Part shown: positions 1 through 64,000 of the stretch, piece by piece
Position numbering within the stretch: position 1 is the stretch's first letter
Layout of the letters: each line of letters begins with the position of its first letter
NCBI RefSeq assembly: GCF_050920415.1
Contig: NZ_CP169309.1
Direction: 5' to 3' (one strand)
Length of the DNA stretch: 64,000 nt
Source of the DNA: Escherichia coli
GTDB lineage: Bacteria > Pseudomonadota > Gammaproteobacteria > Enterobacterales > Enterobacteriaceae
The notes under the pieces: model-generated
Database searches by the model: none
Told to the model about the DNA's origin: nothing
Seen by the model: only the letters and a program-made list of their open reading frames with translations
Made by a program: the position numbers and the translations under genes

Positions 1-512
1 GCAAAGTACTGCGCTATACCGATCCGCGCCGTTTTGGTGCCTGGCTGTGGACCAAAGAGCTGGAAGGGCATAATGTGCTGGCCCACCTTGGACCGGAGCC
101 GCTTAGCGACGATTTCAACGGTGAGTACCTGCATCAGAAGTGCGCGAAGAAAAAAACGGCGATTAAACCGTGGCTGATGGATAACAAGCTGGTGGTAGGC
201 GTAGGGAATATCTATGCCAGCGAATCTCTGTTTGCGGCGGGGATCCATCCGGATCGGCTGGCGTCATCACTGTCGCTGGCAGAGTGTGAATTGTTAGCTC
301 GGGTGATTAAAGCGGTGTTGCTGCGTTCGATTGAGCAGGGCGGTACAACGCTGAAAGATTTTCTGCAAAGTGATGGTAAACCGGGCTATTTCGCTCAGGA
401 ATTGCAGGTTTACGGGCGAAAAGGTGAGCCGTGTCGGGTGTGCGGTACGCCGATTGTGGCGACGAAACATGCACAACGGGCAACGTTTTATTGTCGGCAG
501 TGCCAGAAGTAA
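1..512 (+). CDS. mutM: Formamidopyrimidine-DNA glycosylase (MutM/Fpg), 3' portion; gene begins upstream of the window
   Basis: Frame open from window start; translation ...[32 protein letters not shown]...[23 protein letters not shown] with C-terminal zinc-finger CxxC...CxxC; stop at 510-512. Confidence 0.9.
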
Positions 513-521
513 TTGATGCGC

Positions 522-543
522 GCCGGATGGCATACCATCCGGC
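522..543. terminator. Perfect GC-rich hairpin (gccggatgg-cata-ccatccggc) between convergent mutM and coaD; likely bidirectional terminator
   Basis: 9-bp inverted repeat with 4-nt loop read directly in sequence, located between two convergent stops. Confidence 0.55.
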
Positions 544-550
544 ATAAACG

Positions 551-2315
<1,765 letters not shown>

Positions 2316-2661
2316 AGTAAATAGCTGACTTATGGATGTGCTGGGGATTCTATGTATTTAGCGGTGGCTTTACCATTACTTTTCCCGTTTTTGACTTAAA
2401 TAGCTTCAGTTTGGTCTGATCTGCCGCTACATCTTCATTTTTTTTGTATTTTTATGCGATTCATTGAAACTCAGCCCCATTTTCAACTCTACATAAGCCA
2501 TACCGACCTTATCGGTATGATATTTTTTATCTATTTGAATTTTATAATTAAAAAATATTTTGTGTATAAAAATCATTCGGGTCGGATTGCTGCGAAAGAA
2601 ATGATACACTAGCACGTCAAAGTAAGTGCGTTATCAGTATTCAGGTAGCTGTTGAGCCTGG

Positions 2662-2673
2662 GGCGGTAGCGTG
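2662..2673 (+). promoter_or_regulatory. ops element (GGCGGTAGCGTG) within a JUMPstart-like leader of the waaQ operon; RfaH recruitment site
   Basis: Exact match to ops consensus GGCGGTAGnnTG, about 85 bp upstream of waaQ start, in the waaA-waaQ divergent intergenic region. Confidence 0.8.
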
Positions 2674-2756
2674 CTTTTTTTCTGCTTAACTAACCAGACA
2701 ATCACACAAAAGAGTCGCTAGTGGAAAAGCCATTTCGAAAAATCCTGGTCATAAAG

Positions 2757-3791
2757 ATGCGATATCATGGAGATATGTTATTAACTACTCCTGTCATCAG
2801 TACGCTCAAGCAGAATTATCCTGATGCAAAAATCGATATGCTGCTTTATCAGGACACCATCCCTATTTTGTCTGAAAACCCGGAAATTAATGCGCTCTAC
2901 GGGATAAGCAATAAAGGTGCGGGAACATTCGATAAAATTAAAAATGTGCTTTCGTTGATAAAAACTCTGCGCGGAAATAATTATGACCTGGTCATTAATC
3001 TTACGGATCAGTGGATGGTGGCGCTGCTGGTACGTTGTTTACCTGCACGGATGAAAATATCGCAACTTTATGGTCATCGGCAGCATGGCATTTGGAAAAA
3101 AAGCTTCACTCACTTAGCGCCAATACACGGTACACATATTGTTGAGCGGAATTTATCGGTCCTTGAGCCATTAGGTATTACCGATTTCTACACTGACACA
3201 ACAATGAGTTACGCCGAAGATTGCTGGAAGAAGATGCGCCAGGAATTAGATGCCCTGGGCGTAAAAGATCATTATGTTGTCATCCAACCGACAGCGCGTC
3301 AGATATTTAAGTGTTGGGATAACGATAAATTTTCTAAGGTTATTGATGCGCTGCAACAGCGAGGATATCAGGTTGTGCTGACCTGTGGGCCTTCGGCAGA
3401 CGATCTCTCTTGTGTAGATGAGATTGCGCAAGGTTGCAAAACGAAACCCATTACTGGCCTTGCAGGTAAAACACGTTTTCCTGAACTGGGTGCGTTAATT
3501 GATCATGCAGTGCTTTTTATTGGCGTAGATTCTGCGCCGGGACATATTGCAGCGGCAGTGAAAACGCCAGTCATTAGTCTATTTGGTGCAACGGACCACG
3601 TATTCTGGCGCCCCTGGACCGAGAATATTATTCAATTCTGGGCGGGGAATTATCAGAAAATGCCGACCCGGCATGAACTTGACCGCAACAAAAAATATCT
3701 TTCTGTTATCCCAGCGGAAGATGTGATCGCCGCTACGGAAAAGCTGTTGCCAGAAGATGCCCCTTCAGCTGACAGGAATGCACAATTATGA
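2757..3791 (+). CDS. waaQ: LPS core heptosyltransferase III (344 aa from ATG at 2757; a GTG at 2721 would give 356 aa)
   Basis: Translation MRYHGDMLLTTPVISTLKQNYPDAKIDMLL...; heptosyltransferase family 9 fold; first gene of waaQ operon. Confidence 0.85.
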   Translation: MRYHGDMLLTTPVISTLKQNYPDAKIDMLLYQDTIPILSENPEINALYGISNKGAGTFDKIKNVLSLIKTLRGNNYDLVINLTDQWMVALLVRCLPARMKISQLYGHRQHGIWKKSFTHLAPIHGTHIVERNLSVLEPLGITDFYTDTTMSYAEDCWKKMRQELDALGVKDHYVVIQPTARQIFKCWDNDKFSKVIDALQQRGYQVVLTCGPSADDLSCVDEIAQGCKTKPITGLAGKTRFPELGALIDHAVLFIGVDSAPGHIAAAVKTPVISLFGATDHVFWRPWTENIIQFWAGNYQKMPTRHELDRNKKYLSVIPAEDVIAATEKLLPEDAPSADRNAQL

Positions 3792-4912
3792 TCGTGGCGT
3801 TTTGTTTATATAAATATTTTCCATTTGGTGGGCTTCAACGTGACTTTATGCGTATTGCATCAACAGTTGCCGCTCGGGGCCACCATGTTCGGGTCTATAC
3901 GCAGTCGTGGGAAGGTGATTGCCCAAAAGCATTTGAGCTTATTCAGGTGCCAGTTAAGTCCCATACCAACCATGGACGCAATGCAGAGTATTATGCCTGG
4001 GTACAAAATCATCTCAAAGAGCATCCCGCAGATCGCGTTGTTGGGTTTAATAAGATGCCAGGTCTGGATGTTTATTTTGCTGCTGATGTTTGTTACGCCG
4101 AGAAAGTTGCGCAAGAAAAAGGTTTTTTATATCGTTTAACATCACGATATCGCCATTATGCCGCATTTGAGCGGGCGACTTTCGAGCAGGGTAAATCGAC
4201 GAAACTTATGATGCTGACCGATAAGCAAATCGCCGATTTCCAGAAGCATTATCAAACCGAACCTGAACGTTTTCAAATTCTTCCTCCCGGTATTTATCCG
4301 GACAGAAAATACAGCGAGCAAATCCCAAACAGTCGTGAAATTTATCGCCAGAAAAATGGCATAAAAGAGCAACAAAACTTATTACTGCAGGTTGGATCAG
4401 ATTTTGGCCGTAAAGGTGTGGATCGCTCAATTGAAGCTTTGGCATCGTTATCGGAATCATTACGTCACAATACGCTTTTATTTGTTGTTGGCCAGGATAA
4501 GCCGCGAAAATTTGAAGCGCTGGCAGAAAAGCTCGGCGTGCGGAGCAATGTGCATTTCTTCTCCGGTCGCAATGATGTGTCAGAATTAATGGCAGCCGCT
4601 GATTTATTACTGCATCCCGCTTATCAGGAAGCCGCGGGTATCGTTCTTCTTGAAGCAATCACTGCTGGATTACCTGTTTTAACAACTGCGGTATGTGGGT
4701 ACGCGCATTATATTGCGGATGCCAATTGTGGAACGGTTATCGCTGAACCATTCTCCCAGGAACAGTTAAATGAAGTTTTACGTAAAGCGTTAACTCAGTC
4801 TCCATTACGAATGGCCTGGGCGGAGAATGCTCGCCATTATGCCGATACTCAGGATTTGTATAGCCTGCCAGAGAAAGCCGCAGATATCATTACAGGTGGT
4901 TTAGATGGTTGA
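3788..4912 (+). CDS. waaG: LPS core glucosyltransferase I, 374 aa
   Basis: 374-aa ORF overlapping waaQ stop (ATGA); GT4-like C-terminal region ...[26 protein letters not shown]... Confidence 0.9.
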
Positions 4913-5702
4913 ATTAAAAGAGCCGCTTGCCACACTTTGGCGTGGTAAAGATGCTTTTGAAGAAGTCAAAAAACTGAATGGCGAGGTCTTTCGTGAACTC
5001 GAGACGCGTCGCACATTACGCTTTGAACTGGCCGGGAAAAGCTATTTTCTTAAATGGCACAAAGGGACGACATTAAAAGAGATTGTAAAAAATCTACTCT
5101 CATTACGGATGCCCGTTTTGGGCGCAGACAGAGAGTGGCACGCTATTCATCGCCTGAGTGATGTTGGCGTTGATACAATGAAGGGCATTGGGTTTGGTGA
5201 AAAAGGGTTAAATCCATTAACTCGCACATCATTTATTATTACCGAAGATCTCACTCCCACGATTAGCCTTGAAGATTATTGTGCTGATTGGGCAGTCAAC
5301 CCGCCTGATATACGTGTAAAGCGTATGCTGATTACACGAGTGGCAACCATGGTGCGTAAAATGCACGCCGCAGGGATAAATCACCGCGACTGCTACATTT
5401 GCCACTTTTTGCTTCATTTACCATTTACTGGCCGGGAAGATGAATTAAAAATTTCGGTTATCGATCTGCATCGGGCACAGATACGTGCAAAAGTACCGCG
5501 CCGTTGGCGCGATAAAGACCTGATTGGTTTATATTTCTCATCAATGAATATTGGCCTGACGCAAAGAGACATATGGCGATTTATGAAGGTTTATTTTGGG
5601 ATGCCTTTGCGAAAAATATTGTCTCTTGAACAGAACTTATTGAACATGACAAGCGTTAAGGCCGAGCGTATTAAAGAGCGAACACAACGTAAAGGATTAT
5701 AA
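4905..5702 (+). CDS. waaP: LPS core heptose(I) kinase, 265 aa
   Basis: 265-aa ORF overlapping waaG by 8 bp; kinase-like motifs ...[17 protein letters not shown]... Confidence 0.9.
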
Positions 5703-5738
5703 AAATATTTATCAGTATGTACTGGAACTAACTTCATT

Positions 5739-6674
5739 ATGACTATTTATTTTATAAACTGGGTTGCAGATTATGAATTAAAAATGATCCAGTACCTGAA
5801 AAAAAAGTACAAGATAAAAAACATAACGACACCAAAAAAATACAACTGGATTAATAAGAAAATCTCAAAAATAGGGATGGATAATGCATGGCTGGGGCGA
5901 TTATTCATCAAACATTACCTAAATGATATTAAAAAAGATGACATAATTATCTTTAATGACAGTGTTATTAATAAAGGTATCAATAAACAAATATTAAAAA
6001 ACATTAACTGTCATAAAGTTTTGCTTCTAAGAAATACTGTTAGCGAAGATTTTATTTTTGATAACGCCAATTATTTCGATGTTATATATGATTTTGAACA
6101 TAGATTTATAGGGAATGAAAAGACCAAAGCAATAGAACAATTTTTTCCTATAGGGATGGAGGAGATTACGAATTATAACTTATCTGACAAAAATAACAGT
6201 CAGCCAATATGTTTCTTTCTTGGTCGAGATAAAGGGCGTCTTCAAATAATTAATGAGTTAGCCGATAGACTAGCAACACTAGGATGTAAGTTAGATTTTA
6301 ATGTTGTCAAAGATAAGACATCATCACCGACTTCAAAGTATTTGATTGAAAAACAAATGCCTTATGAAGAGAATATTAGAAGAACATTAAATGCTAATAT
6401 AATTGTTGATATAACTAAAGAAAACCAATCTGGTTGGACTCTTCGTATACTTGAGGCGCTATTTTTCAATAAGAAATTAATCACCAATAATATAAATATA
6501 CTTACTTCAGAAATCTATAGTGAGTCTCGCTTTTTTATAATAGGTCATGATGATTGGGATAAGTTAGAGTATTTTATTAACTCATCTGTTAAACCAATGG
6601 ATTATGATAGTTTATATAAATTCAGTCCAGATAAAATGATGTCAACGATTGTTTCTGATTTTATAGATAAATAA
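5739..6674 (+). CDS. waaS: LPS core biosynthesis protein WaaS (K-12 core-type specific), 311 aa
   Basis: AT-rich 311-aa ORF at the waaS position of the K-12-type core cluster. Confidence 0.75.
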
Positions 6675-6717
6675 AACCGTTAAAACAGTGAGTTTTACTC
6701 AATTAATGAGATCTTCT

Positions 6718-7797
6718 ATGAAAATAGCGTTTATCGGCGAAGCCGTTTCTGGATTTGGCGGCATGGAAACAGTCATCCGTGATGTCATTAGCAACTTCAG
6801 GCAACAACATATCCAAAGTGAAATGTTTTTCTTTTGTCGTAATGACAAAATGGATAAGGGATGGCTAGAGGGTATACAGTACTCGTGTTCATTTTCCAAT
6901 ATTCGTTTAGGCTTTTTACGTCGGGCGAAACATATTTATGCTTTAAGCAAATGGCTGCGGGATTATCAACCGGATATCGTTATTTGTATTGATGTGATCT
7001 CCTGCCTGTTTGCCGCAAAAGCACGTAAAAAATCAGGAATTGATGTGCCAGTATTTTCATGGCCACATTTTTCTTTAGATCACAAAAAACATGCTGAATA
7101 TATCACCTGTGCCGACTATCATTTAGCAATCAGCTCTGGCATTAAACAGCAAATGATTAATCGGGGTGTAGCAGAATCGACGATAAATGTTATTTTTAAT
7201 CCCGTCGAAGCCAAAGATTCAGTCATTCCCGCGCCCGAGGAAGCCGAAACGGCAACGTTCATTTATGTTGGGCGTATGAAATTTGAAGGCCAGAAGAGAG
7301 TTAAAGACCTGCTTGATGGCTTATCACAAGCGCAAGGTAACTGGAAACTCCATGTATTGGGTGATGGTTCCGATTTTGAAAAATGCCAGGCTTATAGTAG
7401 AGAACTAAATATTGATGATCGAATTGTCTGGTATGGTTGGCAACAACATCCCTGGGAATTGGTCCAGCAAGATATTAAAAAAGTGAGTGCATTATTGCTC
7501 ACGTCATCTTTTGAAGGTTTCCCAATGACCCTACTTGAAGCCTTGTCATGGGGGATTCCTTGTATCAGTGCCGATTGTGTCTCCGGGCCTGCTGACATTA
7601 TTCAACCTGATGTCAATGGTCATCTGTATCAACCGGGAGATATTGCTGGTTTTGTAACTCTTCTAAATAAATATATAGCAGGTGAAATTCATATCGAACA
7701 TGAAAAAATTCCTGCGTCGATCGATAAGTTTTACCAATCGAAGTATTACGATAGATTACATAAGATAATTATTTCTGCTATTTCCCGGAGGAAATAA
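6718..7797 (+). CDS. waaB: LPS core UDP-galactose:(glucosyl)LPS alpha-1,6-galactosyltransferase, 359 aa from internal Met
   Basis: Translation MKIAFIGEAVSGFGGMETVIRD...; GT4 family E-x7-E region ...SSFEGFPMTLLEALSWGIPCIS... Confidence 0.85.
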   Translation: MKIAFIGEAVSGFGGMETVIRDVISNFRQQHIQSEMFFFCRNDKMDKGWLEGIQYSCSFSNIRLGFLRRAKHIYALSKWLRDYQPDIVICIDVISCLFAAKARKKSGIDVPVFSWPHFSLDHKKHAEYITCADYHLAISSGIKQQMINRGVAESTINVIFNPVEAKDSVIPAPEEAETATFIYVGRMKFEGQKRVKDLLDGLSQAQGNWKLHVLGDGSDFEKCQAYSRELNIDDRIVWYGWQQHPWELVQQDIKKVSALLLTSSFEGFPMTLLEALSWGIPCISADCVSGPADIIQPDVNGHLYQPGDIAGFVTLLNKYIAGEIHIEHEKIPASIDKFYQSKYYDRLHKIIISAISRRK

Positions 7798-8816
7798 TGC
7801 AGCAGGTGTTTTTCCAGGAAACTGAGTTTCTTAATTCAGTTATTGATTATAATCATAAAGTAGAAACAGAAAATCTTTGTCTGGACATCGCTTATGGAAC
7901 TGACAAAAATTTTCTATTTGGTTGCGGAATTTCGATTGCTTCAATATTAAAGTATAATGAAGGAAGTCGATTGTGTTTCCATATTTTTACTGATTATTTT
8001 GGTGATGATGATCGTAAGTATTTTGATGCCCTGGCGTTGCAGTATGAAACCAGAATTAAAATATATCTGATTAATGGTGATCGACTGCGCTCATTGCCTA
8101 GCACAAAGAATTGGACTCATGCAATATATTTTCGTTTTGTTATTGCAGATTACTTTATTAATAAGGCGTCTAAAGTCCTTTATCTGGATGCAGATATCAT
8201 TTGTCAGGGGAATATTGAGCCACTAATTAATTTCTCATTTCCTGGCGATAAAGTCGCAATGGTTGTTACAGAAGGGCAAGCTGACTGGTGGGAAAAACGC
8301 GCCCATTCGTTAGGTGTTGTGGGAATTGCTAAAGGTTACTTTAACTCGGGTTTTTTATTGATTAATACTGCCCAATGGGCGGCTCAGCAGGTTTCTGCCC
8401 GAGCCATTGCAATGCTAAATGAGCCAGAAATAATCAAAAAGATAACACATCCTGATCAGGATGTATTAAATATGTTGCTGGCAGATAAACTTATTTTTGC
8501 TGATATTAAATATAACACCCAGTTTAGCTTAAATTATCAACTTAAAGAAAGCTTTATAAACCCAGTAACCAACGATACTATTTTTATCCATTATATCGGA
8601 CCAACCAAGCCCTGGCATGATTGGGCCTGGGATTATCCTGTATCACAAGCCTTTATGGAGGCAAAAAATGCTTCGCCATGGAAGAATACGGCGTTGCTGA
8701 AACCGAACAATAGCAATCAATTAAGATATAGCGCAAAACATATGCTTAAAAAGCATAGATATCTAAAAGGATTTAGCAACTATCTTTTTTATTTTATTGA
8801 AAAGATAAAGCATTAA
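7797..8816 (+). CDS. waaO: LPS core alpha-1,3-glucosyltransferase (GT8 family), 339 aa
   Basis: 339-aa ORF; GT8-type motifs ...LYLDADIICQG..., ...HYIGPTKPW... Confidence 0.85.
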   Translation: MQQVFFQETEFLNSVIDYNHKVETENLCLDIAYGTDKNFLFGCGISIASILKYNEGSRLCFHIFTDYFGDDDRKYFDALALQYETRIKIYLINGDRLRSLPSTKNWTHAIYFRFVIADYFINKASKVLYLDADIICQGNIEPLINFSFPGDKVAMVVTEGQADWWEKRAHSLGVVGIAKGYFNSGFLLINTAQWAAQQVSARAIAMLNEPEIIKKITHPDQDVLNMLLADKLIFADIKYNTQFSLNYQLKESFINPVTNDTIFIHYIGPTKPWHDWAWDYPVSQAFMEAKNASPWKNTALLKPNNSNQLRYSAKHMLKKHRYLKGFSNYLFYFIEKIKH

Positions 8817-8855
8817 AACTGGGAAACTATAAAGTAATGATATAAGGGTAGCATT

Positions 8856-9872
8856 GTGGACTCATTTCCTGCCATAGAGATAGATAAAGTTAAAGCCTGG
8901 GATTTTCGGCTTGCTAATATAAATACTTCTGAATGTTTAAATGTTGCCTATGGTGTCGATGCTAATTATCTTGATGGTGTAGGTATTTCCATCACATCAA
9001 TTGTCCTAAATAATCGACATATTAATCTTGATTTTTATATTATTGCTGATGTTTATAATGATGGTTTTTTTCAAAAAGTTGCAAAGCTTGCAGAGCAATA
9101 CCAATTAAGAATCACGTTATATAGAATTAACACTGATAAGCTCCAGTGCTTGCCTTGTACACAGGTCTGGTCAAGAGCAATGTACTTCCGTTTATTTGCA
9201 TTTCAATTATTGGGTTTAACGCTTGATCGTTTGCTTTATCTTGATGCAGATGTTGTTTGTAAAGGCGATATTAGCCAACTATTGCATCTGGATTTAAACG
9301 GAGCGGTTGCTGCTGTTGTTAAAGATGTTGAGCCAATGCAGGAAAAGGCGGTATCCAGGTTGTCTGATCCTGAATTACTTGGGCAGTACTTTAATTCTGG
9401 TGTCGTTTATTTAGATTTAAAAAAATGGGCTGACGCAAAACTAACAGAAAAAGCGTTGTCTATTCTTATGAGTAAAGATAATGTTTATAAATACCCTGAT
9501 CAGGATGTTATGAATGTCTTACTGAAAGGGATGACAATATTTTTGCCTCGTGAGTACAATACAATTTATACAATTAAAAGTGAATTAAAAGATAAAACAC
9601 ATCAAAACTATAAAAAGCTGATTACAGAAAGTACTCTTCTTATTCATTATACAGGTGCAACTAAACCGTGGCACAAATGGGCAATTTATCCATCGGTAAA
9701 ATACTATAAAATAGCTTTAGAAAATTCGCCATGGAAAGATGACTCGCCACGAGATGCAAAATCAATTATTGAATTTAAAAAAAGATATAAACATCTTTTA
9801 GTGCAGCGTCACTATATCTCAGGAATTATAGCAGGAGTCTGTTATCTTTGCCGAAAATATTACCGTAAATAA
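8856..9872 (+). CDS. waaJ: LPS core alpha-1,2-glucosyltransferase (GT8 family), 338 aa
   Basis: 338-aa paralog of the preceding GT8 ORF (...LYLDADVVCKG..., ...HYTGATKPW...). Confidence 0.85.
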   Translation: MDSFPAIEIDKVKAWDFRLANINTSECLNVAYGVDANYLDGVGISITSIVLNNRHINLDFYIIADVYNDGFFQKVAKLAEQYQLRITLYRINTDKLQCLPCTQVWSRAMYFRLFAFQLLGLTLDRLLYLDADVVCKGDISQLLHLDLNGAVAAVVKDVEPMQEKAVSRLSDPELLGQYFNSGVVYLDLKKWADAKLTEKALSILMSKDNVYKYPDQDVMNVLLKGMTIFLPREYNTIYTIKSELKDKTHQNYKKLITESTLLIHYTGATKPWHKWAIYPSVKYYKIALENSPWKDDSPRDAKSIIEFKKRYKHLLVQRHYISGIIAGVCYLCRKYYRK

Positions 9873-9889
9873 CATTTAACTGGTTTATT

Positions 9890-10588
9890 ATGATTCAGAA
9901 GAGCAAGATCAAAGACTTGGTTGTTTTTACCGATGAAAACAATTCAAAGTATCTCAATGTATTAAATGACTTTCTTTCTTATGATATTAATATCATCAAA
10001 GTTTTTCGTTCTATAGATGATACAAAAGTCATGCTTATTGATACCGATTACGGTAAATTGATACTTAAAGTTTTTTCTCCTAAAGTTAAACGCAACGAAC
10101 GTTTCTTTAAATCTCTTTTAAAGGGAGATTATTATGAACGCCTTTTTGAGCAAACTCAAAAAGTGCGTAACGAGGGGCTACATTCTCTCAATGACTTCTA
10201 TTTGTTAGCAGAACGGAAAACATTACGTTTTGTCCATACTTACATCATGCTTATCGAATATATCGATGGCGTTGAGTTGTGTGATATCCCCGATATTGAT
10301 GAAACGTTAAAAAATAAAATTCAACAATCAATCCGTTCATTGCACGAACATGGTATGGTATCTGGTGATCCTCACCGTGGTAATTTTATTATTGAAAATG
10401 GTGAAGTACGCATTATTGATCTTTCAGGAAAACGGGCATCTTCACAACGTAAAGCGAAAGATCGTATTGATCTAGAACGACATTATGGTATTAAGAATGA
10501 GATTAAAGATCTCGGTTATTATCTTTTAGTTTATCGTAAAAAAATACGTAATCTTATGCGCCGCTTGAAAGGAAAGCCAGCACGATAA
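9890..10588 (+). CDS. waaY: LPS core heptose(II) kinase, 232 aa
   Basis: 232-aa ORF with kinase-like ...HEHGMVSGDPHRGNFII...; position after waaJ. Confidence 0.85.
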   Translation: MIQKSKIKDLVVFTDENNSKYLNVLNDFLSYDINIIKVFRSIDDTKVMLIDTDYGKLILKVFSPKVKRNERFFKSLLKGDYYERLFEQTQKVRNEGLHSLNDFYLLAERKTLRFVHTYIMLIEYIDGVELCDIPDIDETLKNKIQQSIRSLHEHGMVSGDPHRGNFIIENGEVRIIDLSGKRASSQRKAKDRIDLERHYGIKNEIKDLGYYLLVYRKKIRNLMRRLKGKPAR

Positions 10589-10659
10589 AGTAAAAGTCTT
10601 ACATTTAAACGTCTTCGTCAGAACATTTCTATGCGGAGTTATTATTTCACAGGTTTATC

Positions 10660-11511
10660 ATGAAGAATATTAGATACATTGACAAAAAAGATGTTGAAAA
10701 CCTGATAGAAAGTAAAACGTCTGATGATGTTATTATTTTTCTTTCCGGCCCCACATCGCAAAAAACACCATTGTCAGTTCTGCAGACAAGGGATGTTATT
10801 GCTGTCAATGGTTCCGCGCAATATCTACTAAGTCATAATATTATTCCCTATATTTATGTACTTACTGATGTTCGCTTCTTGCATCAGCGTCGTGATGATT
10901 TTTATAAATTTAGCCAGAGAAGTCGTTATACCATAGTAAACGTCGACGTTTATGAACACGCTTCCAAAGAAGATAAACTTTATATCCTCCAAAACTGCCT
11001 CGTATTACGGTCCTTTTACCGCCGAGAAAAAGGCGGTTTGATAAAGAAGATAAAATTTAATATATTAAGTCAGATTCATAAAGAACTGCTGATCTCTGTA
11101 CCGTTGTCTAAAAAAGGTCGTCTGGTCGGATTTAGCAAGGACATCAGTCTTGGTTATTGCTCATGCCATACTATTGCCTTTGCTGCAATTCAAATAGCAT
11201 ATACACTTAAGTATGCGCGGATTATTTGTTCTGGTCTTGATTTAACTGGTAGTTGTTCTCGTTTCTATGACGAAAGTAACAATCCTATGCCCTCGGAATT
11301 GAGTAGGGATTTGTATAAAATCTTGCCATTTTTCCGTTTTATGCGTGATAATGTAGAAGATATTAATATTTATAATTTGTCAGATGATACGGCTATTTCT
11401 TACGATGTAATTCCATTTATTAAACCTCTCGATATCAGTACAGAAGAGTCAAAGGATAAGATAAGAAAAAAAATGGAATATAAAGCTTCAACTGATTCTT
11501 ATGCTAATTAA
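10660..11511 (+). CDS. waaZ: LPS core biosynthesis protein WaaZ (K-12 core type), 283 aa
   Basis: 283-aa AT-rich ORF at waaZ position. Confidence 0.75.
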   Translation: MKNIRYIDKKDVENLIESKTSDDVIIFLSGPTSQKTPLSVLQTRDVIAVNGSAQYLLSHNIIPYIYVLTDVRFLHQRRDDFYKFSQRSRYTIVNVDVYEHASKEDKLYILQNCLVLRSFYRREKGGLIKKIKFNILSQIHKELLISVPLSKKGRLVGFSKDISLGYCSCHTIAFAAIQIAYTLKYARIICSGLDLTGSCSRFYDESNNPMPSELSRDLYKILPFFRFMRDNVEDINIYNLSDDTAISYDVIPFIKPLDISTEESKDKIRKKMEYKASTDSYAN

Positions 11512-11543
11512 TCATCCTGAAACTAAAATTATATGGTATAAAA

Positions 11544-12617
11544 ATGCGTTTAGGAACTTTTCACAAAAAGAAAAGATTTTATATAAACAAAATCAAGATT
11601 AATTTTCTTTCTTTTTTATTTCGTAAAAAAATCAATAACCAAGTTACAGATCTCGCACAAGTTAAATCATGCCTTATCATTCATGATAATAATAAACTCG
11701 GTGATTTAATTGTATTAAGTTCGATTTATCGTGAGCTTTATAGTAAAGGAGTTAAAATAACCATTCTCACAAATAGAAAGGGAGGGGAGTTTCTCTCTAA
11801 CAATAAAAATATATTTGGATTCTGTATTAAAGAATCAACAGGTTTCCTTAAAATGCTTACTCTATGTAAGCATTTGCGGGATTTACAGTTCGATATTGTA
11901 TTAGACCCCTTTGAAACTATGCCCTCATTTAAGCATAGCTTAATATTATCAAGTTTAAAAGATTCTTACATTCTGGGTTTTGATCAATGGTATAAGCGTT
12001 ACTATTCATTTTACCATCCCCATGATGAATGTTTAAAAGAACATATGAGTACACGAGCAATAGAAATACTGAAGCATATTTATGGTGAGGGTGAATTTTC
12101 CACCGACTACGACTTGCATTTGCCTGTAGATGTTGAAAATAAAATAATAGATTTTATTGGGAATACAAGGATAGTCATCATTAACCCATTAGGTGCAAAA
12201 AAAATATGCCGACTTACGTTTGAGCAAATAAAAGTTATATATCAAGAAGTGAAAGTACAATTTGAGAATTATCGAGTGATATTTACTGGGTTGCCGCAAG
12301 ATTTATTGACAATACCAATACCTGAAATCGAAACACTACCATTTGATGAGTTTATTTATACCGTTGCGTTGACCAGGTATAGTGATTTTGTCATTTCTGT
12401 TGATACAGCTCTTGTTCATATCGCTGCGGCTTATCATAAACCAACGCTTGCATTTTATCCTAATTCACGCACTCCGGAATATCCCTCACATTTAATTTGG
12501 TCCCCAAATAATCATCGGTCTATACAAATAGTATCCCCAACATTTACGGTAAAAGATATCGATCCTGAAACTTTAACTGATTCAGTAAAGAGATTAAGTT
12601 GTATAGATAAGAAGTGA
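11544..12617 (+). CDS. waaU: LPS core heptosyltransferase-family protein WaaU (RfaK), 357 aa
   Basis: 357-aa ORF, last gene of the long waaQ operon, heptosyltransferase-like fold. Confidence 0.8.
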   Translation: MRLGTFHKKKRFYINKIKINFLSFLFRKKINNQVTDLAQVKSCLIIHDNNKLGDLIVLSSIYRELYSKGVKITILTNRKGGEFLSNNKNIFGFCIKESTGFLKMLTLCKHLRDLQFDIVLDPFETMPSFKHSLILSSLKDSYILGFDQWYKRYYSFYHPHDECLKEHMSTRAIEILKHIYGEGEFSTDYDLHLPVDVENKIIDFIGNTRIVIINPLGAKKICRLTFEQIKVIYQEVKVQFENYRVIFTGLPQDLLTIPIPEIETLPFDEFIYTVALTRYSDFVISVDTALVHIAAAYHKPTLAFYPNSRTPEYPSHLIWSPNNHRSIQIVSPTFTVKDIDPETLTDSVKRLSCIDKK

Positions 12618-12642
12618 GTTTTAACTCACTTCTTAAACTTGT

Positions 12643-13908
12643 CTATTCTTGATTAATAGTATTGTTGCGATTATTAATAACGAGTAAGAGGACTATAGCT
12701 GATATAACGATAATTGGAATGCTGCGTGCCCATATGATTACATCACTGAGTCCAATCCCCACTATGCCAAGCGTTAATATCAACAAACCCAATGCGCGTT
12801 TTTTATATGCTGTATAAAATAGTGAATAATAGAGGAAAAGGGTAGAAAAAATCCCCATCAGACCTTTTAGTGACGCTGCTTCAATTATCTCATTATGTAG
12901 GTGTACGTTAGAAAACTCCAATGCCCCTCTTAGCCTGTTGTGTTCTGCAACTAACAAATTCATACTTTCAGCGCGCGACTCTGCAGATCTAAATGAAAAA
13001 GGTGACTTTTTGAATATATCCAAACCAATTTCGTACATTGCCAGCCTTGCACCTAAGGAAGTCACGCTATTAGCATTGGTATAACTGTTTAAATCATTTA
13101 ATGCTTCATTATAGCGATTCTGTATTGGTTTATTAAATATAATTACAATACTCGCCAATATAGCAATTAGAAGAACAATAGCGGAAGTAAATTTCTTAGG
13201 TGATTTATTATAATAAGCTATTAATGTAACAGCACAAATTCCAGGAAACAGGAGTAGTGTTGCTCTGGTTTGTGTTAGTGCCAGAACATAAAGTACCGCG
13301 CAACTATTTAATAAAAATAAAAAAGGATGGTTCTTCTTAGTATAAAGAATCGCAACACCACTAACTATCCCTATTAGCATTGTTGAATATGCCGCTCCTG
13401 TTGCCGTTCCTACACCAAAAGAAATACGGTCATATTCATGAATGCTATTAATATACATTGCATATCCAGCAATTATAAATGACAGAGAATATAAAATGTA
13501 TAATACACTCTCTTTTTTATTTTTTAGCTGACTAGTTAGTGCTAAAAAAACAATAAAAGAACCAAATATAAATATTTTGGCAGTATTTAAATAACTATGG
13601 TAAGTAGCACGAAATGGCGAGTTATCTACTTTAAATATAGAATACCAAATTAAATCAAGCAAGCCTATAAAAAATATAGAAAGGGGCAGAATAATATTTT
13701 TTATATTGTAATTTCCTTGTCTGCCACGTAAAATTAGTGATAATAGGCAAACTATAGCAGTGATATTATATATCTTTATGCTGAAAGTGTTATCGACGAA
13801 TGCAATTATCAATGAAAGAAAACATAATATATAAGTTATTACCTCTAAAATCATAGATGATTTCAGAGTGTAAGGTTTCCATGAATGAAGTTTAATGAAG
13901 GTTGGCAT
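12643..13908 (-). CDS. waaL: O-antigen ligase, polytopic membrane protein, 421 aa
   Basis: Highly hydrophobic 421-aa ORF; position and orientation as waaL in the hldD-waaFCL operon. Confidence 0.85.
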   Translation of the reverse strand: MPTFIKLHSWKPYTLKSSMILEVITYILCFLSLIIAFVDNTFSIKIYNITAIVCLLSLILRGRQGNYNIKNIILPLSIFFIGLLDLIWYSIFKVDNSPFRATYHSYLNTAKIFIFGSFIVFLALTSQLKNKKESVLYILYSLSFIIAGYAMYINSIHEYDRISFGVGTATGAAYSTMLIGIVSGVAILYTKKNHPFLFLLNSCAVLYVLALTQTRATLLLFPGICAVTLIAYYNKSPKKFTSAIVLLIAILASIVIIFNKPIQNRYNEALNDLNSYTNANSVTSLGARLAMYEIGLDIFKKSPFSFRSAESRAESMNLLVAEHNRLRGALEFSNVHLHNEIIEAASLKGLMGIFSTLFLYYSLFYTAYKKRALGLLILTLGIVGIGLSDVIIWARSIPIIVISAIVLLLVINNRNNTINQE

Positions 13909-13917
13909 GTTTTACCT

Positions 13918-14877
13918 TTATAATGATGATAGTTTTTCCAAAACTGCTTGACCGTTGAGATTAATTAAACTTTTTCCCGGTGCCATGCAAACTACCTGAT
14001 TCTTCCCATACCCACCAATTAATCCCGGATCGGTAGGTCCATAAACCGTGATATTGGGTCTATCCAGTGCCGCCGTTAAATGGCTTAACCCCGTATCCAC
14101 CGACACCACAAATTTAGCGCCCGCCAGCACACGAGCAACGCCTTCCAGACTCATCTTCGGCAATACTTCAACATAAGCAAATCCTTCCGCCAGTCGTTTC
14201 GCCCGTTCTTCCTCATGCGGCGCGCCCCACGGAAGTTTAATCCGTATTCCTGAATCAGCCAGTAAACCAATCAATTCTCGCCAGTGTTCTTCCGGCCAGT
14301 GTTTATCATCACGGGTCGTCGCATGAAGAAATACGGCATATTCGCCAGCATCTGTAGGCAGGTTCGTCAGGAAATGCTGTGCGATAGCATAATCGCCCTG
14401 GGTTTGCGGTTTGCTATAGCCCAGACTTTTGGCAAACAGTTCGCGGGTGCGTTCTACGGCGTGCTGCTGTTTTGCAATATGATGCTTACGATTGTAAAAC
14501 AGGCTGGCTAAGGGTTCGCGAGCGGTTTGCCAGTCCATTCCATGCTTTACGCCATGCGCCAGACGCGTCACCAGCGCCGCGCTTTTTACCAGCCCCTGAG
14601 CGTCGATAACTGCGTCATAGTTCTCTGCTTGTAGCGCTTCACGAAACGCTTTGCGTTCAGCTTTTATGGGGGCCGAGAACCAGGCTTTACGCCAGCGACG
14701 TATTGCCACAGGAATAACTCGCTCAACGGCAGCGTGCCAGGAAGGAATCTGTGCGAACCCTTCTTCCACCACCCAGTCAAACTTAATCCCTGGGATTGCC
14801 TGCTGGGCATCAGTGAGTGCGGGCAGCGTATGGAGAACATCGCCCATCGACGATGTTTTAACGATCAGAACCCGCAT
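13918..14877 (-). CDS. waaC: LPS heptosyltransferase I, 319 aa
   Basis: MRVLIVKTSSMGDVLHTLPALTDA...; 319 aa. Confidence 0.9.
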   Translation of the reverse strand: MRVLIVKTSSMGDVLHTLPALTDAQQAIPGIKFDWVVEEGFAQIPSWHAAVERVIPVAIRRWRKAWFSAPIKAERKAFREALQAENYDAVIDAQGLVKSAALVTRLAHGVKHGMDWQTAREPLASLFYNRKHHIAKQQHAVERTRELFAKSLGYSKPQTQGDYAIAQHFLTNLPTDAGEYAVFLHATTRDDKHWPEEHWRELIGLLADSGIRIKLPWGAPHEEERAKRLAEGFAYVEVLPKMSLEGVARVLAGAKFVVSVDTGLSHLTAALDRPNITVYGPTDPGLIGGYGKNQVVCMAPGKSLINLNGQAVLEKLSSL

Positions 14878-14880
14878 CCG

Positions 14881-15927
14881 TCAGGTTTCCTCTTGTAACA
14901 ATAGCGCGTTGAGTTCTTCCAGTACGCGCTGGGGAGTAATGTCGATCAAGCTCTGGTGATAACCCTCCGCAGCGTCACCTTTACGCACTTTGTGATAGCC
15001 GGTAATCAGGCGGATCACGCGCGCTTTATGGGATAGTGGCGGTGTGAAGTCCGGGCTACTCGGACCATACAGGGCAACCAAAGGACGATTGAGCGCCGCC
15101 GCAACGTGCATCAGGCCAGAATCGTTAGTGACAATGGCTTTACAGGCTGCAATCAGGATAACTGCTTGATCAAGCTGTGTTTCCCCCGCCAGGTTCCGGC
15201 ACCATGCCTGCTGCTCGGTATTCAAAGCGGCAAGAATCTCATTGCCCGCTTCATGATCTTTCGCCGAGCCAAACAGAACCACCTGATAACCTTCATCAAT
15301 CAGCTGCTTTGCCAGCTCCGCATAGTGGTAGTGTGGCCAGCGTTTTGCCGGACCAAACTCCGCTCCGGGGCAAAAGCCAATCATCGGACGTTCTGATGAA
15401 AGCGAAAATTGATTACAGGTATATGATTTTTCACCTTCGCTCACCTGCAACTGCGGCCATAACAATGGCTGCGGCAGATCTTGTGCGGTACGCATAATGC
15501 CTTTGTCATAGGCCAGCGCGACATAGCGTTCCACCATTAGCGGCCAGGCTTCTTTATCGAGCACGCGTACATCGTTAAGTAAACCGTAGCGCATCTCGCC
15601 GCGCCAGCCGGTGCGATGAGGAATACCCGCGAAGAAAGGCACTAATGCGGACTTGAAGGAGTTGGGTAAGACGTAGGCGCGGTCGTAGCGCTTTTCACGC
15701 AGACTATGACCCAGTTTGCGGCGTTCGCCGATTTCCAGCGCTCCGTGACCGAGAGGCATAGGGATAGCTTCGTTAACTTCCGGCATCCGCGATAATAACG
15801 GACGGCACCATGCCGGTGCCATCACGTCGATTATCGCCTGGGGATAGCGCGCCTGGAGCGTGCGATAGAGACTTTGCGACATCATCATGTCGCCAACCCA
15901 AGACGGGCCGATCACCAGTATTTTCAT
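14881..15927 (-). CDS. waaF: LPS heptosyltransferase II, 348 aa
   Basis: MKILVIGPSWVGDMMMSQSLYRTL...; 348 aa. Confidence 0.9.
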   Translation of the reverse strand: MKILVIGPSWVGDMMMSQSLYRTLQARYPQAIIDVMAPAWCRPLLSRMPEVNEAIPMPLGHGALEIGERRKLGHSLREKRYDRAYVLPNSFKSALVPFFAGIPHRTGWRGEMRYGLLNDVRVLDKEAWPLMVERYVALAYDKGIMRTAQDLPQPLLWPQLQVSEGEKSYTCNQFSLSSERPMIGFCPGAEFGPAKRWPHYHYAELAKQLIDEGYQVVLFGSAKDHEAGNEILAALNTEQQAWCRNLAGETQLDQAVILIAACKAIVTNDSGLMHVAAALNRPLVALYGPSSPDFTPPLSHKARVIRLITGYHKVRKGDAAEGYHQSLIDITPQRVLEELNALLLQEET

Positions 15928-15936
15928 GCAGAGCTC

Positions 15937-16869
15937 TTATGCGTCGCGATTCAGCCAGGCCATGTATTCCGTTACACCTTCAGCAACGGTTTTGAACGGT
16001 TTGTCGTAACCCGCCGCGCGCAGATTCGTCAGATCTGCCTGAGTGAACGCCTGATAGCGGCCTTTCAGTTTATCCGGGAACGGAATGTATTCGATCTGGC
16101 CTTTCTTGTGATAAGCAAGCGTAGCATCTGCTACTGCCTGGAAGGATTCTGCACGACCGGTGCCGAGGTTGAAGATGCCGGAAACGCCATTTTCCAGGAA
16201 CCACAGATTCACATCAGCCACGTCGCCCACATAGACGAAGTCACGTTTGAAGTTCTCGCTACCTTCGAACAGCTTCGGTGATTCACCGTTGTTAAGCTGA
16301 GTGTTGAGATGGAAAGCGACGCTCGCCATGCTGCCTTTATGGCCTTCACGCGGTCCATAAACGTTGAAATAGCGGAAGCCAACAATCTGCGAGTTCGCTT
16401 CTGGCAGGATTTGGCGAACATATTCATCAAACAGGAATTTTGAGTAACCGTAGACGTTCAACGGTTTTTCGTACTCGCGGGATTCAATAAAGTCGGAGGT
16501 GCGACCGCCGTAAGTGGCCGCGGAAGAGGCATACAGGAACGGGATTTCGCGTTCCAGACAGTAGTGCAGCAGCTCTTTGGAGTATTGATAGTTGTTATCC
16601 ATCATATACTTGCCATCCCACTCGGTGGTGGAAGAGCACGCGCCTTCGTGGAAAATCGCTTCGACATCGCCGAACTCTTCGCCAGCCATAATCTGGATCA
16701 GGAAGTCTTCCTTATCCATATAGTCCGCGATATCCAGATCGACCAGGTTCACAAACTTGGTGCCGTCTTTCAGGTTGTCCACCACCAGAATATCGGTGAT
16801 GCCTTTATCATTCAGGGCCTTAACGATATTGCTGCCGATAAAGCCCGCGCCGCCGGTAACGATGATCAT
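15937..16869 (-). CDS. hldD: ADP-L-glycero-D-manno-heptose 6-epimerase, 310 aa
   Basis: [23 protein letters not shown]... (NAD-binding GxxGxxG); 310 aa. Confidence 0.9.
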
Positions 16870-17082
16870 AACTGTAACCTTCGAATTATGGAGTCAGAGA
16901 CAATCTCAGACACGAATGCTTCTATCATATCACTACACGGCGTTCGCTTCAGCCATTCGCCAAAAGTGAGATTGATGGACGTTATTTATCCTGAATTTTG
17001 CAGAAGTGTTAACGCGTCATCTCGTCGCAACCTATAAGTTTGGGTAATATGTGCTGGAATTTGCCCTGTCTGGAGAATCGCA

Positions 17083-18279
17083 ATGCGTGGAGAATTTTAT
17101 CAGCAGTTAACCAACGATCTGGAAACCGCAAGGGTGGAAGGGTTGTTTAAAGAAGAGCGCATTATTACGTCTGCGCAACAAGCAGACATCACGGTGGCTG
17201 ATGGAAGCCACGTCATTAACTTTTGTGCCAATAACTATCTCGGACTGGCGAATCATCCGGATCTGATTGCGGCGGCAAAGGCGGGAATGGATTCTCACGG
17301 TTTCGGCATGGCTTCGGTGCGTTTTATTTGCGGCACTCAGGACAGCCATAAAGAGCTTGAACAAAAACTGGCGGCCTTCCTGGGGATGGAAGATGCGATT
17401 CTCTACTCTTCCTGCTTTGATGCTAACGGTGGCCTGTTCGAAACGCTGTTGGGCGCGGAAGACGCCATTATCTCCGACGCACTGAACCACGCGTCTATTA
17501 TTGATGGTGTGCGTCTGTGCAAAGCTAAACGCTATCGTTATGCCAACAACGATATGCAGGAGCTGGAAGCACGTCTGAAAGAAGCGCGTGAAGCCGGTGC
17601 GCGTCATGTGCTGATTGCCACCGATGGTGTGTTCTCGATGGACGGCGTGATTGCCAACCTGAAAGGTGTTTGCGATCTGGCAGATAAATACGATGCCCTG
17701 GTGATGGTAGACGACTCCCACGCCGTTGGTTTTGTCGGTGAAAATGGTCGTGGTTCCCATGAATACTGCGATGTGATGGGCCGGGTCGATATTATCACCG
17801 GCACGCTCGGTAAAGCGCTGGGCGGGGCTTCTGGTGGTTATACCGCGGCGCGCAAAGAAGTGGTTGAGTGGCTGCGCCAGCGTTCTCGTCCGTACCTGTT
17901 CTCCAACTCGTTGGCACCGGCCATTGTTGCCGCTTCCATCAAAGTGCTGGAGATGGTTGAAGCGGGTAGCGAGTTGCGTGACCGTCTGTGGGCGAACGCG
18001 CGTCAGTTCCGTGAGCAAATGTCGGCGGCGGGCTTTACCCTGGCGGGTGCCGATCACGCCATTATTCCGGTCATGCTTGGCGATGCTGTAGTGGCGCAAA
18101 AATTTGCACGTGAACTGCAAAAAGAGGGCATTTACGTCACCGGTTTCTTCTATCCGGTCGTTCCGAAAGGTCAGGCGCGTATTCGTACCCAGATGTCTGC
18201 GGCGCATACCCCTGAGCAAATTACGCGTGCGGTAGAAGCGTTCACGCGTATTGGTAAACAACTGGGCGTAATCGCCTGA
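17083..18279 (+). CDS. kbl: 2-amino-3-ketobutyrate CoA ligase (glycine C-acetyltransferase), 398 aa
   Basis: 398-aa PLP-dependent aminotransferase class II; followed by tdh. Confidence 0.9.
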
Positions 18280-18292
18280 GTGAGGATGTGAG

Positions 18293-19318
18293 ATGAAAGC
18301 GTTATCCAAACTGAAAGCGGAAGAGGGCATCTGGATGACCGACGTTCCTGAACCGGAACTCGGACATAACGATCTGCTGATTAAAATCCGTAAAACAGCC
18401 ATCTGCGGGACTGACGTTCACATCTATAACTGGGATGAGTGGTCGCAAAAAACCATCCCAGTACCGATGGTTGTAGGCCATGAATATGTCGGTGAGGTGG
18501 TTGGCATCGGTCAGGAAGTGAAAGGCTTCAAGATCGGCGATCGCGTTTCTGGCGAAGGCCATATCACTTGTGGTCATTGCCGCAACTGTCGTGGCGGTCG
18601 TACACATCTGTGCCGCAACACGATCGGCGTCGGCGTTAACCGTCCGGGCTGCTTCGCCGAGTATCTGGTGATTCCGGCGTTCAACGCTTTCAAAATCCCC
18701 GACAATATCTCCGATGATCTGGCTTCCATTTTTGATCCCTTCGGTAACGCCGTGCATACCGCGCTGTCGTTTGATCTGGTGGGCGAGGATGTGCTGGTCT
18801 CTGGTGCAGGCCCGATAGGTATTATGGCTGCGGCGGTGGCGAAACACGTCGGTGCACGCAACGTGGTGATCACGGATGTTAATGAATACCGCCTTGAGCT
18901 GGCGCGTAAAATGGGTATCACCCGTGCGGTTAACGTCGCCAAAGAAAATCTCAATGACGTGATGGCGGAGTTAGGCATGACCGAAGGCTTTGATGTCGGT
19001 CTGGAAATGTCCGGTGCGCCGCCAGCGTTTCGTACCATGCTCGACACCATGAACCACGGCGGTCGCATTGCGATGCTGGGTATTCCGCCGTCTGATATGT
19101 CTATCGACTGGACCAAAGTGATCTTTAAAGGCTTGTTCATTAAAGGTATTTACGGTCGTGAGATGTTTGAAACCTGGTACAAGATGGCGGCGCTGATTCA
19201 GTCTGGCCTCGATCTCTCGCCGATCATTACCCATCGTTTCTCTATCGATGATTTCCAGAAGGGCTTTGACGCTATGCGTTCGGGCCAGTCCGGGAAAGTT
19301 ATTCTGAGCTGGGATTAA
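18293..19318 (+). CDS. tdh: L-threonine 3-dehydrogenase, 341 aa
   Basis: Zn-dependent ADH-like (...[12 protein letters not shown]..., ...[10 protein letters not shown]...); 341 aa. Confidence 0.9.
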
Positions 19319-19328
19319 CACGAACAAG

Positions 19329-19353
19329 GGCTGGTATTCCAGCCCTTTTTCCT
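19329..19353 (+). terminator. Rho-independent terminator after tdh (gggctgg-tattc-cagccc followed by T-run)
   Basis: GC stem plus ttttt tract read directly, 10 bp after tdh stop. Confidence 0.7.
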
Positions 19354-19555
19354 GAGGATAATCCGTTAAATATGTAAAATCCTGTCAGTGTAATAAAGAT
19401 ATCGTAATTGCGCTGATCTCTTATATAGCTGCTCTCATTATCTCTCTACCCTGAAGTGACTCTCTCACCTGTAAAAATAATATCTCACAGGCTTAATGGT
19501 TTCTTAATACAAAGCCTGTAAAACATCAGGATAACTTCAGAGGTCGTCGGTATTT

Positions 19556-20590
19556 ATGATGAACAGCACCAATAAACTCAGTGTTATTATCCCGTTATAT
19601 AATGCGGGAGATGATTTCCGTACTTGCATGGAATCTTTAATCGCGCAAACCTGGACTGCTCTGGAAATCATTATTATTAACGATGGTTCAACGGATAATT
19701 CTGTTGAAATAGCAAAGCATTACGCGGAAAACTATCCGCACGTTCGTTTGCTGCATCAGGCGAATGCCGGCGCATCGGTGGCGCGTAATCGTGGGATCGA
19801 GGCGGCGACGGGTAAATATGTCGCTTTTGTCGATGCTGACGATGAGGTCTATCCCACTATGTACGAAACGCTGATGACCATGGCGTTAGAGGACGACCTC
19901 GACGTGGCGCAGTGCAACGCTGACTGGTGTTTTCGTGAAACGGGAGAAACCTGGCAATCCATCCCCAGCGATCGCCTTCGCTCAACCGGCGTATTAACCG
20001 GCCCTGATTGGTTGCGGATGGGGCTTTCTTCCCGCCGTTGGACTCATGTTGTCTGGATGGGCATTTATCGTCGTGATGTCATTGTTAAAAATAACATTAA
20101 ATTTATTGCCGGATTACATCATCAGGATATTGTCTGGACAACAGAATTTATGTTTAACGCGCAACGCGTGCGATATACCGAGCAATCGTTATATAAATAT
20201 TATTTGCATAATACGGCAGTGAGCCGATTGAATAGACAGGGAAATAAAAACCTTAATTATCAACGCCACTATATTAAGATTACCCGACTGTTGGAAAAGT
20301 TAAATCGCGATTACGCAGACAGAATAGTGATTTACCCGGAATTTCATCAACAAATAACTTACGAAGCATTACGTGTTTGCCATGCGGTACGTAAAGAGCC
20401 AGATATTATTACCCGCCAACGGATGATTGCTGAGATATTTACTTCCGGTATGTATAAGCGCCTGATTTCCAATGTACGCAGCATAAAGGTGGGTTATCAG
20501 GCGTTACTGTGGTCTTTCCGCTTATGGCAATGGCGCGACAAAACACGGTCGCACCATCGCATTACGCGTAGCGCCTTTAATTTGCGCTAG
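19556..20590 (+). CDS. waaH: GT2-family glycosyltransferase WaaH (YibD), 344 aa
   Basis: ...[14 protein letters not shown]...[11 protein letters not shown]...VDADDE... (GT2 DxD), 344 aa. Confidence 0.85.
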
Positions 20591-21536
20591 CGTTAAGTTT
20601 TGCCGCTTCGGGCTGCTTGCCCCAGCCTTGCCACTGATGCTGGAAGTAAACGATCAGCGTGCTCTGGCTGATGCTTTCGCTTAATACTTCAAAGAAGCGA
20701 TTAGCATAAACCGGTTCCAGCGGTTTCTTCGGTTTACACAGTTTCACGCCACGGAACGGATTATGCGGTGCATCAGGCACAGCGTTTATCGGCGGTGTAG
20801 AAGTATCAACCTGCGGTTCATTCAGCAAGCTGCTGGCTTTCACCAGTGTAATGTCTGGCGGCAGGTTATAAACCATCTGTTGCAACACGCGTACCGTTGA
20901 AGGGTGAGGATGCCCAATGGCAATGGTTGAACCGTTGCGACGCGCCAGGTCAATTGCACGATTAAACTGCACACGGATGTCTGCTTCGTTCTGTGAATCG
21001 TCGAGGAACACCTTCCGTTTAATAACCTTCACGCCAGTGCCTTGCGCGGCGCGCATCGCCTGGGTATTACCGATGGTTACGCTGTCGAGGAAGTAAAGAT
21101 TGTAACGCTCCAGTGCCTGCATCACTTTCTGCATACCAAACAGGTTAGAGGTCATCTTGCTGCCCATGTGGTTGTTGATCCCCACGGCATAGGGCACGTT
21201 ATTGACCGCACTACGAATAATGCGCTCAATTTCGTCGCTGCTCATCTCCGGGCGCAGCGTATTTTTCTCCAGCGGCTGTTTACTCAACGGTGCCATCGGC
21301 AGATGAATCAACACTTCGTGACCGCTGTTATGCGCTTTGGTCGCCATCTCTCTGGCGTGCGGTGAATCGGGTAATACAGCGACGGAGATAGCGGAAGGCA
21401 TCGCCAGCACCTGGTTTTCGTTGTGTGGGCGATACCCAAAATCATCAATGACGATGGCAAGTTTGCCAGCAAGTACAGGGGAGGAGAGCGCCAACAGAGC
21501 GGCAAATGCAAGAACGTTACGACGAAATGGAAACAA
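20577..21536 (-). CDS. yibQ: Divergent polysaccharide deacetylase family protein, 319 aa
   Basis: 319-aa ORF with signal peptide, upstream of and co-oriented with envC. Confidence 0.8.
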
Positions 21537-21539
21537 AAC

Positions 21540-22799
21540 TTATCTTCCCAACCACGGCTGTGGATTGACCGCCTGACCCTGGCGGCGAATTTCGAAATAA
21601 AGTGAAGGCCGACCCTGACCGCCACTGCTGCCCACCAGTGCAATTGGCTGGCCCGCGCGAACCTGCGAACCAACGCTCACCAGTGCGCTCTGATTATAGC
21701 CGTAAAGACTCATGTCGCCTTTACCATGCTCAACCACCACCACCAGACCGTAGCCTTGCAGCCAGTCAGCCAGAATCACCCGACCGTCGGCAATCGCTTT
21801 AACTTCAGTACCTTCAGAAGCACCAATCACCATCCCTTTCCAGCGCAGCTCACCCTGTAGCTGCTCGCCATAACGATGCAGCGTCGGCCCGCGAACCGGC
21901 CAGAATGCCTGACCACGCGGCGCTCCCAGGCCACCAGTTCGGGACATCAGCGATTTTTCGCTTTCGGTCGGTTTGTAGGTGGTGCCTTTGCGCGTCGCTT
22001 CTTTCTGACGGTCGCGAACCGCCTGGGCTTCGCGCGCCTCACGTTCAGCACGCGCTTTCGCCGCCGCTTCCGCACGGGCAATGCTGTTACGTAGACGAGA
22101 TTCGTTGGCGCGCAGCTCGCTCAACTGTTGTTGACCTTGCTGGATGGAAGACTCTAGCCCAGCCAGCGTCTTTTTACGATCGTTCAGCGCCTGGGTCAGC
22201 TTCGCCTGTTGGGCTCGCTGCTCATATAACAGTGTTTGTTGCTCGCTCTGTTTCTCTTCCAGCTCGGCGCGTTGCATAGCGACTTCTTCACGCGTTTGTT
22301 TCAACTGAGCAATGGTTTCTTGTCGCGCCTGGTTGAGATAGCCGAAATAAGCCTGTAAACGCTGTCCACGCTGGCTTTCTTCACCGCTGAGAATCAGCTG
22401 AATACCGGTATGCTCGCCCTGACGGAATGCGGCATCCAGTTGTGCGGCGAGGCTGCGCTCCTGGGCGGCTTTTTGCTGCTCCAGTTTGGCAATCGACGCG
22501 TTCATCTCATCAATCTGTTTATTCAGTTGATTGAGCGTGTTTTGCGTTTCGCGCAGCTTACGGGTGGCTTCCGAGATCGCTTCTTCCTGCTTTTTCAACT
22601 GAGCAAGCAGGCTGGAGCGTTGTTGTTGTTTTTGGCGTACCGCGCGCTCTTTCGCGGCGATATCGGCCTGAATGGATTTGAGTTGGTCGCGATCATCCGC
22701 GTGGGCGGAAAAGGCGCACAACAATACGCCAGCGCTAAGAACGCTGGCGTAGATGATGGGCCTGATTGCAAACCTGCGCGGTTTCACGGCCCGTGTCAT
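21540..22799 (-). CDS. envC: Murein hydrolase activator EnvC (coiled-coil plus LytM domain), 419 aa from internal Met
   Basis: MTRAVKPRRFAIRPIIYASVLSAG... then long coiled coil and C-terminal LytM-like region. Confidence 0.9.
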   Translation of the reverse strand: MTRAVKPRRFAIRPIIYASVLSAGVLLCAFSAHADDRDQLKSIQADIAAKERAVRQKQQQRSSLLAQLKKQEEAISEATRKLRETQNTLNQLNKQIDEMNASIAKLEQQKAAQERSLAAQLDAAFRQGEHTGIQLILSGEESQRGQRLQAYFGYLNQARQETIAQLKQTREEVAMQRAELEEKQSEQQTLLYEQRAQQAKLTQALNDRKKTLAGLESSIQQGQQQLSELRANESRLRNSIARAEAAAKARAEREAREAQAVRDRQKEATRKGTTYKPTESEKSLMSRTGGLGAPRGQAFWPVRGPTLHRYGEQLQGELRWKGMVIGASEGTEVKAIADGRVILADWLQGYGLVVVVEHGKGDMSLYGYNQSALVSVGSQVRAGQPIALVGSSGGQGRPSLYFEIRRQGQAVNPQPWLGR

Positions 22800-22832
22800 G
22801 GTATTAATCGCCTTTCCCCTCATGGGGAGGGA

Positions 22833-24377
22833 TTATTCCACGATGAACAGCGGCTTACCAGTCATCTCTTGCGGGATTTCCATACCCATCAGCGACAACA
22901 TGGTCGGCGCGATGTCAGAAAGTTTGCCGCCTTCAACCGCTTTCACGTTCTTATCACCAACGTAAATCAGCGGAACTGGCAGGTTGGTGTGTGCCGTGTG
23001 TGCCTGACCCGTTGCCGGATCGCGCATCTGTTCAGCGTTACCGTGGTCAGCGGTGATCAGCAGTTGTCCACCTACAGACTCAACCGCTTTCGCAACTTCA
23101 TCCACGCAGTGATCCAGCGCTTCAACGGCTTTAACCGCTGCTTCCATCACCCCGGTGTGACCTACCATGTCGCCGTTAGGATAGTTACAGATGATAGTGT
23201 CGTATTTGCCGCTCTTGATGGCCGCAACCAGTTTTTCGGTCAGCTCTGCGGAACTCATTTCTGGCTGCAGGTCGTAAGTTGCCACTTTCGGCGAGTTGAT
23301 CAGAATGCGGTCTTCGCCTTTGAACGACTCTTCTACACCACCGTTAAAGAAGAAAGTGACGTGAGCATATTTTTCGGTTTCGGAAATACGCAGTTGAGTT
23401 TTGTCGTTTTTCGCCATCCACTCGCCGAAGGTGTTAACCAGAGAAGCTGGCGGGTAAGCAACCGCAGTTTTGATATCAGCGGCGTATTCGGTCAGCATCA
23501 CGAAATCGATCTTAACCACTTTCTTACGCGCGAAGCCGTCGAAATCAGCGTTCACGAAAGCACGAGTGATTTCACGCGCGCGGTCAGCACGGAAGTTCAT
23601 GAAAATCAGCGCATCGCCGTCTTCCATTGCCGCGTCTGGCTGGCCTTCAGCACGGATAACGGTCGCTTTCACGAATTCGTCGTTTTCGTCGCGAGCATAA
23701 GCAGCCTGCAAACCGGCAACAGCGGTGTCGGCCTGGAATTCGCCCTGCGCCAGCGTCAGCAGGTCATACGCTTTTTCAACGCGATCCCAACGATTGTCGC
23801 GGTCCATTGCGTAGTAACGACCAATGATGGACGCTACGCGGCCTTTGCCCAGCGCGGCAAATTTCTCTTCGAATTTTTTCAGCGAGGATTCAGCACTGCG
23901 CGGCGGGGTGTCGCGACCGTCAAGGAATGCGTGCAGGTAGATTTTTTCTGCGCCGCGTTCCGCTGCCAGTTCTACCATCGCCATGATGTGAACTTCGTGG
24001 CTGTGTACACCACCTGCGGAGAGCAGACCCATAATGTGTACTGCTTTGCCTGCGTTTTTCGCTTTATCTACCGCACCAGTCAGCACCGGATTAGCGAAGA
24101 AAGCGCGATCTTTGATTTCAACGTCCAGACGAGTCAGGTCCTGATACACGATGCGGCCGGCACCCAGGTTAACGTGGCCTACTTCGGAGTTACCCATTTG
24201 ACGGTCAGGCAGACCGACTTCCAGACCGGAAGCGTCGATCAGGGTATGCGGACGATTGGCCCACAGTGCATCCATTACCGGGGTTTTAGCACTAAAAATG
24301 GCGTTATCCTGCTGTTCTTCGCGATAGCCATAGCCATCCAGAATCACCAGTACCATAGGTTTTTTAGAAACCGACAT
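22833..24377 (-). CDS. gpmM: 2,3-bisphosphoglycerate-independent phosphoglycerate mutase, 514 aa; the 562-aa ORF in the track is an upstream extension
   Basis: [21 protein letters not shown]...; start set at Met49 of the 562-aa ORF. Confidence 0.9.
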
Positions 24378-24621
24378 TGCGACAACCTCATACTCAAGAG
24401 TCAAAATTTGCGTAATTTTACTACAGCTGAATCGATAAAATAGCCTCTGAAGATCAAAATATACGACCGCTCGCGGCAAGCCGATGCCAGATTTACGCTT
24501 TTTTTTCGTAGCGCCCCGCAAAATTGCATTCCAGTTAACGCGCTGGCTGTATTTGCCGCACCGCGCAGGTATACTCCTTTCCTGGTTTTTTTAATCACTA
24601 CGTCGGGAGTTGTTACCCCCC

Positions 24622-25053
24622 ATGCAAGAAATTATGCAATTTGTTGGCCGTCATCCCATACTGAGTATCGCCTGGATCGCGTTACTGGTGGCGGTTCTTG
24701 TGACTACGTTTAAGAGCCTGACCTCGAAAGTGAAGGTGATTACTCGTGGTGAAGCTACACGTCTGATCAACAAAGAAGACGCTGTGGTTGTGGATTTACG
24801 TCAGCGTGATGACTTCCGTAAAGGCCATATCGCAGGTTCTATCAATCTGTTGCCGAGCGAAATCAAAGCCAATAATGTTGGTGAGCTTGAGAAGCACAAA
24901 GACAAGCCGGTTATCGTGGTAGACGGTTCTGGCATGCAGTGCCAGGAGCCTGCAAACGCGCTGACGAAAGCAGGTTTTGCGCAAGTATTCGTGCTGAAAG
25001 AGGGCGTCGCTGGCTGGGCTGGTGAAAACTTGCCTCTGGTGCGCGGCAAATAA
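24622..25053 (+). CDS. yibN: Rhodanese-domain inner-membrane protein YibN, 143 aa
   Basis: [27 protein letters not shown]... with single TM and rhodanese-like C-terminus. Confidence 0.85.
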
Positions 25054-25194
25054 TTTACCTGTCGTCTTTCATGATGCAGGCCGTTAGCTGCAATTAGGCC
25101 CCCTGAGACTTATTGTTATAAGCTTCTGGGGACACTCCATTTTGCTGCCGCCCTGCAACATGAAATTTCAGGGTAAAAAAACAGGAGCTAATTT

Positions 25195-25446
25195 ATGGCC
25201 AATGTTGAAATCTATACCAAAGAAACCTGCCCGTATTGCCATCGTGCGAAAGCACTGCTGAGCAGCAAGGGTGTGAGTTTTCAGGAGTTGCCGATCGATG
25301 GCAACGCCGCTAAGCGTGAAGAGATGATCAAACGCAGCGGTCGCACCACGGTTCCCCAGATTTTTATTGACGCACAGCACATTGGCGGCTGTGATGACTT
25401 GTATGCATTGGATGCACGTGGTGGACTGGATCCCCTGCTGAAATAA
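25195..25446 (+). CDS. grxC: Glutaredoxin 3, 83 aa
   Basis: MANVEIYTKETCPYCHRAKALL... (CPYC active site). Confidence 0.95.
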   Translation: MANVEIYTKETCPYCHRAKALLSSKGVSFQELPIDGNAAKREEMIKRSGRTTVPQIFIDAQHIGGCDDLYALDARGGLDPLLK

Positions 25447-25508
25447 CGTGTGAACGTTGGCATTACATTGTGCAGTATTGAAGGACAACACTTAAGGGTT
25501 TTCTACAC

Positions 25509-25976
25509 ATGTCAGAACAAAACAACACTGAAATGACTTTCCAGATCCAACGTATTTATACCAAGGATATCTCTTTCGAAGCGCCAAACGCGCCGCACGT
25601 TTTCCAGAAAGATTGGCAGCCAGAAGTTAAACTTGATCTTGATACGGCATCTTCTCAACTGGCAGATGACGTTTACGAAGTGGTACTGCGTGTTACCGTA
25701 ACGGCATCCCTGGGCGAAGAAACTGCGTTCCTGTGCGAAGTTCAGCAGGGCGGTATTTTCTCCATCGCGGGTATCGAAGGCACCCAGATGGCACATTGCC
25801 TGGGCGCGTACTGCCCGAACATTCTGTTCCCGTATGCTCGTGAGTGCATCACCAGCATGGTATCCCGCGGTACATTCCCGCAACTGAACCTTGCGCCGGT
25901 TAACTTCGATGCGCTGTTCATGAACTATTTGCAGCAGCAGGCTGGCGAAGGTACTGAAGAACATCAGGATGCCTGA
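25509..25976 (+). CDS. secB: Protein-export chaperone SecB, 155 aa
   Basis: [33 protein letters not shown]... Confidence 0.95.
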
Positions 25977-26995
25977 TGAACCAACGTAATGCTTCAATGA
26001 CTGTGATCGGTGCCGGCTCGTACGGCACTGCTCTTGCCATCACCCTGGCAAGAAATGGCCACGAGGTTGTTCTCTGGGGCCATGACCCTGAACATATCGC
26101 GACGCTTGAACGCGACCGCTGTAACGCCGCGTTTCTCCCCGATGTGCCTTTTCCCGATACGCTCCATCTTGAAAGCGATCTCGCTACCGCACTGGCAGCC
26201 AGCCGTAATATTCTTGCCGTCGTGCCAAGCCATGTCTTTGGTGAAGTGCTGCGCCAGATTAAACCGCTGATGCGCCCTGATGCGCGTCTGGTGTGGGCGA
26301 CCAAAGGTCTGGAAGCGGAAACCGGACGTCTGTTACAGGACGTGGCGCGTGAGGCCTTAGGCGATCAAATTCCGCTGGCAGTTATCTCTGGCCCAACGTT
26401 TGCGAAAGAACTGGCGGCAGGTTTACCGACGGCCATTTCGCTGGCCTCTACCGACCAGACCTTTGCTGATGATCTCCAGCAACTGCTGCACTGCGGCAAA
26501 AGTTTCCGCGTTTACAGCAATCCGGATTTCATCGGTGTGCAGCTTGGCGGCGCGGTGAAAAACGTCATTGCCATTGGCGCGGGAATGTCCGACGGTATCG
26601 GTTTTGGTGCGAATGCGCGTACGGCGCTGATCACTCGTGGGCTGGCTGAGATGTCGCGTCTTGGCGCGGCGCTGGGGGCCGATCCTGCCACCTTTATGGG
26701 CATGGCGGGGCTGGGTGATCTGGTACTTACCTGTACCGACAACCAGTCGCGTAACCGCCGTTTTGGCATGATGCTCGGTCAGGGCATGGATGTACAAAGC
26801 GCGCAGGAGAAAATTGGTCAGGTGGTGGAAGGCTACCGCAATACGAAAGAAGTCCGCGAACTGGCGCATCGCTTCGGCGTTGAAATGCCAATAACCGAGG
26901 AAATTTATCAAGTATTATATTGCGGAAAAAACGCGCGCGAGGCAGCATTGACTTTACTAGGTCGTGCACGCAAGGACGAGCGCAGCAGCCACTAA
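25976..26995 (+). CDS. gpsA: NAD(P)H-dependent glycerol-3-phosphate dehydrogenase, 339 aa
   Basis: ...[24 protein letters not shown]... ; start overlaps secB stop. Confidence 0.95.
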
Positions 26996-27074
26996 ACCCA
27001 GGGAACCTTTGTTACCGCTATGACCCGGCCCGCGCAGAACGGGCCGGTCATTATCTCATCGTGTGGAGTAAGCA

Positions 27075-27896
27075 ATGTCGTGTGAAGAACTGGAAATTGT
27101 CTGGAACAATATTAAAGCTGAAGCCAGAACGCTGGCGGACTGTGAGCCAATGCTGGCCAGTTTTTACCACGCGACGCTACTCAAGCACGAAAACCTGGGC
27201 AGTGCACTGAGCTACATGCTGGCGAACAAGCTGTCATCGCCAATTATGCCTGCCATTGCTATCCGCGAAGTGGTGGAAGAAGCCTACGCCGCCGACCCGG
27301 AAATGATTGCTTCTGCGGCCTGTGATATTCAGGCAGTGCGTACCCGCGACCCTGCAGTCGATAAATACTCAACCCCATTGTTATATCTGAAAGGTTTTCA
27401 CGCCTTGCAGGCGTATCGCATCGGTCACTGGCTGTGGAATCAGGGCCGTCGCGCGCTGGCTATTTTTCTGCAAAACCAGGTATCTGTGACGTTCCAGGTG
27501 GATATTCATCCGGCGGCAAAAATTGGTCGCGGTATCATGCTCGACCACGCGACGGGCATTGTGGTGGGTGAAACTGCGGTGATTGAAAATGACGTGTCGA
27601 TTCTGCAATCCGTTACCCTTGGCGGTACGGGAAAATCTGGCGGCGACCGTCACCCGAAAATTCGTGAAGGCGTGATGATTGGCGCAGGTGCGAAAATTCT
27701 CGGTAATATTGAAGTTGGTCGCGGTGCGAAGATTGGCGCAGGTTCCGTGGTGCTGCAACCGGTACCGCCACATACCACCGCCGCTGGCGTTCCGGCACGC
27801 ATTGTCGGTAAACCAGACAGCGATAAGCCATCAATGGATATGGATCAGCATTTCAACGGCATTAACCATACGTTTGAATATGGGGATGGGATCTGA
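27075..27896 (+). CDS. cysE: Serine O-acetyltransferase, 273 aa
   Basis: Hexapeptide-repeat acyltransferase, MSCEELEIVWNNIKAEARTLADCEPMLASFYHATLLKHENL... Confidence 0.95.
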   Translation: MSCEELEIVWNNIKAEARTLADCEPMLASFYHATLLKHENLGSALSYMLANKLSSPIMPAIAIREVVEEAYAADPEMIASAACDIQAVRTRDPAVDKYSTPLLYLKGFHALQAYRIGHWLWNQGRRALAIFLQNQVSVTFQVDIHPAAKIGRGIMLDHATGIVVGETAVIENDVSILQSVTLGGTGKSGGDRHPKIREGVMIGAGAKILGNIEVGRGAKIGAGSVVLQPVPPHTTAAGVPARIVGKPDSDKPSMDMDQHFNGINHTFEYGDGI

Positions 27897-27948
27897 CGTC
27901 CTGTGATTGTGCCGGATGCGATGTAATCATCTATCCGGCATACAGTAA

Positions 27949-28422
27949 CTAATCTCTCAACACCGCTCCCGGATACCCCAGCTGCCGCCAGGCTTCATAC
28001 ACCACGACCGACACCGCATTGGACAGGTTCATGCTGCGGCTGTCCGGCACCATTGGAATGCGAATTTTTTGTTCAGCGGGCAGGGCATCGAGAATGCTCG
28101 CGGGCAGGCCGCGTGTTTCCGGGCCAAACATCAGATAGTCGCCATCCTGATAACTTACGGCGCTGTGAGCAGGCGTACCTTTCGTGGTGAGGGCAAACAG
28201 ACGCTGCGGGTTTTCAGCCTCAAGAAACGCGGCATAGTTATGATGGCGCGTAACGGCGGTAAATTCGTGGTAGTCCAGCCCCGCACGGCGCAGGCGCTTA
28301 TCGTCCCAGGCAAATCCCATCGGTTCGATGATATGCAGGCGAAAGCCGGTGTTGGCGCAAAGACGGATGATGTTGCCAGTATTTGGCGGAATTTCTGGTT
28401 CGTAAAGTACGATGTTTAGCAT
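27949..28422 (-). CDS. trmL: tRNA (cytidine/uridine-2'-O)-methyltransferase TrmL (SpoU family), 157 aa
   Basis: [34 protein letters not shown]... Confidence 0.9.
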
Positions 28423-28434
28423 ACTGCCCCCTTA

Positions 28435-28524
28435 GTGCGGGGGCAGGATAGCAGAAAATTGAGAAGTGGTGCGGCCTTTTCCCCTCACCCCGGCCCTCTC
28501 CCCGGAGGGGCGAGGGGGAAACGA
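28435..28524. repeat. GC-rich imperfect palindrome (REP-like) between lldD stop and trmL start; possible lld operon terminator
   Basis: ttcccctcaccccggccctctccccggaggggcgagggggaa shows extensive self-complementarity. Confidence 0.45.
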
Positions 28525-29715
28525 CTATGCGGCATTCCCTTTCGCCATCGGAGCCAGCGCCGCAGGCAACTCTTTACCCAGCCCTTGCACCAGCGAATCT
28601 TGCGTAATTTCGCTAATCGATTTCGCGCCAGTGAGCGTCATCGCCACTTTCATCTCTTTCTCTATCAGATTAAGCAGATTTGCCACGCCCGCCTGGCCCG
28701 CCGTTGCCAGCGCATACAGGAAAGCACGACCCAGCAGTACAGTATCGGCACCGAGTGCAATCATACGCACGACATCAAGCCCGTTACGAATGCCGCTATC
28801 TGCCAGAATGGCGATATCACCTTTCACCGCATCTGCAATAGCAGGCAACGCACGGGCAGAAGAGAGTACACCGTCCAGCTGGCGGCCACCGTGGTTAGAA
28901 ACCACAATGCCATCTGCGCCAAAACGTACCGCATCACGCGCATCTTCTGGGTCGAGGATCCCTTTGATCACCATCGGGCCATCCCAGAAATCGCGGATCC
29001 ACTCAAGGTCTTTCCATGAGATAGAAGGATCGAAGTTATTCCCTAGCCAGCCGATGTAATCTTCCAGTCCGGTCGGTTTGCCGAGATAAGCCGAGATATT
29101 ACCGAGATCATGCGGACGACCATTCAGGCCCACATCCCACGCCCATTGCGGATGCGTTACCGCCTGCAAGTAGCGGCGCATTGCCGCGTTCGGGCCGCTC
29201 ATTCCAGAGTGCGCATCACGGTAACGCGCACCAGGCGTTGGCATATCCACAGTGAAGACCAGAGTTGAACAGCCTGCCGCTTTTGCACGCTCCAGCGCGT
29301 TACGCATAAAGCCGCGATCGCGCAGCACATATAACTGGAACCACATCGGACGCTTGATGGCGGGGGCGACTTCTTCAATTGGGCAAACAGAAACGGTCGA
29401 GAGAGTAAACGGAATGCCATGTGCATCCGCCGCTTTTGCGGCCTGAACTTCGCCGCGTCGCGCATACATGCCACACAAACCTACCGGACCTAGCGCCACC
29501 GGCATCGACAATTTCTCATTAAACAGCGTCGTTTCCAGGCTTAAGTCGGACATGTTTTTCAGAATTCGCTGGCGCAGCGCCACCTCTGACAAATCTTCCA
29601 CGTTGCGGCGCAGGGTGTATTCAGAATATGCCCCCCCATCCATATAGTGGAACAGGAATGGCGGCAGAATGCGTTGTGCTGCGGCGCGATAATCGCTGGC
29701 TGCGGAAATAATCAT
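28525..29715 (-). CDS. lldD: L-lactate dehydrogenase (FMN-dependent), 396 aa
   Basis: [38 protein letters not shown]... alpha-hydroxy acid oxidase family. Confidence 0.95.
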
Positions 29716-30488
29716 GCGTTTTTCTCCCTCGAATTCTCATTATGGTCACCAGGCAGGCGGGTAATGCGTGCATGGCGAGCCTGATCTTCATCGAATCGTT
29801 TCATGGTGGTGTGAACAAAGCTAAGGTGCGCCATCATTGCTTTACGCGCCCCGTCAGCATCACCGGCAAAAATGGCGTCAATGACAGCCTGATGTTGTTC
29901 GGTCAGTTGTGAAAAAACCGGGGGCACCAGATACATCCGCTGACGGCTATGCTTCACTGAGGATTGCAGGACATCGAAGAAACCACGCATGGTTTGCAGC
30001 AACACAATGTTATGTGAGGCTTCGGCAATCGCCAGATGAAAACGAACGTCCGCTTGTGAGGCGAGATCCGGGTCTTCGCTGAGTGTTGCTTCAAAGCAAA
30101 GCTGAATTTTCTCTTTTTCGCCAGGCGTGGCGCGCATTGCTGCATGCCACGCGGTGCTGGCTTCTATGGCGTAGCGGGCTTCCAGAATATCGAAACTGTA
30201 ATCCGGATCATCGGCCATCAGCGTTTTCAACGGCTGGACGATGTTTTGCTCCGACCATGTGTCATGACGCCAGCGAATAAACGTCCCGCCGCCGCGTCGA
30301 CTGAGCAACACACCTTCGCTCACCAGTTTCGCCAGCGCCTCGCGCAGTGAATTTCGCGATACACCGAGTTGCATTGCCAGTTGACGTTCAGCGGGCAATT
30401 TCATGCCCGCCTCCAGGTTTTTTTCATCAATCAGCGCCCGCACACGATCGGCAACCTCGTCTGACAGGCGTCTGGGTAAAACAATCAT
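29712..30488 (-). CDS. lldR: GntR/FadR-family lactate operon regulator LldR, 258 aa from internal Met
   Basis: [52 protein letters not shown]... (wHTH). Confidence 0.9.
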
Positions 30489-32143
30489 TAAGGAATCATC
30501 CACGTTAAGACATAGGCCTGAAGCGTGGTGATCACGCCCACCATACAGGTGAAGATCAGGCTGTGTTTGACAGTAAAGCGGAACAAATCAGACTCTTTGC
30601 CCACCAGTCCTACCGCCGCACAGGCGATAGCGATAGATTGCGGAGAGATCATTTTGCCGGTGACACCACCGGTGGTGTTGGCAGCAACCAGCAACAGATC
30701 AGAAACGCCAATTTGTTGTGCGGCGGTAGCCTGCAAAGCGGCAAACAAAGCATTAGATGACGTATCCGACCCGGTCAGGAATACCCCAAGCCAGCCGAGG
30801 AACGGCGAGAAGAAGGTGAATGCATGACCGGTGTGCGCCAGTGCAAGCGCCAGTGTTGATGACAGTCCGGAATAGTTCGAAATAAAGGCGAATGCCAGCA
30901 CCATACCGATGGAGTAGATAGGCAGAGCCAGTTCTTTTAGTGTGCTGCCGAAGGTGCTGATAGCGTCAGATGGTTTCATCTTCAGCCAGACAATCGAGAG
31001 CAGGGCAGCAAACAGAATGGCGGTACCGGTAGCAGAGAACCAGTCGAACTTAAACACGGCGGCATACGCTGTCGCTTCGCTGACCACTGGCGGCATACGG
31101 GCAACCAGTTTATCGAGGTACGGCACCGGAATATTGATCACCCACTCATACAGCGCGCCACCCGATGCGAACAGGGCTTTAAACGGCGGGATACTCCACA
31201 GTGTTACGGTAGCGGTCAGGAACAGGAACGGTGTCCAGGCACGTAATACCTGACCCGCGGTGTAACCGGTGTGGGCCAGCGTCATATCAACCTGTGACGC
31301 CCCCAAATCACCAAAACGGAATACGCGCACCGGCTGCCAGCGTTTGAGGAACAGTGTCAGGCAGAGCAGCGATACCAGCGAAGAGATAATGTCTGGCAGT
31401 TCCGGCCCAATGAAGTTAGAGCTGAGGTATTGAGCGATGGCAAACGAACCGCCCGCAACCACGACCGCAGGCCAGGTTTCTTTGATACCGCGCCAGCCGT
31501 CCATAATCGCCATAATCCAGAACAGCACGATAATGGTCATAAACGGTAGCTGACGCCCCACCATCTGGCCAATCTCAAAGCTGTCGATGCCTGTTACCTG
31601 CCCGGCGACCAGAATCGGAATACCCATCGCACCAAATGCCACTGGCGCGGTGTTAACAATCAGGCACAGCCCGGCGGCGTACAGCGGTTTAAAGCCCAGA
31701 CCGACCAGCAATGCGGCGGTAATTGCTACCGGTGCGCCAAATCCTGCGGCCCCTTCGAGGAACGCGCCGAAACAGAAACCGACGATCAGCATTTGCAGGC
31801 GCTGGTCAGGGGTTATCGAAAGAATAGACGAGCGGATGATGTCAAACTGCCCGGTTTTCACCGATATCTTATAGACGAACACCGCTGCAATAATGATCCA
31901 CGCGATGGGCCACAAACCGTAGAAGAAACCATAAATCACCGAGGCTAGCGCGTTAGCGACCGGCATTTTATAGAACAGCAAAGCCACGGCAAGGGCGATT
32001 GCCACCGTCCACGAGGCGGCGACGTATCCTTTCAGTTTGAGCTTAATCAGCGCAAAGAAGAAAAACAGGATGGGAAGCGATGCTATCAGGCTGGAAAGCC
32101 AGATATTCCCGGCGGGATCATAGTTTTGTTGCCAGAGATTCAT
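30488..32143 (-). CDS. lldP: L-lactate permease, 551 aa from internal Met
   Basis: [32 protein letters not shown]...; polytopic membrane protein; first gene of lldPRD. Confidence 0.9.
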
Positions 32144-32399
32144 TGCAGGTCTCCTGCAGTCCACACACGCCGCGTGATGAGTCTGTTGCTCATCTCCGTG
32201 TCACACGTTGTGTAAAAGTGGCACTGCCAATTATGTTGTGTAGGGATAATGACAATGAATAGTTAACTAAATGTTATGCATTGGCAACATTGATGTGAGT
32301 TTTAATTGGGGAACTGTGAACCAGAGGTCAGATAAGCGAAGAATTGGTAGGGCCAATTTGGAGTGAGGTAGATGTCTGTAAAGAAAAGGGCAATTCCCA

Positions 32400-32540
32400 T
32401 CAGAGAATTGCCCTCAGATTGTTGATCTGGTACGCCTTATCTTGCCGGATGCGGCGTGAACGCCTTATCCGTCCTACAGGAATGTGCTGAATCATCCCGT
32501 AGGTCTGATAAGCGTAGCGCATCACGCAATTTGGCGTTTA
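32400..32540. repeat. REP/BIME-type extragenic palindromes downstream of the adhesin gene
   Basis: Motifs gccggatgcggcgtgaacgccttatccg and taggtctgataagcgtagcgcatcac typical of REP units. Confidence 0.7.
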
Positions 32541-32559
32541 CCCATTCTTTAATGGATCA

Positions 32560-35500
32560 TTACCACTGAATACCGGCACCGAGTGCGGCGGAGTATTCAC
32601 CCTGGCTATTGGTACTACCTTGTAATTTGTAGACCCAACGACCATTGGCGCTCACCATCGACACACCTAAAGCAACAGCCGATTCGCCGTTGTAAGTACC
32701 ACCACCAATAGAGGCCATGCTGGCTCCCGGCGTGTAAGCCTGCGGCAGACCGGTCATTGCCATTGCGGAAGCGATACCACCGCTCAGCTTGCTTTCGGTT
32801 TTGGACAGTTTGTTATCCATCTCAACCATGCGCTGATCGGTGTATTGCTTCGTTTCCTGCACACTTTGCTTCAACTGTGCATAGTTCACTGCGTCGTTGT
32901 TGTTCACGCCCGCAGAAACGTTGCTGATGCGAGTCGTACCGCCATTGCCGCCACCGAGAGTAATGTTGCTGTAGTCGATAGAGCCATCAGCTTTGGTGTC
33001 GTAGCGAACGCCACCTGCTTCGGAAGACTTCAGTTGCGAAACGTTAACCGCATCGGTGGCATTAACACCGGCAGCAACGTTGGTGATACGGCGCTGGTTG
33101 GTAGAAGAACCCACAGAGATTGTGTTTTCTTCGTTGGCCACGGAGCCTGTACCCAGAGCGACGCTGTTGTCAGCGGCAGCAATGGATCCAGAACCAATCG
33201 CCACACTGTCTTTACCCTGGGCGTTAGCATCTACGCCATCGGTGTTGGTCTTGAAGTACTTGGTGCTACCTGTGGTTACGATATCGCCAATACCGTTCTC
33301 GATATTGGTCACGCGAGTATCCAGATTCGTCACCTGATTGTTCAGGCTAGTAATGCTCTGGGTATTCTGGGAAACCTGCGCATCCGTTACTTTCAATTGA
33401 CCCACGTTGACCGCATCGGTATCCGCCGAACCAGCCGCGACGTTGGTGATCTGACGTTGACCGTCTTCGCTACCTACGGAGAATTCACCCACAGAGTTCT
33501 GCGGTGTATCCATGTTGTAGGCGGTGTAGCCAGTTTGTGCGCCACGGGTAGTTTGAGAACCATTACCCATTGCAATGCTGTTTGCATGGTTTGCACGCGC
33601 GTTGCTACCGATAGCAATACCGTTAATCGCATCTGCCAGAACTAAAGTGTTCAGGCCGATACCAATACCTGCATTACCATTAACGATGGTTTTTGCGCCC
33701 ATTGCCAGCGAGTCTTCACCGACTGCCAGTGAGTCTTCAGCCGTTGAGTTGGCGTGATAGTATTTGGTCGGCGTGGTGGCTACTGCACCAATCGCATTCT
33801 GCAACTGGCGAACCGTAACGGCATCATGGGCTTCAGAACCATCGGCAACATTGATGATTTGACGATATTTACCATCGTCACCGATCGACAATGCGCCAAG
33901 CAGTTCACCGTCAGTTGTGTCATAACCAATCACAACACCTTCTTCCGATACGCTGGTGTCACGAGAACCTTTAACTATTACACGGCTGGAAACGGAACTG
34001 CTACCCAGGGCGATACCCGTCTCAACTTCGCTGCGGCTGTCCTGACCAATGGCTACGCTGCTGGCTTTGGAAGCAACAGAGTTATAACCCACAGCGGTAG
34101 AGCCAATGCCTGCTGCGCTGGCATCGGTGAAGGTTAAACCGGTGTCATTGGTACGCACATAGTTAATACCTGCACCATTTTCTTCGATGTAGGTTTCACT
34201 GGTGTTACCGGCAAGCTGATTGATGACTTCGCTGTTCTGCTGGATCAGCATATTGGTGTTAAACAGCTGAGAACCGTTGATAGCATCGGTGCTACCTTCA
34301 CCAATGTTACCATCAGCAACGTTTGTGATAATGCTGGCCTTGCCGTCATGACTGGCGTTGTAAGCCCCTTCGCCGTTATTGGCGGTCGCATCCCACAGCA
34401 GCGCGTTCTCATCAAGCGCATCCAGAGCGTCACCGACATTGTTGTACTCGGCATTTGCAATGGTGTAAGTCGGCGCAGTGATAGCACCGTCAGCGTTAAC
34501 TTCTGCATCACCGCCCAGAGCATCAGCGATATATTTGTTAGTGGTATAGAGTTGTGAGCCGTTAATCGCGTCGCTGCTGGTGGCAGAGATTGCACCATTT
34601 GCGACGTTAGTAATCTTACTGGCAGTGTTATCTACCCCACGACCGGCGCTGAATGCACCAGCACCGTCATTGGCTGTTGCATCCCAGAGCAGGGCGTCAT
34701 CCAGCGTGGTATCGATCGCTTCCAGTGCGTCACCAACGTTGCTGTAACTGCCGCCAGCGATGGCATAAGTCGGTGCGGTGATACTGCCATCCGCATTCAC
34801 CACAGCGTTCCCGCCCAGAGCATCGGCAATGTAGTCACTAACGCCATAAAGCTGTGAACCGTTAATAGCGTCGCTACTGGTGGACGAGACTGCACCGTTT
34901 GCAATATCAGTGATTACACTGGGATCATTATTAATGCCGTGTTTGGCGCTGAATTTGCCTGCGGTTGTATCCCAGAGCAGAGCATCACCGAGAGAATCAC
35001 TAAATGAAGTGTTAATCGCAGCCAGAGCATCCCCGACGTTAGTATAGTCAGTGCCGCCAATACTATAGGTTGGCCCGGTTAATACACCTGTATCGCTAAT
35101 ATCAGCACCACCACCCAGATAGGACGTGAATGAATCAGCCAAACCGTAAAGTTGTGAGCCATTTATGGCGTCAGTGCTGTCAGAGGAGACTATGCCAGCT
35201 TGTACGTTGCTGATTTTGTTGGTGGCGTTAGTGCCGTGTGCAGCGGTGAATGCGCCTGCGGCATCGTCCCATTTCAGGGCGTCTTCACCGAGGTTAGTCA
35301 CCGTATCAGTCAGGTTAGTGATATTGGTGGTGTTAGTCGCCACGTTATCGTTAGTGGTTTTCAGCTGAGAACCGTTAACGGCGTCGGTGCTGGTGTCAGA
35401 GAGCTCGCCAGCGGTGACATTAGTGATTTTGCTGGTGACATCGGTGCCGTGTGCGGCGCTGAACGCGGTGCCATTCCACAGCAGGGCATCATCATTGAGA

Positions 35501-37536
35501 CCGTCTATGGCATTGGTCAGGTTAGTGATATTGCTGGTGTTGGTGGCGATGTTGGTGGTGTTGGTAGCGATATTGGTGGTGTTTGCCGCCACATCGTCCT
35601 TGGTCGCTTTCAGCTGAGAACCGTTAACGGCGTCGGTGCTGGTGTCAGAGAGCTCGCCAGCGGTGACGTTAGTGATTCTGTTGGTGGCGTTAGTACCGTG
35701 TGCAGCGGTGAATGCGCCTGTGGCGTCGTCCCATTTCAGGGCGTCTTCACCGAGGTTAGTCACCGTATCAGTCAGGTTAGTGATACTGGTGGTGTTGCCA
35801 GCCACTTCGCTCGTCAGGTTAGTGATGTTGGTGGTGTTAGCCGCCACATCGTCCTTGGTCGCTTTCAGCTGAGAACCGTTGACGGCGTCGGTGCTGGTGT
35901 CAGAGAGTTCGCCAGCGGTGACATTGGTGATTTTGCTGGTGACGTCGGTGCCGTGAGCGGCGCTGAACGCGGTGCCATTCCACAGCAGGGCATCATCATT
36001 GAGACTATCTACGGCATCGGTCAGGTTAGTGATATTGGTGGTGTTGCCAGCCACTTCGCTCGTCAGGTTAGTGATGTTGGTGGTGTTAGCCGCCACATCG
36101 TCCTTGGTCGCTTTCAGCTGAGAACCGTTGACGGCGTCGGTGCTGGTGGCTGAAAGGTCGCCAGCGGTAACGTTAGTGATTTTGCTGGTGGCATCTGTAC
36201 CATGTGCCGCACTATATCCCCTTTTAAGGTTGTCCCATTGTATCGTATTCGTGTTTAGATCCGCTAAGGCGTCGCCAACATTGCCATAAATACCATTTTT
36301 CAGTCTGTAATTCGGGGAAGTCACCACGCCCTGCGAATTGACGGTCGCTCCTCCACCAAGATTATCCGCTACTGACTTACTAATAGCATAAAGCTGTGAT
36401 CCATTGATGGCATCAGTACTGTCAGTGTCGATATCACCTTTTGCCATATTGACAATTTTTCGCTGAGCTGTTGTGTTACCCACGGAGACAGTATCCGCTT
36501 CAGTCGCGACAGAATCAGCACCCAGAGCAATTGAATTTTTACCTTGAGCAGTGGCCTGAGCACCAATTGCAATGCCATTTTCTAAACCGGCATAACTGCC
36601 TTGTCCAAGAGCAATGGCATTTGCCCCACCGGTAATACTCCCATTTCCCAGTGCGATTGCATTTACGCCGTCAGCTTTATTCCCCTGACCGATGGCAATG
36701 GCACCCGCAGCGATTGCCTGGCTTTGATTACCCAGAGCAATCGTATTATCGGTATTTGCAATACTCCCGTAGCCCAACGCGATACTGTTAAGCCCATTTG
36801 CCTCAGCTTTAGTACCCACTGCCGTTGCATTTTCAGCGGCTTCGGTCTCAGCGCCAACCGCAACCGCGTTTGCGGCGCTGGCAATGGACAGTCTACCTAA
36901 TGCAAGGCTGTCTTCACCACTAGCAGCACTCTCTCTACCTGCGGCAATGGAATTAGTTCCTGACGCCTTTGCCAGTCTCCCGAATGCAAGAGCATCCATA
37001 GCACTTGCTACTGTATCCTTGCCCAACGCTATGGTGCCTTCAGCTGTAGCTTGTGCAGAATTCCCCAGTGCAAGGGTATAATCGCTGGTCGCTTTAGCCG
37101 CACTGCCGATGGCGATTGAACGGCTACCCGTGGAAACCGTTGATTGCCCTAAGGCGACCGATCTTTCTCCTGACGAATTACTTGAGAAGCCAATTGCGGT
37201 ACTTCCCACCCCGGCATTAGCTCTTGCACCGACAGCAACACTCCCGCTACCCGTTGTGCCTGTACCCATTGTATCTGATGAGGCGACGGCCTCTTTACCA
37301 ATAGCAATCCAGTTATCACTCAGTGGCGTTTCGCCTGCAATTTCTTCTGCGCTTTTACCACCGTCAAGTGAAACCGAAGCATAGGCTCCAACTGATGAGA
37401 GTAACCCACCCGCAACCAGGGCAGAAATTAACAGCTTACTGCGCCCGCTCTTTTTGCCACGGCTCTTCGCCGTTTCGCTGGCAACGCTATAGCTGCCCGT
37501 CGCCGGATTCCAGATAACTTTAAATATTTTGTTCAT
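32560..37536 (-). CDS. upaG: Trimeric autotransporter adhesin (YadA-like; UpaG/EhaG-type), 1658 aa
   Basis: N-terminal extended signal peptide [18 protein letters not shown]...; long Gly/Ala/Ser/Thr/Asn-rich passenger with YadA-like head and neck repeats; C-terminal membrane anchor ...[31 protein letters not shown]. Confidence 0.85.
35150..36230 (-). repeat. In-frame tandem repeats (about 250 bp / 83 aa, roughly 4 copies) inside the adhesin passenger domain
   Basis: Protein repeat unit ...[61 protein letters not shown]... recurs; identical antisense ORFs in the track (35165, 35387, 35636) reflect the nucleotide repeats. Confidence 0.8.
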
Positions 37537-37579
37537 TATTGATGCTCTCTATTCCTTGATATAAGCGCAGAAGCTGCAT

Positions 37580-38263
37580 TTATTTTTTGTTTTTTCGCTG
37601 CCGATTTTCAGCAGGTTGAACAGTATCGAACTGAATATTGTCCATATTGATGGACAATTTCAGATACTTCAGGTTATTAGGTGAAACGCCTTTCAATGTC
37701 AGATTAATGTCTTGCCATTGACCAGGCATTAATTGCAGGGTGGAGTTCATGGTGGTGTTGAACAGTAATTGCTGCCATTTTGCCAGCGCTTTTTTATCGG
37801 TGGGTCTTTCATTGCCCCATGTAGCTTGAAAGCCAATATTTGATACGGGAACGCTTAATAGGTTGACCAGCGAAATACGAATAACGCTGCCATTTTCAAC
37901 CGCATCAATAGCCAGCACCCGGCCAGCCAAACCAACCGAGCCATTGTTTAAAATGAAGTATTTTGTTTGTGCTGGGTTAAATTCGGTGAAGACAAATTCG
38001 TCCTGTTTGTCTTTAACCGCCTTTACTACACCTGCCAGCACTTTAGTGGTGTTTGCAATATTAATCTGTTGATTTTCAACAAACTCTATCTTTCTTTTAT
38101 ATTGTTCTTGTTGTTTTTCAAGAATCTCTATTTTACTTTTTTGCAATTCTTGCTGTTTGGCAAGATCGTCGATCAGATTCGCTTTCTCAATATAGTCACA
38201 CCCAGTCAATACCCAGAGTGGCAATGTTATCAACATGCTTAATAGTGCTTTTTTGATGCTCAT
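37580..38263 (-). CDS. Predicted lipoprotein with coiled-coil segment, 227 aa, immediately upstream of and co-oriented with the adhesin gene
   Basis: Signal peptide with lipobox MSIKKALLSMLITLPLWVLTGC; Q/E/K-rich helical region; 43 bp from adhesin start. Confidence 0.6.
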   Translation of the reverse strand: MSIKKALLSMLITLPLWVLTGCDYIEKANLIDDLAKQQELQKSKIEILEKQQEQYKRKIEFVENQQINIANTTKVLAGVVKAVKDKQDEFVFTEFNPAQTKYFILNNGSVGLAGRVLAIDAVENGSVIRISLVNLLSVPVSNIGFQATWGNERPTDKKALAKWQQLLFNTTMNSTLQLMPGQWQDINLTLKGVSPNNLKYLKLSINMDNIQFDTVQPAENRQRKNKK

Positions 38264-38775
38264 AGGGTGAATTCCTTTTCATGATCCCGATACGTTAACT
38301 GTTACGGCGTAATCATCCTTTTTATGAATGATTCGAGTGGAAAATATACGCAATATAAATTTATAAGAGACTTTTTCTATTAATTGTTGTATTAATTGGT
38401 AGTGCGAATATGACATTAAATGTCAGACAATTTCAGATTGTAGCCAATAATATTAATCGCGCGGATTTTAATTATCGATGTCAATCAATGTCAAATGTTT
38501 CACCGGATGAAAACACCGACCAGGAGAAATATTAATATTCAGCATGGTGATGTTTTCTTGGGAAGTGTGTGATGCTGAGCGATTAATATAAATAATTAAT
38601 GGCTGTTACAGGCATTAATATGTATTAATTCATTGTTATCGCTTATATATCACTTTCTTATTCCATACCATAATTTCAGAATTTAGCCTGTAATATGCGC
38701 TTCAAAGAGCCGGTGAGATGGAAGCAATAGTGATAAGAATGTTAAAGACATTCGTATCTGGTAGCAGGCTCCTGC

Positions 38776-38798
38776 ATGTGCCAGCAGGAGCGAGTAAA
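38776..38798 (-). terminator. Hairpin downstream of yibL (gctcctgc-atgtgcc-agcaggagc)
   Basis: 8-bp inverted repeat read directly in sequence. Confidence 0.4.
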
Positions 38799-38835
38799 TC
38801 GTAAGAGGCTGTGATTACAGCGGTGAGACAGGTAC

Positions 38836-39198
38836 TTAAAATGCGGTCTTAGAGAATCCGGTCATCTCTTGCAGGCCCATTTCACGGCCCAGCGCGGTCA
38901 TCGGATGCACAACTACCAGTCCGCGAACACTTTTCTTCAGCTTGCCCATATCAGCCTGCTCTTTTTTGGTAATCGCGCGCTGGAAGGGCATTTTCATCAG
39001 TTTTTGCGCTTCTTTACTGAGTTTCTGGCTGTGAACTTCACGCAGGCGAGCAATTTCGGCTTCCAGCGTGGCTTTTTCTTTTTCCAGTTCGGCATATTTA
39101 TCTGCGGCTTCAACCAGTGACAGGTCAGCCTGCTGATGGCGGATAGCGTCCAGGCGATCGCTGAGACGTTTGATTTCGTTTTTTTCGACTTCTTTCAT
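38836..39198 (-). CDS. yibL: Ribosome-associated protein YibL, 120 aa
   Basis: [55 protein letters not shown]... Confidence 0.85.
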
Positions 39199-39481
39199 GT
39201 GATGACTTCTGATAGAGATAAATTTATAGCCTCTAGTATGCGCGACCAGGTGCTTTGTTCACAACAGATGGCATTGTAATAGTTCCAGATTGTAACCATT
39301 AATGTGTTTGAAAATCACCCAATCTATTGATTAATTAGGAAATTTAAAGAAAAAAGATAGACAACAGAAGAGGATCATTATTGAGGATTGAGCACGTTTT
39401 CCTTAATGTCATTTATACCGGGATCTAAACTAAAATTGGCGGCCGCGCATTCCCGGCGCGGGGTAATACGGAGATATCATC

Positions 39482-39691
39482 ATGGGTAAATTAGGTGAAA
39501 ACGTTCCGCTTCTTATCGATAAAGCTGTAGATTTCATGGCATCGAGCCAGGCGTTCCGGGAGTATCTGAAAAAACTTCCTCCCCGCAATGCGATTCCGTC
39601 CGGAATACCTGATGAAAGCGTGCCGTTATATCTACAACGTCTGGAGTATTATCGTCGGCTTTATCGGCCGAAACAGGTAGAGGAGAAGTAA
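39482..39691 (+). CDS. yibT: Small conserved protein (YibT-like), 69 aa
   Basis: 69-aa [37 protein letters not shown]... between yibL and mtlR. Confidence 0.6.
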
Positions 39692-39701
39692 GCGAAAGTA
39701 C

Positions 39702-40289
39702 TTACTTTTGAAAGGCTTTTTTTAAGCTGATTTTGGAAATCAGCTCTGTCAGTGAAAGGACCATTGTTGATCGCACAGCCTGTTGGTAACGCTGAATTTG
39801 CATTGCATACAAACTGGAGTCTGCGGGTTCAAACTGTGGCGGCGGTGGTAACGCCGCCACACAGTGCAGCTCACCAAAGGGGCCAAGAATTTCGTCGTCG
39901 GTAAAGGCGTACTCATTGCCGTCGTGATTTAGTTCTTCACGCAATGCCATCAGCAGTTCCGCATCTTCATATTCATGGCGGTTAATGACACCCAACCCGT
40001 AAATGAGTTTTAAACGCACAGAAAGATCGCCCAGCGGGCCATCGCCGTCGAGTAACGGTTCTACAGCATACTTCACCGCGTAATCGTCTTTGCGGAATAC
40101 CTGAAGCACCAGAAGATTTACCGCCTCGGTCAAAAGCTCGACGGCGGTAATCAGAAAGCTTCGCACGGTTTTGCCAGCATTCAGACGCTCAAGCACACGG
40201 TTTTCAAAGGCCTGGGTTTGTTCCATTGTTGCCTGCATATCTGACAATCTGTTATTCGGGCGCAGGGAGTCCTGCGCCTGGTCCACCAT
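39702..40289 (-). CDS. mtlR: Mannitol operon repressor, 195 aa
   Basis: [46 protein letters not shown]... Confidence 0.9.
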   Translation of the reverse strand: MVDQAQDSLRPNNRLSDMQATMEQTQAFENRVLERLNAGKTVRSFLITAVELLTEAVNLLVLQVFRKDDYAVKYAVEPLLDGDGPLGDLSVRLKLIYGLGVINRHEYEDAELLMALREELNHDGNEYAFTDDEILGPFGELHCVAALPPPPQFEPADSSLYAMQIQRYQQAVRSTMVLSLTELISKISLKKAFQK

Positions 40290-41437
40290 TATTGCATTGC
40301 TTTATAAGCGGTTACCGCCTCGGATACAACCTCGCTGTTAGCATCAAGGCCAGAAATCTGCGCCAGTGCGGCTTGCGGGCCTTTGTCGGCAATCAGTGCT
40401 GCCAGTTCCTGAGCCTGCGGATCATCTTCACTGCGGAAGTGCATTGCAGCGGCAATACCTTCAATCAGGTTTTTATGTGGCAGACCATATTCCAGCGTTC
40501 CGAGCAGTGGCTTGATCAGGCGGTCGCCAGCACTCAGTTTACGCAGCGGCTGACGGCCTACGCGCTCTACATCGTCTTTCAGATACGGGTTTTCAAAACG
40601 ACCAAGGATTTTCTGGATGTATGCCGCATGTTTGTCAGCATCAAAGCCGTAGCGCTTGATCAGTACTGCGCCACTTTCTTCCATCGCCCCTTTTACTACC
40701 GCGCGGATTTTCGCGTCGAGAATTGCGTCACGAATGGTCTGATGACCTGCCAGTTTTCCGAGGTACGCGGTTATAGCATGACCTGTATTCAGGGTGAAGA
40801 GTTTACGCTCAACAAATGCCATCAGGTTGTCGGTTAACTCCATGCCTGGGATGTTCGGCAGTACACCTTTGAACTGGGTTTTATCGACAATCCATTCGCT
40901 GAAGGTTTCGACTGTCACTTCCAGCGGATCGTTCGTTGCCGAAGCGGAAGGCGGTACGATGCGGTCAACGGCGGAATCCACAAAGCCAACGTGTTCTTCT
41001 ACCCACGCTTTGGCGTCTTCTGGCAGGGCGTTCATCACATGGCCTTTCAGTTGCGTGGTGCCGCGTACCATGTTTTCACAGGCGATAATGTTCAGTGGGG
41101 ATTCATTACCTTGTTCTTTACGTTTCACCAGCCCTTTGGCGATTGCCGGAGCAATACGTTCCAGCACAACCGGGCCCACGGCGGTAGTGACTAAATCAAC
41201 CTGAGCAATCAGATCAACGACATCATCACCAATGCTGCTGACAGCATTGACGCCAGAAACGGTATCTACCTGCTCGGTTTCACCGACTACATGAACCTGA
41301 TAGCTATGACGGGCATTCAGGGCATCAAGTACCACCTGATTGACATCGGCAAACGTCAGTTGGATACCTGCGTCTGCCAGCAGTTTACCGATAAAGCCAC
41401 GACCGATATTACCTGCGCCAAAATGTAATGCTTTCAT
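40289..41437 (-). CDS. mtlD: Mannitol-1-phosphate 5-dehydrogenase, 382 aa; the 530-aa ORF in the track reads through the upstream REP region
   Basis: [34 protein letters not shown]...; start at Met149 of the long ORF. Confidence 0.9.
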
Positions 41438-41454
41438 AGTATTAACCTTCATCA

Positions 41455-41800
41455 ATGTTTTTACCCGAGAGGGCTGGGGTGAGGCTTTTCCCTCACCCAA
41501 ACCCTCTCCGTGAGGAGAGGGGCCGCGCCGGATGCGGCGCAAACGCCTTATCCGGCCTACAAGAACGTGCAAATTCAACAAATTGTGCTTTTTTTTGTAG
41601 GCCTGATAAGCGTAGCGCATCAGGCAATCAGCCCATCTTCTCCATGTGGAGAGGGGCCGCGCCGGTTGCGGCGTAAACGCCTTATCCGGCCTACAAGAAC
41701 GTGCAAATTCAACAAATTGTGCTTTGTTTTTGTAGGCCTGATAAGCGTAGCGCATCAGGCAATTAGCCCCACCGTCTCCATGTGGAGAGAGTGGGGTTGG
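41455..41800. repeat. Tandemly duplicated BIME/REP unit (two copies of about 125 bp) in the mtlA-mtlD intergenic region
   Basis: Two near-identical blocks containing gccggatgcggcg(c/t)aaacgccttatccggcctacaagaacgtgcaaattcaacaaattgtgc...gtaggcctgataagcgtagcgcatcaggc. Confidence 0.8.
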
Positions 41801-41801
41801 A

Positions 41802-43715
41802 TTACTTACGACCTGCCAGCAGTTCCAGCACTTCATCCACGCTGGTGGTGTGCGCCAGACGCTCGATGACAGACTCATCATCCAGTGCGTTGGTCAGGCT
41901 GGTGATAACCTGAATGTGCTCGTTGTTACGGGCAGCAATACCAATCACCAGACGGGCAATGTCATCTTCTTCTTCACCGAAGCGCACGCCTTCCGGGTAC
42001 TGGCAGAACACCACGCCCGTTTTCAGTACGCGATCTTTCGCTTCAACCGTACCGTGCGGTACCGCGATGGACTCACCCAGATAAGTCGGGGTCAGTTTTT
42101 CACGATCCAGCATCGCCTGAACGTATTCCGGCTCAACGTAACCGCCTTTCACCAGCTGCTCGCCAGCAAAACGAATCGCTTCTTCTTTGGTGGCCGCTTT
42201 GCGACCGAGGAAGATGTTCTCCGCGCCTAGCTTGAACAGGTTAGCACTGGAATCGTCAAAGCTGTCTTTCAGACTGTCTTTCACTTTTACTTCGTTTTCA
42301 GTATGGCGCTGGGCAGCAACCAGACGTTCGGTCAGGCTGGTGTACAGGCCGCTGTCGAGGAAGTTGGTCAGCGAAATATGCTGTGCCTGCGGAACCTGGC
42401 GCATAGCGCGTTCGGTCAGATCACGGTGAGTGATGACGAGGTCCACATCTGGTGGCAGGTTGTTGATCGCGCTGTTAGTAACAGAAATCTGCGACAGACC
42501 AGCATCCTGAATTTTCTTACGCAGCACGCCTGCACCCATCGCACTGGAACCCATACCGGCGTCACAGGCAACGATGATTTTACGTACGTGGCTCAGGTCG
42601 TTAGTCACATCGCCCGCAGACAGCGGAGACGCACCTTTAGATTCAGCTTTCATGTCCTGCATACGACGCGTTGCTGCTTCAATGTCATCTTCTTCTTTCA
42701 CTTTGCTGGTTTTCAGCAGAATGGCAGAGACAACGAAGGAGACTGCCATAGCCGCACACACACCCGCGATGTTAGCGAAGTAAGCACCTTTTGGCGTCAT
42801 CGCCAGTACAGCAAGGATAGAACCCGGAGATGCCGGAGAAACCAGACCACCGCCCAGGATAGTCAGCGTGAACACGCCAGTCATACCGCCGAGGATAACG
42901 GCCAGAATCAGACGCGGATTCATCAGCACATACGGGAAGTAGATTTCGTGGATACCCCCCAGGAAGTGAATGATTGCCGCACCGCCCGCAGACTGTTTAG
43001 CGCTACCACGGCCAAAGAACATGTACGCCAGCAGAACACCCATACCCGGACCTGGGTTAGCTTCAATCAGGAAGAAGATGGATTTACCCAGTTCATGGGA
43101 CTGCTGAATACCCAGCGGCGAGAAGATACCGTGGTTAATGGCGTTGTTGAGGAACAGGATTTTCGCCGGTTCAACAAAGATAGACGCCAGCGGCAGCATG
43201 TCATGGACAACCATGAAGTTAACGCCCGCAGCCAGCATTTTGGACAGGGCTTCAACAATTGGACCAATGCCGAGGAACGCCAGAATAGCGAGGATCATCC
43301 CGATGATGCCTGCGGAGAAGTTATTCACCAGCATCTCAAAACCGGATTTGATCTTACCGTCTACCCAGCGGTCGAAGTGCTTAATGCACCAGCCGCCCAG
43401 CGGACCTGCAATCATAGAACCGAGGAACATCGGCATATCTGCGCCGACGATAACGCCCATTGTAGTGATGGCACCGACTACGCCGCCACGTTCGCCGCCT
43501 ACCAGCTTACCACCGGTATAACCGATCAGCAGTGGCAGGAGATAAGTGATCATCGGCCCGACCAGCTTCGCCAGCGTTTCGTTCGGTAACCACCCTGTTG
43601 GAATAAATAACGCGGTGATGATACCCCACGCGATAAACGCGCCGATATTTGGCATCACCATGTTGCTGAGGAAACGACCAAAGCTTTGCACTTTGATCTT
43701 AATATCGGATGACAT
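41802..43715 (-). CDS. mtlA: PTS mannitol-specific EIICBA component, 637 aa
   Basis: [37 protein letters not shown]...; C-terminal EIIA domain. Confidence 0.95.
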
Positions 43716-43902
43716 AAAAACACCCCTTCTTATGTTTGCTGTCGCGCAGGCTGGAAGCCCGAGGTTTTTTGTTAATGTGGCGGCAGAGGTAGCCGGACCT
43801 TGTTGATAGTGCGAAATCTGGCACTGAATCGGTTAACTGTCCAGTCGACGGCTTTTTGTGTGATATCGGTCACATAAATATAGGGGGTAGAGAGGTAATT
43901 GA

Positions 43903-43918
43903 CGTGATGTGCATCACA
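43903..43918. promoter_or_regulatory. CRP-like site (gtgatgtgcatcacaa) in mtlA upstream region
   Basis: Near-palindromic TGTGA-N6-TCACA-like match. Confidence 0.4.
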
Positions 43919-44019
43919 AAATACTTGTGTAAAAAAGCAACAAGACGGCGATTTTCGCTAAAAATGGTATTTAAATGTGAGTAATGTCACGTTTTTGTTT
44001 TGTTAGTTTGTTGAATCTT

Positions 44020-44035
44020 TGTGATCTGAATCACA
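44020..44035. promoter_or_regulatory. Consensus CRP-binding site TGTGAtctgaaTCACA in the mtlA-yibI divergent intergenic region
   Basis: Exact TGTGA-N6-TCACA palindrome. Confidence 0.6.
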
Positions 44036-44251
44036 AGATATTTTCTTACGGCGTTCACCTGATGTGATCTGCAGCATGTTCTGCCTTCGTCATAAAATCG
44101 TTATGTAACTAAGCAACTCATCACCTCTAAAAATTATTCTTTGGTGTTATGGCGAGAATCGCGAACCCGAATTATTGTCAAAATATCAGCCTGACTCCCT
44201 TCTGGCTGCCAGCCAAAAAACAACACCGATAAACGTGAATCCGAGGCAGAT

Positions 44252-44614
44252 ATGTTTCTAAACTATTTCGCGTTGGGAGTGCTGATCTTCGTCTTTCTGG
44301 TGATTTTTTATGGAATCATCGCGATACATGACATCCCTTATCTGATTGCCAAAAAGCGCAATCACCCCCATGCCGACGCTATTCATACGGCGGGCTGGGT
44401 GAGCCTGTTTACTCTGCATGTTATCTGGCCGTTCCTGTGGATCTGGGCGACGCTCTATCAACCGGAGCGTGGCTGGGGTATGCAGTCACATGTTGCGTCG
44501 CAGGAGAAAGCGACTGACCCGGAAATCGCCGCACTTTCTGACCGAATTTCCCGGCTGGAGCATCAACTCGCCGCCGAGAAAAACGCTGACTATTCCACGT
44601 TCCCGGAGATCTAA
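44252..44614 (+). CDS. yibI: Small inner-membrane protein YibI, 120 aa
   Basis: [35 protein letters not shown]...; directly upstream of yibH. Confidence 0.8.
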
Positions 44615-44616
44615 TT

Positions 44617-45195
44617 ATGGATCTGTTGATTGTTTTAACTTACGTGGCGCTGGCATGGGCGGTCTTTAAAATCTTCCGTATTCCGGTGAATCAGTGGACG
44701 CTGGCGACGGCGGCGCTGGGAGGCGTTTTTCTGGTAAGCGGTTTGATTTTGTTGATGAACTACAACCACCCTTACACTTTTACCGCACAGAAAGCGGTGA
44801 TTGCTATTCCCATCACGCCACAGGTGACGGGGATCGTGACTGAAGTCACTGACAAGAATAATCAGCTTATTCAGAAGGGCGAGGTGCTTTTTAAGCTCGA
44901 CCCGGTACGTTATCAGGCGCGAGTCGACAGACTTCAGGCTGACCTGATGACGGCGACGCATAATATAAAGACGCTGCGCGCGCAGCTCACTGAAGCGCAA
45001 GCCAATACCACCCAGGTTTCAGCGGAGCGTGACCGCTTGTTTAAAAATTATCAACGTTACCTGAAAGGCAGCCAGGCGGCGGTAAATCCGTTCTCAGAAC
45101 GTGATATCGACGATGCGCGGCAGAATTTTCTCGCGCAGGATGCGCTGGTGAAAGGTTCGGTGGCGGAACAGGCGCAAATCCAGAGCCAGCTCGAC
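44617..45195 (+). pseudogene. yibH: yibH 5' fragment (HlyD-family membrane fusion protein), 193 codons, interrupted by IS insertion
   Basis: [23 protein letters not shown]... reading frame runs into IS left end at 45196; the rest of the gene resumes at 47324. Confidence 0.85.
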
Positions 45196-45296
45196 TGTCA
45201 GCGCCAATGATATAAGACAGTAATTCACCATTTGGATTGTCCGCTCCACCCAACATGTTGTTTCCTTAAGGTTCCTACACCACAAAGGGAACACTC

Positions 45297-46343
45297 ATGC
45301 TGAGCAGAGAGGACTTTTACATGATAAAGCAAATGCGCCAGCAAGGTGCGTATATTGTTGATATTGCCACTCAGGTTGGTTGCTCTGAGCGGACTGTCAG
45401 ACGGTACCTGAAATACCCGGAACCTCCGGCCAGAAAAACACGCCACAAAATGGCCAAACTCAAGCCGTTCATGGACTATATCGACATGCGTCTGGCTGAG
45501 AATGTCTGGAACGGCGAGGTCATCCTGGCGGAAATCAAAGCGATGGGTTATACCGGTGGCCGTTCCATGTTGCGTTACTACATCCAGCCCAAACGTAAGA
45601 TGCGGCCATCGAAGAAAACGGTTCGCTTCGAAACTCAGCCCGGTTACCAGCTACAGCATGACTGGGGAGAAGTTGAGGCTGAGGTTGCCGGGCAACGATG
45701 CAGGGTTAACTTCGCGGTTAATACGCTGGGGTTCTCACGTCGCTTCCATGTCTTCGCGGCACCAAAGCAGGATGCTGAACATACCTATGAGTCACTGGTC
45801 CGCGCCTTTCGCTACTTCGGCGGCAGCGTGAAAACCGTGCTGGTCGATAACCAGAAAGCCGCAGTGCTGAAAAATAACAACGGGAAGGTGGTGTTCAACT
45901 CCGGGTTCCTGCTGCTGGCCGATCACTATGGCTTCCTGCCACGGGCCTGCCGTCCACGAAGGGCCAGAACCAAAGGTAAGGTGGAACGGATGGTGAAATA
46001 CCTCAAGGAAAACTTCTTCGTCCGGTACCGCCGGTTCGACAGCTTCGCCCATGTTAATCAGCTACTGGAGCAGTGGATGGCTGACGTTGCCGACAGGCGG
46101 GAACTTCGCCAGTTCAGGCAGACACCGGAACAGCGCTTCACGCAGGAACAGGTGCATCTGCAGGCGCTGCCAGGTACGGACTTCGATACCAGCTACTTCG
46201 ATATCCGTCATGTCTCCTGGGATGGCTATATCGAGGTTGGCGGGAACCGTTACAGCGTGCCGGAAAGCCTGTGTGGCCAGCCGGTATCAATACGGATCTC
46301 GCTGGATGATGAACTGCGATTTACAGTAATGAGCAACAGGTAG
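45297..46343 (+). pseudogene. istA: IS21-family transposase IstA, frameshifted near 3' end (348 aa as read; about 390 aa if the -1 shift around 46313-46343 is repaired, then ending at 46468)
   Basis: HTH N-terminus and integrase-core-like body; alternative frame open from 46313 to TGA at 46466-46468, which overlaps the istB ATG. Confidence 0.8.
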
Positions 46344-46455
46344 CATCGCACCGTCTCTGTTCGGCTGTATACGGCTGGCAGACCGTGCCGGAGCATCACG
46401 CCCCACTCTGGCAGCAGGTCAGTCAGGTGGAACACAGGCCGTTGAGTGCCTATGA

Positions 46456-47262
<807 letters not shown>

Positions 47263-47323
47263 TGACCAATAGCGGACATTAAAAATGGCGAAAAACGGCC
47301 AATAATCTTGGCGTTGACACGAC

Positions 47324-47881
47324 AGTATGGTTAACGGTGAGCAGTCGCAGATTGTCAGCTTAAGGGCGCAGCTTACCGAAGCGAAATATAACCTTGAGCA
47401 GACCGTCATTCGCGCGCCGAGCAATGGCTACGTTACTCAGGTACTGATCCGCCCAGGTACATACGCAGCTGCCTTGCCGCTACGTCCGGTGATGGTTTTC
47501 ATCCCCGAGCAAAAACGGCAAATTGTCGCCCAATTTCGGCAGAACTCGCTGTTACGTCTGAAACCCGGCGATGATGCGGAAGTAGTGTTTAACGCGCTAC
47601 CTGGGCAGGTGTTCCACGGCAAACTGACTAGTATTTTACCTGTCGTGCCAGGTGGTTCGTATCAGGCGCAGGGGGTACTGCAATCATTAACCGTCGTACC
47701 CGGCACGGACGGTGTGCTGGGAACCATCGAACTGGACCCTAACGCTGATATCGATGCTTTACCCGACGGCATCTACGCCCAGGTGGCAGTTTACTCCGAC
47801 CATTTCAGCCATGTTTCGGTGATGCGGAAGGTGCTGCTAAGAATGACCAGTTGGATGCATTATCTTTATTTGGATCATTGA
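47324..47881 (+). pseudogene. yibH: yibH 3' fragment (185 codons); joins in-frame with 44617-45195 to give 378 aa once IS and TSD are removed
   Basis: ...[32 protein letters not shown]... typical HlyD/EmrA-like; frame arithmetic confirms. Confidence 0.85.
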
Positions 47882-48185
47882 GGGGGGCGGGGGAGATTAT
47901 GGAACTTTGCTCCTTGTAAGGACTAATTATTTTTGCATATTACTTCATTGGCTGCGATGATTTTTCTTTAATATTCATTAGGTTGAGAAGTTCTTGATGA
48001 GTGTGCTCTCATTGGATTTTTTATCCGTCTTGTTCTGCCGCAGGATCAGACTATACATCGTCGAGATCGCAATGATTATGAATTGTTCCTCTGCGACGAT
48101 GCTAATCAAAAAAGTGCTGGAGTGCTTTTCCATCTATTGCGATGATGGTTTTATTATCTGAAGAATGACAGTCACACATCCAGCT

Positions 48186-48457
48186 AATAAAGAACTCGTG
48201 AAATTTTCCAGGACTGATACAGGACACAACTCTGGTAATGATATCGTGAATAGGAATACCATATTAAAAATCACCATATTGCTTCAACAAATCGAGATGA
48301 GTCTCACCAGAATCCTCTATATCTTCCCATCCTTCAGCTCCGGAAATGATGGCGAAAATAATCAGCACTAGGATATCTGATAATTTATACTCTACTTTCC
48401 AGACTTGTCTGTAATCGGGACAGTAGAAATATGCTCCATTAATTTTTTAAGTTCCAT
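48186..48457 (-). pseudogene. H-repeat (ISAs1-family) transposase N-terminal fragment, degraded copy 1 (frameshift and in-frame stop)
   Basis: Begins ATG-GAA-CTT-AAA-AAA (MELKKLM...) like copy 2 at 50276-50572 but carries a 1-nt deletion and a stop. Confidence 0.7.
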
Positions 48458-48915
48458 TTTTTCTCCTTGTTTATGTAAGGAGTGTCTGAATATATATAAG
48501 CTATGAAAACACTTATTAAATAATAAGGGATATCTTGATTATTGGACATTTAGTGCTAATTGTTTAGTGCAAAAAATCGGCGTTATATGGTCTTTACCTT
48601 TATTACCCTTGCTGTTTTCCTCCAGCCTATGAAAAGCCAGCTTCAGTAAATCGTACCGCCCGAACATTGTAAGATACAATTTACTGACAACTTAGTACAT
48701 TATTAATATCACATTTAAGCTTTTTTTTCAGATTATAAAGCCTGTCCACTTTATAATCTTTGCAATTATAAACGTATTCTTTTTTTGTTTTCATATCAAT
48801 GACACTAACCCCTCGCATGTTACTACCGTTGTCGTAATTGCTAAACACGGAGTACTTATATCCACTTTGAATAAAACTAACGCTAAAGTAATCCGTTTGA
48901 AATCTGGAGTAATGA

Positions 48916-49128
48916 TTATAAAAAATCCTGAATACATTGGTCCATCTGAAATGAATTGAAATTTATCCCATGCTGACTATTCATTTCATAAATCAACGTT
49001 TCACCAAAACTTGTTAATGACAAAGTTCCTTTGGATGTATTACATAAAAAATAATTATTTCCTGCGTTTAGAGTCCAGGGAATTCCAGATAAAAAAATAA
49101 AAATTAATGCTCTATCTATATTGCTCAT
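48916..49128 (-). CDS. Small hypothetical protein (70 aa) with N-terminal hydrophobic segment; candidate immunity protein for the orphan muramidase-like toxin domain
   Basis: ORF start overlaps the stop of the orphan toxin ORF by 17 bp; MSNIDRALIFIFLSGIPWTLNAG... Confidence 0.35.
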   Translation of the reverse strand: MSNIDRALIFIFLSGIPWTLNAGNNYFLCNTSKGTLSLTSFGETLIYEMNSQHGINFNSFQMDQCIQDFL

Positions 49129-50276
49129 AATTAGCCCTTATTCTGTCATCATATCCTCGCTGACTTTGCCCATTATAACATAGAGCAAAGTTAAGCCAAT
49201 CTTTATCTCTAATAGCACGCAATAATACAGGATTAGATTTTATGAAGTTAATGAATGCCGCCAGATGGTTTTTCTCTGACTCTGAAATCGATATTATAAA
49301 CTCTTCGGGCGAAGAGTACCCGGCAGCTTGGTAATTTGAAGCCAATATCTGAAATTTACCCCACGATGCCGATTTAAGCGCAGCTTGCTTATCTAAAACA
49401 TATGCACGAAGTAATTTTTGATATTGCTCCGATCGTGTTCCATAACCGCCAGAACGGCTGTTGGAAATATCAGGTTGAGAATCATACACACCATTCGTAT
49501 ATCGATGGAAATGATGTCTTTCAAAAAGAATTGAGGGGACGTAATCATCTTCTTGTTCAAATTTAAAATAGCTACCGGAACTACCAGTTTCAGTTTTTGC
49601 AACAGCTTTAATTGCAGCCACTTCGCATTGTAGTGTCCTTGCAGCATTTTCATAGTCTGCATCATCAATGGTATCTCCGTTATAAAATCGTAAAAATTCC
49701 AATGGAATAAGTTCATTATTTACAGGAGTTTTTGGGTAATTGCTATTATTAATAGCATTCAAAAACACAACCGGATGAAAATGCCACACAGCATCATCAC
49801 TATTAAACGGAGACACCCCGCTCATCCACTCCAGATCCAGCTGCCACTTTTCACAGTATGCCACTTCCTCGGGTCCAGATCTTTATAAAACCCTTCCCAG
49901 CGTCCCGTCGAGCGACCGCCGTACCACTCGCTGTGGTGTCTGACTGTCAGACGATTCACCACATTTCTCACCAGTGGTTCACGCACGGTCAGCGCCTGTC
50001 TGATCTCTTCCTCCGTCACTTTTCCATCACCGTCCTGATCCATACCCGCCATCAGCTCACGATAAAAGGGCGGTACCTGCTCATACAGCCACTCATCTCC
50101 CTGTTCTGCGGCACGGCTTATTGAGTCAAACGCTTCCGGCACCCATCCTTCGTACGGGCTGTACGTCATGTCACCGCTGCTGTTCTCCTCCAGCGGCTGA
50201 AAACCCAGCTTCAGTAAATCATACTGTCCGGCCTCTTCAACATCCTTCTGTGGCAGCCAGCCGGTTCCGGTGATAT
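49112..50276 (-). pseudogene. Displaced (orphan) effector 3' module: shared pre-toxin region with EF-hand loop plus a distinct C-terminal N-acetylmuramidase-like domain; 5'-truncated and carrying a 1-nt frameshift near 49866
   Basis: 49764-50276 is near-identical to 52116-52630 of the full-length effector; downstream domain has ...FERHHFHRYT... and ...SWGKFQILASNY... motifs; no start codon; two overlapping ORFs (49822-50391, 49112-49864). Confidence 0.75.
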
Positions 50277-50572
50277 TAAGCCGCCTCTGGTTTCCTTTTA
50301 ATAAAGCACTCGTGAAATTTTGCAGGACTGATACAGGATACAACTCTGGCAATGGTATCGTGAACAGGAATACCATTATCAAAATCACCATATTGCTTCA
50401 AAAAATCGAGATGTGTTTCCCCAAAATCCTCTATATCTTCCCAGCCTTCTGCACCCGAAATAACGGCACAAATAGTCAACAGTAGAATATCCGATAATTT
50501 ATGTTGCACTTTCCAGGCTTGTCTGTAATCGGGGATAATAGAAATATGTCCCATCAATTTTTTAAGTTCCAT
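50276..50572 (-). pseudogene. H-repeat (ISAs1-family) transposase N-terminal fragment, copy 2 (about 92 codons then truncated)
   Basis: [64 protein letters not shown]... matches the start of E. coli H-rpt proteins, then loses homology. Confidence 0.8.
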
Positions 50573-50873
50573 TTTGTTCTCCTTAATTATGTAAGGAGTA
50601 TTTGATCATGTATAAGCAATAAAAAACAGCTTTAGGTAATGAGGAATATCTCAATTTTCAAACATAAAATGCGAATTGTCTAGTACAAAAAAGCAGCGTT
50701 ACGTGATCTTTCCCTGCCTGCCTGTACGATATCCCTCAAAAATAATTTTCCAGTCAGTTATTCATGTCTAACTTAAAATCATAAAACATTTAAATTAATA
50801 ATAAACAAATTCAACCTAGTCGCATTATTATTTTAATAACACAGCATCGATTTCATAAAAAACTGCACAATGG

Positions 50874-51284
50874 TCATCCAGTCCATTTGCAATCAGTACC
50901 ATCATCATTATATGCCTCAATATTTTCTTCAAACTCAGTTGTTTTCCCACTTATTGATTTATAATGAAACAAATTAAATCTTGCACCTTGTGTGGAAACA
51001 ACATACAACCCATTAATTTTTCCATTTACAACCTCGCTCCATGCATAAGAAAATTCAGAAGGCCTGTCATCGAAAGTCACTTCTAATTTATTTATAAACG
51101 CAAGAGGTATAAATTTTGAGGATTTCTCATAAATCACATAACCTAAAAAAATATCGCCAGACGATATTTCAACAAACTTTAAATTTGTTTTCCCAGCGCT
51201 AAAACAGCCTACCGTTGTTTGTTGTTTAGCCAATAAACAACAAGGCACCAAACAAAACAGTAAAACCAATAAGTTAACTTTCAT
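50874..51284 (-). CDS. Candidate immunity protein (136 aa, cleavable signal peptide) for the upstream GH19-like effector
   Basis: MKVNLLVLLFCLVPCCLLA...; 5 bp downstream of effector stop; small secreted protein. Confidence 0.55.
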   Translation of the reverse strand: MKVNLLVLLFCLVPCCLLAKQQTTVGCFSAGKTNLKFVEISSGDIFLGYVIYEKSSKFIPLAFINKLEVTFDDRPSEFSYAWSEVVNGKINGLYVVSTQGARFNLFHYKSISGKTTEFEENIEAYNDDGTDCKWTG

Positions 51285-51289
51285 ATCAA

Positions 51290-53779
51290 TTACTCCAGTT
51301 CAGTTATTCGTCTCTCTACAAATGTGGATATATTCCTTTTTTCTATTCCATATACTTTTCTATCACCCTCACGCCCTTCCTGAGGAAACGGATGCAGGTC
51401 AATTAATTCTTTCGCCCTTCTATAACCTTTTAATGCTTCTTCGTTACTCTTGATCGTCCCTCTTCGGGAGCTATCAGGATCATGCCATATCCCCCATCCC
51501 AAAGCATATACTTTATTATCATATACGTCACTATCATCAAACAAGAAATCGTCGTTCATTGCTTTCTGATTTAAATGCTCGGCAGCAAGTGAGGTAACCA
51601 ATTTATTAAATATCGACAACCGTTCATCATAATGATTATACCCTCCATTAATCACTGCTGTAATTTTATTAAAATCATCATTTTTAGCATCTTCATTTAT
51701 TCTTTTGAATATATTGAAATACCAAAACGCAGATAATACGCAATGTGGGGAGGATATAAGTTTATCTCTTGCGGAATCTGAAGATGTTACGTCCTCATTG
51801 ATATATTCCCCATAGGCGGTGTAATTACTTTCCCCTGTAACTTGTATTAAGCCTCGGCCATACCACGGACTATATGAAGCTGATTCACCATTAATTTCTT
51901 TGGTATATCTAAAATAACCGCTCTCGTGAATAATTTGAGCAAGAAAATGGGCTTTTTCTCTACAAGTGGTCATACCAAACCGAATAAACCCTGCATTTAT
52001 ATCGTAGAGGTACCTTTTGAGAAGACCTTCACTTACTGCAGGAGCAACTTTTTTTAATTCATCTAATGTTATATCTCTGTTGCAAGCACACACAGATTTG
52101 GAATTAATAGCGTCCAAAAACACAACCGGATGAAAATGCCACACAGCATCATCACTATTAAACGGAGATACCCCGCTCATCCACTCCAGATCCAGCTGCC
52201 ACTTCTCACAGTATGCCACTTCCTCTGTGTCCAGATCTTTATAAAATCCTTCCCACCGCCCTGTCGAGCGCCCTCCGTACCATTCGCTGTGGTGTTTAAC
52301 TATCAGATGATTCACCACATTTCTCACCAGTGGTTCACGCACGGTCAGCGCCTGTCTGATCTCTTCCTCCGTCACTTTTCCATCACCGTCCTGATCCATA
52401 CCCGCCATCAGCTCACGATAAAAGGGCGGTACCTGCTCATACAGCCACTCATCTCCCTGTTCTGCGGCACGGCTTATTGAGTCAAACGCTTCCGGCACCC
52501 ATCCTTCGTACGGGCTGTACGTCATGTCACCGCTGCTGTTCTCCTCCAGCGGTTGAAAACCCAGCTTCAGTAAATCATACTGTCCGGCCTCTTCAACATC
52601 CTTTTGTGGCAGCCAGCCGGTTCCGGTGATATTAAACCACCACTGCTGCGATTCATCCGTGATCGGTGTCGTGGCTTCCCGCGGAAGAACGCGCTGAGCA
52701 CCCAGTGTGGCTGCGGTTGCGGTAAATACCTCCTGTCCCGGAACGGCCTGCCGGGTGTATAAAATTATCCCTTTTGGTGCCAGAACAGTCCGTTTTTCTC
52801 CCTTAACGCCTGCCGGGTTGGATAAGAACTTTGGCATATTCGGGTCTGTACTCAGAACCTCCAGATGGACGAACCACTCGCGCTCAATCTCACCGCTTCC
52901 CTCGCCAGGATAATCCTCGCATCCCATAAATCCGACCGGTGTTCCGGCACTGACTTTCCACTCTTCCGTTTCGTCGACCGTCTGTACCGAGTCAAAAATG
53001 CCTTTTGCCTTCGCCTTCTGCATCCACTCAGGCATCAGCATCTGTATTTCGCCATCTGACTCCATCAGATCCGGATCCAGGGTCACCCAGTACTGCTCAT
53101 TCCCCGGTTTATTGCCTTCCAGCAGGCGAACCAGTCCGAATGTCGTCAGGACCGGCTGGCCGTTATTGGTCACGTAAAAACGTCCGGTCCGGGATGACAC
53201 AAACCGATCTCCCGCATTAAGTGTCCTGTTTCCGCTGATTTTCGGGGGTATCCAGTACGTGGCATGATCTCCGCTTTCCTGCCCCTCGGGAAGGCCGTTC
53301 TTTCCCGGGATGTATCGGTGCAGCAATATGCCACCATGCCCGGTTTTAACTTTATAGCAGGGGGAGCCGGGATAATCGTTCACCGGGGCCAGATGCATAT
53401 AGAGACAGTAAAATTCCAGCCAGCTTTCTTTTTTTTGCGGGTCTGGCTGGCACTGCGATTTCACCAGAACAAATGTGCTGCTGTAACGGAGTTGCTGCCC
53501 TTTGTAGGTGCCTTTCAGGTAATCATTATTTATCCGGTACGCCGCAATGGTGCCATCGGCCATAAACTGAAGAGGAACCGGTTCTCCGGTAGCGGCGGTA
53601 TCCGGTTTCAGGGCTGATAACGGATTAGACACGTCACTGATATGTATCCCGCCGTGCCACAGCCCGTTTCCACCCAGCAGCCAGGTTCCGTGCGCTTCTT
53701 TGTCAATAAGCCGCATTATCTCATCCAGCGAGCGAAACTCTTTGCCTTCTTTATCCCTGATGGGATGGCTGATTTTCAT
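51290..53779 (-). CDS. VgrG-linked candidate T6SS effector, 829 aa: N-terminal domain of unknown function, central EF-hand-like Ca-binding loop, C-terminal GH19/lysozyme-like peptidoglycan hydrolase domain
   Basis: 9 bp downstream of vgrG stop; DQDGDGKVTEEE loop; C-terminal ...AHFLAQIIHESGYFRYTKE...YGRGLIQVTGESNYTAYG...LSAFWYFN... resembling the GH19 / COG3179 signature. Confidence 0.7.
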   Translation of the reverse strand: MKISHPIRDKEGKEFRSLDEIMRLIDKEAHGTWLLGGNGLWHGGIHISDVSNPLSALKPDTAATGEPVPLQFMADGTIAAYRINNDYLKGTYKGQQLRYSSTFVLVKSQCQPDPQKKESWLEFYCLYMHLAPVNDYPGSPCYKVKTGHGGILLHRYIPGKNGLPEGQESGDHATYWIPPKISGNRTLNAGDRFVSSRTGRFYVTNNGQPVLTTFGLVRLLEGNKPGNEQYWVTLDPDLMESDGEIQMLMPEWMQKAKAKGIFDSVQTVDETEEWKVSAGTPVGFMGCEDYPGEGSGEIEREWFVHLEVLSTDPNMPKFLSNPAGVKGEKRTVLAPKGIILYTRQAVPGQEVFTATAATLGAQRVLPREATTPITDESQQWWFNITGTGWLPQKDVEEAGQYDLLKLGFQPLEENSSGDMTYSPYEGWVPEAFDSISRAAEQGDEWLYEQVPPFYRELMAGMDQDGDGKVTEEEIRQALTVREPLVRNVVNHLIVKHHSEWYGGRSTGRWEGFYKDLDTEEVAYCEKWQLDLEWMSGVSPFNSDDAVWHFHPVVFLDAINSKSVCACNRDITLDELKKVAPAVSEGLLKRYLYDINAGFIRFGMTTCREKAHFLAQIIHESGYFRYTKEINGESASYSPWYGRGLIQVTGESNYTAYGEYINEDVTSSDSARDKLISSPHCVLSAFWYFNIFKRINEDAKNDDFNKITAVINGGYNHYDERLSIFNKLVTSLAAEHLNQKAMNDDFLFDDSDVYDNKVYALGWGIWHDPDSSRRGTIKSNEEALKGYRRAKELIDLHPFPQEGREGDRKVYGIEKRNISTFVERRITELE

Positions 53780-53788
53780 GTTCAGTCC

Positions 53789-55990
53789 TTATCGTGAGAA
53801 TCTTCCCGGCCGTTGTGGCGGTACCTTATCCTGCTGGGGAGGATCAAAGGCTTCCTGTACATTTTTCCGTGGTGGCTCCGCCCCTTCAGTTCCAGGTCCG
53901 CCATTGTCATAATCTGCCAGCGCTTTCAAAACCGCCGGTCGTAGTGTCGGCACCGGCGTTCCCGGACTACCGCCGCTATTGAGATTGATTTTCGGCCCGA
54001 CGATGTCCACGCCCCCTGAATGGATGACCACAAACGAACCACCCACCTTCAGGGTGATTTTACCGCCACTCTCCAGTACGATTTCATCCCGGACCTTCAT
54101 TCCCAGCGCACCGGTAATCTTCCTCGCCAGGTCGCCCTTCACCTCCAGACTGTGCGTTCCCTCCACCAGACTGATATGGTTCCCCGTCGTCTTATGCTCC
54201 TGCTTCCCTTCCACCGTCACTTTACGGTCGTTTCTGACATACAGGCCGTCATCGTGACTCACGCTCACCGTCCGGTCATTCGTCACCTTCAGCGTCTGGT
54301 CATTACGTACCGTTATGCGCCGGTCGTTCGCCACCGTGATACTCTGGTCGTGGCCCCCTTCTTTTCTGGTGCCGACCTCAACCGTCTGCCCCTTCACCAC
54401 CCTTATCTTCTGGTCGTTACCGATGGTCTCCGTATGGTCATGCTTCACGTCCGTCGTCCGGTCGTTAAGCACCTCCGTGTCCATGTTCTTCTGCGCGTGG
54501 ATATACACCTGCTCACTGTCCGTCGCATCCTCGAAACGCAGTTCATTAAAGCCGCTTCCTTTATAGGTCTTCGAGCGGATGGTCATCTGCGTCCGCGTGC
54601 CCGGTAAATCCCCCGGTGAACGGTTATCTTCATGGTAGGTCCGCCCCGTCACAATGGGCTGGTCCGGGTCGCCGTTCAGAAAGTCCACTATCACTTCCTG
54701 ACCCACACGCGGTATCGCCAGATTGCCGAACCCCGGTCCCGCCCATGCCTGCGACACCCGTATCCAGCATGAACTCTCCTCCGTCATCCCGTGATAACGG
54801 TCCCAGTGAAACTTCACCCGTACCCGGCCATGCTCGTCGCAGAATATCTCCTCGCCCTTCGGCCCGGTCACGATGGCACTCTGCGGGCCGTCCACCTTCG
54901 GCTTCGGCAGGGGCTGTGAGCGCCAGGTCCGGTCTGCCGGGATGACCGTGATATGGTTACTCAGTGTCGTTCCCCTCCCCTGGCTCCCGTGCAGCGCCTG
55001 CGGCTGGCTCCCCGTCAGCGTGCTGCTCACCACCTGCCACTCACGGTTCGGGTTCGCTCCCTGTACCGGATGCCCCGTCAGGGTGAACCGCCGTCCCGGC
55101 CACAGCGCCGGGGAGTTACTGATACCTGTGGCGGTTTCAGCACTGTTACGCAGCCCTTCCAGCCGGTAGCGGGTAAAGTCCTGACCATGCTGCTCGTCCT
55201 TGTAGCGCCCCGGCCAGTCCAGGATTTTGTACTGCTTCAGTTGCTCGTTGAGGTTTTCAGCATCCTCAATGTAAATACCCGGCCAGTCCGGCACCTTAAA
55301 CGTGTGGTCTTTTGAACGCACCTGCGAGGGCCGCACCTGCGCCTGGTAGCGGAACAGGCTGATGCACGCCGTCGTCACCTCACGGGTGTTCGGGTTAAAC
55401 GGTATCTCCCCGTACACCGGCAGGCCCGCCACATCATCGCACAGCGTGAGCGTCTGCTCCGGGCTGTCGTCAGCGTATCTGTCATAAAAGAAGATGCCTT
55501 CCTCCGCCCACAGCCGGGTCAGAAACGCCAGGTCGCTTTCACCGTACTGGACGCAGAACTCCCGTGCCGGGTGGCTCTCATAAAAGCGCGGCGTCCACTG
55601 CGTCACTCCGTCCTCGTTTAACAGCGTGGCGGAGATGGCCTGAATGTCCTGCTGCTGGAAGATTCGGTAGTTCTGCCGCAGCCCGCTGCGCCACAGGGGC
55701 GGGCGTATCTGAAGGTGGTACTGCATCTGCCAGCCGTTGTGCTCCTTCATGCCTAACCCCGACACCACACCGCTCACATAACGCAGCGCCGTGCCACCCT
55801 GCCAGATGGTCAGCACGGCCCCCTTCTCCAGCAGCTTCTCCGCCGTCTGGCGGAACGAGTCGCTGGCAACGTCCACATCCAGGACGAACGGCGATGAGTA
55901 TGCCTGCGTGAGGCGGAAATCCACCACCGCGAACGTCTCCGGCACCAGTCCGTCCACCGTCAGCGTAAAACGCAGCCCTTTTAATGACAT
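53789..55990 (-). CDS. vgrG: T6SS spike protein VgrG (copy B), 733 aa
   Basis: MSLKGLRFTLTVDGL...; gp27/gp5-like regions (...GQEVIVDFLNGDPDQPIVTGRTYH...) and C-terminal beta-helix repeats (VKHDHTETIG...ITVANDRRITVRNDQTLKVTNDRTVSV...). Confidence 0.9.
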   Translation of the reverse strand: MSLKGLRFTLTVDGLVPETFAVVDFRLTQAYSSPFVLDVDVASDSFRQTAEKLLEKGAVLTIWQGGTALRYVSGVVSGLGMKEHNGWQMQYHLQIRPPLWRSGLRQNYRIFQQQDIQAISATLLNEDGVTQWTPRFYESHPAREFCVQYGESDLAFLTRLWAEEGIFFYDRYADDSPEQTLTLCDDVAGLPVYGEIPFNPNTREVTTACISLFRYQAQVRPSQVRSKDHTFKVPDWPGIYIEDAENLNEQLKQYKILDWPGRYKDEQHGQDFTRYRLEGLRNSAETATGISNSPALWPGRRFTLTGHPVQGANPNREWQVVSSTLTGSQPQALHGSQGRGTTLSNHITVIPADRTWRSQPLPKPKVDGPQSAIVTGPKGEEIFCDEHGRVRVKFHWDRYHGMTEESSCWIRVSQAWAGPGFGNLAIPRVGQEVIVDFLNGDPDQPIVTGRTYHEDNRSPGDLPGTRTQMTIRSKTYKGSGFNELRFEDATDSEQVYIHAQKNMDTEVLNDRTTDVKHDHTETIGNDQKIRVVKGQTVEVGTRKEGGHDQSITVANDRRITVRNDQTLKVTNDRTVSVSHDDGLYVRNDRKVTVEGKQEHKTTGNHISLVEGTHSLEVKGDLARKITGALGMKVRDEIVLESGGKITLKVGGSFVVIHSGGVDIVGPKINLNSGGSPGTPVPTLRPAVLKALADYDNGGPGTEGAEPPRKNVQEAFDPPQQDKVPPQRPGRFSR
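54085..54930. repeat. About 0.85-kb block near-identical to 58422-59267 (internal vgrG segment shared by both paralogs, offset 4337 bp)
   Basis: Antisense ORFs 54020-54607 and 54616-54945 are letter-identical to parts of 58204-58944 and 58953-59534; VgrG proteins identical over about 270 residues. Confidence 0.85.
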
Positions 55991-56145
55991 GATGACCTCC
56001 CTGGTATTGCTACAGGAAAAAGTAATTAACCGATATTGACCGTACCTTCTGATATTCTCTCACTGATTCATTATCTGTATTTCCCATGAACATTCTCATT
56101 TCAACAGGAAAACCAACGAATTGTAGCCATGACAATAAGTTAACA

Positions 56146-57075
56146 TTAATAATTCCTCAACGAATAAGGAGGAGATGCCCTGTCCCCATCAATAGTAACC
56201 ACGACCTGATTTGATCTTATTTTGAATATATTATCATTACCGCCATGATAGCCAAATCGTGCTAAAAAATCCTGAAATAGACCAGGTCCTCTATAAGGTC
56301 CACAGATTCTCCAAACCCGCCACTCCTCTATGCCATACGTTATTTTATCTATAGGATTAGTACACTCTCTTTCTGCCCGCCAGTTCATAATAGAAAGAAA
56401 ATACTCATATATATATTGTTCTGCAAACCACTCTTGATTAACTATTGTAAATTCTACCGTCCCTATATTATAACGATGAATGCCCGGTAAAAAGGCATAA
56501 TAATCGTTCAATGTGACATCAAAGGATAGCTCTTTCCCTGGTAATATCTCGCGCCAAACAGATTTACTTTTCCATTCACCAAAGCTACATTTTGTTTTTT
56601 TTAAAAAATCCAACTGAATGTTATCCATTATCGGTATAAACACACCACTACACAAGGAAGAGTAAGGCCCGCCGTTAACGTCAAGAGGAAGAGTTAGTCG
56701 ATGAACAAAATAAGATCCCTGGCTTTTATTCGATAAAACCACTGCAGCTGCTACAATATTTTCTTTCTGATGCACGGAAAGATGAAGATATATTTTATTT
56801 TTATCCTGATTATACTGACTCTCATTTTTACTGATAGTATAATATTGAAAAACAGCATAGGCTGAAAGATCATCATAATAATCATAATAATTAAGCCTTG
56901 TCGGTTCTACACGAGGATAGACACCAAGTTTTTCCATTACTCCATTCCAATGTAACTTCCCATATCTGTAATGAACCGCATAATCGCCAGAGATATCATA
57001 AGCAAATATTGGATGCACCCAAGAAAAAAAAGCAATAAAAACAATCCATCTAGCAAGCATATACTCCCCCGTCAA
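56146..57075 (-). CDS. Candidate immunity protein (309 aa, N-terminal signal peptide) for the upstream HExxH effector
   Basis: MLARWIVFIAFFSWVHPIFAYD... signal peptide; 9 bp downstream of the metallopeptidase-like gene; Trp/Tyr-rich. Confidence 0.5.
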   Translation of the reverse strand: MTGEYMLARWIVFIAFFSWVHPIFAYDISGDYAVHYRYGKLHWNGVMEKLGVYPRVEPTRLNYYDYYDDLSAYAVFQYYTISKNESQYNQDKNKIYLHLSVHQKENIVAAAVVLSNKSQGSYFVHRLTLPLDVNGGPYSSLCSGVFIPIMDNIQLDFLKKTKCSFGEWKSKSVWREILPGKELSFDVTLNDYYAFLPGIHRYNIGTVEFTIVNQEWFAEQYIYEYFLSIMNWRAERECTNPIDKITYGIEEWRVWRICGPYRGPGLFQDFLARFGYHGGNDNIFKIRSNQVVVTIDGDRASPPYSLRNY

Positions 57076-57084
57076 ATAAAAGCA

Positions 57085-57930
57085 TCAATATGGTACAGGA
57101 ATCTCGAAATAACGTTCGATATTATATGCATTCTGAAACAGTTCTGATTTTTTATCATTTTTTAATTTAGTGGCATGAGCAATATATTCGTCACCTGTAC
57201 TATACTCTATATCTACCGGCATATCTTCCGTCCACATGCCTCCAAACTTAAGTGAATCCCCGTACCTTATAAAGTGAGATAGTTCATGGCAGAGTGTCGA
57301 TGCCTTAGAGTTTTCCCCAGTGAATGGCCTATCTATAAATCTTTGTCCTATAGTTATACTTACCAAACTTTTAAAGCTTCCAGATTTTACACCCAAAATC
57401 TGATCGTAAGTTACATTGGCAGCATAAGCGTCATTATCTGTACAATTCACAAAGTTACCAATTTTGGGCCTGATTACGTCTTTGTCAACATATTCATTAC
57501 CCCCTTTGTCATTAAGAACAAGATTACAATTGGCATCACGTTTGAGGAAATGGTCATGAACGGTAACGTCTACACAATCACCTTCCACAGATAATTCCCC
57601 ACATATCTCATACAGGCGAGTAACGCCATTTCTCATATAATCCCTTGCCTTTATATTCTCTGTAAACAGAGTATTACGCCCCCCGAAAGGGAACTTTAAT
57701 TTAATATAAGTATTTCCATCAATGCCAAATATATTTATAAATTCCTGATTTTGTTCCGCCCCCCATTTATCACCAAGATCTTCTACTCTTTTTTTCAATA
57801 CAGCCATCTGCGCCTTCAGAGCCTCTCTCATCATTATTTTAAAATCATTAGTAATTTTCCCCTCCTTTAAAACTACACACTGTTCACCACTCTGGCTTTT
57901 TCCGCTCGTACTACCCTTTTCATCTCCCAT
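57085..57930 (-). CDS. VgrG-linked candidate effector, 281 aa, with HExxH zinc-metallopeptidase motif (TLCHELSHF)
   Basis: Follows vgrG copy A by 81 bp; HELSH motif in C-terminal third; no signal peptide. Confidence 0.6.
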   Translation of the reverse strand: MGDEKGSTSGKSQSGEQCVVLKEGKITNDFKIMMREALKAQMAVLKKRVEDLGDKWGAEQNQEFINIFGIDGNTYIKLKFPFGGRNTLFTENIKARDYMRNGVTRLYEICGELSVEGDCVDVTVHDHFLKRDANCNLVLNDKGGNEYVDKDVIRPKIGNFVNCTDNDAYAANVTYDQILGVKSGSFKSLVSITIGQRFIDRPFTGENSKASTLCHELSHFIRYGDSLKFGGMWTEDMPVDIEYSTGDEYIAHATKLKNDKKSELFQNAYNIERYFEIPVPY

Positions 57931-58011
57931 ATAAATCCTCCTTGGTATATATTTTCACTACAAACCCTGTTCCATTTATGCAAAAACACGCCAATTACAG
58001 GCGGTCACTCT

Positions 58012-60324
58012 CTATTCATTAATCCCTCCCCATATCATATCGATATTCAAATGCAACAATCTGACGTCTATTGTCTGCTCGCTGTCAGTGGTGAATATTT
58101 CCGTATACCCATCCTTATCCGTTTCTCCGCGGGTCTGCGTGCCGTCCTCAAAGAAGGCAATGTAGCGTGTCTCTGAATACGGTATCCCGTCATCGTCTGT
58201 AAAATGGAACTGGAGAGTATATTTTTCAGGGTTCTCATCATCATTCTCATCCTCCAGCGCCTCCAGTACAACCGGTTGCAGCGTCGATACTGGCGTCCCC
58301 GGACCTCCCCCACCATTCAGGTTTATCTTCGGCCCCACTATATCCACGCCGCCAGAGTGTATCACCACGAACGAACCGCCCGCTTTCAGGCTTATCTGGC
58401 TGCTGCTCTCCAGCACGATATCCCCGTCCACCTTTATCCCCAGCGCGCCACTCACCTTCTCCGCCAGGTCACCCTTCACCTCCAGGCTGTGTTTCCCCTC
58501 CACCAGGCTGATATGGTTTCCCGTCGTCTTATGCTCCTGCTTCCCTTCCACCGTCACTTTACGGTCGTTTCTGACATACAGGCCGTCATCGTGACTCACG
58601 CTCACCGTCCGGTCATTCGTCACCTTCAGCGTCTGGTCATTACGTACCGTTATGCGCCGGTCGTTCGCCACCGTGATACTCTGGTCGTGACCCCCTTCTT
58701 TTCTGGTGCCGACCTCAACCGTCTGCCCCTTCACCACCCTTATCTTCTGGTCGTTACCGATGGTCTCCGTATGGTCATGCTTCACGTCCGTCGTCCGGTC
58801 GTTAAGCACCTCCGTGTCCATGTTCTTCTGCGCGTGGATATACACCTGCTCACTGTCCGTCGCATCCTCGAAACGCAGTTCATTAAAGCCGCTTCCTTTA
58901 TAGGTCTTCGAGCGGATGGTCATCTGCGTCCGCGTGCCCGGTAAATCCCCCGGTGAACGGTTATCTTCATGGTAGGTCCGCCCCGTCACAATGGGCTGGT
59001 CCGGGTCGCCGTTCAGAAAGTCCACTATCACTTCCTGACCCACACGCGGTATCGCCAGATTGCCGAACCCCGGTCCCGCCCATGCCTGCGACACCCGTAT
59101 CCAGCATGAACTCTCCTCCGTCATCCCGTGATAACGGTCCCAGTGAAACTTCACCCGTACCCGGCCATGCTCGTCGCAGAATATCTCCTCACCCTTCGGC
59201 CCGGTCACGATGGCACTCTGCGGGCCGTCCACCTTCGGCTTCGGCAGCGGCGCGTGACGCCACGTCCTGTCTGCCGGTATCACCTCAAACTGATTGCTCA
59301 GTGTCGTCCCTTCACCGTGACTCCCGTGCAGCGCCTGCGGCTGTTCTCCCCGCAGTGTGCTTCCCACAACCTGCCATTCCCGGTTCAGCGTCGCTGACGG
59401 ATGGCCCGTCAGCCGGAACCGCGTTCCCGGCCACAGCCGCGCCGTGTTACACACCCCGCTCGCCGTCTCCGCCCCGTTCCGCCACCCTTCCGTCTGGTAA
59501 CGCGCAAAATCCTGGCCATGCTGCTCATCCTTGAAACGCCCCGGATAATCAAATATCTCGTACTGCGTTCCCTGTCCGTTCAGGCTCTCCCCGTCATGGC
59601 TGTAGTACCCCGGCCACCCCGGCGTTTTGAACGTATAATCCTGCGTCTCCACCGACGCCACGCTTATCTGCGCACGGTAACGGAAGTCGCGGATGTACTC
59701 TGTCGTGCCTCCGGTCGTGGTATTCGGGTTAAACGCCAGCGCCCCCATTCCCGTCAGCCCCGCCACGTCATCACACACCGCCAGCTTCTGTTCCGGCCCG
59801 TCCTGACTGCAGCGTTCATAAAAGAAGATACCTTCCTCCGCCCACAGCCGGGTCAGGAATGTCAGGTCGCTCTCCCCGTACTGCACGCAGAACTCCCGCG
59901 CCGGGTGCGCCTCATAGAACAGCGGCATCCACGCCGTCACCCCGTTCTCTTCAAGAAGCTGCGCTGATATCGTCTGAATGTCCTGCTGCTGGAAGATACG
60001 GAAGTTCTGCCGTAACCCTGCCCGCCACAGCGGCGGGCTGATGCTCAGGGAATAACGCATCTGCCAGTCGTTGTTCTCACCGAGCTGCACCTCTGTCACG
60101 ATACCGCTGACGTAACGCTGTGCAGTGTCGCCCTGCCAGACCGTCAGCACCGCGCTTTTCTCCAGAAAATCTTCTGCCGTCAGGTCAGACAGTCCGCTGG
60201 CGATATCCACATCCAGGATGAACGGTGTGCAGTGGTGCTGGTACAGACGGAAGCTCACCACCGCCGTCGCCATCTCCACAATACCGTCCACCGACAGCGT
60301 GAAACGTAATCCTTCTGCTGCCAT
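58012..60324 (-). CDS. vgrG: T6SS spike protein VgrG (copy A) with about 100-aa C-terminal extension, 770 aa from MAAEGLRFTL (the ORF in the track starts 11 codons upstream)
   Basis: Same domain order as copy B; extra C-terminal tail ...EKYTLQFHFTDDDGIPYSETRYIAFFEDGTQTRGETDKDGYTEIFTTDSEQTIDVRLL... Confidence 0.9.
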   Translation of the reverse strand: MAAEGLRFTLSVDGIVEMATAVVSFRLYQHHCTPFILDVDIASGLSDLTAEDFLEKSAVLTVWQGDTAQRYVSGIVTEVQLGENNDWQMRYSLSISPPLWRAGLRQNFRIFQQQDIQTISAQLLEENGVTAWMPLFYEAHPAREFCVQYGESDLTFLTRLWAEEGIFFYERCSQDGPEQKLAVCDDVAGLTGMGALAFNPNTTTGGTTEYIRDFRYRAQISVASVETQDYTFKTPGWPGYYSHDGESLNGQGTQYEIFDYPGRFKDEQHGQDFARYQTEGWRNGAETASGVCNTARLWPGTRFRLTGHPSATLNREWQVVGSTLRGEQPQALHGSHGEGTTLSNQFEVIPADRTWRHAPLPKPKVDGPQSAIVTGPKGEEIFCDEHGRVRVKFHWDRYHGMTEESSCWIRVSQAWAGPGFGNLAIPRVGQEVIVDFLNGDPDQPIVTGRTYHEDNRSPGDLPGTRTQMTIRSKTYKGSGFNELRFEDATDSEQVYIHAQKNMDTEVLNDRTTDVKHDHTETIGNDQKIRVVKGQTVEVGTRKEGGHDQSITVANDRRITVRNDQTLKVTNDRTVSVSHDDGLYVRNDRKVTVEGKQEHKTTGNHISLVEGKHSLEVKGDLAEKVSGALGIKVDGDIVLESSSQISLKAGGSFVVIHSGGVDIVGPKINLNGGGGPGTPVSTLQPVVLEALEDENDDENPEKYTLQFHFTDDDGIPYSETRYIAFFEDGTQTRGETDKDGYTEIFTTDSEQTIDVRLLHLNIDMIWGGINE

Positions 60325-60539
60325 ATAAACCCCATAGCTACCGCACTCATAGTGCAAACCATACGGGCTTATAAGAAAGGCTTAAGTGAGATATCTGCCA
60401 GATAGCAACTATTAGGAAAATATTTATATCACCATGATAAATATGTGATTTATTGGGAGATAACAAACCATCAACATTTTCTGCCCTTTTTCCCATCACC
60501 AGGCCATACTGATATTTTTCCTCGCACAAAGGACTCGGC

Positions 60540-61148
60540 ATGAAACTCGTCGGTAGCTACACCAGCCCGTTTGTACGCAAACTTTCTATTCTGTTGTTAG
60601 AAAAGGGCATAACTTTCGAATTTATTAATGAACTGCCCTATAACGCGGACAACGGCGTGGCGCAATTTAACCCGTTAGGGAAAGTGCCGGTGCTGGTGAC
60701 CGAAGAGGGCGAATGTTGGTTTGATTCGCCGATCATCGCTGAATATATTGAATTAATGAATGTCGCTCCGGCGATGTTGCCGCGCGATCCGCTGGAGTCG
60801 TTGCGAGTGCGCAAAATTGAGGCGCTGGCGGATGGCATTATGGATGCCGGGCTGGTATCGGTGCGTGAACAGGCGCGTCCGGCGGCGCAGCAGTCTGAAG
60901 ATGAATTGTTACGCCAGCGGGAGAAAATCAACCGCAGTCTGGATGTGCTGGAAGGATATCTGGTCGATGGCACGCTCAAAACCGATACGGTCAATCTGGC
61001 GACTATCGCCATTGCCTGTGCCGTCGGATATCTCAATTTCCGCCGCGTTGCGCCAGGCTGGTGTGTCGACCGCCCACACTTAGTCAAACTGGTCGAAAAC
61101 CTGTTTAGCCGCGAAAGTTTTGCCCGCACCGAACCGCCAAAGGCTTGA
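60540..61148 (+). CDS. yibF: Glutathione S-transferase family protein YibF, 202 aa
   Basis: [31 protein letters not shown]... GST N- and C-domains. Confidence 0.9.
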
Positions 61149-61245
61149 TGCGCGATATGTCCTCCTGACCCATCTCACGTTACAATCCGTGGTTATGTTA
61201 AACGCCCTTCTCCGTGTGAGAGGGCCTTGATCAACCAGGTTTCCT

Positions 61246-62637
61246 ATGACAACCGAAACGCGTTCCCTCTATAGTCAACTTCCGGCTATTGATCGCTTAT
61301 TGCGCGATAGCTCTTTCCTTTCTTTGCGTGATACCTATGGTCACACCCGCGTGGTGGAGTTGCTGCGTCAGATGCTTGACGAAGCGCGAGAAGTGATTCG
61401 TGACAGCCAGACGCTACCCGCGTGGTGTGAAAACTGGGCGCAAGAAGTTGATGCCCGGTTGACGAAAGAGGCGCAAAGCGCGCTGCGTCCGGTGATCAAC
61501 CTGACGGGAACCGTGCTGCATACCAACCTTGGGCGAGCTTTACAGGCGGAAGCCGCGGTGGAGGCTGTTGCGCAGGCTATGCGTTCGCCAGTAACCCTCG
61601 AATACGATCTGGACGACGCCGGACGCGGACATCGCGATCGGGCGCTGGCGCAGCTGCTGTGCCGTATTACGGGGGCGGAAGATGCCTGTATCGTTAATAA
61701 CAATGCGGCGGCGGTCTTGTTGATGTTGGCGGCCATTGCCAGCGGGAAAGAGGTTGTGGTTTCTCGCGGTGAACTGGTGGAGATTGGCGGTGCGTTTCGT
61801 ATTCCCGATGTTATGCGCCAGGCAGGCTGCACACTACACGAAGTGGGGACCACCAACCGCACGCACACTAATGATTATCGTCAGGCGGTGAATGAAAATA
61901 CCGCTCTGTTGATGAAAGTACATACCAGTAACTACAGCATTCAGGGGTTCACCAAAGCGATAGATGAAGCTGAACTGGTGGCGCTCGGCAAAGAGCTGGA
62001 TGTTCCCGTAGTGACTGACTTAGGCAGCGGCTCGCTGGTCGATCTTAGCCAGTACGGTTTGCCGAAAGAGCCAATGCCGCAGGAGTTGATTGCGGCGGGC
62101 GTCAGTCTGGTGAGCTTCTCCGGCGACAAGCTGTTAGGCGGGCCGCAGGCAGGAATTATTGTTGGTAAAAAAGAGATGATCGCCCGCCTGCAAAGCCATC
62201 CACTGAAGCGTGCATTACGCGCGGATAAAATGACCCTCGCGGCGCTGGAAGCCACGTTGCGTCTTTATTTACACCCTGAGGCGCTGAGTGAAAAATTACC
62301 GACCCTGCGTCTGCTTACCCGCAGCGCAGAGGTCATTCAAATCCAGGCACAACGTTTACAGGCCCCCCTTGCCGCACATTACGGCGCGGAGTTTGCGGTA
62401 CAGGTTATGCCATGTCTTTCGCAGATTGGCAGTGGTTCGCTGCCGGTTGATCGCCTGCCGAGCGCGGCATTAACGTTTACACCCCATGATGGACGCGGTA
62501 GCCACCTTGAGTCATTAGCCGCCCGCTGGCGTGAATTGCCAGTGCCGGTGATTGGTCGTATTTATGACGGACGATTGTGGCTGGATTTACGCTGCCTTGA
62601 AGATGAGCAACGGTTTTTGGAGATGTTGTTGAAATGA
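61246..62637 (+). CDS. selA: L-seryl-tRNA(Sec) selenium transferase, 463 aa
   Basis: [48 protein letters not shown]... Confidence 0.95.
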
Positions 62638-64000
62638 TTATTGCGACTGCCGGACACGTTGACCACGGCAAAACAACCTTATTGCAGGCGATTACTGGCG
62701 TAAATGCCGACCGTCTGCCGGAAGAAAAAAAGCGCGGCATGACCATCGATCTCGGCTATGCCTACTGGCCGCAGCCGGATGGTCGTGTTCCGGGTTTTAT
62801 CGACGTTCCCGGTCATGAAAAGTTTCTTTCCAACATGCTGGCGGGCGTCGGGGGTATCGATCACGCGCTGTTGGTGGTGGCGTGCGATGACGGCGTGATG
62901 GCACAGACCCGTGAGCATCTGGCGATTTTACAGCTGACCGGTAACCCGATGCTGACCGTGGCGCTGACCAAAGCCGATCGCGTGGACGAAGCGCGTGTTG
63001 ATGAGGTTGAACGCCAGGTAAAGGAGGTACTGCGGGAATACGGTTTTGCTGAGGCAAAACTGTTTATCACCGCAGCAACCGAAGGCCGGGGAATTGATGC
63101 CCTGCGCGAGCATCTGCTTCAGTTACCAGAGCGTGAACACGCCAGCCAACATAGCTTCCGCCTCGCTATCGACCGTGCTTTTACCGTAAAAGGTGCCGGG
63201 CTGGTCGTCACCGGTACGGCGTTAAGTGGGGAAGTGAAGGTAGGCGATTCACTCTGGCTGACTGGTGTAAATAAACCGATGCGCGTGCGTGCGCTGCATG
63301 CGCAAAATCAGCCAACAAATGCAGCTCATGCCGGGCAGCGTATTGCGCTTAACATCGCGGGTGATGCGGAAAAAGAGCAGATTAACCGTGGCGACTGGCT
63401 GCTTGCCGATGCGCCGCCGGAGCCGTTCACACGGGTGATTGTCGAGCTTCAAACCCATACACCGCTGACCCAGTGGCAGCCGCTGCATATTCACCACGCC
63501 GCCAGCCACGTCACGGGACGCGTTTCGCTGCTGGAAGATAACCTTGCCGAGCTGGTGCTCGACACCCCGTTATGGCTGGCAGATAACGATCGCCTGGTGC
63601 TGCGCGATATCTCGGCCCGCAACACGCTGGCGGGGGCGCGCGTGGTGATGCTTAACCCGCCGCGTCGCGGTAAGCGTAAGCCGGAATATCTGCAATGGCT
63701 GGCGTCTCTTGCACGGGCGCAGAGCGATGCCGATGCGTTAGCTATTCATCTGGAACGCGGAACGGTTAACCTTGCTGATTTCGCCTGGGCGCGCCAGCTC
63801 AACGGCGAAGGGATGCGTGAACTGCTGCAGCAACCGGGCTATATTCAGGCCGGTTACAGCTTGCTGAATGCACCGGTTGCCGCTCGTTGGCAGCGGAAAA
63901 TTCTCGATACCCTGGCGACTTATCATGAGCAGCATCGCGATGAACCAGGTCCTGGGCGCGAGCGTCTGCGGCGCATGGCGTTGCCAATGGAAGATGAAGC
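62634..64000 (+). CDS. selB: Selenocysteine-specific elongation factor SelB, 5' portion (runs off the window end); start overlaps selA stop (ATGA)
   Basis: [45 protein letters not shown]... GTPase G1 motif; open to end of window. Confidence 0.9.

Follow-up and report, generated by a model that had tools for sequence, protein, structure and literature searches.

A VgrG-linked protein of Escherichia coli as a probable T6SS cargo effector of the known WHIX subclass I/TseP family

The window, that is, the whole 64-kb stretch of Escherichia coli DNA analyzed here, carries on its minus strand three tightly spaced genes, encoding a VgrG protein, an 829-aa protein with a lysozyme-like C-terminal domain and a 136-aa protein with a predicted signal peptide, followed by the remains of a second, frameshifted module (Table 1). 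Cronobacter, Photorhabdus and Aeromonas, as well as metagenomic contigs, show the same order of vgrG, effector and immunity gene. The locus lies in an island between yibF and mtlA, which bears IS21 and ISAs1 insertions as well as frameshifted fragments and occupies what we take to be the chromosomal position of rhsA in strain K-12. A preliminary description of this DNA, which left the strand unstated, had reported the 829-codon ORF and its adjacency to vgrG. Both hold, and all the motifs quoted there were found in the effector, including AHFLAQIIHESGYF at residues 610-623, YGRGLIQVTGESNYTAYG at residues 640-657 and LSAFWYFN at residues 682-689.

Table 1. Coordinates of the features discussed, listed in the direction of transcription.
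Feature	Position in the window	Strand	Basis or remark
Carrier VgrG, 733 aa	53789..55990	minus	TIGR03361 TssI/VgrG, 7.5e-177; stop 9 nt before effector ATG
VgrG C-terminal tail ...QDKVPPQRPGRFSR, likely WHIX docking peptide	53792-53833	minus	sequence and analogy with Awe1
Effector CDS, 829 aa plus stop, ATG start	51290..53779	minus	probable WHIX subclass I/TseP-family T6SS cargo effector; WP_000703217.1
WHIX domain, aa 1-560, conserved loading module common to homologues with other C-terminal toxins	52100..53779	minus	GC 53%
WHxxxH motif, W41 H42 G G I H46	53642..53659	minus	sequence and 72-homologue alignment
H305-L-E307, candidate metal/groove motif at the M23 HxH position (inferred)	52859..52867	minus	alignment and fold
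EF-hand loop DQDGDGKVTEEE, aa 462-473	52361..52396	minus	Pfam EF-hand_1, 4.8e-4; PROSITE PS00018 at residue 462
Junction motif WHFHPVVFL, aa 547-555	52115..52141	minus	homology to other-toxin relatives ends within about 10 residues; GC drop
GH19-type lysozyme/endolysin-like toxin domain, about aa 575-740	51560..52057	minus	phmmer, Foldseek, PHROG
Putative catalytic pair E619, E628	51923-51925, 51896-51898	minus	alignment
C-terminal extension, 89 aa (aa 741-829)	51293..51559	minus	predicted helical
Putative cognate immunity protein, 136 aa, signal peptide MKVNLLVLLFCLVPCCLLA	50874..51284	minus	starts 5 nt past effector stop
ISAs1-family (H-repeat) transposase remnant, between active and orphan modules	50300..50572	minus	sequence
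Orphan frameshifted WHIX C-terminal module	49112..50289	minus	identity to main gene, then N-acetylmuramidase (PF11860) domain

The effector is 100% identical to WP_000703217.1, an accession present in the supplementary tree and the C-terminal sequence files of the study that described WHIX as a T6SS loading domain (Fridman et al., PLoS Biol 2025, PMC12135965). Inclusion in that study required a match to the authors' profile by RPS-BLAST at E ≤ 1e-6 with 70% coverage, and the window protein falls under this rule through its identity with the listed accession. Its layout is that of WHIX subclass I: the WHxxxH motif stands at residues 41-46, no N-terminal extension longer than 99 aa precedes it, and the C-terminal domain is of a peptidoglycan-targeting type, with the spike gene adjoining upstream and a signal-peptide ORF downstream. 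The 'Chitinase-like' domain is the commonest C-terminal domain of the WHIX class, found in 2,242 proteins (PMC12135965). What the protein has beyond the published subclass I architecture is an 89-aa stretch at its C-terminus, which few relatives share. Using the N-domain as a query against 1.84 billion proteins, we retrieved 683 cluster representatives at E ≤ 1e-3, far beyond chance. An identical protein is encoded by E. coli strain MFDS1022581. NCBIfam and PADLOC assigned no family to the effector, to the immunity ORF or to the M35-type pair nearby. RefSeq names include 'chitinase' and 'GH19 family protein'.

The GH19/lysozyme-like nature proposed earlier for the C-terminal domain is borne out. 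A phmmer search of the PDB matched it to the GH19-type endolysin 9ms7 (E = 1.7e-13) and to TseP-C, 8xcl (E = 5.8e-8). Foldseek likewise returned 9ms7 (probability 1.0, TM 0.73, E = 7.3e-6), together with 9eoi, 4ok7, 8xcl, 7f88 and 3wh1, each with probability 1.0, and the search against PHROG gave the endolysin family phrog_181 at 1.6e-33. The assignment rests on this PDB and PHROG homology and on the fold, because the Pfam GH19 model, PF00182, reaches an i-Evalue of only 0.084 (residues 634-677); for several close homologues a precomputed match to this model exists. In the alignments, E619 and E628, which belong to the HES...E motif, coincide with two glutamates of 9ms7 and of the SPN1S endolysin 4ok7 (chain positions 64 and 73), and in TseP the E663A substitution abolished lysozyme activity (PMC11893102). 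The 89-aa extension that follows the domain is conserved in only seven of the retrieved homologues and matched nothing in the PDB, Pfam or PHROG; that it is a new accessory module is a speculative possibility.

The N-terminal 350 residues, previously regarded as devoid of an assignable motif, contain the WHxxxH motif that defines the class and are predicted to adopt an M23/LytM-like fold. Among 72 diverse homologues, no variation occurs at H42, G43, G44, H46, H305 or E307, and conservation of W41 is at least 90%; in close relatives H129 is nearly invariant. The structure model, which is of lower confidence over the full length (pLDDT 78), suggests that WHIX consists of an M23/LytM-like core displaying the M23 beta-fold, SH3b-like beta domains and a helical region that includes the EF-hand. 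The canonical M23 motifs HxxxD and HxH are absent from WHIX and are replaced by H42xxxH46 and H305-L-E307, Pfam PF01551 (M23) has no match in the effector even at E ≤ 10, and when the WHIX profile was aligned by hhalign to those of M23 domains from sister effectors, the E-value of 0.069 was not significant. Queries with the N-domain found no matches in Foldseek or PHROG. On account of the altered motifs, the missing PF01551 match and the hhalign value, we consider WHIX to be M23-like in fold, not a canonical M23 member.

The EF-hand loop noticed in the preliminary description is genuine, and its letter-for-letter recurrence in the orphan copy was confirmed in ORF 49822-50391. It is flanked by predicted helices (residues 452-460 and 471-478) in a part of the model where pLDDT is only 59-73. 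Of 60 close homologues, 51 have the loop at this same position, as do about 45 of 72 distant ones. A pattern scan of the effector found no second canonical loop. In TseP, EF-hand mutations were without detectable effect (PMC11893102).

Similarity among homologues stops abruptly at residues ~558-565, beyond which the relatives continue with GH19, PF11860, GH108, pesticin-like, CHAP or M23+GH24 domains. The boundary coincides with a break in base composition, from the value of the WHIX part to 36.8% GC in the part encoding residues 561-829, and the immunity ORF is lower still (32.6%). In the orphan module downstream, nucleotides 49748-50289 are 95.9% identical, with one gap, to the part of the main gene encoding residues 379-559; the module then runs on into its PF11860 toxin domain, which shares 99% identity with the C-terminal end of an intact 749-aa protein (P0005).

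The product of the small ORF next to the effector resembles a periplasmic immunity protein, and its N-terminus supports this reading: the mean Kyte-Doolittle value of residues 4-19 is 2.6, consistent with a signal peptide, versus -1.7 at the N-terminus of the effector, which has no signal peptide. A homologue lies 3′ of the Cronobacter effector orthologue; in Pfam the 136-aa protein has no match, and it shows no detectable relation to any known family, a point of difference from the TseP system. On the other side of the effector, the VgrG tail belongs to a recurrent type, with 9 of 10 carriers adjoining diverse WHIX genes ending in [F/N]S[R/E], mostly FS[R/E], an ending absent in the other VgrG of the window. 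In the case of Awe1, WHIX is sufficient for secretion and requires the last 14 residues of VgrG4 (PMC12135965).

The closest characterized counterpart is TseP of Aeromonas dhakensis SSU (Liang et al. 2021; Wang et al., eLife 2025, PMC11893102; PDB 8XCL), which has the same order of N-domain, EF-hand and GH19-type lysozyme, a similar length (845 aa versus 829 aa), a VgrG carrier upstream and an immunity gene downstream. In both proteins the GC content of the N-domain exceeds that of the C-domain, by 16 points here and by about 10 in TseP. Because the exact TseP sequence of A. dhakensis SSU was not located, the Aeromonas molluscorum orthologue P0224, which hits the crystal structure of TseP-C (8xcl) with an E-value of 6.4e-79, served as its stand-in for alignments. 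The window protein aligns with P0224 colinearly over its full length (E = 5e-27 with 35% identity for residues 1-193, and E = 6e-31 for residues 276-727), but identity to the Aeromonas orthologue is only about 25-35%. The GH19 domain of the window protein is of a shorter subtype, nearer to 9ms7 than to 8xcl, and lacks the ~50-residue insert between the catalytic glutamate and GRGLIQ. The residues published as Zn-binding in the TseP N-domain are H19, H23, H109, H339, H359 and E539 (PMC11893102). None of the 396 retrieved proteins has histidines at both 19 and 23 or the N-terminal peptide of 8xcl, and no retrieved Aeromonas protein fits the published numbers (these six, E654 and E663).

Other known systems resemble the locus in part. 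In the 'double-blade' protein Awe1 (Aeromonas jandaei, WHIX subclass II), WHIX is preceded by a further toxin domain and the locus has two immunity genes, whereas the window protein starts with WHIX and has one. The WHIX domain of Awe1 is loaded on the C-terminal tail of the adjacent VgrG, which ends in ...VSFSGR; by analogy, WHIX would be loaded here on the tail ending in ...PGRFSR. GH19-type phage endolysins (SPN1S 4OK7, PWe2 9MS7 and 9EOI) have in common with the toxin domain the fold, the Glu-x8-Glu pair and the GRGLIQ(I/V)TG and NGG motifs. They serve phage lysis, however, whereas in the window protein the domain stands as a toxin module behind a fused T6SS loading domain and would, by analogy, act on a rival from outside. 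Rhs and CdiA toxins likewise have a conserved part for delivery, a sharply placed junction motif, which is PxxxxDPxGL or VENN there and WHFHPVVFL here, and a variable, low-GC toxin-immunity cassette. They also share the displaced orphan module with ISAs1/H-repeat remnants, and the locus stands at the rhsA position; there is no sequence relation to the window protein, though, and WHIX-type toxins are periplasmic and nearly all target the cell wall.

Taken together, these data make it very probable that the protein is a T6SS cargo effector of the WHIX subclass I/TseP family, with a GH19-type toxin domain and a cognate immunity protein. The earlier view that it is not a standard described effector class, and that its combination of EF-hand and lysozyme was undescribed, thus cannot be upheld: the WHIX and TseP papers (2021-2025) describe the architecture, that combination has been noted before for TseP, and the exact accession is catalogued. 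The window protein is real, ordinary and already known, with nothing different in kind from published WHIX effectors.

Work on the homologues Awe1 and TseP suggests how loading, secretion, enzymatic activity and immunity would operate. The N-terminal ~560-residue WHIX would dock on the tail (...PGRFSR) of the VgrG encoded directly upstream, so that the effector would be launched together with the spike into an adjacent Gram-negative cell. Once in the periplasm of the prey, the GH19-type domain would cut the glycan strands of peptidoglycan in the manner of lysozymes and phage endolysins; E619 would serve as its acid and E628 would be its base, while the producer and its kin would be shielded by the periplasmic protein encoded 5 nt downstream. 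The toxin part and the immunity gene (37% and 33% GC) probably form a swappable module on a conserved 53%-GC WHIX, joined just after WHFHPVVFL, and the frameshifted muramidase module would be a displaced or reserve cassette.

Several other readings were weighed against or alongside this one. It is conceivable, albeit somewhat doubtful, that WHIX has in addition the Zn-dependent amidase activity on peptidoglycan that was reported for TseP-N, so that the protein would cut both glycan and peptide; this would add to the main explanation, not replace it. The invariance of H42, H46, H305 and E307 speaks for such an activity. However, HxxxH and HxE stand in place of the canonical M23 motifs, the Pfam and profile-profile searches for M23 described above gave nothing significant, nor did the Foldseek query with the N-domain, and the published TseP residue numbers (H19, H23 and the rest) could not be placed on the window protein. 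Moreover, WHIX alone was non-toxic in the E. coli periplasm (PMC12135965), and mutations in the C-domain alone relieved the periplasmic toxicity of TseP (PMC11893102). A further, speculative and rather unlikely proposal is that the WHIX groove (H42, H46, H305, E307) is both such an amidase site and the 'deep cavity' capping the VgrG tail, with the FS[R/E]-COOH end of the carrier as a pseudo-substrate plug that would load the effector and silence the N-domain enzyme until release in the prey. The gene could also be intact but idle, a silent island cargo of a host strain that may have no working T6SS. We consider this improbable. In its favour, the full locus is found in only 3 of 5,426 complete E. 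coli genomes, the island is full of IS insertions and frameshifted fragments, and T6SS core genes are absent from the window. Against it, the vgrG, effector and immunity ORFs are intact and tightly spaced, a vgrG-containing query matches eight places in the closest genome, and a T6SS is present in over 98% of the genomes that encode WHIX (PMC12135965).

The two remaining readings were discarded because of the gene context and the fusion to a loading domain. That the protein is a true chitinase serving the use of chitin, as the NCBI names imply and as the GH19 chitinases 7f88, 3wh1 and 2dbt among the fold matches might suggest, is very improbable given that the best matches are endolysins and TseP-C, a proven lysozyme; that the protein without a signal peptide is fused to a T6SS loading domain directly after vgrG and precedes a signal-peptide immunity-like gene; and that in sister proteins this place is taken by other peptidoglycan hydrolases. 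It is equally hard to believe, indeed scarcely credible, that a prophage endolysin remnant came to lie beside vgrG by chance. The C-domain does match phage endolysin families, and the cassette is low in GC with IS remnants near, but no phage genes surround the locus, which is the yibF-mtlA island, the N-domain has no counterpart in PHROG, and the gene order is repeated in the other taxa and the metagenomic contigs named above.

For T6SS biology, earlier publications already cover the class together with its loading domain, its polymorphism and its EF-hand. For annotation, the labels 'chitinase', 'GH19 family protein' and 'hypothetical protein' at this locus hide a probable antibacterial T6SS effector, its immunity gene and a putative reserve toxin cassette. 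Minor points of use are the FS[R/E] tail of the carrier, the predicted M23-like fold of WHIX, in which the metal motifs are altered, and the abrupt recombination junction behind WHFHPVVFL, accompanied by an orphan module where rhsA stands in E. coli K-12. If the proposed dual role of the groove were true, it would reconcile two 2025 papers, one viewing the N-domain as an adaptor and the other as an enzyme.

The 829-codon effector gene and the four peptides quoted from its product in the preliminary description were all found in the window, and only the strand had to be added. Its placement next to vgrG also holds: the gene for a 733-aa VgrG (TIGR03361, 7.5e-177) ends 9 nt upstream, and a 136-aa open reading frame (ORF) follows after 5 nt. 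Across this region, identity to the chromosome of E. coli strain MFDS1022581 is 99.6%. The full locus is rare, with 3 occurrences among 5,426 complete genomes of the species, and comprises two tandem vgrG-effector modules with IS21 and ISAs1 debris, flanked by yibF/selA on one side and mtlA on the other, where K-12 has rhsA. In RefSeq, the effector is named "hypothetical protein", "chitinase", or "glycoside hydrolase family 19 protein".

Coordinates of features in and around the effector locus
Feature	Position	Strand	Remark
Effector ORF, 829 codons	51290-53779	minus	ORF in window sequence
EF-hand-like loop DQDGDGKVTEEE	effector residues 462-473		
Quoted peptide AHFLAQIIHESGYF	effector residues 610-623		
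Quoted peptide YGRGLIQVTGESNYTAYG	effector residues 640-657		
Peptide LSAFWYFN	effector residues 682-689		
Helical extension, residues 741-829	51293-51559	minus	
GC break	52100-52141	minus	codon ~560
Immunity candidate, 136 aa	50874-51284	minus	
VgrG tail	53792-53833		...GRFSR
Orphan WHIX C-terminal module	within 48400-50600	minus	frameshifted; N-acetylmuramidase toxin; ISAs1/H-repeat remnants on both sides
Orphan match to effector codons 379-559	49748-50289		95.9% identity, single frameshifting gap
Second WHIX scrap, 53 nt	48610-48662		
70-aa ORF	48916-49128		
ISAs1/H-repeat transposase remnant	50300-50572		between effector and orphan modules
ISAs1/H-repeat transposase remnant	47961-48457		other flank of orphan
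Second vgrG-effector module	56146-60357	minus	
yibH-like gene	44617-47881	plus	
ISEc62 istA	45297-46343		annotation of near-identical genome
ISEc62 istB, frameshifted	about 46465-47262		annotation of near-identical genome
1,658-aa ORF	32560-37536	minus	

A search with effector residues 1-560 (phmmer, 1.84 billion cluster representatives) yielded 683 matches at E<=1e-3, 128 of them at E<=1e-30; in a 72-sequence alignment, H42, G43, G44, H46, H305, and E307, among others, are invariant, and W41 is nearly so. The N-terminal 350 residues, previously thought to hold no assignable motif, contain WHxxxH (W41-H42-x3-H46). In the paper by Fridman et al. (PLoS Biol 2025, PMC12135965), this motif defines the WHIX domain, which alone suffices for T6SS secretion and whose predicted role is capping the C-terminal VgrG tail; the Aeromonas jandaei effector Awe1 requires the last 14 residues of VgrG4. 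According to the same text, the C-terminal partners of WHIX mostly target peptidoglycan (the largest group, "Chitinase-like", counts 2,242 proteins), and an immunity gene with a signal peptide comes after the effector gene. Accession WP_000703217.1, which that paper lists in its supplementary phylogeny and C-terminal sequence file, matches the window protein at 100% identity, so the protein is already catalogued as a WHIX effector; the proposal that it represents no described class fails, subclass I of WHIX, or the TseP family, being that class.

The WHIX domain displays an M23/LytM-like fold with altered motifs, HxxxH for HxxxD and HxE for HxH. Given these changes, the lack of a Pfam M23 match in the effector, a non-significant profile-profile comparison with M23, and an empty Foldseek search with the N-domain, WHIX is M23-like in fold and not a canonical M23 member. 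The TseP study (Wang et al., eLife 2025, PMC11893102) presents the N-domain as an enzyme; PMC12135965 treats WHIX as an adaptor only, the domain alone being non-toxic.

For the C-terminal domain, a sequence search of the PDB (GH19-type endolysins 9ms7, 1.7e-13; SPN1S endolysin 4ok7, 5.6e-10; 9eoi, 2.6e-9), Foldseek with a full-length AlphaFold model (pLDDT 78), which recovered those structures along with classical GH19 chitinases at probability 1.0 (TM 0.73 to 9ms7), and PHROG endolysin family 181 (1.6e-33) are all concordant, so the GH19/lysozyme-like reading is right, the Pfam GH19 model being marginal (E 0.084). E619, within HES, and E628 align with both glutamates of 9ms7 and 4ok7. Its best relatives are peptidoglycan hydrolases rather than chitinases. 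Beyond this domain lies a conserved helical extension of 89 residues with the motifs WGxWHDPxSS and PFPxEG...YGIE, present in only seven of the retrieved homologues; no homology was detectable outside these close relatives.

Aeromonas dhakensis TseP has a matching layout: its 845 residues comprise an N-domain (1-603) and a C-terminal lysozyme domain (604-845), an EF-hand is also predicted, VgrG2 is the carrier, and TsiP is the immunity protein (PMC11893102). Its Aeromonas molluscorum orthologue P0224 (844 aa; 6.4e-79 to the TseP-C crystal sequence) aligns colinearly with the window protein over residues 1-193 (35% identity, E 5e-27), covering WHGGIHIS and LYMHL, and 276-727 (E 6e-31), covering VHLEV, the EF-hand position, LIVKH-SEWY, LEWM, WHF-P, and the GH19 motifs. 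The EF-hand loop itself was correctly recognized: residues 455-479 match Pfam EF-hand_1 (4.8e-4), the loop conforms to PROSITE PS00018 between predicted helices, and the pattern is kept at the corresponding position in 51 of 60 close homologues and roughly 45 of 72 homologues in a set reaching down to about 25% identity, several clades having lost it. In TseP, the EF-hand was noted as "previously unreported in T6SS effectors", and its mutants had no phenotype (PMC11893102).

Among 120 close homologues, similarity to the effector either spans the GH19 domain or ends at residues ~558-565, just past W547-HFHPVVFL-555, giving way to N-acetylmuramidase (PF11860), GH108, pesticin-like muramidase, CHAP, or M23+GH24 domains. 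Coincident with this end of homology is a sharp GC break inside the gene (GC3 falls from 58% to 29%; GC is 53.0% in codons 1-560, 36.8% in codons 561-829, and 32.6% in the immunity ORF), which identifies a recombination junction at which toxin cassettes are exchanged; GC of the TseP N-domain is about 10% above that of its C-domain (PMC11893102). The orphan module, downstream of the effector, runs on into an N-acetylmuramidase domain (PF11860, 6.5e-46); an intact 749-aa WHIX effector found elsewhere has a C-terminus 99% identical to this domain. Effector and orphan are arranged in a manner reminiscent of the orphan toxin-immunity arrays at Rhs and CdiA loci. A 70-aa signal-peptide-like ORF overlapping the orphan muramidase stop may be a truncated immunity gene.

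A typical signal peptide opens the 136-aa immunity candidate (residues 4-19 average a hydropathy of 2.6, against -1.7 for the effector, which has none), and Pfam, NCBIfam, and PADLOC return no match for this ORF. A clear homologue comes after the orthologous effector in Cronobacter; where the effector carries a different C-terminal domain, the small signal-peptide protein encoded after it is a different one too, e.g., LprI or TsiV3.

Most spike/PAAR carriers encoded just ahead of diverse WHIX effector genes have F-S-R or F-S-E as their last three residues. The carriers of ten such genes were compared (loci L003-L006, L008-L010, L013, and L014 among them): besides the window VgrG, the tails read ...NRFSR (Cronobacter), ...AIFSR (a PAAR protein), ...GRNSR, ...FLFSE, ...YLFSE, ...FVFSE, ...FDFSE, and ...GSISG, and the published VgrG4 ends ...VSFSGR. 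The second window VgrG, which instead carries an M35-type effector, ends ...GGINE. The tails of the WHIX carriers are consistent with tail-capture loading and point to a short C-terminal recognition motif, possibly for docking into the WHIX cavity; the available part of PMC12135965 contains no mention of it.

The second module, adjoining upstream, encodes a 781-aa VgrG (TIGR03361, 1.9e-177) with a C-terminal extension unlike the first and a 281-aa low-GC (37%) protein with a HELSH zinc motif, for which a related genome has the label "M35 family metalloendopeptidase". A further low-GC ORF, 309 aa long and hydrophobic at its N-terminus, may supply the partner or immunity protein of the 281-aa product. 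Elsewhere, a yibH-like HlyD-family gene is interrupted by the IS21-family ISEc62. For the 1,658-aa ORF, hits to models of trimeric autotransporter adhesins (Ata-like, 2e-101; YadA/EmaA-type C-terminal anchor) all fall short of the curated cut-offs; the ORF is probably the EhaG/UpaG-type adhesin that E. coli has near mtlA.

Collectively, the feature is real and its domain assignments are good, although its novelty is not: the window protein is a WHIX subclass I/TseP-family T6SS peptidoglycan hydrolase effector with an immunity gene and an orphan cassette, for which we infer loading, secretion, hydrolysis, and immunity from experiments on homologues. What the present analysis adds for the family is the M23/LytM-like fold of WHIX, the carrier-tail motif, and the C-terminal extension.

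Follow-up and report, generated by a model that had tools for sequence, protein, structure and literature searches.

A near-identical core shared by vgrG genes of Escherichia coli that differ in tails and cargo

Jackson and colleagues are said to have described, in 2009, Rhs elements of E. coli whose cores are conserved, whose C-terminal tips can be displaced and which are accompanied by H-rpt/ISAs1 elements. In V. cholerae, vgrG genes recombine and effectors are displaced (Kirchberger et al. 2017, PMC5361080; Unterweger et al. 2014, cited there), and intra-chromosomal recombination has been reported for the vgrG islands of Pantoea (10.1101/2023.03.17.533219). At the protein level, an internal adaptor role has been described for DUF2345/TTR, and E. 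coli is known to have an M35 toxin (PMC10673891). TseP, which belongs to a family of chimeric amidase-lysozyme T6SS effectors, binds VgrG2 directly (PMC11893102). Here we analyze two vgrG genes and their neighbors in a 64,000-nucleotide stretch of an E. coli genome (NZ_CP169309.1), called the window below. VgrG tails of modular build have been described before, as has the exchange of effectors by recombination. The vgrG-A/vgrG-B locus illustrates a known process clearly and leaves current understanding unchanged.

The two vgrG genes and the block they share

The two genes lie on the same strand, and the stretch that they have in common is internal to both.

53789-55990, minus strand: vgrG-A, 733 aa, with an a-type gp27 N-terminus, the shared core and an alpha-type proline-rich tail
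58012-60324, minus strand: vgrG-B, 770 aa, with a b-type gp27 N-terminus, the shared core and a beta-type tail
54183-54910, minus strand: putatively homogenised block, vgrG-A copy, 728 nt, codons 361-603
58520-59247, minus strand: putatively homogenised block, vgrG-B copy, at an offset of 4337 from the A copy
54092-54182, minus strand: graded 3' transition zone of the block in A, ~82% identical to its B partner at 58429-58519

Both reading frames are intact, and the start of vgrG-B, the ATG at 60324, matches the RefSeq annotation, which names this gene tssI. The proteins score 589 bits (VgrG-A) and 591 bits (VgrG-B) against TIGR03361, for which the cut-off is 186. In Pfam, the gp27-like hub domain is present in both (Phage_GPD PF05954; E 7.5e-75 for A and 1.6e-75 for B), as are the gp5-like OB fold and the trimeric β-helix (Phage_base_V, E 5e-14; Gp5_trimer_C, E 6e-22). 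VgrG-B is laid out as Phage_GPD at residues 33-328, OB fold at 385-451 and Gp5_trimer_C at 468-622. The closest PDB entry is P. aeruginosa VgrG1 (4mtk, E 8.6e-92). No T6SS core genes are found in the window or within 12 kb of the vgrG locus.

The two ends of the genes differ. The gp27-like N-termini are moderately similar, as the preliminary description of this DNA had stated, with 70.5% nucleotide identity and 123 amino-acid differences over 358 codons (34% of residues). Of 5426 E. coli genomes, only 3 contain the N-terminal 1080 nt of vgrG-A at 95% identity or above, and the next best match is 76%; in a search of 5.8 billion proteins, the best match to the a-type N-terminus is 73% among the matches listed, which were partial or shorter proteins and did not include the query's own full-length sequence. 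The C-termini also diverge, in agreement with that description. The non-homologous tails comprise ~45 aa in A and ~85 aa in B, and the extreme C-termini are unrelated. The extra tail of ~100 aa that had been ascribed to copy A was an error, and vgrG-B is in fact the longer gene by 37 aa.

Between these ends, direct alignment of vgrG-A with vgrG-B, by which the block limits were set, bears out a near-identical internal tract at the constant offset of 4337. The tract is shorter than first proposed, 728 nt (54183-54910 and 58520-59247) and not 846, and the positions 54911-54930 are already diverged between the two genes. It is internal, as claimed, but not central with respect to the domains: residues 361-603 of A comprise the gp5-like OB fold together with the initial two-thirds of the β-helix (most of Gp5_trimer_C). 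The two copies of the block differ at 2 of 728 nt, at 54353 and 54854, whereas the sequence beside it is 70-75% identical. Compared with the flank rate of 0.286, this gives a P of about 1e-102. The longest identical run spans 500 nt, against a maximum of 75 in 2000 permutations. The contrast extends to synonymous sites, with a dS of 0.018 inside the block and of 0.90 and 1.35 alongside. Among codons for the same residue, 84 of 235 differ in the N-terminus and 34 of 68 after the block, compared with 3 of 243 within it.

Strong purifying selection on the gp5 OB fold and β-helix, without any recombination, might produce such a block, as no part of VgrG is more conserved across the family (in comparisons with further vgrG genes of E. 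coli, identity is ~88-90% in the block and ~76% in the N-terminus) and none of its 243 codons shows an amino-acid change. Selection of this kind leaves synonymous differences, yet dS collapses in the block relative to its flanks, which argues for recombination instead of protein constraint. In addition, the same stretch is 11.6% different in the common vgrG of E. coli. The synonymous-site contrast contradicts selection alone, which is already refuted as an explanation and keeps next to no probability.

Copies of the block in this and other genomes

The same block is found in at least four vgrG copies of this genome, namely yibF-A, yibF-B, ybfA and ybbP, which are up to 3.5 Mb apart and differ from each other by 2-11 nt in the block. 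Their host sites are the K-12 rhsA, rhsC and rhsD sites. The vgrG-A block is 2 nt off vgrG-B, 3 nt off the ybbP copy and 8 nt off the ybfA copy, and the four copies form a near-star in which nearly all differences are singletons. Because A is near both B and ybbP and the differences are almost all singletons, a conversion specifically between A and B is unsupported. We considered vgrG-B as the conversion donor and rejected it, the ybbP copy being equally near A (3 versus 2 differences).

Among 5426 complete E. coli genomes, the block is present at 99% identity or more in only 3; the next best match is 90.7%, and most are at 80-90%. The widespread vgrG at the rhsE site of E. coli is 84-85 of 728 nt (11.6%) away from it. 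Even among the b-type copies the block stands out, with less than 1.5% divergence compared with ~4% in the N-terminus. In RMDEC465, the 5' edge of the tract, at 54910 in the window, is displaced: the b-type sequence of its vgrG-A extends 90 nt further, and these 90 nt differ at 24 positions from the vgrG-A of the window and at none from vgrG-B. Another vgrG copy of RMDEC465 switches partner precisely at the 3' edge of the block. The ybbP copy and the rhsE-site vgrG of THO-008 are ~99% identical from the 3' edge of the block on and 20-40% divergent before it. The modules are seen in the combinations a-core-alpha, b-core-beta, b-core-beta', b-core-alpha and b-core-gamma, and the a-type N-terminus and the alpha cassette are both rare in E. 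coli.

Taken from the sequences, these patterns strongly support a recent homologous recombination or gene conversion at the block. The proposal of recent gene conversion between paralogs thus retains its core, given the dS collapse, the shifted endpoint and the rarity of the block (3/5426), but the pair of A and B was too narrow a frame for a process that involves at least four copies. The polarity was probably from the b-family to A, judging from the contiguity of the block with b-type sequence in three copies. The transition zone at 54092-54182 appears to be where crossovers between core and tail cassettes recur. Chi sites (GCTGGTGG), sought as recombination hot spots at the block edges, are absent between 49 and 60 kb. 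When the 829-aa effector described below was used to query one genome per species, two loci only were returned, in E. whittamii and in Pantoea. In E. whittamii, the vgrG has an internal deletion and another N-terminus, which is 76% identical to that of A. Neither locus, of which the Pantoea one was retrieved without its upstream flank, yielded an unconverted ancestor of vgrG-A.

Three further readings have to be weighed against these data. A recent duplication may have left an ancestral identical middle, both ends being replaced later by imported alleles. The 3' side plainly evolves through cassette replacement, and the rare a-type N-terminus and alpha cassette could be imports. This history requires two independent replacements per gene without divergence in the meantime. 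It leaves unexplained the presence of the block in four copies at three distant loci, the contrast within the b-type copies and the further 90 nt of b-type sequence in vgrG-A of RMDEC465. It is also itself a recombination model, in which only the moved segment differs, and we regard it as quite unlikely. An assembly artefact, in which the repeat was collapsed or polished across both copies, is hardly credible. Short-read polishing can homogenise repeats of 0.7 kb, but the same structure is present in three independent complete-genome RefSeq assemblies (from Korea, Tibet and Thailand), the copy-specific single-base differences survive, and the 5' endpoint differs in one of the three assemblies.

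Alternatively, the homogenisation of the core may itself be selected, as identical segments would permit heterotrimeric spikes that carry two or three toxins per firing. VgrG heterotrimers have been reported in V. cholerae, the block coincides with the interwoven trimerisation module, and it is the more uniform part even in the b-type copies. The gp27 parts also make trimer contacts, yet they differ between a and b at 34% of residues, and neutral, homology-limited recombination accounts for the pattern without selection. We consider this advantage unlikely. It is similarly doubtful that the block is maintained as a 'universal joint' serving both protein assembly and the exchange of DNA cassettes, such that paralogs with different tails and heads would co-assemble. 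Recombination among the members of a modular vgrG family is the reading that we follow below.

Tails, effectors and immunity genes

The tails of both genes and the genes downstream of them are arranged as follows.

58051-58224, minus strand: TTR/Ig-like small all-β domain in the VgrG-B tail, residues ~701-758
57085-57930, minus strand: putative VgrG-B cargo, a 281-aa HExxH (HELSHF) metallopeptidase, M35-like by motif, a weak PDB match and RefSeq naming
56146-57060, minus strand: putative periplasmic immunity protein against the M35-like effector, 304 aa, assigned by position and signal peptide
53789-53923, minus strand: alpha-type tail of VgrG-A, proline-rich, ~45 aa, not related to the B tail
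51290-53779, minus strand: putative VgrG-A cargo, an 829-aa TseP-like effector with an N-domain, an EF-hand at residues 455-479 and a GH19-like lysozyme at ~605-732
50874-51284, minus strand: putative immunity protein for the 829-aa effector, 136 aa, with a signal peptide
50276-50572, minus strand: ISAs1 (H-rpt) transposase remnant closing the vgrG-A cassette, from the RefSeq annotation
49112-50289, minus strand: displaced orphan effector fragment, recognized from repeats, translation and RefSeq names

In VgrG-B, the β-helix continues beyond the block, with Gp5_trimer_C matching as far as residue 622. The small domain in its tail is predicted by AlphaFold2 with a pLDDT of ~91 over residues 38-95 of the 107-aa query. 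The top Foldseek match in the PDB is 6sjl_A, the EAEC VgrG1-Tle1 complex, and this match is weak (E 0.034, TM 0.46, probability 0.99). By sequence, the VgrG-B tail has no match in the PDB, the EAEC VgrG1 TTR included, and DUF2345 is seen in Pfam for VgrG-B only, at a non-significant E of 0.34. The domain is kept in the VgrG tails of Escherichia, Salmonella and Citrobacter. It is a candidate docking site for the M35-like effector.

The 281-aa protein downstream shows a weak active-site match to the M35 peptidyl-Lys endopeptidase 1g12 (E 0.069) and no match in Pfam or NCBIfam; in sister genomes, RefSeq names it as M35 family. The adjacent 304-aa protein, whose translation opens MLARWIVFIAFFSWVHPIFA, has a signal-peptide-like N-terminus. 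The translation of the 136-aa protein in the other cassette opens MKVNLLVLLFCLVPCCLLA, and neither of the two putative immunity proteins has a family in Pfam or NCBIfam. The 829-aa effector matches PDB sequences of an endolysin (9ms7, E 1.7e-13) and of an 'EF-hand domain-containing protein' (8xcl, E 5.8e-8), as well as EF-hand_1 in Pfam (E 4.8e-4), and its counterpart in RMDEC465 is named 'glycoside hydrolase family 19' in RefSeq. Its residues 1-430 have no match in Pfam, NCBIfam or PDB sequences.

Beyond the vgrG-A cassette, there is a second ISAs1 remnant at 47961-48457 (an 86% repeat). The remnant that closes the vgrG-A cassette recurs behind those at the ybfA, ybbP and rhsE sites. The middle part of the orphan fragment is 97% identical to 52103-52645 of the 829-aa gene. 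The fragment is frameshifted and fused to a different toxin domain, an N-acetylmuramidase. Because both this orphan and the E. whittamii relative bear other C-terminal toxin domains, the 829-aa effector is itself modular.

The downstream toxin tracks the type of tail in every locus examined, and the N-terminal type does not. Downstream of the alpha tail, a large glycoside-hydrolase effector is encoded in the window, at two loci of RMDEC465 and in E. whittamii. This tail is joined to a b-type N-terminus at the ybfA locus of RMDEC465 and is found on the vgrG remnant of E. whittamii (92%). Downstream of the beta tail, M35 is encoded in the window, at two loci of RMDEC465, in THO-008 and in UPEC 536. 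DNA of the beta tail is found in hundreds of genomes. The suggestion that the tails fit their cargo agrees with these pairings, but the tails were not diversified in place: in the loci compared, they are cassettes that can be exchanged by recombination at the 3' edge of the block.

No adaptor (DUF4123/Tap, DUF1795/Eag or DUF2169) or PAAR is recognizable by NCBIfam or Pfam among the six neighboring proteins, and the intergenic gaps at the locus are too short to hold another gene. The absence of adaptor genes noted earlier is upheld for this locus. In related islands elsewhere, a PAAR is present upstream. It is plausible that the VgrG C-termini load the effectors directly, in agreement with the absence of adaptors and with published work (PMC10673891, PMC11893102).

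A modular vgrG family and its described relatives

Our data suggest, with a probability of roughly 0.85, that the two genes belong to a modular vgrG family whose core is homogenised by recombination, whose cassettes are exchanged and whose tails serve as built-in adaptors. The family of at least four vgrG (TssI) genes is housed in 'vgrG islands' at the K-12 rhsA, rhsC and rhsD sites. Each gene consists, in order, of a gp27-like N-terminus (a or b), the gp5-like core and a tail cassette, which runs on through the cognate effector gene and the putative immunity gene to an ISAs1 remnant. Homologous recombination of the RecA type among the copies probably keeps the 0.73-kb core nearly identical, both by non-reciprocal gene conversion and by crossovers that swap entire tail-effector-immunity cassettes. 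We propose that the core is the preferred crossover site because it is near-identical among the copies. vgrG-A would be the odd member, with a rare, diverged a-type N-terminus and a core overwritten by resident b-family sequence. The tails are most likely built-in adaptors, by which the TTR-like domain would carry the M35-like metallopeptidase and the proline-rich tail the TseP-like lysozyme. Both toxins may be active in the periplasm of the prey and neutralised by the signal-peptide proteins encoded downstream.

Read in this manner, the locus illustrates how the type VI arsenal of E. coli may diversify. With a homogenised core, cassettes that comprise a tail, its toxin and the immunity gene can be passed from one island to another at the old Rhs sites, and the homogenised spike core also takes in an incoming, diverged vgrG. 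In addition, the locus offers two natural pairings of tail and cargo that lack a separate adaptor and are suited to tail swapping, which may be useful for engineering spike-loaded cargo.

The two cassettes resemble different described systems. Like EAEC VgrG1-Tle1 (6sjl) and P. aeruginosa VgrG2b, VgrG-B has a β-helical extension followed by a small predicted C-terminal β domain, although its similarity to the EAEC VgrG1 TTR is undetectable in sequence and weak in fold. As in VgrG systems with DUF2345/TTR, the cargo is an M35-type metallopeptidase with a periplasmic immunity protein, both putative here. The M35 protein is encoded by a separate gene here and is fused in P. aeruginosa VgrG2b, and a separate DUF2345 gene is absent, unlike in E. 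coli PAR. The 829-aa protein resembles TseP: it is large and VgrG-linked, contains an EF-hand as well as a lysozyme domain at the C-terminus that matches 8xcl, and is followed by a putative immunity gene, without an adaptor; where TseP has its N-terminal amidase domain, the 829-aa effector has the 430 residues that lack a sequence match.

As in V. cholerae, where vgrG genes are reshuffled, the conserved part of vgrG would serve as the homology arm, the variable 3' ends covary with the effector-immunity module, and old modules are pushed downstream and persist as orphans. The shared part appears here as an internal block, unlike in V. cholerae, because the N-terminus of one copy has diverged. 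The distal ends are marked by ISAs1 remnants, instead of the conserved flanking genes of V. cholerae. In contrast to that species, the exchange would take place mostly among four paralogous islands of one genome, and thus amount to concerted evolution.

The islands also recall the E. coli Rhs elements (rhsA, rhsC, rhsD and rhsE), on which PMC6730261 cites Jackson et al. 2009. They occupy the same sites (yibF, ybfA, ybbP and ansP-yddH) and share with them a homogenised core, variable toxin tips, orphan tips and ISAs1 remnants. Unlike the Rhs elements, the islands are without an Rhs protein: vgrG itself takes the place of the conserved core, and the effector that serves as cargo is free-standing.

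The two spike genes and their common core

The 12.2-kb vgrG locus occupies the K-12 rhsA site, between yibF-selA and the IS-disrupted yibH/yibI. Every gene of the region is carried on the minus strand:

58012-60324, minus: vgrG-B, 770 aa
57085-57930, minus: M35-like protein, 281 aa, HELSHF motif
56146-57060, minus: signal-peptide protein, next after the M35-like gene, 304 aa
53789-55990, minus: vgrG-A, 733 aa
51290-53779, minus: large effector, 829 aa
50874-51284, minus: signal-peptide protein, next after the large effector, 136 aa
50276-50572, minus: ISAs1 remnant
49112-50289, minus: orphan effector fragment

Both vgrG-A and vgrG-B encode full-length type VI secretion spike proteins (TssI; TIGR03361, 589 / 591 bits, cut-off 186), each with Phage_GPD, OB fold and Gp5_trimer_C (Pfam). 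Over the locus the window, which is E. coli chromosome, is 100% identical to strain MFDS1022581; of 5426 complete E. coli genomes, just 3 have at least 80% of the locus.

Global alignment of the two genes places a block of 728 nt at 54183-54910 (A) and 58520-59247 (B), at a constant offset of 4337, with mismatches only at 54353 and 54854. The preliminary description rightly saw a near-identical internal tract and non-uniform divergence, but its block (54085-54930) was about 120 nt too long. Identity is 99.6% in the block against 65-80% on both sides. In gene orientation the 5' edge is abrupt (54910/54911), and the 3' edge is graded, with ~82% identity at 54092-54182 dropping to ~71% beyond. 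Under the flank rate, a 728-nt stretch with no more than two differences has P ~1e-102; identical sequence runs for up to 500 nt, compared with at most 75 across 2000 permutations. The block encodes residues 361-603, which take in the gp5 OB fold and roughly two-thirds of the beta-helix.

Divergence between vgrG-A and vgrG-B by region
Region; nt identity; aa differences; dN; dS
N-terminus; 70.5%; 123/358; 0.27; 0.90
Block; 99.6%; 0/243; 0; 0.018
Post-block helix; 75.1%; 19/87; 0.13; 1.35

Purifying selection would keep the protein constant, but it cannot be the cause of the block identity, as it does not remove synonymous differences. Among codons for the same residue, synonymous change is 36% in the N-terminus and 50% after the block, but 1% within it. 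Moreover, the block is found at 99% or more only in three E. coli genomes, all carriers of this locus; elsewhere in E. coli the next best match is 90.7%, most are 80-90%, and 84-85 of the 728 positions are different in the vgrG that is widespread at the rhsE site. Judged by this comparison, E. coli does not keep the stretch frozen. Nor is the identity an artefact, since three independent assemblies have the same structure and copy-specific SNPs are kept. A role for selection in keeping the trimerisation core identical, so that the paralogs could form mixed spikes, we consider improbable.

Probable recombination among dispersed copies

The window's genome holds two further vgrG copies, at ybfA (rhsC site), followed by an S-type pyocin protein and immunity gene, and at ybbP (rhsD site), followed by M35 and an immunity gene. 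The homogenised block previously noted for the pair is indeed common to both, but it belongs to a family of at least four copies. All four show 2-11 nt block differences over distances up to 3.5 Mb; measured from A, the distance is 2 nt for B, 3 nt for ybbP and 8 nt for ybfA. The three non-A copies have gp27-like heads of type b that differ from one another by ~4%, exceeding their block differences. Because nearly all block differences are singletons, no donor copy can be named. The same islands occur in strain RMDEC465, where the three b-type N-termini are identical from ~nt 91 on. In addition, ltrA genes (group II intron reverse transcriptase/maturase), one of them frameshifted, lie within or beside the sister islands (L011 4098-5419, MFDS1022581 ybfA island; L004 5509-7197, RMDEC465 ybbP island).

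In RMDEC465 vgrG-A, b-type sequence continues for 90 nt more on the upstream side of the block, with 24/90 differences from the window's A and 0 from B. Therefore, lineages differ in where the tract ends, and vgrG-A probably received it from the b-family. In the RMDEC465 ybfA copy a b-type N-terminus is combined with the vgrG-A alpha tail, and a glycoside-hydrolase effector of 921 aa comes after it. From just past the block onward, the ybbP copies match the vgrG at the rhsE site of strain THO-008 at ~99% identity, but upstream of the block they diverge from it by 20-40%. Thus, modules N(a|b)-core-tail(alpha|beta|beta'|gamma) reassort, with crossovers that these alignments locate at the block edges. 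The vgrG-A N-terminus is rare: compared with other E. coli vgrG genes its nucleotide identity is 76% at best, and among the matches listed in a protein search none exceeds 73% at the amino-acid level. By its sequence, vgrG-A looks like an incoming gene whose core has since been overwritten.

Homologous recombination among the dispersed copies would both homogenise the core and swap tail-effector-immunity cassettes, the core acting as upstream homology arm. ISAs1 remnants may be the downstream arm, because every cassette examined at the rhsC, rhsD and rhsE sites ends in one. In the window, remnants of this transposase (H-rpt) at 47961-48457 and 50276-50572, 86% identical over 235 nt, flank an orphan module (48916-50572) downstream of the vgrG-A cassette. 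Its order is ISAs1 remnant, effector fragment, N-acetylmuramidase domain and a 70-aa ORF (48916-49128) with a signal-peptide-like start, which could be an orphan immunity gene. The frameshifted fragment corresponds, at 97% identity, to the middle of the 829-aa gene (52103-52645), and the N-acetylmuramidase toxin domain attached to it is a different one; this fits a displaced older cassette.

No Chi site (GCTGGTGG) lies in the vgrG island. The window has six, all on the + strand, against 1.75 expected (188, 1599, 34576, 36142, 36184, 41841). Chi strand bias is known in core E. coli DNA, and these sites fit it; absence from the low-GC cargo region fits the same picture. Elsewhere in the window, yibH (HlyD-family) is interrupted by the IS21-like ISEc62 (44617-47881), in which RefSeq, for the identical genome, annotates istA and an istB with a frameshift. 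The mtlD-mtlA interval has two 92-nt direct repeats (41505-41596 and 41639-41730; 95% identical, 134 nt apart) that include REP-like palindromic sequence (GCCGGATGCGGCG...CTTATCCGGCCTAC). A YadA-like adhesin gene (32560-37536, 1658 aa) has tandem repeats of ~249-255 nt, 84-91% identical, at 35150-36213.

Tails and cargo

The C-termini have diverged, as first described; the tails are unrelated, proline-rich in A (alpha) and an acidic linker plus small beta domain in B (beta). The extra tail of ~100 aa assigned to copy A does not hold, as vgrG-B is the longer, by 37 aa. The beta tail contains a conserved domain of ~58 aa beginning '...YTLQFHFTDDDGIPYSETRYIAFFEDG...', and precedes an M35-type peptidase in the window, two RMDEC465 loci, THO-008 and UPEC 536; its DNA is present in hundreds of E. 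coli genomes. AlphaFold2, run on 24 tails from Escherichia, Salmonella and Citrobacter, models a confident all-beta domain (pLDDT ~91). The model is likely TTR-like, a label not established because its best PDB match, the EAEC VgrG1-Tle1 complex 6sjl, has only E 0.034.

Among E. coli genomes, just three carry the alpha tail and the 829-aa effector. Both also occur in E. whittamii, with a PAAR gene and an internally deleted vgrG upstream of the effector; this vgrG ends in the alpha tail (92% identity). This deletion (L009 3863-4652) looks in-frame, fusing ~80 N-terminal codons to the last ~180. The TseP-like E. whittamii effector is 95% identical to the 829-aa protein over residues 1-562, past which its C-terminal domain is unlike the window's. 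An EF-hand and a C-terminal GH19-like lysozyme domain (endolysin 9ms7, E 1.7e-13; 8xcl, E 5.8e-8) place the 829-aa protein with TseP-type effectors, which bind VgrG directly (PMC11893102). GC is ~53-55% in the N-terminal 60% of its gene and ~34-37% in the lysozyme end, resembling the step between domains reported for TseP. Across the locus, GC is ~30-39% in effector C-terminal parts and immunity genes (49000-58300) versus 56-66% in the vgrG genes (53900-55900, 58300-60300).

Both proteins encoded directly downstream of the effectors have signal peptides and are putative immunity proteins to periplasm-acting toxins. Pfam/NCBIfam searches of the locus reveal neither an adaptor (DUF4123, DUF1795, DUF2169) nor a PAAR gene, which bears out the absence of adaptors first noted and agrees with the direct loading then proposed, the binding being putative. 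It also agrees with the published role of DUF2345/TTR regions as an 'internal adaptor', among others for an M35 toxin of E. coli (PMC10673891).

Relation to known systems

What sets this case apart is that a gp5 core with sharp boundaries evolves in concert across four copies, and that the block can be seen because one copy, vgrG-A, has a diverged head. The process is of an already known kind, and the locus is of modest interest as a further case. The pattern matches the reshuffling of vgrG and effector-immunity genes by recombination in V. cholerae (PMC5361080), intra-chromosomal recombination of Pantoea vgrG islands (10.1101/2023.03.17.533219), and, at the same E. coli sites, what is classically seen with Rhs elements.

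Follow-up and report, generated by a model that had tools for sequence, protein, structure and literature searches.

A VgrG-linked M35-like metallopeptidase and its exported partner as a predicted T6SS effector-immunity cassette in Escherichia coli

Two adjacent genes in a vgrG island of Escherichia coli are likely, at roughly 80%, to form a T6SS cargo effector-immunity cassette, in which an M35 zinc protease acts in the periplasm and is paired with an exported immunity protein. The island adjoins yibF/selA on the chromosome and lies within the 64-kb stretch of DNA that we analysed as a whole, called the window here. The gene vgrG-A is directly upstream of the toxin ORF, both on the (-) strand, and the coordinates of all features are given in Table 1. 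The original prediction, made from the sequence alone, had taken the pair for a toxin that depends on zinc and an immunity protein located in the periplasm, with vgrG-A as the delivery vehicle. Our analysis supports this reading by the conserved HExxH motif, the genetic linkage found in nine of nine loci and the published work on relatives.

Table 1. Features of vgrG-A, the toxin gene and the immunity gene, with positions counted from the first letter of the window
Feature	Position	Strand	Basis
vgrG-A, T6SS spike protein, 781 aa from TTG (PGAP start 60324, 770 aa)	58012..60357	-	NCBIfam TIGR03361, E 1.9e-177
C-terminal ~72-aa transthyretin-like (TTR) tail of VgrG-A, proposed toxin docking site	58015..58230	-	homology, profile match
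Shine-Dalgarno of the toxin gene, AAGGAGG, 6 nt before ATG	57937..57943	-	sequence reading
Toxin gene, 281-aa divergent aspzincin (M35-like) zinc metallopeptidase, without signal peptide	57085..57930	-	profile, profile-profile and fold matches
HELSH (H215, E216, H219), two predicted zinc ligands and catalytic Glu	57274..57288	-	invariant in 13/13; aligned with H117/E118/H121 of 1g12
WTED (233-236), degenerate aspzincin GTxD; Asp236 is the predicted third zinc ligand	57223..57234	-	invariant Asp, alignment
NAYNIERYFE (267-276), C-terminal helix matching NADNHEYFSE of GfMEP	57103..57132	-	alignment
Toxin TGA stop, in frame with the immunity ORF	57085..57087	-	sequence, genome comparison
Shine-Dalgarno of the immunity gene, GGGGGAG	57064..57070	-	sequence reading
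Immunity gene, 304-aa precursor, predicted periplasmic export, four invariant Cys	56146..57060	-	homologs downstream of every toxin homolog examined
Sec signal peptide MLARWIVFIAFFSWVHPIFA, predicted cleavage before YD, no lipobox	57001..57060	-	sequence reading
Predicted beta-sandwich core of the immunity protein, residues 84-215; last strand at residues ~278-291	56416..56811	-	

The layout of the two genes had been described as a parallel to the second module of the island, and this is borne out by the order vgrG-B (53789-55990), a gene for an 829-aa protein and a gene for a 136-aa signal-peptide protein. The toxins of the neighbouring island modules are of the cell-wall hydrolase type. We found no T6SS core genes within the 64-kb window, and hence the delivery of the toxin hinges on a T6SS encoded elsewhere in the genome. 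The cassette is rare, being present in three of 5426 complete E. coli genomes, and PGAP uses the label "M35 family metalloendopeptidase" in two of these three. Our scan for promoters and terminators was uninformative: it gave 13 promoter-like sites, where AT-rich DNA would be expected to yield 7.6 +/- 2.6, and detected no terminator 3' of the immunity gene.

Both sequence and fold place the toxin in the aspzincins (MEROPS M35), with zinc binding and proteolysis predicted. The 281-aa ORF at 57085-57930 and its single HExxH had been reported correctly, while the call of a protease was tentative and is now firmed to an M35 aspzincin by the profile, hhalign and fold searches. The toxin has no match in Pfam-A even at E<=10, nor in NCBIfam, which we ran on six island proteins. 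A PDB search using the single sequence gave only a marginal match to 1g12 (E 0.069), and a family profile was therefore needed. This profile hit M35 structures only among the PDB sequences, i.e. 1g12 (E 1e-4) and 2x3a (E 5e-4). Comparison of the toxin family with 16 distant relatives using hhalign gave 99.7% with an E-value of 2e-25. All 16 relatives are PF14521 (Aspzincin_M35) proteins; fusions to PAAR account for three of them, fusions to VgrG/gp5 domains for two and a fusion to Hcp for one. The genomic context of the Hcp-M35 gene (L017) was too short to be used. We predicted the 3D structure of the toxin using AlphaFold (pLDDT 77) and searched the PDB with this model using Foldseek. The best matches are 1ge6 (GfMEP; E 4e-4, target TM 0.75), 2x3a (AsaP1) and 1eb6 (deuterolysin), and apart from these no match at E<0.9 is among the 50 listed.

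The toxin has its fold in common with the peptidyl-Lys metalloendopeptidase of Grifola frondosa (GfMEP, 1g12/1ge6) and AsaP1 of Aeromonas salmonicida (2x3a), and it also shares with them the HExxH, the Asp third ligand in GTxD and the sequence context S..(S/A)GTL.HE.SHF. It differs from them in lying below Pfam detection, in lacking a secretion signal and an N-terminal propeptide, and in having a disordered N-terminus of 25 residues and an additional insertion at residues ~117-160. We propose that it also differs in being delivered into bacteria by a T6SS and controlled by a separate immunity protein. The toxin N-terminus is hydrophilic and carries no Sec signal, and such a signal is lacking from the effectors of all nine loci examined. 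The nearest detectable relatives outside the toxin family are the Aspzincin_M35 domains of polymorphic toxins (PAAR, VgrG, Hcp or Rhs fusions), which are T6SS-delivered too. However, each of these domains forms one polypeptide with its delivery protein and has canonical GTxDxxYG and NADNFEY motifs, whereas the window toxin is a free-standing cargo and its motifs are degenerate.

The predicted active site is conserved throughout the toxin family. The HExxH, which the original prediction had left open to prove unconserved among homologs, is invariant in all 13 aligned members, and so are D236, Y269 and E272, with the homologs being 28-59% identical. No recognisable third zinc ligand or aspzincin motif had been seen earlier, and this is contradicted by the WTED with its invariant Asp236. 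This residue lies 17 residues past H219 and is aligned with the GT.D column of the PF14521 members, which corresponds to Asp130 of 1g12. The motif is degenerate, reading WTED in the window toxin (W for the first G) and GGMGTDD in most homologs, with no YG. The zinc ligands of 1GE6 are given in PMC3268031, where Asp154 of GfMEP is described as hydrogen-bonding His117. In the toxin family Asp154 is replaced by the invariant Tyr269, and Glu157 of GfMEP corresponds to the invariant Glu272; both positions lie in the C-terminal helix, where the toxin and the M35 enzymes have the pattern NA.N.E.YF.E in common.

The HExxH could be fortuitous or vestigial, with the toxicity being non-proteolytic, e.g. 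through membrane insertion or target binding. The lack of a Pfam or NCBIfam match and the degenerate motif with Asp154 changed to Tyr fit such an explanation, but the invariance of all the catalytic and zinc-binding positions over such diverged homologs does not. In addition, the fold match to the M35 enzymes on the Foldseek search spans the whole catalytic domain, and an HExxH arises by chance in only 0.5% of the shuffles of the same protein. We consider a non-proteolytic toxin very improbable.

A different assignment has been made in print, where the related toxin of E. coli PAR is equated with the "M35" toxin domain of VgrG2b (PMC10673891). According to this assignment, the window toxin would be a thermolysin-like gluzincin as in the VgrG2b C-terminal domain and Tpe1, disturbing cell division and depleting membrane lipoproteins. 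VgrG2b C-ter and Tpe1-Tpi1 are HExxH metallopeptidases of T6SSs that act in the periplasm, as we infer for the window toxin, and their immunity proteins are exposed in the envelope (PMC6899460). A TTR-like segment precedes the toxin in VgrG2b as it does in the window, and the profile of the VgrG-A tail weakly matches residues 9-61 of 6H56 (E 0.011). But this match falls in the TTR-like linker, not in the catalytic domain. The third ligand of VgrG2b C-ter is Glu983, i.e. it is a gluzincin of subclan MA(E) (PMC6899460), and it is fused to VgrG, whereas the third ligand predicted for the window toxin is the Asp of a GTxD motif. Neither the toxin-family profile nor the PF14521-member profile matches 6H56, and the 50 Foldseek matches listed, topped by all three M35 structure families, do not include 6H56; any similarity between the catalytic domains is thus undetectable. 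We rejected membership in the VgrG2b/Tpe group because of the Asp in place of Glu as third ligand and the missing profile and fold match to 6H56, and regard it as highly improbable.

The junction between the toxin and its partner needs some care. The second ORF had been placed 9 bp after the toxin as a separate signal-peptide protein; such a protein does follow, but the two ORFs are in the same frame with one TGA between them. The window, MFDS1022581 and the 96%-identical RMDEC465 all carry this TGA, while strain N96 (99.9% identical) has TTA, and for this reason PGAP calls a single 594-aa fusion in N96 ("M35 family metalloendopeptidase", WP_000502244.1). One may read this as a single 594-aa gene split by a nonsense mutation, so that the window copy would be a pseudogene and there would be no separate partner. 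However, the presence of the TGA in RMDEC465, and not just in the window and MFDS1022581, speaks against a broken gene. The 12 database homologs of the toxin have only 195-278 aa and all end at the ...YNIERYFE motif, and the eight other loci have two separate gene calls at varying distances from each other. Exactly at the junction there are an ATG with its Shine-Dalgarno sequence and a signal peptide, and a signal peptide inside a fusion protein would be senseless. On these grounds the single gene was rejected as extremely improbable, and we treat the toxin and the immunity protein as products of two genes. At its other end the toxin gene is separated from vgrG-A by an 81-nt spacer with its own ribosome-binding site, while in L003, L006, L010 and L011, four of the other loci, the vgrG stop codon and the ATG of the toxin gene overlap.

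The immunity gene had been reported as a 309-aa ORF (56146-57075). This ORF is present, with a TTG start, but the likely start is the ATG at 57058-57060, which gives 304 aa and which is also PGAP's choice (57060) in the identical genome. The N-terminal signal peptide noted before is indeed typical of Sec (MLARWIVFIAFFSWVHPIFA followed by YD), and the product described as Trp/Tyr-rich has 8.9% Tyr and 3.0% Trp. Homologs of the immunity protein are 31-45% identical to it, and in seven of the eight other loci they have hydrophobic N-termini like that of the window, giving signal peptides in eight of the nine loci. The exception is module 1 of L003, where the called start lies past the leader owing to a frameshift. 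The immunity gene of KE48 is present in two copies, of which the second bears the leader. The four Cys make two disulfides in the immunity protein probable. We found no match of this protein to Pfam, NCBIfam or PDB sequences, and the profiles of its family gave no meaningful match to PDB sequences either. Its structure is poorly predicted (pLDDT 54), and hence we take any fold match of this protein as a lead only.

The toxin and immunity genes are strictly linked to a particular kind of VgrG. In nine of the nine loci examined, including the window, the gene order is a VgrG with a TTR tail, the toxin and then the immunity homolog, so the chance that the partner has no genetic linkage elsewhere, raised in the original prediction, is not what we see; the immunity identities of 31-45% stand beside toxin identities of 31-63%. 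VgrG-A has the Pfam domains Phage_GPD, Phage_base_V and Gp5_trimer_C, with DUF2345 insignificant (E 0.34), and is annotated as tssI in the identical genome. Its tail has no match in Pfam, but homologous tails are found in all eight other VgrGs that precede family members, on two different VgrG backbones. VgrG-B lacks the tail, though it shares 78.6% identity with VgrG-A across 697 aa. We also observed that the tail identity follows the toxin identity (Spearman 0.53), not the identity of the VgrG core (-0.09). The tail profile matches the C-terminal region of the VgrG1 of EAEC (6SJL residues 780-823) with an E-value of 6e-4 for the whole sequence, or 0.011 for the aligned stretch alone. EAEC VgrG1 loads Tle1, a phospholipase, through its C-terminal TTR domain (PDB 6SJL, 6SK0). 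The two systems are alike in that the VgrG ends in a TTR-like domain matched by the tail profile and that the cargo and immunity genes follow the vgrG immediately and occupy the same place in the cluster. They differ in the cargo, which in the window is an M35-like toxin with a proposed binding to the tail.

Experiments have been published on relatives of the pair. In E. coli PAR, AKO63_2955 has a toxic effect that AKO63_2956 neutralises (PMC10673891, Commun Biol 2023). We mapped these two to 262-aa and 308-aa genes behind a broken vgrG in PAR, with the toxin 47% and the immunity protein 45% identical to those of the window; the toxicity on which the original prediction depends has thus been seen, together with its neutralisation, for a paralogous pair. 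This "M35PAR" pair and the window pair belong to the same protein families and stand in the same order behind a VgrG with a TTR-like tail, but the former is located inside a T6SS core cluster with a DUF2345-type VgrG and the latter in an orphan island at yibF with a gp5-type VgrG. The PAR study attributes the toxin binding to DUF2345 and includes a co-immunoprecipitation (PMC10673891). The fragment tested there, with which the toxin was pulled down, is the C-terminal 250 aa of the broken vgrG and includes the TTR tail. Since the tail tracks the toxin and does so on two VgrG backbones, our sequence comparison favours the tail over DUF2345 as the determinant of toxin loading. A second relative is the "M35-peptidase" of BCE049, which is toxic only with a PelB leader, i.e. 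in the periplasm (PMC7904677). The locus that fits the description in that paper encodes a 200-aa family member, so that the BCE049 protein is probably a shorter member of the family. Both AKO63_2955/2956 and the BCE049 gene were assigned to the family through their locus architecture, not through sequences printed in the papers.

The toxin might instead be an anti-host virulence protease like AsaP1, and its 304-aa partner a chaperone or co-effector. AsaP1 is a virulence factor of a fish pathogen, and the PDB entry of this structural relative names it a "toxic extracellular endopeptidase". Some T6SS effectors work across kingdoms (PMC6899460). But an adjacent, co-diverging and Sec-exported partner is the signature of antibacterial effectors that act in the periplasm, and the paralog's partner neutralises the toxicity in E. 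coli (PMC10673891). Deletion of the effector locus of BCE049 left the mouse virulence unchanged (PMC7904677), and the cell-wall hydrolase-type toxins next to the cassette also speak against a host target. An anti-host protease therefore seems very unlikely to us.

We propose the following mechanism for the cassette. The toxin would be a zinc endopeptidase with His215, His219 and Asp236 as the zinc ligands and Glu216 as the base. It would be made in the cytoplasm of the attacker, dock on the ~72-aa TTR tail of VgrG-A and be carried on the spike into Gram-negative neighbours when a T6SS encoded elsewhere in the genome fires. The docking and delivery are suggested by the strict linkage, the homology of the tail to the TTR region of EAEC VgrG1 and the co-immunoprecipitation in PAR. 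In the periplasm of the prey the toxin would cleave at least one envelope substrate, and we place its action there because the immunity protein is exported and because the probable relative is toxic in the periplasm only. Glu272 is invariant and is the counterpart of Glu157, the P1'-Lys determinant of GfMEP, of which an E157D mutant accepts Arg too at P1' (PMC11985622). Our guess from this single conserved residue is that the cleavage occurs N-terminally to Lys or to a residue resembling it. The best-guess targets would be Lys or meso-diaminopimelate (mDAP) in lipoproteins, in Lpp-peptidoglycan links or in stem peptides. The immunity protein would be exported through Sec, bind the protease and block its active site, and so shield the sister cells. 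Neutralisation by the immunity protein is published for the paralog pair, and the mode of inhibition given here is presumed.

The immunity protein may have a more specific origin, as its core may resemble the inhibitory propeptide of M35 enzymes, which is a new lead. We speculate that it could, as a free-standing protein, descend from or structurally imitate the inhibitory propeptide at the N-terminus of an M35 zymogen, and that the cassette could be a "split zymogen"; this is a tentative idea, possible but one that we lean against. The toxin would then be the mature protease without its prodomain, and a separately encoded and exported beta-sandwich would act in trans as a plug for the active site. 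Lys-like residues both of the inhibitor and of an envelope substrate (Lpp, other lipoproteins or mDAP stem peptides) would bind in the Glu272 pocket. The lead comes from a 135-aa protein encoded 3' of a PAAR-Aspzincin_M35 toxin, which matches the core of the window immunity protein, the latter being more than twice as long. The best PDB sequence match of the 135-aa protein is to residues 38-103 of the AsaP1 propeptide (E=1), and hhalign puts the core of the window immunity family on the same AsaP1 fragment in the same register (P 0.0013). A homolog search with this compact immunity protein returned only itself, and so no broader profile of it could be made. The low-confidence model of the immunity protein (pLDDT 54) and the fact that its family profiles have no significant PDB match count against the propeptide reading.

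The window pair adds a rare allele to a recognised class of T6SS toxins and antidotes, which would not surprise a specialist. Our analysis places the toxin family firmly in the aspzincins and sets it apart from the gluzincins of the VgrG2b/Tpe type, despite the published equation of the two. On two unrelated VgrG backbones, the ~72-aa TTR-like tail occurs together with the toxin and its immunity gene, and the TTR tail may provide a simple rule to predict which VgrG carries an M35-like toxin. If the propeptide reading is true, the cassette would be a clear example of an effector-immunity pair arising from a zymogen.

The toxin encoded behind vgrG-A is firmly predicted to be a divergent aspzincin with Asp236 as its third zinc ligand, because its key residues map onto those of GfMEP, the peptidyl-Lys metalloendopeptidase of Grifola frondosa. 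The single HExxH motif originally seen in its 281 residues was borne out as H215-E-L-S-H219, and such a motif arose in 0.5% of the trials when the protein was shuffled. The toxin has no match in Pfam-A and NCBIfam, and its family is small, with 12 clusters in a search of 5.8 billion proteins and, at a cutoff of E<=1e-30, 22 representatives in one of 1.84 billion. The family alignment of 13 members, from which the profile was also derived, has the invariant blocks S..STLCHELSH, GGMGT(D/E)D, in which Asp236 is invariant, and NAYNIERYFE, and the HExxH motif is therefore kept in all these homologs. This profile matched only M35 enzymes in the PDB, i.e. 1g12 of GfMEP (E 1e-4) and 2x3a of AsaP1, the enzyme of Aeromonas salmonicida (E 5e-4). 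All 16 distant relatives collected from the weaker matches in the 1.84-billion search carry the Pfam domain PF14521 (Aspzincin_M35), with fusions to PAAR in three, VgrG/gp5 domains in two and Hcp in one. Profile-profile comparison of the toxin family with these 16 gave a probability of 99.7% (E 2e-25) over an alignment that runs from the N-terminal helices through HExxH and GTxD to the C-terminal helix. The AlphaFold model (pLDDT 77, pTM 0.79) finds credible PDB fold matches only in GfMEP (1ge6, target TM 0.75), AsaP1 and deuterolysin, and the profile and structure searches proposed earlier both point to M35.

The original prediction had found no recognizable third zinc ligand or aspzincin motif, which proved wrong, as Asp236 in the GT(D/E)D block corresponds to D130, the third ligand of GfMEP. 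H215, E216 and H219 correspond to H117, E118 and H121, the two other ligands and the catalytic Glu; Y269 takes the place of D154, which hydrogen-bonds His117 in GfMEP (PMC3268031), and E272 that of E157, which determines P1' specificity and whose mutant E157D accepts Arg too (PMC11985622). Our guess is that the toxin may cleave ahead of Lys or of a residue resembling it (meso-diaminopimelate, Lpp), which is favoured because Glu272 is invariant. Kinship with the VgrG2b C-terminal/Tpe1 family, gluzincins whose third ligand is Glu983 (PMC6899460), was rejected: neither profile matches it, it does not occur in the 50 fold matches listed, and the predicted third ligand of the toxin is Asp236, as in aspzincins.

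Coordinates of features in the window and, where a locus is named, in compared loci
Feature	Position	Content
vgrG-A	58012-60357 (-)	
vgrG-A segment shared with vgrG-B	58560-59160	
VgrG-A tail	58015-58230 (-)	C-terminal ~72 residues, transthyretin-like (TTR)
End of vgrG-A	58005-58020	ATTAATGAATAG
Toxin ORF	57085-57930 (-)	281 aa
Stop codon between the two ORFs	57085-57087	TGA
Start first proposed for immunity gene	57075	TTG
Likely start of immunity gene	57058-57060	ATG, preceded by GGGGGAG
Immunity gene	56146-57060 (-)	304 aa
Second module	50874-55990	vgrG-B (53789-55990), 829-aa multidomain protein, 136-aa signal-peptide protein
Third module, decayed	49112-50572	ISAs1 transposase remnants on flanks
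Second copy of ~130-aa stretch	49822-50391	other C-terminal domain, annotated N-acetylmuramidase
ISEc62 (IS21 family)	~44617-47881	istA and frameshifted istB
E. coli N96 (L002), fused ORFs	12147-13931	594 aa, WP_000502244.1
T6SS core cluster (L003), first-module immunity gene	8742-9591	
E. coli PAR (L008), broken vgrG	8848-11365	
Citrobacter farmeri (L011), behind the pair	6826-8594	truncated vgrG (391 aa), 121-aa weak Aspzincin_M35 fragment

A Trp/Tyr-rich secreted partner does follow the toxin as described (Tyr 8.9%, Trp 3.0%), but its proposed TTG start is unlikely. It lies in the same frame as the toxin ORF, with only the single TGA between them. The ATG further downstream is the likely start and is also chosen by PGAP in the identical genome MFDS1022581; the resulting N-terminus (MLARWIVFIAFFSWVHPIFA/YD) looks typical of a Sec signal peptide and has no lipobox. 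The two ORFs could alternatively be read as a single gene of 594 aa, as in strain N96, where one G-to-T change turns the TGA into TTA and PGAP annotates one 'M35 family metalloendopeptidase'. The two-gene reading is nevertheless judged correct from sequence comparison, because the more divergent RMDEC465 (96% identity) retains the TGA, 12 database toxin homologs measure 195-278 aa and all end at the same motif, and the other loci examined have two separate gene calls, with varying spacing. The fused form in N96 is probably artefactual, caused by a point mutation or an error in sequencing.

We compared the window with eight further loci: two modules in one E. coli T6SS core cluster shared with strain PAR (L003), loci of Buttiauxella (L006), Enterobacter (L010) and Citrobacter (L011), two metagenome contigs (L012, L013), and a vgrG-PAAR island of uropathogenic E. 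coli KE48 (L015). The order VgrG, toxin, immunity homolog is kept in 9/9 loci, which answers whether the partner is linked elsewhere, and the immunity homologs are 31-45% identical to the 304-aa protein. Their N-termini resemble signal peptides in eight of the nine, the exception being the first module of L003, whose leader region is out of frame with the rest, the shift lying inside a T run; a frameshift could account for it, or else a slippery tract, and RefSeq annotates a shorter protein for the same gene in PAR. The family has four invariant cysteines, which fits an oxidizing periplasm. In L003, L006, L010 and L011 the toxin starts at an ATG that overlaps the stop of vgrG (GGxGGxGTAAATGAGTGA), and the Gly-Gly codons there serve also as the ribosome-binding site; in the window the two genes are separated by an 81-nt spacer that contains a separate AAGGAGG. 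The end of vgrG-A retains, out of frame, the ATG that is the overlapping toxin start in those four loci; it opens just a 4-codon ORF, and the spacer with the new ribosome-binding site comes next. The genes behind the Citrobacter farmeri pair look like a decayed tandem second M35 module.

The C-terminal ~72 residues are homologous in all nine linked VgrGs (..F.F.DDDG.PY..T.Y.A.F.DG....G.TD..G.T..F.....I.VRLL...IDM..GG.NE.), while the backbones fall into two classes of just ~25% mutual identity, the DUF2345 type in the core cluster and the gp5-trimer type in orphan islands. VgrG-A and VgrG-B share 78.6% identity over 697 aa, and their DNA is 100% identical over ~600 nt; the similarity ends exactly at the tail, and VgrG-B is paired with a different toxin. 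There is no Pfam model for the tail, and its profile matched in the PDB the C-terminal region of EAEC VgrG1 (6SJL residues 780-823, E 6e-4) and the segment ahead of the VgrG2b toxin domain (6H56 residues 9-61, E 0.011). Over 36 locus pairs, the identity of the tail is correlated with that of the toxin (Spearman 0.53) and not with that of the VgrG core (-0.09); the pairs are non-independent, so that the p-values are no more than indicative. We infer that tail, toxin and immunity gene travel together as a single cassette, with the tail as the putative docking site of the toxin.

Relatives of the pair have been studied. In E. coli PAR, AKO63_2955 ('M35PAR') kills E. coli and AKO63_2956 neutralizes it; M35PAR binds VgrG only via the 'DUF2345PAR' protein AKO63_2954 (PMC10673891, Commun Biol 2023). 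The sole split vgrG in the RefSeq PAR genome is a pseudogene, disrupted by one inserted nucleotide and a nonsense codon, and the 'VgrG' and 'DUF2345' genes of that study appear to be pieces of one broken vgrG. Its 250-aa C-terminal fragment bears the TTR tail and is followed by 262-aa and 308-aa genes, 47% and 45% identical to the window's toxin and immunity protein, which from the locus architecture can safely be considered AKO63_2955 and AKO63_2956. The PAR pair goes with a DUF2345-type VgrG, whereas DUF2345 is not significant in VgrG-A; the tail is present in both, and the binding credited to DUF2345 may lie in the tail. The 'M35-peptidase' of strain BCE049 is toxic only if sent to the periplasm, and 'effector locus 1' of the same paper spans about 9.2 kb and encodes eight proteins, among them two VgrGs and a PAAR (PMC7904677). 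Eight genes of the same kinds make up the KE48 locus, in which a short toxin-family member of 200 aa, named 'peptidase M35', has the tail upstream and immunity homologs downstream.

M35 enzymes are zymogens with inhibitory propeptides (PMC11985622). The immunity model is poor overall (pLDDT 54, about 80 in the beta-sandwich core), and AsaP1 is among the Foldseek matches listed for this poor model. The immunity-family profiles alone gave no credible match in the PDB. Behind a metagenomic PAAR-Aspzincin_M35 toxin lies a 135-aa protein, which scores 18.6 bits with the immunity HMM and aligns over its full length with the immunity core. Among 177,635 PDB sequences, this small protein is best matched by AsaP1 at residues 38-103 (E=1), which belong to the N-terminal propeptide region ahead of the catalytic domain. 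In hhalign the immunity-family core falls on that AsaP1 fragment too, with the register unchanged (P 0.0013, probability 18%). We speculate that the immunity protein might be a propeptide-like inhibitor acting in trans, an attractive and unproven idea with the odds leaning against it.

The window belongs to the E. coli chromosome; its stretch 56000-58050 is 100% identical to that of E. coli MFDS1022581 and present in only 3/5426 complete E. coli genomes. Gene order in MFDS1022581 is mutM, waa cluster, mtlA, yibI ... yibF, selA, selB, and the vgrG island sits between yibH/yibI and yibF; at the island's far edge, the HlyD-family gene yibH is interrupted by ISEc62. The 64-kb window contains no core genes of a T6SS. 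G+C is 0.53-0.65 in the vgrG genes versus 0.35-0.38 over 56000-58000. Recent gene conversion between vgrG-A and vgrG-B is suggested because their 99-100% DNA identity is confined to ~600 nt mid-gene, against 53-90% elsewhere. The 829-aa protein of the second module is named GH19 glycoside hydrolase or chitinase by PGAP in other strains and has an EF-hand-like segment (DGDGKVTEEE); it and the 136-aa protein are presumably an effector-immunity pair degrading the cell wall. A ~130-aa stretch of it (NITGTGWLPQKDVEEAG...GFYKDLD) has a second copy in the decayed third module, which looks like a displaced alternative toxin tip, cf. rhs orphan arrays.

In the mechanism we propose, the toxin would be made without a signal peptide and would dock on the VgrG-A tail, a T6SS encoded elsewhere in the genome would fire the VgrG-A-bound toxin, the toxin would cleave envelope targets in the prey periplasm in a presumably zinc-dependent manner, and the exported 304-aa inhibitor would shield sister cells. 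The original interpretation, a zinc-type toxin with a periplasmic immunity protein, is supported by the aspzincin family membership, conserved catalytic residues, linkage and export signal observed for the window's own pair, and by the toxicity, neutralization, periplasmic site of action and VgrG-fragment binding published for its relatives. The observation is confirmed, and the pair is a rare new allele of an already known kind of T6SS effector and immunity protein, to which our analysis adds the firm aspzincin assignment, the predicted tail-toxin-immunity cassette and the propeptide lead.
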